NCBI RefSeq assembly: GCF_032842345.1
Contig: NZ_WBKO01000002.1
Span: 58,208 to 82,207 of the forward strand
Direction: 5' to 3'
DNA length: 24,000 bases
Source: Methanoculleus caldifontis
GTDB taxonomy: Archaea > Halobacteriota > Methanomicrobia > Methanomicrobiales > Methanoculleaceae
Shown here: positions 1-24,000 of the stretch, piece after piece
Numbering within the stretch: the stretch's first letter is position 1
How the letters are laid out: each line of letters opens with the position of its first letter
Made by a program: the position numbers and the translations under genes
Notes under the pieces: model-generated
Database searches by the model: none
Told to the model about the DNA's origin: nothing
What the model saw: the letters and a program-made list of their open reading frames with translations, nothing else

Positions 1-804
1 TCGGTCTCGAAAGAGAACCTCGTCACCCCCGACGCCGTCGCCGCAAAGATCGAGGACGTCCGGCGCGAGACCGGGAGGACTCCGGCGCTCGCCATGATCG
101 ACCACGTGGACTACCAGTTCGGGAACGTCCACGACGTCGCCGGCATCGCGAAGGTCGCTCACCAATACGACGTCCCCTTCCTCCTCAACGGGGCCTATAC
201 CGTCGGCACCATGCCCGTCGACGGCAGAGCGATCGGGGCCGACTTCGTCGTCGGCTCCGGGCACAAGAGCATGGCCTCCCCCGCCCCGTCCGGGGTCCTC
301 GCCGCCACCGCCGAGTGGGCGCCGCGGGTCTTTCGGACCACGGCGATGGTCGGAGACCTCACCCGCCGGAAGTTCGGGGTCAAGGAGGTGGAGATGCTCG
401 GATGCACCCTGATGGGGGCGAACCTGATCGCCATGATGGCCTCGTTCCCCGCAGTCCGGGAGCGTACCCTCCGCTGGGACGAGGAGGTGAAGAAGTCAAA
501 CCACTTCATCGACGGCCTTCTCGCTATCGAGGGCACGAAGGTCCTCTCCGAGTACCCGCGGAAGCACACCCTCACCAAGGTGGACACCACCGGGAGTTTC
601 GATACGGTCGCGGCGACCCACAAGCGGCGGGGCTTCTTCCTCTCCGACGAGCTCTCAGGGCGTGGTATCGCCGGGGAGTTCGCCGGCGCCACCCGGACCT
701 GGAAACTGAACACCTTCGGCCTCTCCTGGAAGAAGATCCGTTACCTGACGGAGGCCTTCCAGGAGATCGCCGCAAAATATGAACTGAACGTCAGGACAGC
801 ATAA
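1..804 (+). CDS. pscS: Sep-tRNA:Cys-tRNA synthase (SepCysS), C-terminal part; 5' end lies outside the window
   Basis: Frame 1 is open from base 1 to TAA 802-804; listed ORF 94-804 is its in-frame tail. PLP-lysine motif [19 protein letters not shown] and overall resemblance to methanogen SepCysS. Confidence 0.85.
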
Positions 805-806
805 GT

Positions 807-2102
807 ATGAGCACACACCACTATCGGCCGGGCACGCTCGCCCTCCACGCCGGCCAATCGCCCGATCCGGCGACGGGAGCCCGGGCAGTACCGATCTACC
901 AGACGACCTCCTATGTCTTCCGCGACACGGAACACGCAGCAAACCTCTTTGCTCTCAAAGAGCCCGGGAACATCTACACGCGGCTGATGAACCCCACCAC
1001 CGACGTCTTCGAGCAGCGGATGGCCGCCGTCGAAGGCGGGACCGGAGCGGTCGGGGTCGCGTCGGGGATGGCGGCTATCTCAAACGCGCTCCTTGCCGTC
1101 ACCCGACCGGGCGACGAGATCGTCGCCGCCGACAACCTCTACGGCGGCACCTACGAGCTCTTCAACTACACGTTCCCGAAACTAGGGCGGAAGGTGGCCT
1201 TCGTCGACTCGACCGATCCGGAGGCCTTCCGGGCGGCGATAACGGAGAAGATCCGGGCGGTCTACGCAGAGTCGATCGGGAACCCCAAACTGGACGTTCC
1301 CGACTTTGAGGCCATCGCGGCGATCGCCCACGAGGCCGGGGTGCCGTTCGTCGTGGACAACACCGCTGCGGTCGGCCTGGTCCGCCCCATCGACCACGGC
1401 GCCGATATCGTCGTCCTCTCGGCCACCAAGTTCGTCGGGGGCCACGGCACCTCGATCGGCGGGGTGATCGTCGATTCCGGCAACTTCGCCTGGGATAACG
1501 GGAAGTTTCCCGGGTTCACCGAGCCCGACCCCTCGTACCACGGGCTGCAGTACTGGGAGACGTTTCGCGACTACTCGGGTCTCGGGAACGTCGCCCTCGT
1601 CTACAAGGTCCGGCTCGAGGTCCTCCGGGACATGGGCGCGTGCCTCTCGCCGATGAACGCCTTCCTCCTCCTGCTGGGGCTTGAGACGCTCCACCTCCGG
1701 ATGGAACGGCACTCGGAGAACGCGCTGGCTGTCGCCCGGTTCCTCCGGGACCACCCGAAGGTCGCCTGGGTGAACTACCCGGGGCTCCCCGATCACCCGG
1801 CCCACGCCCTCGCCCGGAAGTACCTCGCCGGCGGTTTCGGCGCCCTGGTCGGGTTCGGGGTGAAAGGGGGGTGCGATGCAAGCAGGAAGGTGATCGAGCG
1901 CCTGCGGCTCTTCTCGCACCTGGCAAATATCGGCGACGCAAAGAGCCTCGTCATCCACCCCGCGAGCACCACCCACCAGCAGCTGACGCCCGCGGAGCAG
2001 GCGGCGTGCGGTGTCACCCCGGATTACATACGCCTCTCCGTCGGGATAGAGGATATCAGGGATATCATCGAAGACCTCGACCAGGCTCTGCGGGATGCGT
2101 AA
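807..2102 (+). CDS. metY: O-acetylhomoserine sulfhydrylase (PLP, Cys/Met metabolism family)
   Basis: ATG 807 lies 2 nt after the SepCysS stop. GTLALHAGQ...[11 protein letters not shown]-terminus, PLP-Lys motif [17 protein letters not shown]-terminal [17 protein letters not shown]. Confidence 0.9.
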
Positions 2103-3573
2103 CATGCCCGGTTCGGTCGGTACCGTGCGGACCGGGTACGTCACCTTCCCCGAACCCCTCATTCTCGAGAGCGGCGCGGTCCTCGCCCCGGTGACGATCG
2201 CCTACGAGACCTACGGGCGGCTGAACCGGGAGAAGAGTAACGCGATCCTGATCTGTCACGCCCTCTCCGGCGACGCCCACGCGGCAGGCTACCACGAGGG
2301 GGCCGATCGGCCGGGGTGGTGGGACGGGGTCGTCGGTCCCGGAAAGGCCTTCGACACCGACCGCTACTTCGTCGTCTGCTCAAACGTCATCGGCGGCTGC
2401 AAGGGATCGACGGGGCCGGCCTCCGTCAACCCGGCGACCGGCCGGCCCTACGCCCTCGCGTTCCCCGTGATCACCGTGCGGGACATGGTCCGGGCGCAGA
2501 AACGGCTGATAGATCACCTCGGAATCGAGTGCCTCGCCGCGGTGGCAGGCGGTTCGATGGGGGGCATGCAGGCGCTCCAGTGGGCGGTCGCCTACCCGGA
2601 GGCAGCCCGGAAGGTGATCGCGATCGCCACGACCGCACGCTCGACCGCCCAGCAGATCGCCTTCAACGAGGTCGGGCGGCAGGCGGTCATGGCCGATCCC
2701 GCGTGGGCGGGCGGAGACTACCCGGCCGACCATCTACCGGTGCAGGGACTTCGACTCGCCCGGATGATCGGGCACATCACCTACCTCTCCGACGGGGCGA
2801 TGCGCGAGAAGTTCGGGCGCAACCTGCAGGGCCGCAGCACCGTCGGCTACGGCTTCTCCACCGAGTTCCAGGTCGAGAGTTACCTCCACCACCAGGGCGA
2901 CACCTTCACCCGGCGGTTCGACGCCAACTCCTACCTCTACATAACCCGGGCGCTCGACTACTTCGACCTCGCCGTGGACGACTCGCTCGCCGCCGGTCTT
3001 GCCGGGGCGAAGGCTTCGTTCCTGGTCGTCTCGGTATCCTCGGACTGGCTCTACCCGCCCTACCAGTCCGAGGAGATCGCAAACGCGCTGGCCGCGAACG
3101 GCATTCCCGTCCAGTACTGCGAGATCCGGTCGAATTACGGCCACGACGGTTTCCTCCTCGAAGACGGGCAGATGAACTACCTCATCGGCACGTTCCTCGA
3201 TCACCTGCTCGTCCGGGACGTCATGGAGACGGATGCCCCGACCATCGCCGAGCGGGCGTCCATCCACGACGCTGCGAGGATCATGATCGAGAACGCCGTC
3301 AACCACCTCCCCGTCCTCGCCGAACGGGGCGATCTCGCCGGGATCGTCACCTCCTGGGACATCGCGAAAGCGGTCGCCTGCAGTCACGGGAGCCTCGACG
3401 AGATCATGTCCCGCTCGGTCGTCACCGCCGCGCCGGACGAACCGGTCACGGAGGCCGCCCGGAGGATGGAGGAGCGCTCGATATCCGCCCTCCCCGTCGT
3501 CGACGCCGACCGGCGGGTGATCGGGCTCATATCGAGCGATGCCATCAGCACGCTGATAGGACGATGCGCATGA
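2095..3573 (+). CDS. metX: Homoserine O-acetyltransferase fused to a C-terminal tandem CBS pair
   Basis: Alpha/beta-hydrolase MetX motifs [22 protein letters not shown] (nucleophile elbow), YGHDGFLLE. The last ~122 aa (nt ~3205-3570) are two CBS-like repeats (VMETDAPTI...[13 protein letters not shown]...LPVVD). ATG 2095 overlaps the metY stop; ATG 2104 is an alternative start. Confidence 0.9.
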
Positions 3574-4043
3574 CAACACAAGCAGAAAAAAATGAATCGG
3601 CTCTCCTGATCTTCGGGTGCCCGGAGGTCCCGGTGCAGGCGGCGATCGGCCTCTATCTTGCAGGCCGGCTCGCCGAGGACGGCTACGACGTGGTCACGGC
3701 CGGAAACCCCTCGGTTCTCGCGCTCCTCCGCGTCTCCGACCAGAAAAAGCATTACATCGGAAAAACCGTCGACCTCGACCGTTGCATCGGGGAAGTCGCG
3801 GAGAAGAAGCGGGACGCCGCCCTCTGCGTGGTCTTCGCCCATAACGATGCCGGTCTCTCGTATGCCGCCTCGATGCGCTACCTCCTCCCGGAAGCGCGCC
3901 TCGTCGTCGTCGTCTTCGGCCGGAATGCCGAGGAACTCGCAGCACAGGTCGAGTTCCCCTGCGAAAAGGTCGTGGAGAAGGCGGTCCACAACCCGGTGAA
4001 GTTGAAGAAAGGGATCGACGAGGTCTTCGGATGGCGTGCATAG
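3564..4043 (+). CDS. Conserved methanogen-type hypothetical protein (looks like the DUF1890 family; family name from memory, unverified)
   Basis: Only the 3' part of listed ORF 2316-4043 is protein-like ([44 protein letters not shown]...). The upstream part is an Arg/Pro-rich alternative frame of metX. ATG 3564 (or 3570) overlaps the metX stop. Flavodoxin-like beta-alpha pattern. Confidence 0.6.
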   Translation: MRMTTQAEKNESALLIFGCPEVPVQAAIGLYLAGRLAEDGYDVVTAGNPSVLALLRVSDQKKHYIGKTVDLDRCIGEVAEKKRDAALCVVFAHNDAGLSYAASMRYLLPEARLVVVVFGRNAEELAAQVEFPCEKVVEKAVHNPVKLKKGIDEVFGWRA

Positions 4044-4318
4044 ACGAGCTCGACCCGGAGGTTCTCCTCCGGGGTGCCTCCTTCGCGGAATGTCGCGCCC
4101 TGGTGGAGAAGCGCTGCCACGAGGTCTACTACGTCGACCCGGGATACGCGATCTTTGATAAGCACATCATCGGGGTCCCGCCGATCGCCGTCGGGGTGGA
4201 GGAGGATACCTTCATCCTCCTCCCCTACACCAAGCCCTGTTACGGGACGTTCCTGATCCGGGTGCCGGGGGGCGAGGAGATCGAACGGCTCAGGCAGAAG
4301 GGGAGAAAGAGACCGTGA
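4031..4318 (+). CDS. Small conserved methanogen-type hypothetical protein (DUF1894-like; family name from memory, unverified)
   Basis: 95-aa ORF. ATG 4031 overlaps the upstream stop by 13 nt, and its TGA overlaps the thiI GTG (GTGA at 4315-4318). Non-biased composition and high GC3. Confidence 0.6.
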   Translation: MACIDELDPEVLLRGASFAECRALVEKRCHEVYYVDPGYAIFDKHIIGVPPIAVGVEEDTFILLPYTKPCYGTFLIRVPGGEEIERLRQKGRKRP

Positions 4319-5451
4319 TCGATCCGGAACAGGTCTGGCTGGTGCGCTACTCCGAGGTCTTCCTCAAGTCGGAGCCCGTCCGCCGGGAATGGGAGAGGAC
4401 CCTGATCCGGAATATCAAGAGAGTGCTTCCCGATTCAGAACCCTGGCGGGAGCGCGGGAGGATCTGGCTTTCAGGCGTGGTCGATCCGGAGAAACTCAAG
4501 AGTATCTTCGGGATCGTCTCGATCTCACTCTGCGACGTCGTGCCGCTCGACGGGCTCTCCGGGGGCATCCTCGCCTTCTGCGAGCGCCGCGACATTGCGG
4601 AGGCGGCGACCTTCGCCCTCCGGATCCGGCACGTCGGGAAACACTCCTTCACCTCCCGGGATCTTGCCGAGCGGCTCGGAGACCTGATCCGAGGGGAGTA
4701 CCCGCACCTCCGCGTCGATCTCGACGACCCGGAGCGGGAGATCTTCGTCGAGGTCCGGGACGGGACCTGCTACCTCTTCGACCAGAAGATCCCTGCCGTC
4801 GGCGGCATTCCCCTCGGCGTCGAGGGGACGCTCGTCGCGCTCGTCTCCGGCGGTATCGACTCCCCGGTCGCGGCCTATCTGATGATGAGGCGCGGGTGCC
4901 GGATCGTCCCCGTCTACGTCGGGCTCGAAGGCTACCTCGACGGGACGAACCTCGCCCGGACCGAGGCCACAATCGAGGCCCTCCGCCGGTACCAGCCCGA
5001 TATCGAACTTATGGTCGTCGGAGACGGCTACCTCGCCCGGGCGCGGCAGGGCCTCGAGGAGCGGGGAGAGGAGCGCTACACCTGCCTCCTCTGCAAGCGG
5101 CGGATGTACCGGATCGCCGCCGACGTTGCCCGGAGGGAGGGGGCGAAGGGTTTCGTCACCGGGGAGTCGATGGGCCAGGTCGCGTCGCAGACCCTCGATA
5201 ATCTCGCGGTGCTCACCGATGCGGCGACGATCCCGGTCTACCGGCCGTTGATCGGGTTCGACAAGGAGGATGTCGTCCGGCTTGCCCGCAAGATCGGGAC
5301 GTTCGACGCGTCGATTACCCCTGCCTGCGGGTGCGGGGCGGTGCCGGCACGGCCCGCCACCGCTGCGACGATCGAGACCGTCCGCGCTCTCGAGGAAGCG
5401 GTGAGAAATGTTGATGATGTGGGAGCGCTTGCAGACCCTGACAATGCGTGA
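4315..5451 (+). CDS. thiI: tRNA 4-thiouridine synthase ThiI (THUMP + PP-loop, archaeal type without rhodanese domain)
   Basis: PP-loop [29 protein letters not shown] plus PACGCG cysteines as in methanogen ThiI. N-terminal ferredoxin-like/THUMP region. GTG start is coupled to the upstream stop. Confidence 0.85.
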
Positions 5452-5474
5452 GTGAGAGAAGGAGGCTGATACCG

Positions 5475-6404
5475 ATGGGACGGATATACCATGACATCAC
5501 CTGGACGATCGGGAACACCCCGCTCGTTCGGCTGAACCGGGTGACGGAAGGCTCCCGTGCGACCGTCCTCGCCAAGGTGGAGTCGTTCAACCCGATGGGA
5601 AGCGTGAAAGACCGGATAGGTGTCGCGATGATCGACGGGGCCGAGCGGACCGGCGAGATCCGGGAGGGGACGACGATTGTCGAGGCGACGAGCGGCAACA
5701 CCGGGATTGCACTCGCGTTCGTCTGCGCCGCCCGCGGCTACCCGCTCGTGCTCGTGATGCCCGAGACGATGAGCGTGGAACGGCGAAAGCTCCTCGCAGC
5801 GCTTGGCGCCGAGGTGGTCCTCACGCCCGGAGCCGAGGGGATGAGGGGAGCGGTCGGCCGTGCGGCCCACATAGCCGCCGAGAACCCGAACACCTATTTC
5901 GTGCCCCGGCAGTTCGAGAACCCGGCGAATCCCGCCGTCCATCGCCGGACGACGGCCGAGGAGATCTGGCGGGACACCGATGGGATCGTCGATGCCATCG
6001 TCGCCGGCGTCGGGACGGGCGGGACGATCACCGGGGTCGCGGAGGTCATCAAGGCTCGAAAACCCTCCTTTAAGGCCATCGCCGTCGAACCGGCCGAGTC
6101 CCCCGTCCTCTCGGGCGGAACGGCCGGCCCGCACCGGATCCAGGGGATCGGGGCCGGGTTCGTGCCGGATGTTCTCAGAACCGATCTCGTCGACGAGATC
6201 CTCCGGGTTACCTCCGCGGATGCCTTTGCGATGAGCCGCCAGCTCGCCGCGAAGGAGGGAATCCTTGCCGGCATCTCCTCGGGCGCCGCGGCTCACGCGG
6301 CCTTGCAGGTTGCGGCCCGGCAGGAGTTCGAGGGGAAGACGATCGTCGTGATCCTCCCGGATACGGGCGAGCGCTACCTCTCGACCGATCTCTTTGGAGC
6401 ATGA
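5475..6404 (+). CDS. cysK: Cysteine synthase / O-acetylserine sulfhydrylase
   Basis: [21 protein letters not shown] (PLP-Lys), [21 protein letters not shown] prefer ATG 5475 because GAAGGAGG lies 9-16 nt upstream; GTG 5448 (ORF-track start) is an alternative. Confidence 0.9.
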
Positions 6405-6420
6405 CGGGGGACGGGGCGCG

Positions 6421-7374
6421 GTGAGCATCAGGGAAGATATCCGGACGGTCTTTACAAAAGACCCGGCGGCCCGGTCGACGCTCGAGGTGATCTGCTGCTA
6501 CCCGGGTCTCCACGCGATCTGGGCGCACCGGATAGCGCATGCCTTCTACTGCCGCCGGCTCTATTTCCCGGCCCGGCTCGTCTCCCATATCTCGCGAGCG
6601 CTGACCGGGATTGAGATCCACCCCGGCGCGAAGATCGGGCGCCGGGTCTTCATCGACCACGGCTCAGGCGTCGTGATCGGGGAGACGGCGGAGGTCGGCG
6701 ACGACGTCCTGATCTACATGGGCGTGGTTCTCGGCGGCACGGCGCTTGAGCAGACAAAAAGGCACCCGACCATCGAGGACGGCGTCGTCATCGGGTCGGG
6801 GGCGAGCGTTCTCGGCCCCATCACCGTCGGCCGCGGGGCAAAGATTGGGGCGGGTTCGGTCGTCGTCCGCCCCGTCCCCCCTGGTGCGACGGTCGTTGGG
6901 GTTCCGGGCAGGCTCGCGGGCCCGAAGTGCCGGAAGGGCCAGGAGCGACTCGACCGCGGCGACCTCCCCGACCCGATGCTCCGGGTGGTCAGCCGCATGC
7001 TCGATAGGCAGAACCGGATCGACGAGCGGCTCCGGGCGGTGGAGCGGTCGGGATTGGTCGGCGGCAAACGGCAGGAGGAGATCGCGCTCGAGGAGAGCGT
7101 CAGGGCGGCGCTGAGAGAGGTGATCGACCCGGAGGTCGGGATCGACGTCGTCGATCTCGGCCTCGTCAAGGGGATCACCGTCCAGGACTCCTCGGTGCTC
7201 GTGGAGATGGTCCTGACCACCGCCGCCTGCCCTCTCGTCGACTACCTCTCCGACCAGGTCAGGAGCCGGGTGCTCGACGTGAGCGGTGTCAGGGACGTCG
7301 AGGTCCGGGTGCTCGACGAACCCTGGGACTGGGACCGGTTCTTCGCTCAGAGAGACATTCTTGGCGAACCCTGA
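6421..7374 (+). CDS. cysE: Serine O-acetyltransferase fused to a C-terminal DUF59/MIP18 (SufT/PaaD-like Fe-S assembly) domain
   Basis: N-terminal [27 protein letters not shown] and hexapeptide repeats ([44 protein letters not shown]). C-terminal ~95 aa (nt ~7087-7371): [19 protein letters not shown]...[12 protein letters not shown]...[13 protein letters not shown]. Start is GTG 6421 or TTG 6394. Confidence 0.85.
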
Positions 7375-7382
7375 AGACCGGC

Positions 7383-8351
7383 CTACCGGGGGAGGTCCAG
7401 CATCCGCCGGATCGCCGTCCGCGCCCGGGCGGCGGTATCCTCCGGGACCGTCACCCGCGGCTCACACCGTTCGAGGGCTGCAAGCACCTTCGCGAGATCG
7501 GTCTTTTTCATGTTGACGCAGACCGCCCGGCTCGAGAGAGGGAAGAAGACCTTTTCCGGGCACTGTTTTTTGAGCTGGTGGAGGAGCCCTGCCTCGGTGC
7601 CGATGACGAACTCCCGGCAGGGGCTCGCACAGGCGTGCCGCACCATTCCCGAGGTCGAGAAGACGCGATCGGCGCGGTCGATCACCTCGGGCCGGCACTC
7701 GGGATGAACGAGCACCTCGGCGTCCGGGTGGGCACGGCGGGCTTCCTCCACGTCCCCGGTTGTCATCCGGTCGTGGACGATGCAATAGCCGTCCCAGGGG
7801 AGGATCTCTTTTTCGGTGAACCGGGCGACGTAGCGGCCGAGGTTCCGGTCGGGAAGGAAGATAACCTGCTCCGCCGCGAGCGACTCGACGACGGCGACGG
7901 CGTTTGCGGAGGTGCAGCAGATATCGCTCTCCGCCTTCACTTCGGCGGAGGTGTTGACGTAGGCAACCACGGCGGCTTTTGGGAACCGCTCGCGGAGAAC
8001 CCGGACCTCGCCGGGGACGACCATCTCCGCCATCGGACAGCAGGCGTCGGCCGCGGGCAGGACGACCGTCTTCTCCGGCGAGAGGATCGCCGCCGTCTCG
8101 GCCATGAAGTCGACGCCGCAGAAGACGATGACGTCGGCATCGACCTTCGCCGCCGCTTGTGCGAGTTCGAGCGAGTCCCCGACGAGGTCGGCGACCTCCT
8201 GCACCGTCGGGATCTGGTAGTTGTGGGCGAGGATGACGGCGCCGCGCTCCTCTTTCAACGCGGCTATCCGTTCGACGAGGGTTTGGGCGGGACTTGAAGA
8301 TGGGATGGTATCACAACCTCTCTTTGCAGTCGACGATGCGGTCCTGTCCAT
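7383..8351 (-). CDS. nadA: Quinolinate synthase ([4Fe-4S] enzyme)
   Basis: AVILAHNYQ, VADLVGDSLELA, FCGVDFMAETA, CCPMAEM, VHPEC. I prefer ATG 8351 because GTG 8372 would abut the palindrome at 8373. Confidence 0.9.
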   Translation of the reverse strand: MDRTASSTAKRGCDTIPSSSPAQTLVERIAALKEERGAVILAHNYQIPTVQEVADLVGDSLELAQAAAKVDADVIVFCGVDFMAETAAILSPEKTVVLPAADACCPMAEMVVPGEVRVLRERFPKAAVVAYVNTSAEVKAESDICCTSANAVAVVESLAAEQVIFLPDRNLGRYVARFTEKEILPWDGYCIVHDRMTTGDVEEARRAHPDAEVLVHPECRPEVIDRADRVFSTSGMVRHACASPCREFVIGTEAGLLHQLKKQCPEKVFFPLSSRAVCVNMKKTDLAKVLAALERCEPRVTVPEDTAARARTAIRRMLDLPR

Positions 8352-8372
8352 AACTGTTATCCCTGTGCGCAC

Positions 8373-8386
8373 TTAACAATTGTTAA
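8373..8386. promoter_or_regulatory. Perfect palindrome TTAACAATTGTTAA, copy 1 (candidate operator / promoter element)
   Basis: Read directly; lies in the nadA / 8430-ORF divergent gap. The centre is 28.5 nt from nadA ATG 8351 and 50.5 nt from ATG 8430. Identical copies at 9825 and 16410. Confidence 0.6.
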
Positions 8387-8429
8387 TACGTGATCCGGCC
8401 CGGGTTGCCGGACTTACAGGGACGATCCC

Positions 8430-8777
8430 ATGGCGCGAATCTTATCTGAACGGGACGTGACGATCCTGAAGAGATCTGCCCCGGAATGCCTGGGGCTGGT
8501 CTGCGCGGGTTCAGGAGGGCCATACCGGTCCATCCTCCCCCCGCTTGCGAACCACTACGCGACGGACGCAGAGGATTTCCGGAAGCGGCTGGAACGGCTG
8601 AACGATGACGACCTCCGTTACCTCGTAGGACTGATACTGGACGGGAGCGAGAGCCTCGGCTGCGTTCCTCCCGAGCATATTGAGGTCTTCCTCACCTTCG
8701 TCGATGACCGGCTCGGCCGGGACGCCGCCCTCGCGATCCTGCAGTATTACGAGAGGGAGGACGGGTGCGCCCGGTGA
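8430..8777 (+). CDS. Hypothetical 115-aa protein with four Cys, no family recognised
   Basis: ATG-initiated ORF with balanced composition (MARILSERDVTILKRSAPECLGLVCAGSGG...). Convergent with the radical-SAM gene, 9-nt spacer. Palindrome copy 1 lies ~50 nt upstream. Confidence 0.55.
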   Translation: MARILSERDVTILKRSAPECLGLVCAGSGGPYRSILPPLANHYATDAEDFRKRLERLNDDDLRYLVGLILDGSESLGCVPPEHIEVFLTFVDDRLGRDAALAILQYYEREDGCAR

Positions 8778-8786
8778 GCCCCTGCC

Positions 8787-9779
8787 TCAGACATCCCGGA
8801 ATGGGGTGAGGTCGCACCCGGTGCAGGGGAGGCACATCGTCCTCGCCCGCCGGGGGTCAAGGTCGTGTCGTTCCAGTGTCTCGCGGGTCATCGCCGCGAG
8901 GCGGAGGAGCCGCTCCGGCGACGGGCGCTCGACGGCGATCTCCCCCGCCCGGAGGGGCGATGCGGAGATCGGCCGGAGGATGGGAATGACGCCTATCCTC
9001 GCAAGAAGGGCGACGCCGTCTCTGATCGTTTCGTCGTCTTCGCCGAGGCCGATGATGAAGTTCGAGAAGACGGCGTTCCTCCCGAAGACCTCCACCGCCC
9101 CTGCGAGCGCATTGAGGATGAACGGAAGGGAGAGGCCGGGGCAGACCCGCGCGAAGATTGCCGGGTCCATCGTCTCGACGTTGTACTTGATCTCATCGGC
9201 ACCGGCGGCGCGGAGGATCGCGGTCGAGTCCGCGGTCGGATAGACCGAGACCCCGATCGGGAGATCGAACCGCGCCCGGAGCGCCCTCACCACGGCGGCC
9301 ATCCGCTCCACCTCCTGCTCCGGCGATCCGGCGACGCCGCTCGTGAGGGAGATCGCAGAGAGGCTCCCGCTGGCGGCAGCCTCCTCGACCATCCTGACGA
9401 CCGTCTCCGTGTCCTTGATCGCCCCGTCGAGCTTCGGCACCGGGCAGAACTTGCAGTCGTAGATGCAGCGCTCGCTGACGGTGATGTAGGCCTGTTCCGG
9501 GCAGTGACAGAGCGAGCGCTCGAGCCTGCCCCGCACGATCGTCTCCCCATTCCGGACAATGGCGATCCCATCCCTGTCCGGGACGACCCGGAGCGGCGAT
9601 GCGGGGTTGACGGAGAGGCGGACCCGCCGGCCGCCGGAGCGGATGAAGACCGACGACCCTCCGGCGCCGGGACCCGCCGTCGCCGTTGTCGGCAGGAAAT
9701 CTGCGCTTAGCGCCTCGTCGATGCTCGCCGACCCTATGCTGATGAGATACGCCTTCTCCTCGGGTGTCATGGTACGCAT
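8787..9779 (-). CDS. Radical SAM enzyme, biotin/lipoyl-synthase-related type with an extra C-terminal Cys cluster
   Basis: CIYDCKFCPVP (CxxxCxxC) radical-SAM motif in a TIM-barrel-like core (ISLTSGVAG...IKYNVETMD...NFIIGLGEDD). C-terminal CLPCTGC. ~95-aa N-terminal extension. RBS GGGAGGAG lies 9 nt before ATG 9779. Confidence 0.8.
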   Translation of the reverse strand: MRTMTPEEKAYLISIGSASIDEALSADFLPTTATAGPGAGGSSVFIRSGGRRVRLSVNPASPLRVVPDRDGIAIVRNGETIVRGRLERSLCHCPEQAYITVSERCIYDCKFCPVPKLDGAIKDTETVVRMVEEAAASGSLSAISLTSGVAGSPEQEVERMAAVVRALRARFDLPIGVSVYPTADSTAILRAAGADEIKYNVETMDPAIFARVCPGLSLPFILNALAGAVEVFGRNAVFSNFIIGLGEDDETIRDGVALLARIGVIPILRPISASPLRAGEIAVERPSPERLLRLAAMTRETLERHDLDPRRARTMCLPCTGCDLTPFRDV

Positions 9780-9824
9780 GAATTCAGCTCCTCCCTCTCG
9801 TTGTCGTGGCTGCCGGGACGGAAG

Positions 9825-9838
9825 TTAACAATTGTTAA
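9825..9838. promoter_or_regulatory. Perfect palindrome TTAACAATTGTTAA, copy 2
   Basis: Read directly; the centre is 52.5 nt upstream of radical-SAM ATG 9779. In the other direction a TATA-like ATATATTA lies at ~9867-9874, upstream of the thiS-like gene. Confidence 0.6.
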
Positions 9839-9955
9839 TCAGACTTATGGGTATCGCCAGGGATCCATATATTACTTGTCGTTGCGGCCGAATCTGCCGC
9901 ATTCCGGTTCTGCAGGACATTTATGGGGTGGCGGGACCAATGCTCTGGGACAGGT

Positions 9956-10150
9956 ATGCAGATCATCCTCCCGGACAGGAGCGTGCGGACGCTTTCCTGC
10001 GCCTCCGCGCCGATAGAAGAGATCCTCCTTGAGCTCGGCATCAACCCGGCGACCGTGATCGTCGTGAAGAACGGCAGGATCGTCCCCGAGGACGTGACGG
10101 CGGAAGAGGGCGACGAGCTCCGGATCCTCCGGTTCTCGCACGGCGGGTGA
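9956..10150 (+). CDS. ThiS/MoaD-family ubiquitin-like sulfur carrier (64 aa, C-terminal Gly-Gly)
   Basis: MQIILPDRSVRTL...VKNGRIVPEDVTAEEGDELRILRFSHGG-stop: beta-grasp length and pattern with terminal GG. I prefer ATG 9956; the N-terminal 11 aa added by the ORF-track start 9923 look non-native. Confidence 0.7.
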   Translation: MQIILPDRSVRTLSCASAPIEEILLELGINPATVIVVKNGRIVPEDVTAEEGDELRILRFSHGG

Positions 10151-10154
10151 ACCG

Positions 10155-11072
10155 GTGACTTCGGCGGAGAACCGGTGCTCTCTCTGCGGCGAACCCGCGG
10201 TCGTCCGCCTCGCCGAGCCGGAGCGGCGGCTCTGCGCCGCCCACTTCATCGAGGACGCCGGGGCCCGCGTCTTCGCCGCCGTGAAGCACGAATGCATGAT
10301 ATCTTCGGGCGACCGGGTCGCCGTCGGCCTGAGCGGGGGGAAAGACAGCACCGCCCTGCTCCTGCTGCTCCACCCCATCCTCCCCGCACTCGGCGCGAGT
10401 CTCATTGCGGTCACCATCGACGAAGGGATCGCGGGCTACCGGGAGGAGACCCTCAAGGCCGCAGAATCCCTGACAGACGAACTCGGCGTCGAGCATGCGA
10501 TCGTCACGTTTACCGACCTCTTCGGGGACGATCTCGACAGGCTGCTCGTCGGAAGAGAACCGCAGGGCTGCACCGTCTGCGGCGTGCTGCGCAGGCGGGC
10601 GCTCGTCGAGGGGGTAAAGAGGGTCGGCGCGACGAAGCTTGCCACCGGCCATAACCTCGACGACGAGGCGCAGTCGGTCCTGATGAACGTCCTCCGCGGC
10701 GACCTCCCCCGCCTCCTCCAGGACACCTCAGCCGGCTATCCGGGTCACTTCGTCCCGCGGATAAAGCCGCTTGCCGTCCTCTCCGAGAAAGAGATCGTGA
10801 CCTACCTCCTCCTCCGCAGCTATTTCCGTGACCTGCCCGAGTGCCCCTACGCCGGGACCGCGCTCCGGTCGGAGGTGCGATCGATGCTTGCCGGGCTCGA
10901 GCACCGCCACCCGGGGACGATGCTCCGCCTGATGCGGTTCCGCGATGGGGTCAGGCGTTCGGCCTGCCCTGCGGAGCCGGCGAAGGCGCTCTCTACCTGC
11001 CGGATCTGCGGCGAACTTGCGAGCGGCGAGGTTTGCCAGGTCTGCAGGCTGCTCGGGCGGGACGGAAAGTAG
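10155..11072 (+). CDS. TtuA/Ncs6(Ctu1)-type tRNA 2-thiolation PP-loop ATPase
   Basis: N-terminal Zn finger CSLCGEP...LCAAH, PP-loop VGLSGGKDSTALL, cluster ligands GCTVCGVLRR and PECPY, KLATGHNLDDEAQ, C-terminal Zn finger CRICGELASGEVCQVC. GTG start lies 4 nt after the carrier gene. Confidence 0.85.
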   Translation: MTSAENRCSLCGEPAVVRLAEPERRLCAAHFIEDAGARVFAAVKHECMISSGDRVAVGLSGGKDSTALLLLLHPILPALGASLIAVTIDEGIAGYREETLKAAESLTDELGVEHAIVTFTDLFGDDLDRLLVGREPQGCTVCGVLRRRALVEGVKRVGATKLATGHNLDDEAQSVLMNVLRGDLPRLLQDTSAGYPGHFVPRIKPLAVLSEKEIVTYLLLRSYFRDLPECPYAGTALRSEVRSMLAGLEHRHPGTMLRLMRFRDGVRRSACPAEPAKALSTCRICGELASGEVCQVCRLLGRDGK

Positions 11073-11078
11073 CGGGTC

Positions 11079-11390
11079 TCACCGGTCGCCGCCGCAGCAG
11101 GACCCCTCATCTCCCCCGCAGCCGCAGGTGCCGCTGTCCATCTCCTTACCCCGGAGGGCCGCCCCGATCATCGCCCAGGCGCACCCGACCCCGCTCTGGA
11201 CCTCGATGGCCTGCACCGGGCAATTCCTGGCGCACGCCCCGCACTCCATGCACTCCTCCGGCCGGACGACCTCGACCCGCCGGTTCCCCTCTGCAAAGAC
11301 CCCGTGCGGGCAGACCTCGGTGCACCGCAGGCAGCCGAAACACCGCTCCGGGTTGTAGCGGAGGGTGTTCTCGCGGTAGGAGTCAAACAT
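11079..11390 (-). CDS. hgcB: HgcB, 2x[4Fe-4S] ferredoxin of the mercury methylation pair
   Basis: Last 103 codons of listed ORF 11079-12416. CFGCLRCTEVCP and CMECGACARNCP ferredoxin motifs plus the C-terminal Cys-rich tail (GTCGCGGDEGSCCGG). Its ATG shares one base with the hgcA TGA (TGATG). Confidence 0.85.
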   Translation of the reverse strand: MFDSYRENTLRYNPERCFGCLRCTEVCPHGVFAEGNRRVEVVRPEECMECGACARNCPVQAIEVQSGVGCAWAMIGAALRGKEMDSGTCGCGGDEGSCCGGDR

Positions 11391-12436
11391 CAGACCGCCC
11401 CCAGAAGGCGGGCCACCCCGAGGACGGCGGCAAGGACGGCTCCCAGGACCGCCATCCCGGCCATGAACGGCACGTAGCGGAAGATCTCCTTCTTCACGCC
11501 GGTCCGCGACGTGAACGGGGTCGAACCGGTGAAGTTGAGCGCGAGGTACGCGGTCACGGGGGGCATGAGGAGGAGAGGTGCGAGCGCGGCAGGGACGCCT
11601 GCCCACCCGGACGCGGCAGTCTCCATGAAGAAGGTGGCCGAGAAGGGAAGAGCGACGATTCCGCCCAGAATGAGCCCTTTCGTGCTGAAGTCCCGGGTGG
11701 GGATGAACGGCAACAGGGCCGGGAAGAGCACCGTTCCGGCAAGGACCGCGGAGATTGCCCCGAGCGCTGCCGGCAGGCCTGCAAGGAGGTAAAGGACGAT
11801 CGCGCCTGCAGCGGTCGGAAGCGCGGCGTGGACGAGCTCCATCGGCGCGAGCACGAGCCGGTCGACGACCGGGAAGCGGACGCGCCGCATATCGGGCGTC
11901 GCTCGCCCGATGGCGAGATACTCCGGGAGGTCGCTTGCCCGCACGGGCCCGTACTCCACGCTGAATCCCGAACGCCGCAGCACTTCGTGGGCAGAGACGC
12001 CCGGGGCGCCGAGCTGCGGGACGATGAGCGTCCGGTGCCGCACGACGGACGCGAGACCCGTGAGCGCTATCCTCCGGACGATCTCGTCGGTGCCGAAGGT
12101 CCCCTTCCCTGCAGCGCACCAGACGTTGATCCCGTGCGTGTCGAGCACAAGGATGTAGCCGTCGTGGCCGGAGAGGGCGGACCGGAGCGCATCGAAACTC
12201 AAGGTGTAGTTTGAGGAGGCAAAGACCGGCGAGTCGGGCGTGGGGTTCCCGAGCCGGTAGAGCCCGGGCTCCACGCGGTGCCCCATCCGATTTACTCCCC
12301 AGCGCGCGAGGAAGTGATCGAGGTGGTTGGCGGGCGTGATCCTGCTGTCTGTCGTTCGGATCTCCTGCACCGGTTCGGCGGCCGGCTGAACGGTCTCCGG
12401 ACAGGACCGGCAGCACGACTGCGGCGGGGATGCCAT
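11390..12436 (-). CDS. hgcA: HgcA, corrinoid protein of mercury methylation (N-terminal CFeSP-like domain + C-terminal membrane domain)
   Basis: Diagnostic cap-helix motif GINVWCAAGKGTFGT. Upstream VEPGLYRLGNPTPDSPVFASSNYTLSFDALR. C-terminal ~4-5 hydrophobic helices. I prefer ATG 12436 (GGAG upstream); ATG 12454 is an alternative. Confidence 0.9.
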   Translation of the reverse strand: MASPPQSCCRSCPETVQPAAEPVQEIRTTDSRITPANHLDHFLARWGVNRMGHRVEPGLYRLGNPTPDSPVFASSNYTLSFDALRSALSGHDGYILVLDTHGINVWCAAGKGTFGTDEIVRRIALTGLASVVRHRTLIVPQLGAPGVSAHEVLRRSGFSVEYGPVRASDLPEYLAIGRATPDMRRVRFPVVDRLVLAPMELVHAALPTAAGAIVLYLLAGLPAALGAISAVLAGTVLFPALLPFIPTRDFSTKGLILGGIVALPFSATFFMETAASGWAGVPAALAPLLLMPPVTAYLALNFTGSTPFTSRTGVKKEIFRYVPFMAGMAVLGAVLAAVLGVARLLGAV

Positions 12437-12440
12437 GACC

Positions 12441-12743
12441 TCACTCCGCCTCATCGATCAGCGGCCCGAGGACGCTCTTGACCATCCCGCTGAGGCTCCC
12501 GGCCTTCATCAGCGCAAGGCAGCAGACCTCGCCGTCCCGCTCCCAGGTGATCAGCGCCAGCTTGTCGCCCGGTCGGATCCCTGCCTTTTCCCGCACGTCT
12601 TTCGGCAGGACCATCTGCCCGCGTTCGTCCACGCTGAGCACCGCCTCCACGCTGCAGACGGCAACCTGGTTGCACCCGCACGGCGTTCCGCCGGGCGGGC
12701 ACCGTTCCGGATTGGTGTTCTCTTCTGCCATAGTGTTCTTCAT
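12441..12743 (-). CDS. AbrB/SpoVT-type (looped-hinge helix) DNA-binding protein with an N-terminal Cys-rich motif
   Basis: GQMVLPKDVREKAGIRPGDKLAL is a typical SpoVT/AbrB core. N-terminal CPPGGTPCGCNQVAVC and a later CC pair. ATG 12743 lies ~25 nt downstream of a TATA-like CTATAAAT (12771-12764, minus), which implies a leaderless mRNA. The stop lies 4 nt before hgcA ATG 12436. Confidence 0.7.
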   Translation of the reverse strand: MKNTMAEENTNPERCPPGGTPCGCNQVAVCSVEAVLSVDERGQMVLPKDVREKAGIRPGDKLALITWERDGEVCCLALMKAGSLSGMVKSVLGPLIDEAE

Positions 12744-12780
12744 ACTATGGTTGAGAGGGGAGGATTTATAGTTATCCAAA

Positions 12781-12800
12781 TTTTCAGATTAATCTGAAAA
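12781..12800. promoter_or_regulatory. Perfect 20-bp palindrome TTTTCAGATTAATCTGAAAA upstream of the AbrB-like/hgcAB promoter
   Basis: Read directly. It lies ~10 nt upstream of the TATA-like element and ~47 nt upstream of ATG 12743. It could instead (or also) be an AU-rich terminator hairpin for the upstream RNA. Confidence 0.5.
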
Positions 12801-12815
12801 TTCAAAATTTTTGTT

Positions 12816-13265
12816 GTGATCCCCGAAGCCCGGTTCCGGTGGCTGTCGAGAAGGCGGCGCCGCAGCTCCCCGGTAGAGGGCTGCAGAGCAGGTAATTTAG
12901 CCCTGTTGAAATGCTCCAAATAACCTCTGGATAGCATGAGTACCAATAGGGGCTGGCGGTGTGGCCTCGCGCGAAGCGAGTTTGAGCACCGTCAGGTGTG
13001 AGTCGCGAAGTCTGGATGGGTATTGATAGTCTCCTTCGCGTTCGTCGCGGCTTCGCGTGGGGTAGCTGGTGCAGATGGCGATACAGCCTCACGCGAAGAG
13101 CGCGAAGCCGCGAAGTGCGATGGTCCGAAGGGCCGGAGCTCGAGCACCGTTAGGTGCGAAGTGCGAGCGTAAGCGAGCTTGAGAGGCCTCAAGGCTTCGA
13201 AGGGAAGTCAAGCGGTTTGACCTCCAGAGGGGCTTCCTCGGAACTTTAGCGAAGTACCGGGTCAC
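12816..13265 (-). ncRNA. Large structured RNA candidate with RNase P RNA-like architecture (assignment tentative)
   Basis: A ~450-nt stretch with no credible ORF in an otherwise packed region. On the minus strand: terminal helix GUGA-CCC (13265-13259) with GGG-A-UCAC (12824-12816). Hairpin 13258-13240, then GAGGAAGCCCC (13239-13229), whose GAAGCCC pairs with GGGCUUC (12831-12825) inside ACCGGAACCGGGCUUC (compare CR-V ACAGAACCCGGCUUA). CCUCUGG (13230-13224) pairs with CCAGAGG (12930-12924). GGAGCA...AGGGCUAAAU lies at 12917-12891. A 9-bp hairpin at 13225-13203 has a G.U on minus that would be A.C on plus. U-runs follow the 3' end. The canonical GGAAAGUCC with bulged U is not cleanly present. 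Confidence 0.4.
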
Positions 13266-14041
13266 TCGCCGGCGGACGGCGGCGAAGCGCCGCGGACCCG
13301 CCCCCACCCGGTATAGACGTTCATCTTTTTGCTCCGCACGAACCCGATAACGGTGAGCCCGCCTGCCTCCGCGGCCTCGACGGCGGTGGTGGTCGTCGCC
13401 CCCCGCGAGACGATCACCGGGATGTTCGCCACCAGGCACTTCCTGACCATCTCGGAGGATATCCGGCCGGAGCTGACCGCAAACGTCCGTGAAAAGTCGA
13501 TCCCTTCGAGGAGGCCGTGGCCGACGACCCGGTCGAGGGCGTTGTGCCGACCGATATCCTCGGCGATCCGGATTGCCTTCCCTTCTCCCTCGAAGAGCCC
13601 GACGAGGTGGATGCCGCCGGTGATCCGGTGCAGATCCGAGTCGAGCGTCTCTTTCGTCGCCGCCCGGATCGCCTCGGGCGCGAGGACGAGGTCGGACCGG
13701 ATCGCGGGGAGCCGTCCGGTATCAAGGAACGAGGTGCTCCCGCCGCACCCGGAGAGGACGGTCTTGTGCGAGGTCAGGATCGCGAACGGGTTCTTCGTGA
13801 GGACGCTCGCGGTGTTCCCCTCGATGCGGATCGACTCGATCTCGCGGAGTTCCTTGACGATCCGCTCCGTGTAGAGGAACCCCACGACGAACTCCCGGAG
13901 CATCGCCGGGCTCGTCATGGCGGTGAGGGCGTGGCGCCCGTTGACGGTCACGGAGAGGGGCATCTCCTCCACGACAGGGTGGGTTGCGGGAACGAACGTC
14001 TCCCCGTCGCCTTTGACGATCGGCAGTTCCCGGTAGAGCAT
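13262..14041 (-). CDS. fdhD: FdhD-family sulfurtransferase (sulfuration of Mo/W-bisPGD cofactor)
   Basis: Last 259 codons of listed ORF 13262-14617. VLSGCGGS, ITGGIHLVGLF, EDIGRHNALDRVVG (family signature), SGRISSEMVRKC. Its ATG 14041 shares one base with the upstream TGA (TGATG). Confidence 0.85.
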   Translation of the reverse strand: MLYRELPIVKGDGETFVPATHPVVEEMPLSVTVNGRHALTAMTSPAMLREFVVGFLYTERIVKELREIESIRIEGNTASVLTKNPFAILTSHKTVLSGCGGSTSFLDTGRLPAIRSDLVLAPEAIRAATKETLDSDLHRITGGIHLVGLFEGEGKAIRIAEDIGRHNALDRVVGHGLLEGIDFSRTFAVSSGRISSEMVRKCLVANIPVIVSRGATTTTAVEAAEAGGLTVIGFVRSKKMNVYTGWGRVRGASPPSAGE

Positions 14042-15225
14042 CAGGTCGCCCTCCGGGATATCTCTTCGACGGTGGCTATCATTGTGTCGACTTCCTCTGC
14101 TGTGGTATAGATGTAGGTGCTCGCCCGCACCGTTCCGTCCGGGAGGCCGATATGCTCCATGAGCGGCTGGCAGCAGTGGTGTCCCGACCGGACCAGGACG
14201 GCCGCGGCCTCGTCGAGGACCTGCGCCGCCTCGTGCGGGTGCATCCCTTCGACCGTGAACGAGACGACCCCGATCCGTTCGCCGGACGCATCCGGTCCCG
14301 CGACCGTGACGCCGTCGAGCGCGGCAAGCCCGTCGATCAGCCGGGCAGCGAGCCGCTCCTCGTGCCGCCGCACCGTCTCCATCCCGATCTCCCGGAGATA
14401 CGCCGCCGCCCGTGCAAGCCCTATGACGCCGGCGATCGGGGGCGTTCCCGCCTCGTAGCGCTGCTCGCCGGGAGCGAGGATATAGCCTTCGGCCGTCGCG
14501 CTCTCGACCGACCCGCCCCCGACGAAGAGCGGTTCGAGGTCCGGCCGGCGCATCCAGAGCGCGCCCGTCCCGGTCGGGCCGAGCATCTTGTGGCCCGAGA
14601 AGCAGAAATAGTCGCACCCGATGGCGGCGACGTCGACCGGGAGATGCGGAGCCGACTGGGCGCCGTCGACGAGGAGCCGCGCACCCCGGTCGCGGCAGAT
14701 CCCGGCGATCTCGCGGACGGGAAGGACGGTGCCGAGGACGTTTGAAGCGTGGGTGACGGCGACGAGCCGGGTATCGTCGCGGATGGCCGCCTCCAGGTCG
14801 GCGAGGTCGAGGCAGCCCTCAGAGTCCGGCCGGACGATATCCACCGCGACCCCCCGCTCGCGGAGCCGGAGCCAGGGGAGGAGGTTTGAGTGGTGTTCGA
14901 GGAGCGTTGTCACCACCCGGTCGCCCCGCTGCCAGGCGAGACCGGCGGCGACCGCTCCTATCGCCTCGGTGGTGTTCCGGGTGACGGCAAGGGCGCCCCC
15001 GTCCCCGCCGACGAACGACCGGACGGCGTCGCGGGCGTCCCGGTAGCGGTGGGTGGCGACGACGGCGAGCCGGTGCATCCCCCTCCCGACGTTTGCCCGG
15101 TACCGGAGGTCGTACTCGACCATCGCCTGGACCACCGGTTTCGGGGTGAGCGACGTCGCCGCGCTGTCCAGGTAGATGAGGTCCCGGGTGATCGGGAAAT
15201 CCGTCCTGCAGTCCTCGATCTTCAT
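14041..15225 (-). CDS. Cysteine desulfurase, group II (SufS/CsdA-like)
   Basis: IYLDSAATS, PLP-Lys FSGHKMLGPTGTGALWMRR, active-site RSGHHCCQPLM. Its ATG overlaps the larE-like stop (ATGA). Confidence 0.85.
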   Translation of the reverse strand: MKIEDCRTDFPITRDLIYLDSAATSLTPKPVVQAMVEYDLRYRANVGRGMHRLAVVATHRYRDARDAVRSFVGGDGGALAVTRNTTEAIGAVAAGLAWQRGDRVVTTLLEHHSNLLPWLRLRERGVAVDIVRPDSEGCLDLADLEAAIRDDTRLVAVTHASNVLGTVLPVREIAGICRDRGARLLVDGAQSAPHLPVDVAAIGCDYFCFSGHKMLGPTGTGALWMRRPDLEPLFVGGGSVESATAEGYILAPGEQRYEAGTPPIAGVIGLARAAAYLREIGMETVRRHEERLAARLIDGLAALDGVTVAGPDASGERIGVVSFTVEGMHPHEAAQVLDEAAAVLVRSGHHCCQPLMEHIGLPDGTVRASTYIYTTAEEVDTMIATVEEISRRAT

Positions 15226-16028
15226 AATACCTCGTCCATGCTCCCGCTTCGGTATCCGGCGAGGTCCAGGGCGACATAGGCAAAGCCGATCCCCCGGAAC
15301 GCGGCCATGACCTTGTCTCGCACGCTAAAGAGGGATTCCAGTTTGTCGGGAGGCACCTCTATCCGGGCGACATCGCCGTGCACCCGGACCCGCACCTGCA
15401 CCTGAGCGAATCCCAGGCCCTGCAGGGCCTCCTCGGCCGCCTCGATCCGGGCGAGCGCCTCCTCTGTGATCTCGTCCCCGTAGGGGATGCGGGTTGCGAG
15501 GCAGGCTGCCGAAGGCTTGTTCCAGAACGGGAACCCACACTCGCGTGCGATCCTGCGGACGTCGCCCTTCGCCGCACCCGCCTCGACAAGGGGGTGGCAG
15601 ACCCCTTCCTCGTCGCTTGCAGCAAGCCCCGGGCGGTACGTGCCGAGGTCGGAGACGTTCGTTCCGTCTGCAACCGTGTCGATCCCCCCCCGGCGGGCCA
15701 GTTCCTTCAGCAGGAGGGAGGATGCTTTTTTGCAGGCGTAGCACCGGTCGGGCCGGTTCGCCCGGAAGGTCTCGTCCCGGAGGATCGGGAACGCCACGAC
15801 CTCCAGGGGGAGGTCCAGCCGGGTAGCGGTCTCCCGCGCCTCCCGCACCGCCTGCCGGGGCAGGAGCGGCGAGTCCAGGAGGACGCACCGGACCCGCTCC
15901 TTTCCGAGCGCCCGGACGGCCAGGGCGGCGAGGAGCGAGCTGTCGACGCCCCCTGAGTAGGCGACCAGCATGGGCCCTTTCGCCTTGAGGCTCCTGGCGA
16001 TCGCCTCACCGCTGCTCTCTGGTTCCAC
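15222..16028 (-). CDS. LarE-like PP-loop ATP-dependent sulfur transferase (three-Cys type)
   Basis: PP-loop VAYSGGVDSSLLA. YRPGL, WNKPSAACLATRIPYG, VRVRVHGDVARIEV, LDLAGYRSGSMD align by eye along the length of Lactobacillus LarE. CYACKK plus the AACLATR Cys give a possible 3-Cys cluster site. Confidence 0.8.
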   Translation of the reverse strand: MEPESSGEAIARSLKAKGPMLVAYSGGVDSSLLAALAVRALGKERVRCVLLDSPLLPRQAVREARETATRLDLPLEVVAFPILRDETFRANRPDRCYACKKASSLLLKELARRGGIDTVADGTNVSDLGTYRPGLAASDEEGVCHPLVEAGAAKGDVRRIARECGFPFWNKPSAACLATRIPYGDEITEEALARIEAAEEALQGLGFAQVQVRVRVHGDVARIEVPPDKLESLFSVRDKVMAAFRGIGFAYVALDLAGYRSGSMDEVL

Positions 16029-16040
16029 CGGCCCCTCTCC

Positions 16041-16367
16041 TCACGCTTCCGTGTCGCACGACCCGCCGAGCTGGTTCTCTTCGCGGATCTGCGTGCAGAT
16101 CTCACATATCCGGGAGGCGAGGTCGTCTACCCGGCCGGCCTGGAGGTCCTGTGCAAGCCGGCTGAGCGACTCTTTCACCTCGCCCTCAAAGACAATCCGG
16201 TACCCACGTTTCCCGGTGCGGTACTGCGAGATCGCCGACGGCGTCATATCGAGGAGGCGGGCGGCCTCCAGCTGGGAAACGCCCATGGCATTCAGTTCTT
16301 CAGCGATCGCAGCCCGGATCGCGGGCAACACGTTCCATACAATCAACTGGCAGGGGAGTTTCATCAT
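16041..16367 (-). CDS. Small XRE/Cro-type HTH transcription regulator with four Cys (candidate binder of the TTAACAATTGTTAA palindrome)
   Basis: HTH GVSQLEAARLLDMTPSAISQYRTGKRG. Cys at position 6 and in the C-terminal ICEICTQI...GGSCD. First gene of the larE-like/sufS-like/fdhD operon (12-nt gap). Palindrome copy 3 is centred 49.5 nt upstream of its ATG. Confidence 0.75.
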   Translation of the reverse strand: MMKLPCQLIVWNVLPAIRAAIAEELNAMGVSQLEAARLLDMTPSAISQYRTGKRGYRIVFEGEVKESLSRLAQDLQAGRVDDLASRICEICTQIREENQLGGSCDTEA

Positions 16368-16409
16368 ACCACAACTTTTAATGGTTCCGGAGCAGATCTA
16401 ACAGTGATG

Positions 16410-16423
16410 TTAACAATTGTTAA
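16410..16423. promoter_or_regulatory. Perfect palindrome TTAACAATTGTTAA, copy 3
   Basis: Read directly, in the divergent gap between the regulator (ATG 16367) and iscS (ATG 16480). Directly followed by TATA-like TTTTATC (16424-16430) in the iscS direction. Confidence 0.65.
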
Positions 16424-16479
16424 TTTTATCTTCGGAGAACAAATACCTTTGTGCAGAGTAAGAGTGCGGTGTGAACGCC

Positions 16480-17664
16480 ATGGTTGACGGGAGATCGCGG
16501 CCGATCTACATGGACCATGCGGCGACGACGCCGGTACGGCCGGAGGTCGTCGAAGAGATGCTCCCCTGCTTCTTGGAACGGTTCGGTAATCCCTCCTCGA
16601 TCTACGCCCTCGCCCGTGAGGCGCAGGTGACGATGGAGAGGGCCCGGGGACGGGTGGCGGCGGCGATCGGGGCGAGCACGGATGAGATTTTCTTCACCTC
16701 CGGTGGGACCGAGGCCGATAACTGGGCGATCAAAGGGGTGGCGGCGGCGAACCGGAAGAAGGGCGATCATATCGTCACCTCCGCGATCGAGCACCACGCG
16801 GTCCTCCACCCCTGCCAGGCCCTCGAGAAGCAGGGCTACCGGGTCACCTACCTCCCGGTCGACGAGTTCGGCCGGGTGGAGCCGGCATCGGTCGAGGAGG
16901 CGATCACGGAGAAGACCGTCCTCGTCTCGGTGATGGCCGCAAACAACGAGATCGGGACGATCCAGCCGGTCCGCGCGATCGCGGGAGTCACCCACGACCA
17001 TGGCATTCTCTTCCACACCGACGCCGTCCAGGCGATCGGGGCGATACCGATCGACGTGGATGCGCTCGGGATCGACCTCCTCTCGCTCTCGGCCCACAAG
17101 TTCGGCGGGCCGAAGGGGACGGGAGCGCTCTACATCCGGCGGGGGACCCGCGTAAAGCCGCTCATGGATGGCGGGGCGCAGGAGCGGGGCCGCCGGGCCG
17201 GGACCGAGAATGTCCCCGGGATCGTCGGGATGGGGAAGGCGATCGACCTTGCGGTCGCCGAGATGCCGCAGAAGTCCGCCTGGCTCGCCGCGATGCGGGA
17301 CCGGCTGATCCGGGGGATCCTGGATTCTATCCCGGATACCCGTCTGAACGGCCACCCGACCGAGCGGCTCGCAAACAACGTCAATATGGCGTTCCGCTAC
17401 GTCGAGGGGGAGTCGATCCTTCTCTCGCTCGACGCCCTCGGGATCGCGGGCTCGACGGGGAGCGCCTGCACCTCGGCGTCGCTCGAGCCCTCGCATGTCC
17501 TGACCGCCTGTGGCCTCCCACCCGAGCACGCCCACGGCTCGCTCCGCCTCACCCTCGGCTCCCGGAACACCGATGAGGACGTCGATTACGTTCTTTCCGC
17601 CCTCCCCCGGGTGATCGAGCGCCTGCGGGAGATGTCGCCGCTCAGCCCTAACGATAACGCGTGA
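16480..17664 (+). CDS. iscS: Cysteine desulfurase, group I (IscS/NifS)
   Basis: IYMDHAATTP, PLP-Lys LSAHKFGGPKGTGALYIRR, active-site loop STGSACTSASLEPSHVL. ATG 16480; the ORF track starts at GTG 16471. Confidence 0.9.
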   Translation: MVDGRSRPIYMDHAATTPVRPEVVEEMLPCFLERFGNPSSIYALAREAQVTMERARGRVAAAIGASTDEIFFTSGGTEADNWAIKGVAAANRKKGDHIVTSAIEHHAVLHPCQALEKQGYRVTYLPVDEFGRVEPASVEEAITEKTVLVSVMAANNEIGTIQPVRAIAGVTHDHGILFHTDAVQAIGAIPIDVDALGIDLLSLSAHKFGGPKGTGALYIRRGTRVKPLMDGGAQERGRRAGTENVPGIVGMGKAIDLAVAEMPQKSAWLAAMRDRLIRGILDSIPDTRLNGHPTERLANNVNMAFRYVEGESILLSLDALGIAGSTGSACTSASLEPSHVLTACGLPPEHAHGSLRLTLGSRNTDEDVDYVLSALPRVIERLREMSPLSPNDNA

Positions 17665-17669
17665 TCTCT

Positions 17670-18059
17670 ATGTACAGCGAACAAGTTATGGACCATTTCA
17701 TGAACCCCCGGAACATGGGGGAGATCCCGGATGCGGACGGTGTCGGCGAGGTCGGGAACCCGGCCTGCGGCGACATCATGCGGATAACTCTCCGGGTCGA
17801 AGAGGACAGGATTGTGGATGCAAAGTTCAAGACTTTCGGGTGCGCCGCCGCCATCGCGTCGAGCTCGATGGCCACCGAACTCATCAAGGGCAAAACCCTC
17901 GAAGAGGCGTGGGCGGTCACCAACCGGGCGGTTGCCGAGGCGCTGGAGGGGTTGCCTCCCCAGAAACTTCACTGCTCGGTCCTCGCCGAAGAGGGGATCC
18001 ACAAGGCGATCGACGACTACCGGGCGCGGCACGGAACACCGACCGCGAATGGAGGATAA
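17670..18059 (+). CDS. iscU: Fe-S cluster scaffold IscU/NifU-like
   Basis: VMDHFMNPRNMGE, GNPACGDIM, FKTFGCAAAIASSS, KLHCSVLAEE: the three cluster Cys in canonical context. ATG 17670. Confidence 0.9.
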   Translation: MYSEQVMDHFMNPRNMGEIPDADGVGEVGNPACGDIMRITLRVEEDRIVDAKFKTFGCAAAIASSSMATELIKGKTLEEAWAVTNRAVAEALEGLPPQKLHCSVLAEEGIHKAIDDYRARHGTPTANGG

Positions 18060-18063
18060 CGGT

Positions 18064-18798
18064 ATGCTCACCGAGCGGGAACAGGAGCGCTACGCCCGGC
18101 AGATCCTCCTCTTCGGCGAGGCGGGTCAAGAACGGCTGAAGAAGGCGAAGGTCTTCATCGCCGGGGCAGGGGGTCTCGGCTGCCCGATCGCCCTCTACCT
18201 TGCTGTCGCCGGTGTCGGGGAGATCCGCCTTGTGGACCGGGATACAGTGGACCGGACCAACCTGAACCGGCAGGTCCTCCACTGGGAGAGGGATCTCGGT
18301 ACCCCTAAGGCCGAATCGGCAGAGGCGAAACTCCGGGAGGCAAACCCGGATGTCCACATAGAGGCTCTGGAGGAGACCATCGACGAGGCGAACGTCCGGG
18401 ACCTGGTGGGTGATGCCGATCTGATCGTGGATGCGATGGACAACTTCCCGACCCGCTACCTCCTGAACCGGGAGGCGCTCCGGTCCGGCGTGCCGCTCAT
18501 CCACGGTGCAATCAGGGGATTCGACGGCCAGGCAACGACCCTCGTCCCCGGCCGGACTGCCTGCCTCGAGTGCCTCTTCCCGGAGGCCCCGCCCGGCGAG
18601 GTCTTCCCGGTCGTCGGAACTACACCGGGGATCATCGGCCTCATTCAGGCGAACGAGGCGATCAAGTATATCACCGGTGCCGGCGACCTTCTGCTGGACC
18701 GGCTCCTCATCTGGGACGGCCTTTCGACGACGCTTGAGACGTACGCCGTGGAGCGGCGGCCGGACTGCCCTGCCTGCGGTGAAGGGATGAGACCATGA
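18064..18798 (+). CDS. moeB: E1-like adenylyltransferase of the MoeB/ThiF/UbaA family
   Basis: RYARQILLFGEAGQERL, Rossmann FIAGAGGLGCP, DRDTVDRTNLNRQ, Zn motifs CLECLF and CPACG. Real gene is the 3' part of listed ORF 17812-18798. Confidence 0.85.
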   Translation: MLTEREQERYARQILLFGEAGQERLKKAKVFIAGAGGLGCPIALYLAVAGVGEIRLVDRDTVDRTNLNRQVLHWERDLGTPKAESAEAKLREANPDVHIEALEETIDEANVRDLVGDADLIVDAMDNFPTRYLLNREALRSGVPLIHGAIRGFDGQATTLVPGRTACLECLFPEAPPGEVFPVVGTTPGIIGLIQANEAIKYITGAGDLLLDRLLIWDGLSTTLETYAVERRPDCPACGEGMRP

Positions 18799-19073
18799 AG
18801 GTCCGGGTGAAGACGTTCGCCCGGTTCCGGGAGATCCTCGGCGGGGAGTCGACGCTTGATCTCCCCGATGGGGCAACGATGGCAGCGGTTCTCGCCGCGC
18901 TCCGTGGCCGTGCCGGGGACGAGAGCGATGCAATCTTCGATGAGACCGGGGCGCTCCGGGCGCATGTCATCCTGATGCGAAACGGGAAGCGGATCGGCAA
19001 AGCCGACCGCAATGCTCTCGTTCTTGCGGAGGGGGACGAGATCGCCCTCTTCCCGCCGGTCGCGGGCGGATGA
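18795..19073 (+). CDS. moaD: MoaD/ThiS-family sulfur carrier (92 aa, C-terminal Gly-Gly)
   Basis: MKVRVKTFARFREILG...EGDEIALFPPVAGG-stop. Its ATG overlaps the moeB TGA (ATGA), and its TGA overlaps the moaE ATG (ATGA). Confidence 0.75.
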   Translation: MKVRVKTFARFREILGGESTLDLPDGATMAAVLAALRGRAGDESDAIFDETGALRAHVILMRNGKRIGKADRNALVLAEGDEIALFPPVAGG

Positions 19074-19504
19074 GGGGGTATGAGGTTATGATCGGTATTA
19101 CCAGGGATGTCATCGACGCAGGCGCGATGATCGAGGCGGCGAAGAGACCGGGCATGGGAGCCCTGGTCACCTTCTGTGGTGTCGTCAGGGACGACGGCGG
19201 TATCGAGCGGATGGAACTGGAGGTCTACGAAGAGGTTGCGGTCCGCGAACTGGAACTGATCCGCGACGAGACAATGCGGGAATACCCGATCGAGTCGGTG
19301 GATATCGTCCACCGTGTCGGGTCTCTCCAGCTCGGCGAGACCATACTCCTCATCGTCGTCGGTGCCGGGCACCGGAAAGAGGCGTTTGAGGCCTGCGAGT
19401 ACATCCTCGAGCGAATCAAGGAGAGCGTGCCGATCTGGAAGAAGGAGATCGGGGAGGGCGGCGAGCGCTGGGTGCCGGGCGAGTCGTCCGGGGGCGACGC
19501 ATGA
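19070..19504 (+). CDS. moaE: Molybdopterin synthase catalytic subunit MoaE
   Basis: GALVTFCGVVRD, IVHRVGSLQLGETILLIVVGAGHRKEAFEACEYILERIKESVPIWKKE: the MoaE signature. ATG 19088 is a possible alternative start. Confidence 0.85.
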   Translation: MRGYEVMIGITRDVIDAGAMIEAAKRPGMGALVTFCGVVRDDGGIERMELEVYEEVAVRELELIRDETMREYPIESVDIVHRVGSLQLGETILLIVVGAGHRKEAFEACEYILERIKESVPIWKKEIGEGGERWVPGESSGGDA

Positions 19505-20715
19505 TCCGGCTGCAGTCCTGCCGCAAAGCCTACGCGAAGGAGACCCAGCGCACAGTCGCCCCGGAAGAGACACTGGAGCGGGCACGGGCAAAGCTCCCGG
19601 CCGCCGGGATCACCCGGATCGCCGATATCACGAATCTCGACCGGATCGGGATCCCAGTCTTCTCGAGCATCCGCCCGACCGCTGAGGCGGGGGCGATCTC
19701 GGTCTACAACGGCAAGGGCGCCACCCCGATCGAGGCGGAAGTCTCGGCGATGATGGAGGGGATCGAGCGCTACTCGGGCGAGATGGCCGACCGGGAGATC
19801 GTCACCGGGAGGTACAGCGAGGTCTCGGCCGAAAGAACCGCTCTCGACCCGGCGGACCTGATCCTCCCCGAGAGGGTCCCGGCCGATATGGTGGTCCCGT
19901 GGGTGGAGGGATATGATATCGTGCAGGGCGAGGAGGTGCTCGTCCCCGCCCACGCGGTCTTCCACCCCCTCCCGGTGACCTGCGGCCGCCTTTTCAGGAC
20001 CAACACCAACGGGCTCGCCTCCGGGAACACACTTGAGGAGGCGACGTTCCACGCCCTGATGGAGGTGGTCGAACGCGACGCCTGGTCGCTCGTCGAGGTG
20101 ACCAAAAAGACCGGGCCGCGGATCGAAGGGGTCACTGACGGGCTTGCGGCCGACCTGCTCGCGAAGTTCGCGGCCGCCGGGGTCGAGGTCACGCTCAGGG
20201 ATATCACGAGCGACACCGGGATCCCGACGGTGGCCGCGGTCGCCGACGACGTGGTGCTCAAAGACCCGACGCTCCTGACGATCGGGATGGGATCCCACAC
20301 GAGCGCCGGGATCGCCGTTCTCCGGGCACTCACGGAGGTCGCCCAGAGCCGGCTGACCCAGATCCACGGCGCCCGGGAGGACACCGATACGGCGGACGTC
20401 AGGAAGCGGATCGGTTACGAGCGGACGAAGCGGCTGAACCGGCACTGGTTCGCGGAGAACGGTTCGGTCGAGTTTGCGGCCATGCCGTCGTTTGACAGCG
20501 ATGATTTCCTCACCGACATCGATCGGGTCACCGGCCGGCTCGCAACATCCGGGCTCTCGCGGGCGATCGTGGTCGACCTGACCCGGCCGGAGATCGGCAT
20601 CCCGGTCGTCCGGGTGATCGTGCCGGGGTTGGAAGTCTACGCAATGGACCAGGACCGGATCGGGGGGAGGTGCCGTGACGCCCGGAATCGTCGTCTTCCT
20701 CGGTCCCAGCTGTGA
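19501..20715 (+). CDS. ycaO: YcaO-domain ATP-dependent amide-activating enzyme (methanogen McrA thioglycine type)
   Basis: ITNLDRIGIPVF, GKGATPIEAEVSAMMEGIERYS, TNGLASGNTLEEATFHALMEVVERDAW. Its ATG overlaps the moaE TGA (ATGA). Confidence 0.9.
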   Translation: MIRLQSCRKAYAKETQRTVAPEETLERARAKLPAAGITRIADITNLDRIGIPVFSSIRPTAEAGAISVYNGKGATPIEAEVSAMMEGIERYSGEMADREIVTGRYSEVSAERTALDPADLILPERVPADMVVPWVEGYDIVQGEEVLVPAHAVFHPLPVTCGRLFRTNTNGLASGNTLEEATFHALMEVVERDAWSLVEVTKKTGPRIEGVTDGLAADLLAKFAAAGVEVTLRDITSDTGIPTVAAVADDVVLKDPTLLTIGMGSHTSAGIAVLRALTEVAQSRLTQIHGAREDTDTADVRKRIGYERTKRLNRHWFAENGSVEFAAMPSFDSDDFLTDIDRVTGRLATSGLSRAIVVDLTRPEIGIPVVRVIVPGLEVYAMDQDRIGGRCRDARNRRLPRSQL

Positions 20716-21331
20716 CCTTGCCTCCGCCCGGGCGATCCTCGACGCCGAGTACCGTCCTCCGGCGAAGCGGGGAGATATAGCGGAGGCCGCAAGGGCCGGA
20801 GCCCGGATCGTCGGGCTCATCGACGGCGTCTTCTTCCAGGACTGCGCCGTCGCCCACCGGGAGGTCCTCGCCGCGCTCCGGGCCGGGGTGCGGGTCGTCG
20901 GCGCCTCCAGCATGGGAGCCCTCCGGGCCGCGGAGCTCGACAGCCTCGGGATGGAGGGCGTCGGCGAGATCTACCGGGCCTACCGGGAGGGGAGGCTCGT
21001 CGCCGACGACGAAGTGGCGCTCGTCTTCGACCCCGAGACCTTCGTCCCGCTCTCCGAGCCGCTCGTGAACATCCGGGCGACCCTGCAGGAGGCGCTCGCG
21101 CGGGGCGCGATCGGGGCCGGTGCGGCACGAGAACTTCTCAGTGCCGCACAGAGGCTCTACTTCCCCGAGAGGACCTACGATGCGATCGTCGAGGCCGCGG
21201 AGGGGACGGTGGACCCGGAGGACCTTGCCCGCTTCCTTGCGTTTGCCGGTGAGCATGCCGTCGACCGGAAGCGTGAGGACGCGCTGTCGGCGCTCAGGTA
21301 CATTCGCGAGCTTGCCGACAGCCTGCCGTGA
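20675..21331 (+). CDS. tfuA: TfuA-domain protein (YcaO partner for thioamidation)
   Basis: VVFLGPS...EYRPPAKRGDI, GLIDGVFFQDCAVAHREVL, VVGASSMGALRAAEL, EVALVF. GTG 20675 is preceded by GGAGGT and overlaps the ycaO 3' end by 41 nt. Confidence 0.85.
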   Translation: MTPGIVVFLGPSCDLASARAILDAEYRPPAKRGDIAEAARAGARIVGLIDGVFFQDCAVAHREVLAALRAGVRVVGASSMGALRAAELDSLGMEGVGEIYRAYREGRLVADDEVALVFDPETFVPLSEPLVNIRATLQEALARGAIGAGAARELLSAAQRLYFPERTYDAIVEAAEGTVDPEDLARFLAFAGEHAVDRKREDALSALRYIRELADSLP

Positions 21332-21334
21332 GCG

Positions 21335-21352
21335 TTGAACCGGCGGGTTCAA
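21335..21352 (+). terminator. Hairpin TTGAACC-GGCG-GGTTCAA just after the tfuA stop (possible operon end)
   Basis: Perfect 7-bp inverted repeat read directly, 4 nt after TGA 21329-21331. No following T-run, so terminator function is uncertain. Confidence 0.3.
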
Positions 21353-21750
21353 TGGTTCCACTGCAACCATCGTAGCAATACATCTCCGGCCGGACCGAGT
21401 TCTGTGTAGCGGTGCGGATTCATTCCCACCGCAGGGGGCAGCGCAATAACCGGAGCCGAAGCGGCTCTCCCTGCCCGCCGCACTTCCGGCACCTGCGGCG
21501 GACCCCGGGGAGCGCCCTCCGGCCGGAACCACACAGGCATGTACTCAGGCAGCTGCCCCGGATATCTGGTCCGGACAACATCAGAACGGCAGTGCCCGGT
21601 CAGCGGGTACCGCAGTCAACGGCCGGATCCGCCCCTGGGACGGGTCCGGCGGGGAGAAGATCGAGTGGCTCTCCTACAACCCACCTATCCTGACCCACCG
21701 CAATGATCTCCTCCGGGGCGGCACACACTCCGGGGGTTTCTCCCCGACTG

Positions 21751-22218
21751 CTACGCGCTCCACGCATCCGCTGCCTGGAGGGCCGCTTCGGCACGTTCTG
21801 CCGGCGAACCTGTGAGGGCGGAGGGGAGGTCCGCGAAGTCGCCGCGCAACACCATCAGGGCGTACTTCTCCCGGTCGATCTCCTTTCTCGTCCGGAACCC
21901 CAGCCGCCGGAAGACCTCGAGCGGCGGGCACCATCCCTGCACGGCGTGCTGCAGCAGGAACGGCAGGACGAGGCCCGGCAGGATGAGCCACCGCGGGTTA
22001 TGGCGGACGACCGCGAGGGCAAGTCCCGTCGTCCCGAGAAGCGCTGCATTCGCCTCCAGCGCTCGTTCCACATCCCATTCACGGTCCAGCTCAAGGATAC
22101 GTGCCGTGATCCCGGCGTCGCCCTTCATCGCGAGATAGCGGAGACGCCAGGCAATCTCGTGGTCGATCCGGGCGTTGACGGCGGGTGCCGTGTGCTCTCT
22201 TACCCTGTCGGCGGTCAT
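21751..22218 (-). CDS. Hypothetical membrane protein with a DUF2892/YgaP-like C-proximal segment (family name from memory)
   Basis: ATG 22218 (the ORF track starts at GTG 22251). Hydrophobic stretch LLGTTGLALAVV...LILPGLVLPFLLQHAVQGWCPPLEVFRRLGFRT resembles the G-x-CP...G..T motif of YgaP-like domains. Confidence 0.5.
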   Translation of the reverse strand: MTADRVREHTAPAVNARIDHEIAWRLRYLAMKGDAGITARILELDREWDVERALEANAALLGTTGLALAVVRHNPRWLILPGLVLPFLLQHAVQGWCPPLEVFRRLGFRTRKEIDREKYALMVLRGDFADLPSALTGSPAERAEAALQAADAWSA

Positions 22219-22504
22219 GCTCGAAACACCTGCGGCCGTAAGCACACCCACGCGACAAGAAGGTTATGGTCCCGCCGCGGGTCGGGAGTCATGCCGTAGC
22301 GACCTGTGTTCGGCCGACCGGCGGAAAACCCGTCCTGAAAGATACCGGAGAGTCCGGTGCGTCGTAATGCAGGGGCCGGCGGCAGATGCAAAAAAAGTCT
22401 GTATAGAGGACGTGCAGTAGCGCACTGGAAGGGTATGGCGGACGCGGCGCAGGCAGGGTTCCATCGCGCACGACGCCTGGCCACGTACTAGTAAGAATCC
22501 CGCA

Positions 22505-22550
22505 GATAAAAATGTTTACCATTTATAATAAAAAATATTTTTAGTAGCAA
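22505..22550 (-). promoter_or_regulatory. AT-rich island: oligo-U terminator region for the hydrolase gene plus a TATA-like element for a downstream minus-strand transcript
   Basis: The only strongly AT-rich block in the 3' third of the window. The minus strand reads ...CTAAAAATATTTTTTATTATAAATGGTAAACATTTTTATC..., with a T6 and a T5 run after stop 22568 and TTATAAAT as TATA candidate. Contains the 12-bp palindrome AAAAATATTTTT (22531-22542). Confidence 0.4.
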
Positions 22551-22567
22551 TCAACCATTCCTTCTCC

Positions 22568-23404
22568 CTACCGGGAACGCTCCAGCGAGAGCACCCCGGC
22601 CAGCCACGCGACACGGTCGCGGCGGGCTGCTTCGTCAAGGAAATGGCCCGCGTCGTACCACTCGAGCGACTTCGGTTCGCTCGCCTGCTCGAAGAACTCC
22701 CGGGCCTGCTCCTCCGTGAAGAACTCGTCTCGAAGAGCGGCCTGGAAGAGGAGCGGGGTGGGTGCGGCATGGCCGACCCAGGCGGCAGGGTCGAGTTCCG
22801 CGAGCGTCCGGCGGTAATGCTCGAATTTCTCGCCCTGCAGGTCGGGCAGGTTCACGGCGGCGACGTCGACAAACCTTCCGGTGCCCGTCATCAGGACTGC
22901 GGCTCGGAGGCGCCGATCGACGCCGGCGAGCACCGCCCCGAAAAGCGCCCCGACACTGTGGCCCACGAACCCGATCCGGTCCGGATCGACGCCCGGCTGC
23001 GCTACGAGGAGATCTATCCCCCGGCGAAGGTCGATCACCGTCCGGTTATGCTCCCGCACGGCCTCCTCGGGATCCGTGACTGCCTGACCCCAGGCTGCTG
23101 CCGTATCCGGGGCCCACGGGGCCTCGACGAGCAGGGAGGCCGCACCCATCCCGGCAAGGGCCACGGCCTCGGCGAGGAACGTGGCGCGGGAACCAAGTCC
23201 CGGGTGGAGGAAGAGAATGGCAGCGGAGCGTTTCGACCGGTCAACTTCTGCCGGGGCCACCAGGTAGGCCCGAACCCCCCGATCCGGGGCAGTCTGGTAG
23301 GTCAGGTCGCTGACCGAGATTTCGGTGCCGGCAATCTCGATCGCGGGCGGTCTTCCCGCGTCGTAGTCGAAGAGCGGGCGCAAGTTATCGGCGGTTCGTT
23401 CCAT
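22568..23404 (-). CDS. Alpha/beta hydrolase (dienelactone hydrolase-like)
   Basis: Nucleophile elbow GFVGHSVGALFG, oxyanion-region ILFLHPGLGS, C-terminal WYDAGHFL (His). ATG 23404 has AGGAG 5 nt upstream; the ORF track starts at GTG 23434. Confidence 0.75.
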   Translation of the reverse strand: MERTADNLRPLFDYDAGRPPAIEIAGTEISVSDLTYQTAPDRGVRAYLVAPAEVDRSKRSAAILFLHPGLGSRATFLAEAVALAGMGAASLLVEAPWAPDTAAAWGQAVTDPEEAVREHNRTVIDLRRGIDLLVAQPGVDPDRIGFVGHSVGALFGAVLAGVDRRLRAAVLMTGTGRFVDVAAVNLPDLQGEKFEHYRRTLAELDPAAWVGHAAPTPLLFQAALRDEFFTEEQAREFFEQASEPKSLEWYDAGHFLDEAARRDRVAWLAGVLSLERSR

Positions 23405-23545
23405 AAGACTCCTTCTGCCTTCTTCTCGACTCACCGGCAGATAAACCCGGCGCCTGCGGGGGGAAAGTGATCGCGGCCCTCTCTGCCCCTGCTCCGAATG
23501 GAAGGTTTTTCTACCCGGGCACCCCTTCCTTCAAGAGGTGATGTT

Positions 23546-24000
23546 ATGGCGATTGACTGGTATCAGGAATTTGTCGACTTAAACCACGCCCCGGGCCCGG
23601 ACGAGATCGTGGCACTCTACTACTTCGAACCGGCCGAAGGGATCAGCAAGGAGGAGGCAATCGGGAGGATCGCGTCGGAGAGTTCGACCGGGACCTGGAC
23701 GACGCTCTTCACCCTGCCGCCCCGGATGCGTGACCTCCAGGCGAAGGCGTTCGAGATCGAGGGGAACTACGTGAAGATCGCCTACCCTCTTGCCCTCTGG
23801 GAGGAGGGGAACGCGACCCAGCTCCTGAGCGGGATCGCCGGAAACATCTTCGGCATGAAGGCTATCAGAAACCTCCGGCTGATCGACGCCTCGCTCCCGG
23901 CCGAATACCTCCGGCACTTCAAGGGGCCGGAATTCGGTATCGAGGGGATCCGGGATATGATGAAGGTCCACGGCAGACCGCTCACCGGTGCGGTCCCCAA
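23546..24000 (+). CDS. rbcL: RuBisCO large subunit, archaeal form III type, N-terminal 151 codons (3' end outside the window)
   Basis: Not in the ORF track because it is open-ended. My translation from ATG 23546 (GAGGTG 6 nt upstream) reads MAIDWYQEFVDL...GRIASESSTGTWTTL...LLSGIAGNIFGMKAIRNLRLID...VHGRPLTGAVP. This matches the ESSTGTWT and GRPLxGxxxKP RuBisCO signatures. Confidence 0.85.
   Translation, partial: MAIDWYQEFVDLNHAPGPDEIVALYYFEPAEGISKEEAIGRIASESSTGTWTTLFTLPPRMRDLQAKAFEIEGNYVKIAYPLALWEEGNATQLLSGIAGNIFGMKAIRNLRLIDASLPAEYLRHFKGPEFGIEGIRDMMKVHGRPLTGAVP

Follow-up and report, generated by a model that had tools for sequence, protein, structure and literature searches.

A conserved palindrome as candidate operator of a sulfur and Fe-S gene regulon headed by a four-cysteine HTH protein in methanogens

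The analyzed window, a 24 kb stretch of the Methanoculleus caldifontis genome, is about 65% G+C (range 62–70%) and carries genes of sulfur and Fe-S metabolism on both strands. The coordinates are collected in Table 1. Profile matches agree with the flanking genes that an earlier, sequence-only reading of the window had listed. The four-Cys protein of 115 residues gave no match to Pfam and NCBIfam profiles; its orthologs are confined to Methanoculleus, Methanofollis and related MAGs. The radical-SAM gene has an SD-like GGGAGGAG ahead of its ATG, and iscS probably starts with the ATG at position 16481. The gene order HTH-LarE-(SufS)-FdhD is kept in many of the related loci described below.

Table 1. 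Positions of the genes and of the predicted regulatory elements in the window
Feature	Position	Strand	Remarks
SepCysS (partial)-MetY-MetX/CBS-DUF1890-DUF1894-ThiI-CysK-CysE/FeS_assembly_P	1..7374	+	Promoter beyond the window
nadA, quinolinate synthase (Fe-S enzyme), putative O1 target	7383..8351	-	NadA, 408 bits
Candidate operator copy O1	8373..8386	.	Exact TTAACAATTGTTAA; 78-bp gap, divergent nadA / 115-aa Cys-protein gene
115-aa four-Cys protein gene, putative O1 target	8430..8777	+	Family match none
Radical-SAM gene, putative O2 target	8787..9779	-	Weakly similar to LipS2/BioB/variant rSAM models
Candidate operator copy O2	9825..9838	.	Exact match; radical-SAM gene (-) / SAMP2/ThiS-like and NcsA/TtuA-like genes (+)
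SAMP2/ThiS-like sulfur carrier, putative O2 target	9923-10150	+	Profile matches, site conservation
NcsA/TtuA-like tRNA thiolase, putative O2 target	10155-11072	+	Profile matches, site conservation
fdhD, in one operon with the regulator	13262 to about 14044	-	Profile matches
sufS-like class-V aminotransferase, in one operon with the regulator	14041-15225	-	Profile matches
larE, in one operon with the regulator	15222-16028	-	Profile matches, conserved gene order
Candidate regulator, 108-aa Cro/C1-type (HTH_3) protein	16041..16367	-	Cys6, Cys88-x-x-Cys91, Cys104
Candidate operator copy O3, predicted autoregulatory site	16410..16423	.	Exact match; regulator operon (-) / iscS operon (+)
Predicted BRE/TATA-like element of the regulator promoter	16438..16451	-	Reads CAAAGG-TATTTGTT
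iscS-iscU-moeB(ThiF)-moaD-moaE-ycaO-tfuA, divergent operon, putative O3 target	16471..21331	+	Pfam matches, conserved synteny

The palindrome TTAACAATTGTTAA occurs in the window as three exact copies (O1, O2 and O3), all located within divergent promoter gaps and all running on to ...TTAAT; no near-copy with up to 3 mismatches was found elsewhere in the window. Both the three exact copies restricted to divergent gaps and their shared extension had been claimed from the letters, and our window search agrees on each point. The copies had also been held not to be due to chance, and none of 100 dinucleotide shuffles of the window contained an exact copy. Scored with a position weight matrix (PWM) built from the related loci, the three sites reach 29–30 bits; the next best match in the window reaches 13.6 bits, under the shuffle maximum of 21.8 bits, and the other promoters of the window hold no PWM site beyond the three. 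O1 is the sole A/T-rich stretch of its gap and is kept at the orthologous gap in other Methanoculleus, in Methanofollis and in related loci, and orthologs of the 115-aa Cys protein also adjoin a site in Methanoculleus and Methanofollis. O2 is conserved at orthologous gaps, where its sole variants, TTCACAATTGTTAA and TTAACAATTGTGAA, differ at positions 3/12; between O2 and the ATG of the radical-SAM gene there is no further A/T-rich element.

The gene next to O3 encodes a protein of 108 residues; a Methanoculleus caldifontis protein with the bare name 'transcriptional regulator' has the identical sequence (100%). PF01381 (HTH_3) matches its residues 21–54 with 24.9 bits against a gathering cutoff of 23 and is also among the precomputed matches of many of its homologs; beyond this domain, no named family model in Pfam or NCBIfam matches the protein. 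The four cysteines noted earlier are found at positions 6, 88, 91 and 104. C88, C91 and the tail Cys are kept in all 75 aligned homologs and C6 in 74 of the 75, and the PCE...CxxC signature is still present in distant family members. The AF2 model contains six helices (pLDDT 80), with residues 43–51 as the predicted recognition helix; both termini, where C6 and C104 are located, fall below pLDDT 50, so that a convergence of the four Cys is not visible in the model. A Foldseek search of the PDB with the whole model returned no structure with E ≤ 0.001, and the best sequence matches in the PDB were a lambda-repressor-like protein and HigA (E = 0.003–0.3). At E ≤ 1e-10, the wider archaeal family comprises 702 clusters (50% identity), with named relatives in Bathyarchaeia, Altiarchaeota and Woesearchaeota. 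The likely role of the conserved four Cys is to bind a metal centre, either an Fe-S cluster or Zn, or to serve as reactive thiols. We propose thiol or Fe-S sensing by the HTH protein for one reason, namely that the four-Cys signature is kept throughout the subfamily.

Conservation of the palindrome was analyzed in 80 genomic loci with homologs of the 108-aa protein, plus the window. They come from Methanomicrobiales and Methanosarcinales and cover the genera Methanoculleus, Methanofollis, Methanocalculus, Methanoregula, Methanolinea, Methanospirillum and Methanolobus; the loci were gathered around the regulator gene, and the site counts refer to those neighbourhoods. Footprinting in relatives, as the sequence-only reading had suggested, found the palindrome conserved upstream of HTH homologs in both orders: 65 of the 75 HTH-homolog gene copies have it, with at most 1 mismatch, within the 120 nt upstream of the gene, and several of the 10 remaining copies have a motif with 2 mismatches. 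In six Methanomethylovorans loci the regulator is present and the upstream palindrome is absent. The sites hold orthologous positions even where the regulator proteins of the genomes are more than 30% different. A similar density of sites inside genes would have pointed to a generic repeat; the loci, 1.28 Mb in all, contain 114 sites with the exact consensus, and 98 of these fall outside crude ORF calls, which cover 81% of the bases (p = 5e-54).

The palindrome is a 14–16 bp site of two half-sites, 7–8 bp each. The general consensus across loci reads A-TT[C/A]ACAATTGT[G/T]AA-T; C5 and G10 reach 99% conservation, variation at the outer positions is limited to C/A and G/T, and conservation ends at 16 bp, with flanks that carry no information. 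By comparison of these loci, TTAACAATTGTTAA is the Methanoculleus variant of a broader consensus, TTCACAATTGTGAA. Tandem copies have spacings of 13–14, 21–23 and 26–28 bp, of the kind usual for cooperative operators. The AT-type motif is found only with proteins that have N12/T42/T51 (17 loci), and the CG-type motif with D12/A42/S51 proteins (43 loci); residues 42 and 51 are the two ends of the predicted recognition helix. The motif variant thus appears to track the regulator variant, a co-variation that is statistically weak because it represents one lineage event (Methanoculleus clade).

Measured from the palindrome centre, the distance to the ATG is 50.5 nt for the gene at 8430, 52.5 nt for that at 9779, 49.5 nt for that at 16367 and 28.5 nt for nadA (8351). 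These distances had been given before and all follow from the coordinates; that of the regulator, however, is likelier to be 52.5 nt. The HTH gene more likely starts at the second ATG (16364), because this start matches the conserved N-terminus MKLPCQ. In the HTH-homolog loci, the start codon, with an SD-like GGTGAT ahead of it, is mostly 52–55 nt from the palindrome centre. The predicted BRE/TATA-like element has its TATA centre 25 nt upstream of the O3 centre, and its consensus, g.AAg.tTTTTtt, recurs at a constant distance from the palindrome in 78 unique upstream regions; by the known archaeal promoter layout, this element would be the promoter of the regulator. With the element 25 nt upstream, the palindrome centre is predicted to fall on the transcription start of the regulator gene. 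At the regulator's own promoter, the palindrome does not occupy the predicted TATA position. On the other strand, the iscS ATG is 64.5 nt downstream of O3, which could sit just upstream of an iscS BRE/TATA.

Among the loci, the families that flank a site most often are HTH (68 loci), IscS-like (50), NadA (22, with Methanolobus among them), ThiS-like (14), radical SAM (13) and MoeB (8). Other site-flanking genes encode SepCysS, CysK, MetX, PdxS, ThiN, DUF1890 and a PAPS-reductase-desulfurase fusion, and extra copies, often in tandem, precede iscS, nadA, SepCysS, ThiS-like, radical-SAM, moeB, cysK, pdxS, DUF1890 and thiN genes. The gene of another small regulator, an 84-aa winged-helix protein, adjoins sites in two loci. 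The operon at 1..7374 of the window is a probable further member of the regulon, because SepCysS, DUF1890 and CysK have the motif upstream in other genera; the only contig found to span this end runs 120 nt past the edge of the window. Predicted control of iscS varies between lineages and is not universal, since about 150 nt separate the site from iscS in Methanoregula, where iscS has an A/T-rich promoter-like stretch of its own. A metagenome scan, seeded by the exact 16-mer and not by the protein, gave 120 contigs with a match; 31 of them have an HTH homolog beside the 16-mer, its gene edge usually 41–63 nt away, and 45 have regulon families within 3 kb.

Direct observation covers how the palindrome is conserved in sequence, where it lies, which genes surround it and how the motif is linked to the regulator gene. 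The 108-aa HTH protein encoded beside the palindrome very probably has its operator there; in the preferred reading, this protein would be an autoregulated repressor controlling sulfur trafficking. The operator of a regulon proposed by the sequence-only reading is borne out in that the palindrome keeps the same position upstream of HTH homologs, recurs upstream of sulfur and Fe-S genes and is almost wholly intergenic; the autoregulation proposed with it is consistent with the fixed distance of the site upstream of the HTH gene in the loci (65/75) and with its place beside that gene in the metagenome contigs (31/120).

We infer that the protein physically binds the site, that it represses and does not activate, and what kind of signal it reads, as follows. 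The HTH protein would most likely bind the palindrome as a dimer that places one HTH on each half-site. Where it controls its own gene, the bound site would cover the predicted start and block recruitment of RNA polymerase, resulting in negative autoregulation. In the nadA/115-aa gap and the radical-SAM/ThiS-like gap, a bound dimer would likewise occlude TBP/TFB or RNA polymerase and turn both divergent genes off, because the palindrome is the only or most promoter-proximal A/T-rich element there. The regulon of the window would comprise cysteine desulfurase, the IscU scaffold, MoeB, MoaD, ThiS-like carriers, tRNA thiolation, YcaO-TfuA, LarE, FdhD and NadA, and in other genera it may extend to SepCysS, CysK, the MetX/MetY operon downstream of SepCysS, PdxS, ThiN and DUF1890. 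The four Cys could couple DNA binding to the sulfur or Fe-S status.

The palindrome may also be a real operator whose factor is mainly an activator or a dual regulator, recruiting TBP/TFB at, for example, iscS and repressing only its own gene. Archaeal factors such as SurR and TrmBL1 switch sign with site position, a place just upstream of the BRE/TATA is one from which archaeal factors can activate, and O3, with its distance of 64.5 nt from the iscS ATG, could sit just upstream of the iscS promoter; site-to-gene distances also differ widely among targets and genera. However, the predicted start of the regulator gene falls at the centre of the site, and O1 and O2 are the sole A/T-rich elements near enough to serve or overlap the core promoters. 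Both arrangements are repressor geometry, and we regard a mainly activating or dual role as unlikely.

It is considerably less probable that the operator belongs to another DNA-binding protein and the HTH gene is a mere member of the regulon. Such a role would fit Methanomethylovorans, which has the HTH gene without an upstream site, and candidates could be the 84-aa winged-helix protein and similar small regulators that adjoin sites in two loci. The HTH gene, however, accompanies the motif far more constantly than any other gene, as seen in both the loci and the metagenome contigs, the site-promoter geometry upstream of it is fixed, and the motif variant follows substitutions at both ends of its predicted recognition helix. 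A perfect 14–16 bp palindrome also fits a dimeric Cro/C1-type HTH, and the 115-aa Cys protein is much narrower in distribution than the motif.

A core promoter signal, that is, a symmetric TATA/BRE-like element of bidirectional promoters, is very improbable. The motif is A/T-rich in a G+C-rich genome, its window copies are always in divergent promoter gaps, and one of them lies 28.5 nt upstream of the nadA ATG; but the regulator promoter has a separate, conserved BRE/TATA-like element 25 nt upstream, and the near-invariant C5/G10 with outer positions restricted to C/A and G/T are unlike TATA boxes. The sites are further found at few, functionally coherent genes (3 in 24 kb, with tandem arrays elsewhere), and the palindrome does not qualify as an archaeal TATA box/BRE, which is a T/A-rich octamer with its centre about 26 nt upstream of the start, has a purine-rich BRE in front of it and occurs at promoters generally. 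A non-regulatory repeat (mobile-element end, recombination site, or restriction/methylation target around CAATTG) is hardly credible: the perfect palindrome does contain CAATTG, a type II restriction site (MfeI/MunI), but a 6-bp recognition site cannot account for 14 conserved positions, conservation halts at 16 bp with uninformative flanks, and the sites are mostly noncoding (98/114) and hold orthologous positions across genomes more than 30% apart in the regulator protein.

An operator of the HTH protein, as preferred here, invites comparison with known regulators. IscR is a bacterial [2Fe-2S] protein with cysteine ligands and belongs to the winged-helix Rrf2 family, whose C-terminal Cys/His residues ligate the cluster; it is an autoregulated repressor at the iscSU locus that governs Fe-S biogenesis genes by way of a palindromic operator. 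Like IscR, the HTH protein has a gene divergent from iscS-iscU, a shared predicted operator and a Cys signature; the resemblance is functional only. No Rrf2 domain was matched in the 108-aa protein by Pfam or NCBIfam at E ≤ 0.01. Different from IscR, it has a Cro/C1-type HTH_3 domain without homology, another Cys layout (C6/C88xxC91/tail Cys), an unrelated motif, an archaeal TBP/TFB promoter and a wider predicted regulon (SepCysS, CysK, NadA, ThiS/MoeB and YcaO-TfuA). CymR, also of the Rrf2 family, is the master regulator of cysteine metabolism in Bacillus and Staphylococcus and needs CysK as co-repressor, and SufR is a cyanobacterial [4Fe-4S] repressor whose autoregulated gene is divergent from sufBCDS. 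As in both, a single small candidate repressor stands over sulfur/cysteine or Fe-S assembly genes, and the divergent, predicted autoregulated layout is shared with SufR; however, protein family and operator differ from those of CymR and SufR.

In Thermococcales, the sulfur-responsive SurR is an ArsR-type winged-helix protein with a CxxC redox switch, which acts at GTTn3AAC palindromes near the BRE/TATA on genes of S0 respiration versus hydrogenases. The HTH protein is likewise an archaeal, sulfur-linked, candidate cysteine-dependent regulator with a palindrome near the BRE/TATA, but it differs from SurR in its HTH_3 domain, its consensus (TTCACAATTGTGAA, not GTTn3AAC) and its predicted targets in sulfur trafficking and biosynthesis. 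Cro/C1 (XRE) repressors, such as the 434 repressor, SinR and the HigA/MqsA antitoxins, are dimers, often autoregulated, that bind promoter-overlapping palindromes of 14–20 bp; 434 operators have an ACAA...TTGT half-site flavour. The HTH_3 domain is the same, whereas the archaeal family, the Cys4 signature throughout the subfamily and the long C-terminal helix distinguish the HTH protein from the named repressors. Tentatively, and with slightly less than even confidence, we suggest an archaeal IscR/CymR counterpart on an unrelated scaffold, a Cys4 repressor of the Cro/C1 type that would read the Fe-S cluster, sulfide or persulfide status and be the master switch for sulfur trafficking in class II methanogens. 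Its targets would be SepCysS (tRNA-dependent cysteine synthesis), IscSU (Fe-S assembly), NadA (NAD synthesis by an Fe-S enzyme), the carriers of molybdopterin synthesis and tRNA thiolation, and the YcaO-TfuA genes.

To our knowledge, the control of sulfur assimilation and Fe-S supply in methanogens is essentially unknown; we know of no described archaeal equivalent of IscR, SufR or CymR, and our literature searches found nothing contradicting this. We found no paper on the protein or the motif and no solved structure of the 108-aa protein; with the Pfam/NCBIfam results above, the regulon still merits the term 'undescribed' given to it earlier. The analysis supplies a candidate regulator together with a sharply delimited 16-bp predicted operator, a putative regulon conserved over two orders and a fixed promoter geometry, by which sulfur and Fe-S control in methanogens becomes directly testable. 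It also gives a first clue to what the many small archaeal HTH proteins of this large family, labelled only 'transcriptional regulator', may do, and if the counterpart to IscR/CymR is real, no member of this wide family would have been given a function before. YcaO-TfuA install the thioglycine of methyl-coenzyme M reductase, and expression of their genes and of SepCysS would be tied to one predicted switch.

The sequence-only reading had counted exactly three copies of a perfect 14-bp palindrome, TTAACAATTGTTAA, in the window. This count was confirmed, each copy (O1, O2 and O3 in the table) is followed by a T, and no further match was found in the window, even when three mismatches were allowed. 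The G+C content of the window is 62–70%, and none of 100 dinucleotide-preserving shuffles contained an exact copy. A position weight matrix built from related sites detected no extra operator sites above noise in the window; the best other match, at 12801, scored 13.6 bits, versus a shuffle maximum of 21.8. We also considered an RNA element or signal and rejected it, as the window has no Rfam match at gathering thresholds and such a signal is implausible for a loopless 7-bp A/T stem.

Palindrome copies, genes and promoter elements of the window
Feature	Position	Strand	Remarks
SepCysS	within 1–7374	+	cut by window edge; long operon up to the FeS_assembly_P fusion
MetY	within 1–7374	+	Cys/Met PLP enzyme
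MetX	within 1–7374	+	with CBS domains
DUF1890, then DUF1894	within 1–7374	+	
ThiI, then CysK	within 1–7374	+	
Serine-acetyltransferase-like (CysE-like) hexapeptide protein	within 1–7374	+	fused to FeS_assembly_P domain
NadA			O1 side; 408 bits
Palindrome O1	8373–8386		
115-aa protein	8430–8777	+	Cys at C20, C25, C77, C113; divergent from nadA, adjoins candidate operator copy
Radical-SAM protein			O2 side
Palindrome O2	9825–9838		
SAMP2/ThiS-like protein, then NcsA/TtuA-like PP-loop enzyme			O2 side
Conserved stretch GGAYATTTATGGGGYGGCGGGAYCAAC	9915–9945		upstream of or overlapping annotated ThiS-like start
HgcB-like protein	11079–11390	-	2x[4Fe-4S] ferredoxin, Cys-rich C-terminus; after hgcA
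hgcA	11390–12454	-	NF040863, 448 bits vs cutoff 275
Operon HTH_3–LarE–class-V aminotransferase–FdhD			O3 side; LarE 298 bits, cutoff 150
Palindrome O3	16410–16423		
BRE/TATA-like element CAAAGG-TATTTGTT	16438–16451	-	TATA centre 16441.5, palindrome centre 16416.5
Operon IscS–IscU–ThiF/MoeB–MoaD–MoaE–YcaO–TfuA			O3 side

Profile matches agreed with the gene content previously given for the three sites, and the whole window is a single sulfur island. The gaps that contain the palindrome copies span 8352–8429 (O1), 9780–9922 (O2) and 16368–16480 (O3). The operon from SepCysS to the FeS_assembly_P fusion fills its left third, with reading frames that touch or overlap; its promoter lies beyond the window, and the sole contig with these genes extends just 120 nt past the window edge. 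DUF1890 and DUF1894 accompany sulfur genes both in this island and in other genera; in the latter, predicted operator copies are located upstream of DUF1890. The 115-aa Cys protein has no family match in Pfam or NCBIfam; its gene adjoins a palindrome copy, opposite nadA, in Methanoculleus, Methanofollis and one related MAG. The mercury-methylation pair of hgcA and the HgcB-like gene sits in the middle of the island, and no palindrome copy is present near the pair.

Relatives of the candidate regulator, the 108-aa HTH protein encoded beside O3 at 16041–16367, were collected by scanning one genome per species. This gave 80 loci from Methanoculleus, Methanofollis, Methanocalculus, Methanoregula, Methanolinea, Methanospirillum, Methanolobus and Methanomethylovorans; the genomes were sampled within 10 kb of a regulator gene or motif match. 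The exact window 14-mer (AT type) lies upstream of the regulator gene in most Methanoculleus loci, and TTCACAATTGTGAA or TTAACAATTGTGAA takes this place in most other genera; M. frigidifontis (L055) departs from the other named Methanoculleus in having a CG-type site, with C/G at positions 3 and 12. A match to TT[C/A]ACAATTGT[G/T]AA with no more than one mismatch occurs within 120 nt upstream of 65 of 75 regulator gene copies, and several of the other 10 carry two-mismatch versions; among the 75, the palindrome is clearly absent only in six Methanomethylovorans loci. The logo is a 16-bp palindrome, A-TT[C/A]ACAATTGT[G/T]AA-T, with positions 4–11 conserved to at least 96%, C5 and G10 to 99%, and flanks that carry no information.

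The six Methanomethylovorans loci (L032, L050, L051, L057, L064 and L069) keep the regulator, with an unchanged recognition-helix sequence, but have no palindrome upstream. Some 40–70 nt upstream of the HTH gene they have another conserved stretch instead, tagCCACAAyGATTTAATCCaatg, and about 3 kb downstream a long ORF contains a variant, TTCACAATTCTTAA. Four Methanoregula loci (L054, L070, L077 and L080) carry two weaker copies 27 and 44 nt downstream of the main site, gtaACAATTGTGat and ttaaAaGTTGTGAT, the latter overlapping the SD and start codon; this arrangement suggests that the whole leader may be occupied cooperatively. Methanocalculus chunghsingensis has two regulator paralogs about 13 kb apart on one contig (L040 and L052), each with an upstream site, and Methanofollis (P0283, P0306) has a second paralog, which is PCE-type and 125 aa in length.

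The regulator is 100% identical to a Methanoculleus caldifontis protein annotated only as 'transcriptional regulator', and its sequence places it in the Cro/C1 (HTH_3) superfamily. Its family comprises 702 clusters (50% identity) at E ≤ 1e-10; the named relatives come from Halobacteriota, Bathyarchaeia, Altiarchaeota and Woesearchaeota, all under generic names, and distant members retain the N-terminal PCE and the C-terminal CxxC, often with additional Cys/His. Within the window subfamily, C6 is present in 74 of 75 proteins, and C88, C91 and at least one Cys of the C-terminal tail in all 75. The AF2 model (pLDDT 80) contains six helices, with residues 43–51 as the recognition helix; confidence is low at both termini, which bear C6 and C104. 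Foldseek identified no PDB structure at E ≤ 0.001, and a PDB sequence search returned generic lambda-repressor-like and HigA matches only. The AT-type motif, which has A/T at positions 3 and 12, is confined to loci with N12, T42, T51 proteins, and the CG type goes with D12, A42, S51 proteins. Residues 42 and 51 are the two ends of the predicted recognition helix, so this variation is consistent with co-evolution of protein and site; the pairing reflects a single lineage event and so carries little weight, and we rejected it as strong evidence for a cognate pair.

The Cys4 signature suggests that DNA binding may be coupled to sulfur or Fe-S status, via an Fe-S cluster or thiol chemistry. The same cysteines would be equally compatible with a purely structural Zn site, and we put the chances that the regulator senses through its cysteines at about even.

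In the 80 loci (1.28 Mb), the degenerate 14-mer occurs 114 times exactly and 177 times when up to one mismatch is allowed. Although crude ORF calls cover 81% of the bases, 98 of the 114 exact sites are outside them (p = 5e-54), and the 16 'inside' sites mostly fall in over-called ORFs in G+C-rich DNA; the similar density inside genes that would have spoken against an operator was thus not seen in these loci. Genes starting beside the sites were clustered into families. Besides the regulator itself (68 loci), sites recur at the orthologous genes for which footprinting had been proposed, those of IscS/NifS-like class-V enzymes (50 loci), NadA (22, Methanolobus included) and the radical-SAM protein (13). 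The other families are ThiS/SAMP2-like (14 loci), ThiF/MoeB (8), a B12-binding protein in Methanolobus (6), the 115-aa Cys protein (5), PdxS (5), MoaD (4), DUF1890 (3), CysK (2) and MetX-CBS (2). In Pfam searches, Methanolobus and Methanolinea have a SepCysS-like gene, followed by MetY and MetX, that diverges from the regulator gene, and ThiN, ThiI and a PAPS-reductase–cysteine-desulfurase fusion are also site-linked. This fusion, 880 aa in length (about 16.3–19.0 kb in the Methanolinea-like L044 and L045), is encoded divergently from iscS with a palindrome copy in between. In synteny maps, SepCysS promoters of Methanofollis, Methanocalculus and Methanolobus bear tandem sites; tandem spacings cluster at 13–14, 21–23 and 26–28 bp. 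Membership of the predicted regulon varies between lineages.

The shared theme of the predicted regulon is sulfur mobilised from cysteine or sulfide and then delivered. It contains IscS, a SufS-like enzyme and IscU for mobilisation and Fe-S assembly; in other genera, SepCysS and CysK for cysteine synthesis, and MetX and MetY, encoded downstream of SepCysS in one operon, for methionine synthesis; MoeB, MoaD, ThiS-like, NcsA, MoaE and FdhD for sulfur carriers, Moco and tRNA thiolation; and LarE and the radical-SAM protein as other sulfur-inserting enzymes. YcaO–TfuA, which serves McrA thioamidation, and the Fe-S enzyme NadA also belong to it, as does PdxS in other genera, which makes the PLP cofactor of desulfurases.

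A metagenome collection was also scanned with the bare 16-mer ATTCACAATTGTGAAT, without any protein reference, and at least 120 contigs were found. Among the 120 listed, 45 have regulon families within 3 kb of the 16-mer and 31 a regulator homolog, whose gene edge is usually 41–63 nt from the site. The remaining 75 contigs, low in G+C for the most part and without regulon families, look like chance background. One small gene family at a quarter of the listed contigs is incompatible with chance or a generic repeat. On these sequence comparisons, the palindrome is very probably the operator of the adjacent HTH regulator. Binding by some other factor is unlikely, given that motif and HTH gene co-occur in 68 loci and in 31 of the 120 listed unbiased matches, and that the geometry upstream of the HTH gene is fixed.

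This geometry was analysed in 78 unique upstream regions anchored on the palindrome. A g.AAg.tTTTTtt consensus, purine-rich and BRE-like, then T-rich and TATA-like, has its centre 25 nt upstream of the palindrome centre, which itself is mostly 52–55 nt from the regulator start codon; an SD-like GGTGAT/GTTGTGAT stands before this codon. In archaea, transcription starts about 26 nt downstream of the TATA-box centre, so the palindrome would cover the predicted start of the regulator transcript, at about 16415–16418 in the window. Archaeal repressors that prevent RNA polymerase from being recruited classically bind at such a position. O1 is the only A/T-rich stretch in the 78-bp gap between two start codons, and no other lies between O2 and the radical-SAM gene, which has an SD-like GGGAGGAG; both sites must therefore overlap or adjoin core promoters, and the transcripts of nadA, the 115-aa gene and the radical-SAM gene are predicted to start within about 30 nt of O1 or O2. 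Other genomes retain both sites in the orthologous gaps, with drifting sequence around them. Three observations contradict a purely core-promoter role of the palindrome: a separate BRE/TATA-like element is present, C5 and G10 are 99% conserved, and the sites are confined to a small number of functionally coherent genes. The reading as a mobile or restriction-related repeat is likewise contradicted, as conservation stops at 16 bp, orthologous positions are kept and genes are avoided.

Near O2, the stretch at the ThiS-like start is near-invariant in Methanoculleus, also in L001, L002, L004, L005 and L008, amid drifting sequence. It may represent another TATA-like promoter, a leader under conservation or the actual N-terminus of the ThiS-like protein. 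A second conserved element, GGATCC(A/T)TATAT, is located 28 nt downstream of O2.

If the palindrome is the regulator's operator, repression is the probable mode of action. The regulator would bind the palindrome, most likely as a dimer. Sitting on the start site, it would repress its own operon, HTH-larE-sufS-fdhD; at O1 and O2 it would cover the core promoters and so repress both genes of each divergent pair. For iscS the direction of regulation is less certain, as O3 may lie immediately upstream of the iscS promoter. In Methanoregula, iscS is some 150 nt away from the sole site of the iscS–regulator gap and has an A/T-rich stretch of its own.

In function, the predicted system most resembles IscR, SufR and CymR, as an autoregulated Cys-bearing factor, presumably a repressor, at an Fe-S/cysteine locus. 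However, the regulator has no Rrf2 or other matching domain and its motif is unrelated to theirs; archaeal SurR differs in both fold and motif. AmzR was rejected as the same regulator, as it belongs to an unrelated zipper-like family (bioRxiv 10.1101/2025.05.05.652248). No named model, solved structure or characterised member of the subfamily was found in databases or literature, and the paper on the M. acetivorans ISC system makes no mention of one. The earlier view of the regulon as undescribed held up in full-text literature on the motif, archaeal Fe-S regulators, SepCysS regulons, sulfur-limitation transcriptomes and Methanosarcina iscSU regulation. The proposed operator-repressor logic is ordinary; the regulator family, the operator and the regulon predicted for archaeal sulfur/Fe-S metabolism are not described in the literature covered.

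Follow-up and report, generated by a model that had tools for sequence, protein, structure and literature searches.

HgcC, an AbrB-fold protein encoded ahead of hgcAB in Methanoculleus caldifontis, is a candidate autorepressor that probably senses thiophilic metal(loid)s

We analysed a 24,000-nt stretch of Methanoculleus caldifontis DNA (contig NZ_WBKO01000002.1, positions 58,208 to 82,207), hereafter the window, which contains the mercury-methylation genes hgcA and hgcB preceded by a small gene, hgcC. The features of the locus, numbered from the first letter of the window, are as follows.

11079-11390, minus strand: hgcB, 103 aa, mercury-methylation ferredoxin (NF040864, with Fer4 Pfam matches).
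11390-12436, minus strand: hgcA, 348 aa, corrinoid mercury-methylation protein (NF040863; PF03599, CdhD).
12437-12447, minus strand: hgcC-hgcA junction, with the SD-like GGAGTGAGG at 12447-12439, the hgcC TGA at 12443-12441 and the gap GGTC at 12440-12437.
12441-12731 (upstream in-frame ATG at 12743), minus strand: hgcC, 96 aa (100 aa from 12743), matching NF040962, TIGR01439 and PF04014.
12764-12770, minus strand: TATA box TATAAAT of the putative hgcCAB promoter; ATAAAT is conserved in Methanoculleus relatives.
12775-12806, minus strand: candidate operator array of four pentamers at a 9-nt phase, proposed from TCWGA conservation across loci.
12779-12802, no strand: perfect 24-bp palindrome AATTTTCAGATTAATCTGAAAATT, an inverted-orientation variant of two strong operator units.
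12803-13261, no strand: 459-nt spacer reaching from the palindrome to fdhD, in which no gene is supported.

The hgcA product scored 448.1 bits against NF040863 (cutoff 275) over profile positions 2-322 of 325. Its translation carries HGINVWCAAGKGTF, its cap-helix motif GINVWCAAGKGTF agrees with N(V/I)WCA(A/G)GK including the cobalt-ligating cysteine, and its C-terminal half is hydrophobic. HgcB scored 118.6 bits against NF040864 (cutoff 99) and contains two CX2CX2CX3CP motifs, CFGCLRCTEVCP and CMECGACARNCP, together with a C-terminal SCCGG that provides a vicinal cysteine pair; the hgcB start overlaps the hgcA stop (TGATG). The hgcAB pair called by the initial annotation was borne out.

That annotation also described a cysteine-rich protein of AbrB/SpoVT type encoded at 12441-12743. 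Its fold and its conserved cysteines hold, as does the end of the ORF at 12441; the start is better placed at the family-consensus ATG at 12731, giving 96 rather than 100 residues, and the codon corresponding to 12743 is ACG in Methanoculleus chikugoensis. The protein scored 126.9 bits against NF040962, "HgcAB-associated protein HgcC" (cutoff 70; short name near_HgcAB, equivalog), 39.3 bits against TIGR01439 (cutoff 28.3) and 32.6 bits against PF04014 (cutoff 24.7), and its nearest named relative is M. chikugoensis HgcC, at 91% identity. At the junction, GGAGTGAGG overlaps the hgcC stop codon and the hgcA ATG follows at 12436, 4 nt past the stop. A sigma-70 and terminator scan of 10900-13400 found no terminator- or promoter-like site at this junction or at the palindrome; its lone terminator-like match fell inside the end of hgcA, below shuffle expectation. 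Because of the 4-nt gap and the absence of a predicted terminator, hgcC is almost certainly co-transcribed with hgcA, as had been proposed.

On the other side, the spacer separates hgcC from fdhD and lies outside the hgcCAB system, apart from its first four bases (12803-12806), which belong to operator unit 1. Its small ORFs gave no Pfam match, it contains imperfect repeats, and its counterpart in M. chikugoensis measures about 194 nt. Searches with Rfam (gathering thresholds over the whole window, E ≤ 1 over 12700-13300) and ARAGORN returned no RNA genes. Within the window, hgcCAB has genes for sulfur and Fe-S trafficking as neighbours, and neither ars nor mer genes occur anywhere in it.

HgcC belongs to a family that is already named but uncharacterised. 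The initial annotation knew of no described AbrB-type candidate beside hgcAB, which was mistaken, as NF040962 names HgcC and the gene had been reported by Zhang et al. (2023, ISME Commun, PMC10349881). NF040962 represents the same family as the window protein, directly upstream of hgcAB. Its name derives from context without a function, and the model spans residues 30-98 only, omitting the N-terminal cysteine tail. It scores arsM-linked proteins equally well (122-129 bits), which makes its name, like its "equivalog" status, narrower than the family. Zhang et al. described an abrB/prlF/mazE-type gene upstream of archaeal hgcA, of the same family and in the same position as hgcC, as a putative regulator and read it as a toxin-antitoxin (TA) component; they found it on 14 of 35 contigs with hgcAB, and among 31 confirmed methylators it was carried by 8, of which 6 are archaea. 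That study does not mention the cysteines, the operator or the arsM association, and the present data oppose its TA reading. In the literature that we searched, which did not include most subscription journals, an hgcC or AbrB gene beside hgcA appeared only in Zhang et al. (2023) and in one 2026 paper citing it, and no report of the operator, cysteines or arsM link of HgcC was found.

About 90 related loci were collected for comparison; the best 80 genome loci were used for gene order, and 76 had a readable downstream gene. Homologues of hgcC flank hgcAB in other archaea too, the check suggested by the initial annotation, and do so very widely: the order hgcC-hgcA-hgcB recurred in 60 of the best 80 genome loci. 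In all 76 evaluable loci the downstream gene was either hgcAB (60) or arsM, encoding arsenite methyltransferase (16), the arsM cargo scoring 347-357 bits against NF008823 (cutoff 263). In Chloroflexota, Dehalococcoidia, Methanothrix and further groups, the gene that an HgcC-like protein and the same operator stand ahead of is arsM. The family is thus neither archaea-specific nor hgcAB-specific, and a neighbour-joining (NJ) tree suggests that the cargo has been swapped more than once. One orphan copy (L086) has no enzyme gene and retains three operator units. An ordinary ArsR also adjoins the hgcC-like-arsM pair in the Methanothrix loci, so As(III) sensing might already be covered there. All hosts of the family are anaerobes.

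The initial annotation pointed to a perfect 20-bp palindrome beside a TATA-like promoter. The palindrome is perfect and does lie beside the TATA box, but its 20-bp core, TTTTCAGATTAATCTGAAAA at 12800-12781, extends to 24 bp. By itself it is only moderately unusual: its arm of 12 equals the maximum of 200 first-order Markov simulations, and an arm of at least 10 arose in 19 of the 200. The 24-kb window has a single copy of TCWGA-N4-TCWGA where 0.07 would be expected, and the pattern owes its significance to conservation across loci. Read in that light, the region resolves into four units, TTTGA (12806-12802), TCAGA (12797-12793), TCTGA (12788-12784) and TTGGA (12779-12775), separated by AT-rich 4-nt spacers. 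Only 4 nt lie between the final unit and the TATA box, which puts that unit at the BRE position. The two strong units of the window stand 14 nt from the TATA box, compared with 4 nt in Methanoregula, and the degenerate TTGGA alone fills the BRE.

Across the family, 61 of 78 loci have an exact TCWGA-N4-TCWGA in the 100 nt ahead of the hgcC-like start, as against 5 occurrences in 654,616 nt elsewhere. The other 17 loci carried matches of 9-10/10 (14 loci) or 8/10 (3 loci), mostly at the same position; the background for a match of at least 9/10 is 0.05 per 170 nt. The repeat was direct in 45 of 63 loci, and the orientation type of the window was seen in 1 of 63; the upstream third unit has G in 57 of 63. 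In three Methanoculleus relatives the pentamers and their phase are kept while the spacers and the central W change. The palindrome of the window therefore appears to be a rare variant of a conserved operator. It does sit within a real conserved cis-element, as the initial annotation supposed, but palindromy is not what is conserved; the conserved unit is TCWGA at a 9-bp phase. We discarded the idea that the palindrome is what functions here and replaced it by phased pentamers, which are the feature kept across loci.

The operator is also retained upstream of divergent family members of 49-63% identity (L086, L087, L091 and L092). It occurs in Archaea and Bacteria and with either hgcAB or arsM as cargo, its sole constant neighbour being the hgcC gene. 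Its placement differs between the domains. In archaea it abuts the TATA/BRE region, in the layout TCTGA-AAAG-TATAAATA, and TATAAATA sits 4 nt past the last operator unit in most archaeal loci. In bacteria it comes after the −10 box, as in the Dehalococcoidia layout TATAAT-...-TCAGT-N4-TCTGA-N4-TCTGA and in L091, where the promoter TTGACA-17-TACAAT is followed by the operator. A metagenome scan with a 20-mer operator returned 120 stretches, of which 10 carry an hgcC-like gene 40-90 nt downstream. The other 110 were mostly AT-rich contigs with no recurrent neighbour gene and with many matches inside ORFs, so we claim no additional regulon member.

The protein itself fits a role at this operator. 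SpoVT-N is its best PDB sequence match (E about 1e-3), and an AF2 monomer model contains the expected β-β-α-β-β elements with a core pLDDT of 75-83 (mean 63.8) and an N-terminal tail predicted to be disordered (pLDDT < 50). The top Foldseek matches of this model were SpoVT, AbrB-N, C68 and Sso7c4, all weak (E about 0.02, TM 0.3-0.4). HgcC gave no match at E ≤ 0.01 to the ArsR winged helix-turn-helix models PF01022 and NF033788; the same kind of search scored a genuine ArsR in L057 at 105.7 bits. Among 150 representatives of 50%-identity clusters, D35, R37, G38, Q39, P43, K44 and R47 are near-invariant, and the most conserved residues fall within the loop-helix segment with which AbrB and SpoVT touch DNA. 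A point against the model set out below is that some DNA-contact arginines of AbrB, R8, R15 and R24, are unconserved, being aligned with L, Q and E in HgcC. The near-invariance of this predicted recognition surface matches the invariance of the operator pentamer. From these features and the operator that accompanies the gene, we strongly infer that HgcC binds this DNA.

The second hallmark of the family is its cysteines. HgcC, whose ORF contains CPPGGTPCGCNQVAVC plus a CC pair, has C11, C18, C20 and C26 in an N-terminal tail and C70-C71 in strand β4. The CC pair in β4 was present in 79 of 79 proteins, a cysteine before strand β1 in 75 of 79 and at least two tail cysteines in 78 of 79, the number (2-5) and spacing of the latter varying. 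Among 151 diverse representatives the two CC positions were cysteine in 117 and 134, and C26 in 107. The signature did not cleanly split hgcAB-linked from arsM-linked proteins. Each monomer has five to six conserved cysteines, a number that suits structural Zn, an Fe-S cluster or a redox switch no less than the metal(loid) site proposed below.

We propose that hgcC-hgcA-hgcB form a single operon whose first gene encodes the operon's own regulator. HgcC dimers, acting as a tetramer or larger assembly, would bind the TCWGA array (with weaker TYWGA flanks) upstream of hgcC, at units 9 bp apart with AT-rich 4-nt spacers. Each pentamer is a mini-palindrome on its own, which would explain the free central W, the free orientation and the perfect palindrome of the window. 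In archaea, where the array reaches to within 4 nt of the TATA box and overlies the BRE, bound HgcC should block TFB/TBP; in bacteria, where it begins directly behind the −10 box and extends over the start of transcription, RNA polymerase should be blocked. An operator over either element is the reason to expect that HgcC represses hgcCAB or hgcC-arsM, repression being suggested by operator position. Activation from an upstream site, as with Ptr2 or TFB-RF1, is also conceivable at the window locus, where the strong units lie 14 nt from the TATA box.

Together, the invariant CC pair in β4, the cysteine just before β1 and the further cysteines of the flexible tail could make up a thiolate site that takes a soft metal(loid). 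The arsM linkage would make As(III) or methyl-As(III) the likeliest ligand, with Hg(II) as a possibility. Once loaded, the site would pin the tail to the barrel or to the dimer interface, weaken the hold of HgcC on DNA and release the methylation genes from repression; such sensing is suggested by analogy with known thiolate sensors. The lack of ars and mer genes in the window is a point against the model. On balance, we lean towards HgcC being an AbrB-fold autorepressor of hgcCAB that probably senses thiophilic metal(loid)s. More tentatively, we consider it a distinct possibility that HgcC founds a new structural class of metal(loid)-sensing transcription factors, an AbrB-type repressor with a cysteine tail in which As(III), methyl-As(III) or Hg(II) frees the TCWGA operator and HgcAB or ArsM is switched on.

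The cysteines allow another reading of the same autoregulator. HgcC might bind DNA while its cysteines sense redox state or oxygen, through thiol-disulfide or Fe-S chemistry, or hold structural Zn, with the operon responding to anoxia or redox state or being constitutively buffered. The corrinoid and Fe-S proteins HgcA and HgcB are sensitive to oxygen. Their sensitivity, the anaerobic lifestyle of all hosts, the sulfur and Fe-S trafficking genes around hgcCAB and the suitability of five to six conserved cysteines for Fe-S, Zn or disulfide chemistry are all in keeping with this reading. It leaves arsM as the alternative cargo unexplained, however, the only trait common to both cargos being the methylation of thiophilic metal(loid)s. 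The variable number and spacing of tail cysteines would be unusual for a fixed Fe-S or Zn site, and a vicinal CC pair is a poor disulfide former and a classic As(III) ligand (PMC11868830). We regard redox sensing or structural Zn as unlikely, though it deserves real weight.

HgcC could instead serve as an accessory protein or metallochaperone, its tail taking up Hg(II) or As(III) and handing it to HgcB/HgcA or ArsM, with the AbrB fold as a dimerisation scaffold and DNA binding secondary or absent. The flexible cysteine tail does resemble the C-terminal CC of HgcB and the N-terminal CC of ArsM, the 4-nt gap couples hgcC tightly to the enzyme genes, and the family always precedes a methylating enzyme; yet the orphan copy with its three operator units lacks one. 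Without DNA binding, the phased operator that accompanies the gene across domains and cargos would go unexplained. Conservation is also highest in the part of HgcC that corresponds to the DNA-contacting loop and helix of AbrB and SpoVT. Many confirmed methylators lack hgcC (PMC10349881), which argues that it is not required for catalysis. A chaperone role in place of regulation is therefore improbable in our estimate; a dual role as regulator and chaperone is conceivable.

The idea that hgcC is a PrlF/MazE-type antitoxin of a type II TA module with which hgcAB is merely co-regulated draws on names: PF04014 is called MazE_antitoxin, and many homologues are annotated by JGI as "antitoxin PrlF". 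This reading, given in PMC10349881 and PMC13362967 and still cited in 2026, lacks a toxin. No adjacent MazF, YhaV, PIN or Doc gene was found in the 76 evaluable loci, all with hgcA or arsM downstream, and no flanking Pfam-positive ORF was found in the window, including its upstream 459 nt. HgcC also scores far above the cutoff of NF040962, a dedicated non-TA family, and antitoxins lack conserved cysteine clusters. We rejected the TA reading for want of a toxin partner in 76 of 76 loci and consider it very improbable. Hardly credible at all is a palindrome unrelated to HgcC, arising by chance in AT-rich DNA (22% GC against 66% for the window; about 10% of the Markov simulations gave arms of at least 10) or as a terminator hairpin of an upstream transcript. 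The same pentamers lie at the orthologous position whichever genes precede it in a given locus, the next gene upstream stops 459 nt short of the palindrome, the spacer holds no known RNA that the palindrome could terminate, the scan finds no terminator at the palindrome, and a terminator-only role is ruled out because most orthologous sites are direct repeats, unable to form a hairpin.

To predict methylmercury production, it is central to understand what controls the expression of hgcAB; in rice paddies and wetlands, archaea can be the dominant methylators. To our knowledge, only one hgcAB regulator has been tested, ArsR2, in one Desulfovibrionaceae lineage. HgcC, with its own conserved DNA site and its place ahead of methylation genes, is a candidate switch for methylmercury production. 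What had been vaguely described as a TA gene next to hgcA becomes a concrete model with a protein, a 32-bp operator (12806-12775) open to single-base predictions, five candidate ligand cysteines and a specific candidate inducer class. The unexpected alternation of hgcAB and arsM as cargo of one regulator family, in Bacteria and Archaea alike, offers independent genomic support for an evolutionary and regulatory link between mercury and arsenic methylation. If the model is true, mercury methylation in methanogens would be an inducible response following the same regulatory logic as arsenic methylation, and the arsenic link of the Desulfovibrionaceae ArsR2 would be reinforced independently, on an unrelated fold.

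Among known metallosensors, MerR employs a three-cysteine thiolate site at which metal binding releases or remodels the DNA complex. As(III)-responsive ArsRs likewise have three-cysteine sites, often with a vicinal pair or CxC, and head arsR-arsM operons; in types 1-4, CxC or a vicinal CC combines with a distant cysteine, sometimes across the dimer, and metal releases or remodels the DNA complex (PMC11868830). The scaffold of HgcC differs from both, and its ligand and coordination are proposals. A 2024 Chemical Reviews survey distinguishes at least 12 structural families among metallosensors; AbrB goes unmentioned in the accessible part of its text. The closest functional counterpart is ArsR2 of Pseudodesulfovibrio mercurii ND132 (Gionfriddo et al., 2023), the co-transcribed first gene of the hgcAB operon, which controls hgcAB transcription and is linked to arsenic; ArsR2 upstream of hgcAB responds to arsenic (bioRxiv 10.1101/2022.10.17.512643). 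The two folds are unrelated, a swapped-hairpin β-barrel in HgcC and a winged helix in ArsR2, and the functional parallel is one that we infer. In fold, HgcC shares the swapped hairpin with the N-domains of AbrB, Abh and SpoVT, and its operator has the same architecture as AbrB sites: Bacillus subtilis AbrB recognises bipartite TGGNA pentamers, which may be direct, inverted or everted and stand 4-5 bp apart on either side of an AT-rich spacer, multiple units being bound by higher oligomers (PMC3738160). AbrB differs in being a global regulator of loose specificity that has no ligand and lacks a cysteine motif. HgcC appears to be an autoregulator that acts locally and with high specificity; its pentamer is TCWGA, it carries a cysteine tail, and where AbrB has its C-domain HgcC has a short C-terminal helix.

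On its minus strand the window carries hgcC, hgcA and hgcB one after the other, and all three score above the curated NCBIfam cutoffs.

12443-12441 (stop TGA), minus strand: hgcC; NF040962 "HgcAB-associated protein HgcC", 126.9 bits (cutoff 70)
12436..11390, minus strand: hgcA; NF040863, 448 bits (cutoff 275)
11390..11079, minus strand: hgcB; NF040864, 118.6 bits (cutoff 99); TGATG stop/start overlap with hgcA

Further HgcC matches are to TIGR01439, the looped-hinge-helix domain of AbrB (39.3 bits), and to PF04014 in Pfam (32.6 bits). A gap of 4 nt, directly preceded by an SD-like GGAGTGAGG, separates hgcC from hgcA, and a scan of this junction for promoter- or terminator-like sites found none. 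Every sequence motif quoted in the initial annotation is present in the window. The hgcC start proposed there (12743) probably lies 12 nt upstream of the true one, because Met aligns to ATG 12731 in 114 of 121 aligned sequences and Methanoculleus chikugoensis, whose HgcC is the closest from a named relative (91% identity), has ACG at the position equivalent to 12743. Two in-frame ATGs 12 nt apart (12731-12743 in the window) are likewise found in the equivalents at the homologous loci L081 and L083.

The gene order around hgcC is identical in M. chikugoensis, which shares with the window the order NAD synthase, desulfurase, FdhD, hgcCAB, TtuA, SAMP2; with the HgcC identity, this places the window in a Methanoculleus-like methanogen. 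The neighbourhood (94-20913) holds many genes for sulfur, cysteine and Fe-S trafficking, among them O-acetylhomoserine sulfhydrylase, a CBS-domain alpha/beta-hydrolase-fold protein (possibly homoserine acetyltransferase), a hexapeptide/FeS-assembly protein, NadA, a radical SAM protein, SAMP2 with a TtuA-like PP-loop ATPase, FdhD, a class-V cysteine desulfurase and ThiF/UbaA; it contains no ars or mer genes. The GC-rich hgcC-fdhD spacer (12803-13261, 459 nt) is ∼265 nt longer than in M. chikugoensis and carries, especially at 12950-13170, several inverted repeats of the CTTCGCG type as well as imperfect 23-31-nt direct repeats (12954/13076 and 12978/13136). Rfam, tRNA and Pfam searches of this spacer gave no match; the ∼100 nt adjoining the operator is partly conserved in L083.

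The 20-bp palindrome reported upstream of hgcC is real and perfect, and spans 24 bp (12802..12779). TCTGA or TCAGA recurred in the best inverted repeats upstream of 80 homologues, and the pattern TCWGA-N4-TCWGA was therefore tested. The 24-kb window has a single occurrence (0.07 expected), which coincides with the palindrome, and 61 of 78 loci have the pattern in the 100 nt before the hgcC-like start. Only five occurrences lie in the other 654,616 nt of the compared loci, two of them being the same element missed through a misplaced start codon. In the 17 loci lacking an exact match the best scores are 8/10 (3 loci) or 9-10/10 (14 loci), mostly at the same distance; matches of ≥9/10 have a background rate of 0.05 per 170 nt. 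Alignment of the promoters by anchoring on the operator motif gave a third upstream unit, T-Y-W-G-A, with the G in 57 of 63 loci; the spacers are 4 nt and AT-rich. In the window the 9-bp phase is exact.

12806-12802, minus strand: operator unit TTTGA
12797-12793, minus strand: operator unit TCAGA
12788-12784, minus strand: operator unit TCTGA
12779-12775, minus strand: operator unit TTGGA
12770-12764, minus strand: TATA box TATAAAT

Three Methanoculleus relatives keep the four units and the phase, with variation in the spacers (TTAA, TTTT, TGAT) and the central W. Of 63 loci, 45 have the two strong units in the orientation T,T, 11 in T,A and 6 in A,A, and the window's A,T type occurs in one; the perfect palindrome is thus a rare variant of the operator. 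Palindromy itself, the feature of the site that the initial annotation described, is not kept across the loci. Dyad-symmetric pentamers at 9-bp phase are what is under selection. In a reverse test, metagenome contigs were scanned for TTTTCWGAWWWWTCWGAAAA, giving at least 120 stretches. In ten of the 120 matches listed, an hgcC-like gene lies 40-90 nt downstream, and wherever the contig continues the next gene is hgcA or arsM; the remaining listed stretches, mostly in AT-rich contigs, have no recurrent neighbour gene.

The operator holds a defined place in the promoter. In archaeal loci TATAAATA begins 4 nt past the last unit, so that this unit and its spacer occupy the BRE position, and in Dehalococcoidia and other bacteria the array starts right after the TATAAT −10 box; in L091, a further homologous locus, the operator comes after a complete TTGACA-17-TACAAT promoter. 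From the position of the window's TATA box, a transcription start near 12741-12745 is predicted, so the hgcC mRNA may be leaderless from 12743 or have a ∼10-nt leader lacking an SD before 12731. Methanoregula loci differ in having leaders of ∼18-20 nt with an SD-like AGGA.

HgcC relatives are encoded in at least 551 GTDB species genomes. A word-indexed search returned 2026 cluster representatives at 90% identity (E ≤ 1e-3), and an exhaustive search of 50%-identity representatives gave 431 relatives, 227 with E ≤ 1e-10. The expected synteny in other archaea was borne out: hgcC-hgcA-hgcB is present in 60 of the 80 best genome loci, from Methanomicrobiales, Methanosarcinales, two Nitrospirota and one Actinomycetota. 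Four of the 80 end at a contig edge before the downstream gene, and the other 16 (L050, L053, L057, L060, L065, L067-L072, L074, L075, L077, L079 and L080) have directly downstream, in place of hgcAB, a ∼276-aa arsenite methyltransferase (NF008823, 347-357 bits; cutoff 263). Metagenome loci L088, L090, L141, L159 and L206 are also arsM-linked. Hosts of the arsM-linked form include Dehalococcoidia, Chloroflexota, Methanothrix, Latescibacterota, Nitrospirales and a Eubacteriales MAG. Since arsM-linked proteins pass the equivalog cutoff of NF040962 at full score (122-129 bits, the level of the window protein), the NCBIfam name "HgcC" and the equivalog label are too narrow. Among distant representatives (43-63% identity), P0151 has hgcAB downstream, P0189 and P0217 have ArsM-type methyltransferases (with an ACR3-type SBF transporter near P0217), P0143 has a shorter methyltransferase, and P0164 is an orphan. 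In the Methanothrix loci L057 (2542-4412) and L075 (2532-4413), hgcC-like-arsM adjoins a divergent ArsR, a permease (SO_0444/SaoE-like) and a thioredoxin-type ArsC; a single ars cluster thus holds two types of regulator.

An NJ tree has two clades, one bacterial plus Methanothrix and mostly arsM-linked with three hgcAB-linked members, the other of hgcAB-linked Methanomicrobia with one arsM-linked member; by this tree, a single regulator family seems to have switched cargo on more than one occasion. The unclassified metagenome contig L086 carries an orphan short (78-aa) member (2250-2617) with no methylation gene downstream. Some 100 nt ahead of its called start lie three perfect TCAGA units in the 9-bp phase, which suggests that autoregulation is ancestral and cargo-independent.

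The family was known before. Contrary to the claim of novelty, NCBI names it HgcC, and Zhang et al. 2023 (PMC10349881) described an abrB/prlF/mazE-annotated gene immediately before hgcA. It was present on 14 of 35 hgcAB contigs and in 8 of 31 confirmed methylators (6 archaeal); the authors proposed a putative archaeal regulator, which they read as a toxin-antitoxin component. The toxin-antitoxin reading is rejected, because no compared locus contains a toxin gene and the 459 nt upstream of hgcC in the window hold no ORF with a Pfam match. A search of mainly open-access literature found no paper that uses the name hgcC or deals with its cysteines, its DNA site or the arsM link. Within this catalogued, functionally uncharacterised family the locus is unexceptional; to the descriptions found, our comparison adds the absence of a toxin partner, the invariant cysteines, the cross-domain phased TCWGA operator and the hgcAB/arsM alternation.

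The hgcC gene is the sole element common to all operator-bearing promoters, in Archaea and Bacteria, with both cargos and with differing upstream genes, and the simplest explanation would be that HgcC binds the array and autoregulates its own operon. The operator grammar matches that of experimentally defined AbrB sites, which are bipartite: TGGNA pentamers, placed directly, inverted or everted, flank an AT-rich spacer of 4-5 bp, and higher oligomers bind multiple units (PMC3738160). The most conserved HgcC residues (D35, R37, G38, Q39, P43, K44 and R47) fall in a loop and helix that align with the region of SpoVT and AbrB in contact with DNA. The AF2 monomer (mean pLDDT 63.8, core 75-83) has SpoVT, AbrB-N, C68 and Sso7c4 as top PDB matches, consistent but modest support for an AbrB-type fold. 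The array position argues for repression, as bound HgcC would cover the BRE in archaea or the transcription start in bacteria. At the window locus the two strong units lie 14 nt from the TATA box, a spacing at which activation is also conceivable. The initial annotation was right in direction in proposing an AbrB-type, Cys-rich protein as regulator of hgcAB, co-transcribed with these genes and provided with a cognate site.

SpoVT and AbrB lack the conserved cysteines of HgcC. Numbered on the 96-aa protein, Cys is present among 121 aligned sequences (120 close homologues and the query) at C18 in 104, C20 in 119, C26 in 119, and C70 and C71 in all 121. Among 151 (150 representatives of 50%-identity clusters and the query) it is present at C26 in 107, C70 in 117 and C71 in 134, with position 25 also Cys in 70 and a further Cys or CC usually upstream. 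The 79 locus-derived proteins all have the CC pair of strand β4, 75 have a Cys nine residues before DERGQ and 78 have at least two tail Cys; no Cys signature distinguishing hgcAB-linked from arsM-linked members was seen among them.

These cysteines may serve a redox, Fe-S or structural Zn role. By analogy we infer instead metal(loid) sensing, for which As(III) or MAs(III) would rank ahead of Hg(II) as candidate ligand: arsenic-responsive ArsRs, which head arsR-arsM operons, use three-Cys sites including CxC or vicinal CC pairs (PMC11868830), the only tested hgcAB regulator, ArsR2 of Pseudodesulfovibrio mercurii ND132, responds to arsenic (bioRxiv 10.1101/2022.10.17.512643), and HgcC shares with ArsR-type regulators the first-gene position before a methylating enzyme, hgcAB or arsM. 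The comparative results make regulation of archaeal mercury methylation directly testable. Metallosensors fall into at least 12 structural families according to a 2024 review, whose available text does not mention AbrB; if the sensing step holds, HgcC would represent a new structural class of metallosensor.

Follow-up and report, generated by a model that had tools for sequence, protein, structure and literature searches.

Several characterized sulfur transfer systems can be compared with the four-gene operon described here, which lies in a window (the whole stretch of DNA analysed, 24 kb) from Methanoculleus, a methane-producing archaeon. In T. maritima a [4Fe-4S] LarE works with IscS; the shift of its third cysteine and its phosphate ligands have been described, and it is recharged directly by the persulfide of a cysteine desulfurase (PMC9283937). 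The LarE of Methanoculleus shares with it the SGGxDS PP-loop, the CxxC...C ligands, of which the third cysteine is one residue away from the position of Cys176 in the L. plantarum protein (LpLarE), and the Ser/Thr-Arg-Arg phosphate binding. However, the desulfurase genes of T. maritima are distant from larE, whereas in Methanoculleus LarE is translationally coupled to a type II desulfurase. Our protein also belongs to an archaeal clade with signature residues of its own, H145 among them, and with no larB or larC nearby.

In L. plantarum larE is part of the larA-larB-larC-larD-larE operon of the nickel-pincer cofactor, and its product, a biochemically proven enzyme, is the closest solved homologue of the archaeal LarE (best PDB match, 167 bits over the full length). 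LpLarE sacrifices its Cys176 and has no cluster, whereas the LarE studied here is of the [4Fe-4S] type, and none of the partners found there (larA, larB, larC and an unrelated regulator) accompanies it. In E. coli the IscS-FdhD pair provides sulfur for the Mo-bisPGD of formate dehydrogenase. The FdhD of Methanoculleus is likewise above the family cut-off, carries a cysteine in the equivalent loop and has a desulfurase gene adjacent to its own; nevertheless there is one loop cysteine instead of the CxxC of E. coli, the desulfurase is a SufS-like type II enzyme and not of the IscS type, and fdh structural genes are not adjacent.

The thiocarboxylate-fed systems TtuA-TtuB-TtuC of Thermus thermophilus, where TtuA takes its sulfur from the TtuB thiocarboxylate, and NcsA-SAMP2-UbaA of Haloferax are also built on a PP-loop enzyme in which three cysteines bind a [4Fe-4S] cluster, and the MoeB/UbaA E1-like proteins and ubiquitin-like sulfur carriers encoded beside that enzyme occur in our window as well. 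LarE differs in lacking tRNA-binding and zinc-finger modules; its match to the TtuA profile is negligible (19 bits). As regards regulation, IscR and SufR, the bacterial Fe-S-sensing repressors of isc and suf, resemble the putative regulator of this operon in being small cysteine-bearing DNA-binding proteins which head a cysteine desulfurase operon and whose palindromic site is found both in the divergent promoter region and in other Fe-S-related promoters. No relationship to them in sequence or fold was found for the regulator studied here, and the analogy is functional only; its family is archaeal, and it may bind a cluster.

We see about an even chance that the operon is an autoregulated sulfur-supply unit within a larger sulfur/Fe-S regulon of Methanoculleus, in which the SufS-like desulfurase would feed both LarE and FdhD.

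Organization and conservation of the operon

The operon consists of four minus-strand ORFs (Table 1), the coordinates of which agree with those of a first-pass annotation made from the DNA alone. On the reverse strand 12 nt separate the HTH stop codon TGA (16043-16041) from the LarE GTG (16028). Within ATGA (15225-15222) LarE stops and the SufS-like gene starts, and within TGATG the SufS-like gene stops and FdhD starts, the A at 14041 being shared. The 12-nt gap and the two overlaps given in that annotation were thus found again upon re-reading, and its family assignments (HTH, LarE-like, SufS-like and FdhD) are borne out by the profile scores, although that of HTH_3 is weak. For LarE one gene caller chose an internal ATG (249 aa); the 268-aa form starting with GTG was preferred, because the N-terminal 19 residues are conserved in the homologues.

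Table 1. Features of the locus, in window coordinates.
Feature	Position	Strand	Remark
HTH regulator	16041..16367	-	108 aa
LarE, [4Fe-4S]-type, PP-loop ATP-dependent sulfur insertase	15222..16028	-	268 aa, GTG start
SufS-like type II PLP cysteine desulfurase	14041..15225	-	394 aa
FdhD sulfurtransferase for Mo/W-bis-pyranopterin guanine dinucleotide enzymes	13262..14041	-	259 aa
Divergent operon: NifS/IscS-type desulfurase, NifU/IscU scaffold, MoeB/UbaA-type E1, SAMP1/MoaD, MoaE, YcaO, TfuA	16471..21331	+	common operator region
Perfect 14-mer palindrome TTAACAATTGTTAA, candidate operator	16410..16423	.	divergent intergenic region
Second identical palindrome	9825..9838	.	between radical SAM and SAMP2 / NcsA-TtuA-like genes
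Third identical palindrome	8373..8386	.	between NadA and orf115

The gene order HTH-LarE-(SufS)-FdhD, the lack of which in all relatives would have spoken against the first-pass annotation, is kept in Methanomicrobiales, Methanosarcina, Methanothrix, ANME-1 and Syntrophoarchaeum, and the LarE proteins of these loci form one clade. It extends over at least five archaeal orders, in which the 4-nt and 1-nt overlaps are the same. LarE-SufS-FdhD or LarE-FdhD with 4-nt, 1-nt or 0-nt junctions was found in Methanosarcina, ANME-1, Methanothrix, Syntrophoarchaeum, Methanoregula and Methanolinea; the LarE-SufS ATGA and the SufS-FdhD TGATG (or 0 to -4 nt) overlaps recur in distant lineages, and FdhD is translationally coupled in many loci. 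The divergent arrangement is shared by L008, L009 and L011, which are loci of the Methanoregula type, and in part by L013.

The operon sits in a sulfur-metabolism island of about 22 kb, which contains genes for SepCysS, OAHS, MetX, ThiI, CysK, CysE, NadA, NcsA/TtuA, SAMP2, NifS/U, MoeB, MoaD/E and YcaO/TfuA; the YcaO of the divergent operon we take to be that of the McrA thioglycine.

LarE and its possible acceptor

The protein matched TIGR00268 with 298.3 bits (cut-off 150) over residues 8-264 of 268. In the PP-loop S25-G26-G27-V28-D29-S30 all positions but V28 are invariant among 23 sequences. The CxxC...C set, already recognized in the first-pass annotation, is formed by C96, C99 and C176, which are invariant in 23 homologues together with R180, R213 and R215; according to the alignment to 5udq/6b2o the third cysteine is offset by one residue from LpLarE Cys176. 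T179, R213 and R215 correspond to the phosphate-binding S180, R212 and R214 of LpLarE, T179 being a conservative replacement (roles according to PMC9283937).

As the first-pass annotation stated, neither larB nor larC is present in the 24-kb window. Within 10 kb these genes were found in none of 27 loci of the archaeal clade versus 24 of 44 bacterial LarE loci (p = 3.6e-7), and where at least 3 kb were available on both sides the counts were 0/14 and 16/33, respectively; the LarB and LarC families used were checked against the PDB. A LarB-block profile, a high-GC LarB metagenome scan and the literature gave no archaeal answer as to larB/larC elsewhere in the same genomes. The absence from the window does not make LarE an orphan, since in Haloferax larC is apart from larB and larE.

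Since LarE of this clade was never linked to larB/larC, a different acceptor is possible. The clade might have been repurposed, essentially as the first-pass annotation supposed, so that adenylation and cluster-bound sulfide would create a thiocarboxylate on another acceptor, for which an intermediate of the molybdopterin or tungsten cofactor or some other nucleotide-like carboxylate is a candidate. Alternatively, the enzyme might help to load the MoaD/SAMP thiocarboxylate or to use it. Besides the missing linkage, the phylogeny speaks for such a change: the clade is monophyletic and stands apart from both the larBC-linked bacterial LarE and the Methanoperedens LarE, and it has invariant residues of its own, above all H145, where bacteria have serine (92%), with A60, S126 and D265 differing too. 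Its recurring neighbours are moreover MoeB, MoaD, MoaE and FdhD (MoaA in L023) and not lar genes; in Methanohalophilus LarE overlaps MoeB by 16 nt with MoaA downstream, and FdhD is often coupled. On the other hand, the phosphate-binding triad of the P2CMN site is retained, 53 of the 63 positions conserved to at least 90% in larB/larC-linked bacterial LarE are identical in the archaeal clade, and the two groups share 42-52% identity over the full length. The separation of larC in Haloferax weakens the linkage argument, and the neighbours are equally well explained as co-users of one sulfur supply. Furthermore NadA, which feeds the NaAD precursor, is encoded within 10 kb of LarE in the window and in eight further archaeal loci, and the operator is common to it. 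Repurposing is possible, though we consider it rather unlikely. The "orphan LarE with unknown acceptor" of the first-pass annotation is not supported, though it keeps a modest probability; the protein is a full-length [4Fe-4S]-type LarE which has kept the residues binding the phosphate of the nickel-pincer precursor.

The regulator and the candidate operator

The HTH protein gave a weak match to Pfam HTH_3 (24.9 bits) and none in the NCBIfam search. Its C6, C88 and C91 are invariant and C104 is present in most of its homologues (20 from the loci and 42 from the database). The AF2 model has five helices (pLDDT 79.7), the termini which bear C6 and C104 being disordered; Foldseek returned no solved structure with E < 0.8, and homology to the Rrf2 or SufR families was found neither in Pfam and NCBIfam nor by the structure search. 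It has nevertheless traits of IscR and SufR, namely conserved cysteine ligands and a palindrome in the promoters of Fe-S and sulfur genes. The probable role of its cysteines is to sense Fe-S or sulfur status.

The first-pass annotation placed a putative palindrome-binding regulator at the head of the operon, and the palindrome was indeed found: the perfect 14-mer TTAACAATTGTTAA, where the regulator would bind, precedes the HTH ATG by 42 bp and the NifS GTG by 47 bp. The second copy is flanked on the minus strand by the radical SAM gene (start 9779) and on the plus strand by the SAMP2 / NcsA-TtuA-like genes (from 9923); the third precedes the NadA ATG (8351, minus strand; start according to the gene call in contig L082) by 21 bp and orf115 (8430, plus strand) by 43 bp. 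Three copies stand against 0.04 expected in the window, and three or more occurred in none of 100 shuffles. In most archaeal loci which have an HTH gene the core TnACAATTGTnA precedes that gene by about 20-90 bp, in most cases by 40-60 bp, and is often doubled. Within the LarE/LarB locus set 35 sites were counted in 16 loci, every one archaeal, and none in bacterial LarE loci or metagenomic LarB loci; they adjoin genes for HTH, NifS, MoeB/MoaD, NadA, SufS, CysK, CysE, MetX, OAHS and SepCysS.

The desulfurase, FdhD and a proposed sulfur relay

The desulfurase scored 400.6 bits with Pfam Aminotran_5 and is called SufS-like and not canonical SufS, because it remained below the SufS subfamily cut-offs (TIGR01979, 399.6 versus 475.1 bits; PRK09295, 280.9 versus 661). 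In the best PDB match, 5b7s (374 bits), both the PLP lysine of SGHK and the cysteine of SGHHCC are aligned. FdhD exceeded the cut-off of TIGR00129 (189.4 versus 140.9 bits), matched Pfam FdhD-NarQ with 224.6 bits, and among solved structures 2pw9 (83 bits) and E. coli FdhD 4pde (74 bits). Its single loop cysteine (SGCGG) aligns with the 2pw9 motif and, of the two cysteines in GCGVCG of E. coli FdhD, with the first; the second is absent.

The stretch might hold no dedicated relay, but one regulon of sulfur- and Fe-S-dependent enzymes, in which the SufS-like protein serves general Fe-S or cofactor needs. Sulfur for LarE and FdhD could then originate from the NifS/IscS encoded next door, the SAMP/MoaD thiocarboxylate or free sulfide. 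The entire stretch of about 22 kb is a sulfur island, several unrelated promoters bear the operator, and in the Methanoregula-type loci the SufS-like gene is missing between LarE and FdhD, which are found beside a divergent NifS; a dedicated SufS is therefore not essential to the LarE-FdhD pair. In many Methanomicrobia IscS2/IscU2 of M. acetivorans is reported to lie in a cluster with genes for NAD and methionine (PMC7585200). However, the recurrence of the LarE-SufS and SufS-FdhD start/stop overlaps in distant lineages favours stoichiometric co-production over loose co-regulation. Type II desulfurases need an acceptor partner, and no SufE or SufU is encoded in the operon; the sole scaffold in the window, of NifU/IscU type, belongs to the divergent operon. 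The obvious candidates for the acceptor are thus FdhD or LarE. We consider the lack of a relay unlikely. It seems equally improbable that LarE of Methanomicrobiales, Methanosarcinales, ANME-1 and Syntrophoarchaeum is a non-nickel-pincer [4Fe-4S] thiocarboxylate former in Mo/W-pterin or SAMP/MoaD chemistry, together with FdhD and a dedicated desulfurase, the cysteine-rich archaeal HTH being a master regulator of sulfur and Fe-S metabolism.

In the autoregulated sulfur-supply operon that we prefer, the SufS-like PLP enzyme would convert cysteine sulfur into an enzyme persulfide and pass it to LarE and FdhD, the genes of which flank its own. LarE, the first client, would adenylate the carboxylates of pyridinium-3,5-biscarboxylate mononucleotide and exchange them for sulfide carried on the free iron of its cluster. 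The coupling of LarE to a desulfurase, considered unexplained in the first-pass annotation, has its precedent in the T. maritima enzyme (PMC9283937). FdhD, the second client and also a candidate acceptor partner for the type II desulfurase, would carry the persulfide sulfur on its loop cysteine and deliver it to formate or formylmethanofuran dehydrogenases for their Mo/W-bisPGD cofactor. The HTH protein might act on TTAACAATTGTTAA in the promoters of its own operon, of the divergent nifS-nifU-moeB-moaD-moaE-ycaO-tfuA, of nadA and of the radical-SAM / SAMP2-ncsA pair.

For the sulfur-supply reading we counted the gene identities and junctions, the LarE family and motifs, the shared positions, the T. 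maritima donor precedent, the SufS-like and FdhD catalytic alignments, the conserved order, the operator copies and the regulator cysteines. Counted against it were the unlinked larB/larC, the clade-specific residues, the molybdopterin neighbours, the Methanoregula-type loci without a SufS-like gene, and the window without a formate dehydrogenase gene; genes of formate dehydrogenase or other Mo/W-bisPGD enzymes were found neither in the 24 kb nor in L082 and L083, the extended contigs. The direct use of free sulfide, which is frequent among methanogens, was also counted against this reading.

Known families make up the operon; their arrangement and the regulator are undescribed. New are the conserved cysteines of the regulator, the recurrent palindrome and its conservation across orders beside sulfur and Fe-S genes. 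Since the palindrome is kept across orders beside Fe-S, molybdopterin, NAD, cysteine and methionine genes, it suggests that, together with the HTH protein, it marks a sulfur/Fe-S regulon.

Organisation of the operon and its surroundings

The first-pass annotation had described four tightly coupled minus-strand genes, encoding an HTH regulator, a LarE-like thiolase, a SufS-like desulfurase and FdhD, and all four open reading frames were found where it had placed them. Its account of the junctions was also correct: read on the reverse strand, the TGA of the HTH gene is followed by 12 bases and then the GTG of larE, the LarE stop and the SufS-like ATG share an ATGA (15225-15222), and in the TGATG between the SufS-like gene and fdhD the A at 14041 is common to the stop and to the FdhD ATG. 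The palindrome at the head of the operon is a perfect 14-nt sequence, TTAACAATTGTTAA, in a divergent intergenic region of 103 bp. The G+C content of the window is about 66%, the best named homologues belong to Methanoculleus in every case, and scanning the window for Rfam families and tRNAs gave no matches. The sigma-70 promoter and terminator scan was set aside since the host is an archaeon.

Features of the window, with positions and strands where assigned
Feature	Position	Strand	Remark
Sulfur island, either side of the operon	94-11072; 16471-21331
SepCysS, O-acetylhomoserine sulfhydrylase-type enzyme, MetX with CBS domains			first genes of island
DUF1890, DUF1894			island, after MetX
ThiI, CysK, CysE-DUF59 fusion	6394-7374 (fusion)	plus (fusion)	island, after DUF1890/DUF1894
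NadA, radical SAM enzyme			island, after CysE-DUF59
Palindrome copy	8373-8386		divergent promoter region NadA/orf115
orf115	8430-8777	plus	115 aa
Palindrome copy	9825-9838		divergent promoter region radical SAM/SAMP2-NcsA
SAMP2, NcsA/TtuA-like thiolase			island, after radical SAM
HgcB, HgcA, HgcC	11079-12779	minus	between NcsA/TtuA-like gene and four-gene operon
HgcC-FdhD interval	12780-13261		about 480 bp
FdhD	14041-13262	minus	start ATG
SufS-like desulfurase	15225-14041	minus	start ATG
LarE	16028-15222	minus	start GTG
Tandem duplication in LarE	15393-15404	minus	6 nt, CAGGTG CAGGTG
HTH regulator	16367-16041	minus	stop TGA
Palindrome copy	16410-16423		divergent promoter region HTH-operon/NifS-operon
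NifS, NifU, MoeB/UbaA-type E1, SAMP1/MoaD, MoaE, YcaO (McrA thioglycine), TfuA			divergent from operon
ORF	21703-22299	plus	198 aa

The window as a whole forms an island of sulfur-metabolism genes, about 22 kb long. The iscS2-iscU2 pair of M. acetivorans is reported to group with genes for methionine and NAD in many Methanomicrobia (PMC7585200). In the divergent operon ycaO-tfuA seemingly stand together with the molybdopterin synthase genes. CysE, a serine O-acetyltransferase (242 bits), carries a DUF59 / FeS_assembly_P (SufT-like) domain at its C-terminus, a fusion that ties the making of cysteine to Fe-S assembly; tblastn detected a homologue of the fused protein in the archaeal locus L025, and M. 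palmolei (L004) has a similar fused ORF. Both orf115, which starts 43 bp away from a copy of the operator and whose conserved counterpart adjoins NadA in M. palmolei, and the 198-aa ORF are without Pfam or NCBIfam match. Directly downstream of FdhD there is a complete mercury-methylation set: HgcA (448 bits, cap-helix motif NVWCAAGK), HgcB (118.6 bits) and the AbrB-like HgcC (126.5 bits, with a Cys-rich N-terminal stretch) are all above their NCBIfam cut-offs, and hgcAB are thereby placed within a sulfur-metabolism island. The interval between HgcC and FdhD holds neither a convincing ORF nor a tRNA or Rfam match.

Conservation of the gene order

A genome scan with the LarE alignment, taking one genome per species, gave 80 loci onto which the window proteins were mapped. 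The co-occurrence of LarE with fdhD and sufS, which the first reading had proposed to examine, is maintained in relatives with the order HTH-LarE-(SufS)-FdhD kept across archaeal lineages. The full set was found in another Methanoculleus, a Methanosarcina (with the HTH gene about 5 kb off), ANME-1, Methanothrix/Methanosaeta and Syntrophoarchaeum; at some loci the contig ends short of the HTH gene. Methanoregula and Methanolinea-type genomes carry HTH-LarE-FdhD without the SufS-like gene, and at several of these loci a divergent NifS-NifU-MoeB-MoaD-MoaE operon stands on the opposite side. Gene junctions of -4, -1, 0 or few bases recur across distant lineages. In Methanohalophilus (L023 9264-13145; L033, with the order NifS-NifU-MoeB-LarE) LarE does not stand with FdhD; it shares 16 nt with the 3' end of MoeB, and is followed downstream by genes for a CbiA/CfbB-family amidase and MoaA. 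Operon-type neighbours were absent from the bacterial LarE loci of the scan. In a neighbour-joining tree the archaeal LarE proteins with such neighbours form one clade, apart from the bacterial sequences and from the Methanoperedens LarE.

LarE and its acceptor

NCBIfam TIGR00268 covers the full-length LarE protein at 298 bits, against a cut-off of 150. Among solved proteins L. plantarum LarE, itself biochemically defined, comes nearest (167 bits), and 8cnz, the [4Fe-4S] LarE from Methanococcus maripaludis, is more remote (85 bits). The CxxC...C set of the cluster-dependent subtype, recognised already in the first reading, was confirmed: C96, C99 and C176 are invariant in the alignment of 23 homologues, together with the PP-loop S25-G-G-x-D-S30, R180, R213 and R215, and T179, R213 and R215 occupy the three phosphate-binding positions. 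Relative to Cys176 of the L. plantarum enzyme the third cysteine stands one residue off, the same displacement as in T. maritima LarE, whose CxxC...C set binds a [4Fe-4S] cluster and which is directly recharged by IscS persulfide (PMC9283937). The coupling of LarE to a desulfurase, considered unexplained in the first reading, meets a need of the cluster-type enzyme, and the IscS pairing offers a direct precedent for it (PMC9283937). A role as tRNA thiolase was rejected, the TtuA model scoring just 19 bits and neither a zinc-finger nor a THUMP module being present. The tandem duplication in larE adds two residues (VQ) directly before the conserved VRVRVH strand, adjoining the phosphate-binding R213 and R215; this insertion is missing from 22/22 aligned homologues.

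That larB and larC are missing beside this LarE, as the first reading observed, holds for the whole window, yet the reading of an orphan with a new acceptor was not supported. LarB adjoins LarE in 25 bacterial loci and LarC in 18, both families having been verified against the solved LarB and LarC. In the clade none of the 27 loci has larB or larC within 10 kb, against 24/44 bacterial loci (p = 3.6e-7), and among loci whose two flanks each reach 3 kb or more these become 0/14 and 16/33 (p = 0.0016), p-values which are optimistic because the loci are phylogenetically related. Neither a tblastn search of the window and all archaeal loci with 43 verified LarB/LarC sequences, nor extension of the contig on both sides, revealed larB or larC. 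A profile of the conserved LarB block run against 5.8 billion proteins gave at least 8000 matches (saturated, 204-208 bits); among the matches listed few had an organism name, and these few were all bacterial or metagenomic, with no archaeon named. A metagenome scan with the high-GC codon pattern of the LarB motif NIDNGxGA gave at least 120 stretches, of which, among those listed, 116 were with LarB and none had archaeal neighbours. The literature search found no statement on larB/larC in methanogens. LarB/LarC/LarE trios are reported to be widespread in Euryarchaeota.

Such separation could mean that the clade LarE has been repurposed to act on a new acceptor, and the molybdopterin genes recurring beside it, as well as the clade-specific invariant residues, chiefly H145 in place of a serine 92% conserved in bacteria, point in the same direction. 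However, the window LarE is 42-52% identical to bacterial LarE proteins encoded beside larB/larC, of the 63 positions conserved to 90% or more in those proteins 53 are unchanged in the clade, the phosphate-binding residues are retained, and the desulfurase coupling is what the cluster type requires. In Haloferax larB and larE are distant from larC. Moreover NadA, with which the path to the NaAD precursor begins, is encoded within 10 kb of LarE both in the window and at 8 other archaeal loci, and the operator is common to NadA and the operon. In our judgement a new acceptor is rather unlikely.

Desulfurase and FdhD

The SufS-like protein is a class V aminotransferase (400 bits) for which SufS is the best-fitting model, yet below its cut-off (399.6 vs 475.1). 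The PLP lysine (SGHK) and the catalytic cysteine (SGHHCC) align with those of 5b7s, a cysteine desulfurase of solved structure (374 bits). Selenocysteine lyase, SepCysS and NifS were rejected, each scoring below the SufS model. FdhD is above its curated cut-off (189 vs 140.9), and the single cysteine of its SGCGG loop lines up with the first of the two in E. coli GCGVCG. Every operon protein belongs to a known family, and the LarE-desulfurase and FdhD-desulfurase pairings each have biochemical precedent.

The regulator and its candidate operator

The HTH regulator gave a weak HTH_3 match and no NCBIfam match. Cysteines 6, 88 and 91 are invariant in 42 homologues, most of which have a fourth near the C-terminus. 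The named relatives are all from Methanomicrobiales or Methanosarcinales and are annotated just as "transcriptional regulator". An exhaustive profile search gave 1748 cluster representatives (661 at E ≤ 1e-10), two of which were traced to a named organism, a Methanonatronarchaeum and a Woesearchaeota archaeon. Compared with the Methanoculleus protein, most sampled members (from P0361-P0510) have 2-3 extra C-terminal cysteines, C-x-[LM]-H...C-x-x-C, which suggests that the site for a metal or cluster was larger in the ancestral protein. The AlphaFold model (pLDDT 79.7) has five helices, and the termini with C6 and C104 are disordered; Foldseek found for it no solved relative, just generic HTH similarity. 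A remote Cys-rich member (36% identity) is convergent to LarE in a Thermoprotei archaeon (L057 10001-11236); since that LarE is no member of the methanogen clade, the pairing of HTH and LarE may predate the clade.

At loci of Methanoculleus, Methanocalculus, Methanoregula, Methanolinea, ANME-1, Methanotrichaceae and Methanohalophilus the HTH gene is preceded, at a distance of about 20-90 bp (mostly 40-60 bp), by the palindrome core TnACAATTGTnA, frequently as a pair spaced by about 27 bp. The window contains the identical 14-mer three times against 0.04 expected, and 0/100 shuffles reached three. The motif was found in 16/203 loci, every one archaeal, where it adjoins NifS, MoeB/MoaD, NadA, SufS-like, CysK, CysE, MetX, OAHS and SepCysS genes. 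Loci with sites include L003, L004 (7 sites), L009, L012, L025, L026 and L033. The operator thus marks promoters well outside the operon, and its sites form a phylogenetic footprint that suggests an archaeal sulfur/Fe-S regulon. We infer that the HTH protein binds the operator and acts as the sensor.

Proposed sulfur relay and its significance

The identities, coupling, conservation and motifs of the operon parts are established, and the mechanism proposed for them is a supply of sulfur by the SufS-like enzyme to both LarE and FdhD, tuned by the cysteine-rich HTH protein, a model to which we give an even chance. The SufS-like enzyme would form a persulfide and pass sulfur to both partners; LarE would keep it as a fifth sulfide on its cluster and thiolate P2CMN, the nickel-pincer cofactor precursor, and the FdhD loop cysteine would carry it for sulfuration of Mo/W-bisPGD. 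FdhD may also be the acceptor required by a type II desulfurase. The HTH protein might repress or tune the operator promoters according to cluster or sulfur status. That the genes are merely co-regulated, and that NifS, a SAMP thiocarboxylate or free sulfide is the source of sulfur, appears unlikely.

In the literature searched, a single paper names LarE and FdhD in a relevant setting, and just as entries in a list of sulfur genes near Thi4; the conserved tripartite module, an archaeal LarE clade never linked to larB/larC, and a cysteine-rich HTH protein with operator and candidate regulon are not described there, and no regulator of archaeal sulfur traffic was found. Sulfur delivery to Fe-S clusters, molybdo/tungstopterin, tRNA and the thioglycine of methyl-coenzyme M reductase is poorly understood in methanogens and methane-oxidising archaea. 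The module described here is a conserved one in which two sulfur-accepting cofactor-maturation enzymes are translationally coupled to a desulfurase, and its LarE clade, linked to molybdopterin genes, implies either nickel-pincer chemistry in methanogens or a new LarE substrate. The regulator represents an archaea-wide, uncharacterised cysteine-rich HTH family with a clear 14-16 bp candidate operator, which defines a candidate sulfur/Fe-S regulon including the McrA thioglycine genes.

Follow-up and report, generated by a model that had tools for sequence, protein, structure and literature searches.

The window analyzed here, a 24,000-nt stretch of the genome of Methanoculleus caldifontis, places genes for the activation and use of a sulfur carrier directly in front of ycaO and tfuA, which raises the question of whether a MoaD-type carrier system is tied to the thioamidation of the McrA glycine and whether one carrier serves both this modification and molybdopterin synthesis. 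Reading of the sequence revealed a single co-directional, gap-free string (16471–21331) of genes encoding NifS, NifU, an E1-like adenylyltransferase, a MoaD/SAMP1-type carrier, MoaE, YcaO, and TfuA (Table 1), and Pfam and NCBIfam profile matches confirmed the identities given to these genes in the initial annotation. The linkage of carrier genes to ycaO-tfuA is real, widespread, and already published: Nayak et al. (2017) reported thiF, sufS, moaD, moaE, and moeB beside ycaO-tfuA in several methanogens, and ycaO-tfuA is needed for thioglycine in Methanosarcina acetivorans (PMC5589413). What is new here is the paralogy of two modules and the joining of nifSU to ycaO-tfuA through a chimeric moaE.

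Table 1. Features of the window, with profile scores or genomic context.
Feature	Position	Strand	Evidence or context
SAMP2/ThiS-like ubiquitin-like carrier, GG end	9956..10150	+	Weak, sub-cut-off: SAMP2 27 bits, thiS 24.5 bits
NcsA/TtuA-type tRNA thiolation enzyme	10155..11072	+	NcsA 193 bits, below cut-off
FdhD	13262..14041	-	PF02634 in orthologous genes of L081, L082
SufS-type cysteine desulfurase	14041..15225	-	SufS subfamily 400 bits, under the 475 cut-off; Aminotran_5 401 bits
LarE-like PP-loop sulfur transferase	15222..16028	-	TIGR00268 298 bits (cut-off 150)
HTH protein, 108 aa, C-terminal Cys pairs	16041..16367	-	Pfam HTH_3; divergent from nifS
Perfect 14-bp palindrome TTAACAATTGTTAA, candidate operator	16410..16423		AT-rich divergent promoter region, HTH gene/nifS
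nifS-type cysteine desulfurase, first gene of the string	16471..17664	+	TIGR03402 595.7 bits (cut-off 530.75)
nifU/iscU-type Fe-S scaffold	17661..18059	+	TIGR03419 216.5 bits (cut-off 187.9)
E1-like adenylyltransferase, ThiF/MoeB/UbaA superfamily, group g1	18064..18798	+	Pfam ThiF 254 bits, full length
92-aa beta-grasp sulfur carrier, MoaD/SAMP1 type, group g1, C-terminal Gly-Gly	18795..19073	+	SAMP1 NF041918 68.1 bits (cut-off 60); moaD_arch 59.6 bits (cut-off 49.5)
moaE, molybdopterin synthase catalytic subunit, chimeric	19088..19504	+	Pfam MoaE 115 bits
ycaO, McrA-glycine thioamidation type (methanogenesis marker 1)	19501..20715	+	TIGR03266 510.4 bits (cut-off 365)
tfuA, GTG start	20675..21331	+	NF033432 285.4 bits (cut-off 235.2)

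The nifU gene starts either at GTG 17661, overlapping the nifS stop, or at ATG 17670, and its orthologues are called at 129 aa. The E1 lacks a rhodanese domain and matched no NCBIfam equivalog model above its cut-off; aligned to E. coli ThiF (PDB 1zfn), it shows both CxxC pairs, a loop shorter by four residues, and no crossover-loop cysteine. Its identity is 81–92% to the E1s linked to nifSU (group g1) compared with 66–70% to those linked to ycaO (group g2), and a neighbor-joining tree was also built. The carrier ends in PPVAGG, with PDB entries 2m19, 1vjk (MoaD), and 3po0 (SAMP1) as its best matches, while MoaE retains the HRKEAF and VPIWKKE motifs of solved MoaE structures. YcaO matched PDB 6pe3 (MJ1094; 2e-83) and is 94% identical to its orthologue in locus L001, and TfuA, whose start lies 4 nt behind the Shine–Dalgarno sequence GGAGGTG, matched PDB 6xp8 (1.5e-51) with the GASSMGALRA block conserved.

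The initial annotation had chained the genes by three ATGA overlaps, two of which are genuine, namely those joining the E1 to the carrier gene (18795–18798) and moaE to ycaO (19501–19504). The ATGA at 19070–19073 is probably just the Gly-Gly-TGA end of the carrier gene, and the in-frame ATG 19070 is probably unused as a moaE start, given that orthologous genes start at the ATG equivalent to 19088. These MoaEs all begin with MI[GS][IV]TRD and are preceded by a spacer of 9–19 nt and variable frame that contains a GGAGG-like motif. In the closest relative that is arranged alike, the carrier gene stops with TAA, so that an ATG equivalent to 19070 is lacking. The overlap of 41 nt between ycaO and tfuA is genuine and recurs in orthologous loci, and the E1 gene does lie directly downstream of nifS-nifU (the iscS-iscU of the initial annotation), 4 nt behind the end of nifU. 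A single 4-base start/stop overlap is unremarkable because such overlaps are frequent in prokaryotic operons; the weight rests on the conserved packing. The moaE/ycaO overlap, as ATGA or GTGA, is kept in 26 of 26 Methanoculleus-type loci, and the window shares its E1/carrier ATGA with L081 and L082, two paralogous loci linked to nifSU. Scanning showed a single AT-rich promoter region, which precedes nifS, and neither an oligo-T run nor a large AT island inside the string; on the plus strand, no T5 run was found between 15726 and 22538. The seven genes thus packed most likely form one transcription unit within a sulfur-trafficking island of Methanoculleus.

The E1-carrier-MoaE-YcaO-TfuA order is not unique to this genome, being found in about 20 Methanoculleus/Methanomicrobiaceae loci. 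Across lineages, at least five arrangements link these families to ycaO-tfuA: for instance, the order is YcaO-TfuA-E1-carrier-MoaE in L028 and L029, divergent in L056, YcaO-TfuA-carrierA-E1-x-x-carrierB-MoaE in L060 and L074, where both carrier kinds coexist, and YcaO-TfuA-carrier in Methanothrix, where the carrier gene overlaps tfuA. This diversity makes the proposed tie of an E1/MoaD-type carrier system to YcaO-TfuA plausible, although the carrier of the window belongs to a MoaE-linked clade (C-terminus FPPVAGG) and not to the one directly behind tfuA in Methanothrix. Many Methanoregulaceae carry ycaO-tfuA with no carrier or E1 gene nearby, and the linkage is therefore not required.

The E1-carrier-MoaE module normally exists in Methanoculleus as two paralogues, of which one lies behind nifSU (g1) and the other before ycaO-tfuA (g2), and these occupy separate loci in M. 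thermophilus and HGW-2-type contigs, as they do in most Methanoculleus. In the window, as in M. chikugoensis AP019781, the nifSU module is joined to ycaO-tfuA via a moaE that is of g1 type up to about 19365 and of the ycaO-linked g2 type from about 19366, with the crossover within 19366–19482. This chimera was recognized by sliding identity against g1 (L082, L086) and g2 (L001, L004, L005, L008, L010) sequences and by a census of N- and C-terminal types among 120 MoaE homologues. Homologous recombination inside moaE would have swapped the modules, so that the nifSU-linked one now stands before ycaO-tfuA and the other carrier and MoaE stay elsewhere on the same contig. Two further proteins appear to be encoded on the window's own contig, as both of their records give its length of 582,681 bp: P0244, a second MoaD/SAMP1-type carrier that is 55% identical to that of the window, and P0189, a second MoaE whose final 47 aligned residues are identical to those of the first. 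P0244 is the g2 carrier, intact and 87% identical to the carrier of L001.

Because the contig apparently encodes another MoaD-type carrier and another MoaE besides those of the string, the initial proposal that a single MoaD/ThiS-like protein serves both pathways is not implied for this genome. In its strict version, with the 92-aa carrier as the sole carrier for MoaE and TfuA and IscS/NifS as the sulfur source, we consider it highly improbable. No other MoaD-type carrier lies inside the operon, NifS and NifU are encoded directly upstream, and a multi-role carrier has a precedent in Haloferax SAMP1 (PMC4443979); against this count not only P0244 and P0189 but also the SAMP2/ThiS-like carrier of the window and the linkage of nifSU elsewhere to the g1 module instead of ycaO-tfuA. 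With nifSU and ycaO-tfuA at separate loci in most Methanoculleus, the idea of IscS as the ultimate donor stays conjectural.

A different possibility is a division of labour, in which P0244 would be dedicated to TfuA, the g1 carrier of the window would serve molybdopterin synthase only, and the juxtaposition of this g1 carrier with ycaO-tfuA would be a neutral by-product of recombination between the moaE paralogues, silent on sulfur flow. The g2 module is indeed the one fused to ycaO-tfuA in most Methanoculleus, the g2 carrier is intact in the window's genome, and the carriers of L060 and L074, one behind tfuA and another before moaE, argue for such a division there. We nevertheless hold it to be rather unlikely for the window, since the g2 carrier is missing from the ycaO-linked module of L023 and L024 through loss, with E1-MoaE-YcaO-TfuA still in place, the swap persists in M. 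chikugoensis and others, at least four sequences in all, AP019781 yielded no second MoaE or E1 cluster among the best 120 matches, and the g1 and g2 carriers both belong to the same MoaE-linked clade. The ycaO-linked module has also lost its E1 in L001, L002, L004, L009, and L014 and suffered an internal E1 deletion in L006; together, these lineage-specific losses suggest that carriers and E1s may be interchangeable, while MoaE, YcaO, and TfuA remain under equal purifying selection (dN/dS 0.17–0.26).

The window as a whole is a sulfur-metabolism island. The genes for FdhD, the SufS-type desulfurase, and the LarE-like protein share one operon with the HTH gene, whose orthologues (46–97% identity) are neighbors of these same sets of genes in L027, L036, L045, L058, L065, L067, L071, L076, L081, L082, L085, and L086, making its product a candidate regulator of the island. 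The palindrome, located in an AT island (16359–16450), has three perfect copies in the window compared with 0 expected and stands before three divergent promoter pairs; one copy, at 9825, lies upstream of the SAMP2/ThiS-like carrier gene, which together with its neighbor has L081 orthologues matching PF21965 SAMP2 (weakly) and ATP_bind_3. The same palindrome also separates the HTH gene from nifS in L081, L082, L085, and L086 and from ycaO in L076. These features could be read as co-regulation only, that is, a sulfur- or cysteine-responsive regulon in which YcaO-TfuA would use free sulfide or another donor and not a MoaD-type carrier. Such a reading agrees with the character of the island, the shared candidate operator, the solitary ycaO-tfuA of Methanoregulaceae, and the occurrence of thioglycine in some methanogens without TfuA (PMC5589413). 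It is decidedly unlikely in our judgment, given that the activity reported for TfuA is hydrolysis of a carrier thiocarboxylate, ThiS-COSH (a finding that PMC13185837 and PMC13063428 ascribe to Liu et al. 2021), that the Methanothrix carrier gene overlaps the tfuA stop, and that E1, carrier, and MoaE genes are linked to ycaO-tfuA repeatedly and independently, in orders that differ.

The explanation we favor, to which we assign about an even chance, combines a sulfur-island operon with shared, interchangeable carriers and recombined modules. The E1 would adenylate the C-terminal glycine of MoaD/SAMP1-type carriers, and the adenylate would be converted to a thiocarboxylate with sulfur from the persulfide of NifS or the neighboring SufS, or from free sulfide. 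The thiocarboxylate could then be used by MoaE for molybdopterin or hydrolyzed by TfuA, which would hand the sulfide to YcaO for the ATP-dependent conversion of the McrA glycine to thioglycine. Together with the one E1 that is left, the carriers would constitute a small interchangeable pool with no one dedicated protein. The sequences establish what the genes are, how tightly they are packed and conserved, the paralogy, and the chimeric moaE; co-transcription, the biochemical steps, and interchangeability are inferences. Against such a pool speak the carrier coexistence in L060 and L074, the clade of the window carrier, and the Methanoregulaceae loci, together with the sulfide-rich habitats of methanogens. 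Some thioamide-forming YcaO enzymes come from organisms of high-sulfide environments, while those from other settings tend toward a thiocarboxylated carrier and TfuA (PMC13063428).

When compared to known systems, the window shares with M. acetivorans the same YcaO and TfuA families, above curated cut-offs, and the ycaO/tfuA overlap, and with several other methanogens the presence of thiF/moeB, moaD, moaE, and sufS genes near ycaO-tfuA (PMC5589413); here, however, the carrier genes lie within the same gap-free string, with moaE overlapping the ycaO start. In contrast to the TfuA/ThiS-COSH mechanism, the carrier is of MoaD/SAMP1 type and not annotated as ThiS. Likewise, E. coli MoeB-MoaD-MoaE (PDB 1jw9, 1fm0) has a ThiF-fold E1 with two CxxC pairs, a Gly-Gly carrier, and the HRxEAF and PIWKKE motifs in MoaE, whereas the window carrier is a 92-aa protein of SAMP1/moaD_arch type, no MoeB equivalog model reaches its cut-off with the E1, and each genome has two such paralogous modules, one translationally fused to ycaO. 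In Haloferax volcanii, one E1 (UbaA) acts with several ubiquitin-like carriers (SAMP1/2/3), and SAMP1 doubles as MoaD; similarly, one E1 probably acts on more than one beta-grasp carrier here, with the two MoaD/SAMP1-type carriers and the SAMP2-like one beside the NcsA/TtuA homologue as candidates, and the window carrier scores above the SAMP1 model cut-off. Unlike UbaA, the E1 lacks the crossover-loop cysteine in the ThiF alignment and reached 248 bits against the 450-bit cut-off of the UbaA model, so protein conjugation is not indicated, and no JAMM protease is encoded in the window. Methanothrix-type loci (L036, L042–L046, L058, L060, L061, L065, L067, L068, L074, L076) also place a SAMP1/MoaD-family carrier in the ycaO-tfuA operon, but after tfuA, often overlapping its stop, in a separate clade ending in FPAAIGG and usually without MoaE, while the window carrier precedes moaE. 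Finally, the YcaO-TfuA pairs from actinobacterial RiPP clusters of the thioamitide/thioviridamide kind have the same two-protein thioamidation chemistry and modify a small precursor peptide within a biosynthetic gene cluster, whereas in the window McrA is presumed to be modified and the neighbors belong to primary sulfur trafficking.

Seven co-directional genes, nifS, nifU, E1 (an adenylyltransferase of the ThiF/MoeB/UbaA superfamily), carrier (a 92-aa MoaD/SAMP1-type protein), moaE, ycaO, and tfuA, followed one another with no real gap between positions 16471 and 21331 of the window, which has a G+C content of 66%. Every gene identity assigned to this string in the initial annotation was backed by Pfam and NCBIfam, and comparison with solved structures agreed with the family assignments of MoaE, the carrier, TfuA, YcaO, and E1. 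NifS (595.7 bits; TIGR03402 cut-off 530.75) and NifU (216.5 bits; TIGR03419 cut-off 187.9) scored above the respective thresholds. YcaO reached 510.4 bits with TIGR03266, "YcaO-related McrA-glycine thioamidation protein" (cut-off 365), its residues 15-391 spanning the whole model, and matched M. jannaschii MJ1094 (PDB 6pe3) at 2e-83, and TfuA, encoded immediately 3' of ycaO, obtained 285.4 bits with NF033432 (cut-off 235.2) and matched PDB 6xp8 at 1.5e-51. As products of adjacent genes that both score above the model cut-offs, YcaO and TfuA are a McrA-glycine thioamidation pair by sequence; no mcr genes were found in the window. The carrier, which ends in PPVAGG, matched Pfam ThiS, passed the cut-offs of moaD_arch (59.6 vs 49.5 bits) and SAMP1 NF041918 (68.1 vs 60 bits), and aligned with MoaD and SAMP1 structures. 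MoaE gave a full-length Pfam MoaE match (115.5 bits), did not reach the NCBIfam MoaE equivalogs (84 vs 175 bits), and carried HRKEAF and VPIWKKE blocks that align with the solved MoaEs 2omd and 2qie. By these sequence criteria, the carrier and MoaE correspond to the small and large subunits of molybdopterin synthase.

In E1 (18064-18798), Pfam ThiF covered positions 1-238 of 238, and the alignment to 1zfn revealed a GAGGLG nucleotide-binding glycine motif and two CxxC pairs (CLEC and CPAC). The protein matched E. coli ThiF and MoeB structures and stayed below every specific equivalog (MoeB NF006444, 282 vs 449 bits; UbaA NF047750, 248 vs 450 bits; ThiF TIGR02356, 209 vs 275 bits), and it is assignable to the superfamily only. 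The crossover-loop cysteine, which is used for an acyl-disulfide or thioester in ThiF and conjugating E1s, was absent from residues ~170-185 of E1, where the loop has four residues fewer than that of E. coli ThiF, and no rhodanese domain was present in the protein. E1 looks like a pure adenylyltransferase that would need an external sulfur donor, and the missing loop cysteine argues, if weakly, against SAMP1-type conjugation to target proteins.

Three ATGA overlaps had been proposed within the string, two of which were real, namely E1/carrier (18795-18798) and moaE/ycaO (19501-19504). The 41-nt ycaO/tfuA overlap, with a GTG at 20675 behind GGAGGTG, was also genuine and is kept in orthologous loci. 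The remaining ATGA, at 19070-19073, exists in the sequence and is probably only the GGA-TGA of the carrier. It was rejected as the moaE start since the orthologues, 18 loci in all, use the ATG equivalent to 19088 (MI[GS][IV]TRD...), located behind a GGAGG-like motif (spacer 9-19 nt, frame variable); in M. chikugoensis, where the arrangement is the same as in the window, the carrier stop is TAA, so there is no ATG at that stop. The moaE/ycaO overlap, as ATGA or GTGA with a G-rich Shine-Dalgarno motif inside moaE, was kept in 26 of 26 Methanoculleus-type loci.

A TfuA scan with one genome per species yielded 80 loci; because it used exact peptide patterns and missed several named Methanoculleus species, the locus counts are lower bounds. 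The closest loci were from Methanoculleus MAGs (identity of 94% for YcaO and 92% for TfuA). The tblastn survey recovered the order E1-carrier-MoaE-YcaO-TfuA in at least about 20 Methanoculleus/Methanomicrobiaceae loci, YcaO-TfuA-E1-carrier-MoaE in L028 and L029, a divergent (<>) MoaE-carrier <> E1-YcaO-TfuA in L056, YcaO-TfuA-carrier without MoaE and with the carrier overlapping the tfuA stop in many Methanothrix loci, and YcaO-TfuA by itself in most Methanoregulaceae. Two further layouts were YcaO-TfuA-carrier-E1-(two small ORFs)-carrier-MoaE (L060 and L074) and, in the more distant Methanomicrobiaceae loci L027 and L035, NifU-E1-carrier-MoaE-YcaO-TfuA, from which it appears that the long string may also resemble an ancestral layout. 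The survey across methanogens that the initial annotation had called for thus found several orders, and a gene order unique to this genome was rejected, the same order occurring in other Methanoculleus/Methanomicrobiaceae loci and in M. chikugoensis. That the linkage of the E1/carrier/MoaE set with ycaO-tfuA either evolved or was retained in several layouts provides good evidence, at the level of gene neighbourhood, for a functional tie between them. The two small conserved ORFs between E1 and the MoaE-linked carrier (7850-8460 in L060, 11772-12553 in L074) encode about 120-160 aa and about 90-100 aa, the shorter one starting with MGCIE..., and an NCBIfam profile search gave no match for either.

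A protein search with E1 separated the Methanoculleus homologues into two groups: g1, linked to nifSU and 81-92% identical to the window, and g2, usually found in front of ycaO-tfuA and 66-70% identical. The g1 E1s include those of M. chikugoensis, M. thermophilus, M. horonobensis, and HGW-Methanomicrobiales-2, and the g2 E1s, the type of the ycaO clusters, those of M. bourgensis MS2, M. sediminis, and M. horonobensis; in the neighbour-joining (NJ) tree of E1s, g1 was sister to g2, with L026, L028, L029, and L035 outside. On M. thermophilus and HGW-2-type contigs, the g1 context was FdhD-SufS-LarE-HTH <> NifS-NifU-E1-carrier-MoaE-ferredoxin-like gene, without ycaO-tfuA, so two loci are the usual state. 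The complete M. chikugoensis genome (AP019781) has the arrangement of the window.

DNA identity between the window and its closest relatives was 60-74% from the carrier to about 19390 and at least 90% beyond, a step not present among the closest relatives themselves. Sliding identity against the g1 and g2 loci indicated that the window is g1-like to about 19365 and g2-like from about 19366, and all similarity of the g1 loci to the window was gone past the end of moaE. The left flank of the window moaE is the context of the first locus and the right flank that of the second, syntenic with L001, L004, and L008 as far as the end of the window. Only 4 of 120 MoaE homologues joined a g1 N-terminus to the ycaO-overlapping "GGDA" C-terminus: that of the window, that of M. 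chikugoensis, and two from metagenomic contigs. The identity switch near 19366 and the mixed N- and C-terminal type show the window moaE to be a recombinant of the g1 and g2 paralogues. A MoaE on a 733-bp metagenomic contig (P0209) represents the reciprocal kind of chimera, with a g2-type N-terminus and a g1-type C-terminus; it may reflect a further natural recombination event or an assembly error.

The layout had been read as one MoaD/ThiS-like carrier serving both molybdopterin synthase and thioamidation. This does not follow, and a single carrier was rejected for this genome, as two more candidates are present. The first is P0244, which the database labels "MoaD/ThiS family protein" [Methanoculleus sp. 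Wushi-C6]. It shares 87% identity with the L001 g2 carrier and 55% with the carrier of the window, and scores 65.6 bits with SAMP1 NF041918 (cut-off 60). The second is a SAMP2/ThiS-like Gly-Gly protein within the window itself, a third ubiquitin-like carrier, which E1 might serve as well. A second MoaE, P0189, is of the g2 type at its N-terminus, agrees with the window MoaE in every one of its last 47 aligned residues, and has the tail GDSGK in place of the ycaO-overlapping one. With these proteins, the genome holds at least three ubiquitin-like carriers and two MoaEs. P0244 and P0189 are recorded on a 582,681-bp contig, as are the window's own proteins (P0001, P0121), and we infer that this is the same contig. 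A reciprocal exchange with a conversion tract would account for the 3' segment being identical in both moaE paralogues and for their complementary flanks, and an inversion between inverted moaE copies would be the simplest reading because both products survive on one contig.

The 46 Gly-Gly carriers from the compared loci formed two clades in the NJ tree, one encoded directly behind tfuA with the C-terminus FPAAIGG and one in front of moaE with the C-terminus FPPVAGG. Both clades passed the SAMP1 and moaD_arch cut-offs. The carrier of the window, located 5' of moaE, grouped with the FPPVAGG clade and, by position and tree, is no member of the Methanothrix-type TfuA-adjacent clade. L060 and L074 bear one carrier of each clade, with a single E1 between the two.

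Within the ycaO-linked module, MoaE, YcaO, and TfuA were never lost. L001, L002, L004, L009, and L014 have no E1 and carry unrelated genes upstream instead, among them one for a PAS histidine kinase, and the E1 of L006 had an internal deletion. The carrier was missing in L023 and L024 with MoaE-YcaO-TfuA intact, and a search for carrier-gene remnants in these two loci returned nothing significant, indicating true absence from both. Purifying selection was similar in all five genes (median dN/dS 0.17-0.26). Such lineage-specific losses imply that another locus, presumably the nifSU-linked module, can provide E1 and the carrier in trans. Among the best 120 matches, there was no second MoaE or E1 cluster of M. 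chikugoensis AP019781, a hint that this genome may have a single module.

As the host is an archaeon, transcription signals were surveyed as AT islands and T-runs instead of with a bacterial sigma-70 promoter/terminator scan. Near the string, a single large AT-rich island (16359-16450) was found, between nifS and a divergent gene for a 108-aa helix-turn-helix (HTH) protein; no comparable island was found inside the string, and no T5 run occurred on the + strand between 15726 and 22538, a pattern consistent with a single transcript from nifS through tfuA. Right after the tfuA stop (21334-21353), there is a 7-bp stem (TTGAACC/GGTTCAA) with a 4-nt loop and no T-run behind it, and the first T5 run 3' of tfuA is at 22538, inside an AT-rich region (22489-22547). 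The perfect 14-bp palindrome TTAACAATTGTTAA was present in three copies in the window, with none expected, all flanked by sulfur-related genes. The HTH <> nifS region of L081, L082, L085, and L086 contains it too, as does the HTH <> ycaO region of L076; L056 and L078 have variants, and it was missing from the usual g2 ycaO clusters of Methanoculleus. We consider it a candidate operator of the neighbouring HTH protein; given its absence from those g2 clusters, the module swap may have placed ycaO-tfuA under this candidate operator. An HTH-LarE-SufS-FdhD operon accompanies ycaO-tfuA far beyond Methanoculleus, directly divergent from ycaO in Methanosphaerula (L071) and L076 and a few kb downstream in several Methanothrix loci (HTH-carrying loci: L036, L045, L058, L065, L067, L071, and L076), and SufS, not NifS, is the more widely conserved desulfurase neighbour of ycaO-tfuA. 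Judging from its predicted genes, the whole window is a sulfur-metabolism island.

Sulfur-related genes outside the string and copies of the palindrome in the window
Feature	Position	Remark
SepCysS/SepSecS-like fragment	94-804	
O-acetylhomoserine sulfhydrylase-type PLP enzyme	807-2102	
Alpha/beta hydrolase with CBS domains	2095-3573	
ThiI	4315-5451	
PALP cysteine-synthase-like enzyme	5448-6404	
Hexapeptide transferase fused to FeS_assembly_P domain	6394-7374	
NadA, radical SAM protein, CdhD-like protein	within 1-13000	
SAMP2/ThiS-like Gly-Gly protein directly 5' of NcsA/TtuA-type tRNA thiolation enzyme	9956-11072	family scores below curated cut-offs
HTH protein gene	16041-16367 (-)	divergent from nifS
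TTAACAATTGTTAA copy	8373-8386	NadA <> 115-aa ORF divergent promoter region
TTAACAATTGTTAA copy	9825-9838	radical-SAM <> SAMP2-NcsA divergent promoter region
TTAACAATTGTTAA copy	16410-16423	HTH <> nifS divergent promoter region

To our knowledge, all methyl-coenzyme M reductases studied to date contain thioglycine, and the way sulfur gets to YcaO in the cell has been approached only in vitro, with a ThiS-type carrier. One tentative proposal, which we regard as rather unlikely in this full form, is that the physiological sulfur donor for McrA thioglycine in Methanomicrobiaceae is the carrier system of molybdopterin synthase, with MoaD/SAMP1-type carriers charged by one shared E1, perhaps with a role for the ycaO-fused MoaE. 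If it were true, the MoaE paralogue invariably joined to the start of ycaO might, for instance, bind the thiocarboxylated carrier or offer it to TfuA, beyond being part of a second molybdopterin synthase, and the module swap and lineage-specific losses of E1 or carrier would be natural experiments showing interchangeable carriers. The two modules, the moaE/ycaO overlap, the Methanothrix carrier clade, the swap, and the losses offer natural experiments for picking the carrier, E1, and MoaE, and make it possible to ask in concrete terms which carrier supplies TfuA in vivo. They also caution against taking operon adjacency in one genome as a sign that two pathways share a carrier.

Much of the framework is already published. 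In M. acetivorans, ycaO and tfuA are required for McrA thioglycine, and the same study described the ycaO/tfuA start/stop overlap, reported thiF, sufS, moaD, moaE, and moeB near ycaO/tfuA in several methanogens, and suggested TfuA as a possible deliverer of sulfide equivalents (Nayak et al. 2017, PMC5589413); among the open-access literature searched, it was the only source mentioning tfuA and moaE together. PMC13185837 credits Liu et al. 2021 with the finding that a Ser-Lys pair of TfuA hydrolyses ThiS-COSH to provide sulfide to YcaO, and PMC13063428 gives a thiocarboxylated ThiS homologue plus TfuA as the usual route outside high-sulfide settings. Given this neighbourhood and mechanism, the interpretation in the initial annotation essentially restates published ideas, and its one specific twist, the shared carrier, is not supported for this genome. 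The string is real, conserved, and biologically sensible, a further case of an already described neighbourhood, and the gain is incremental because the basic association and mechanism are in the literature; what is new relative to these known systems is the two-module picture, the chimeric moaE, the two carrier clades, and the candidate operator.
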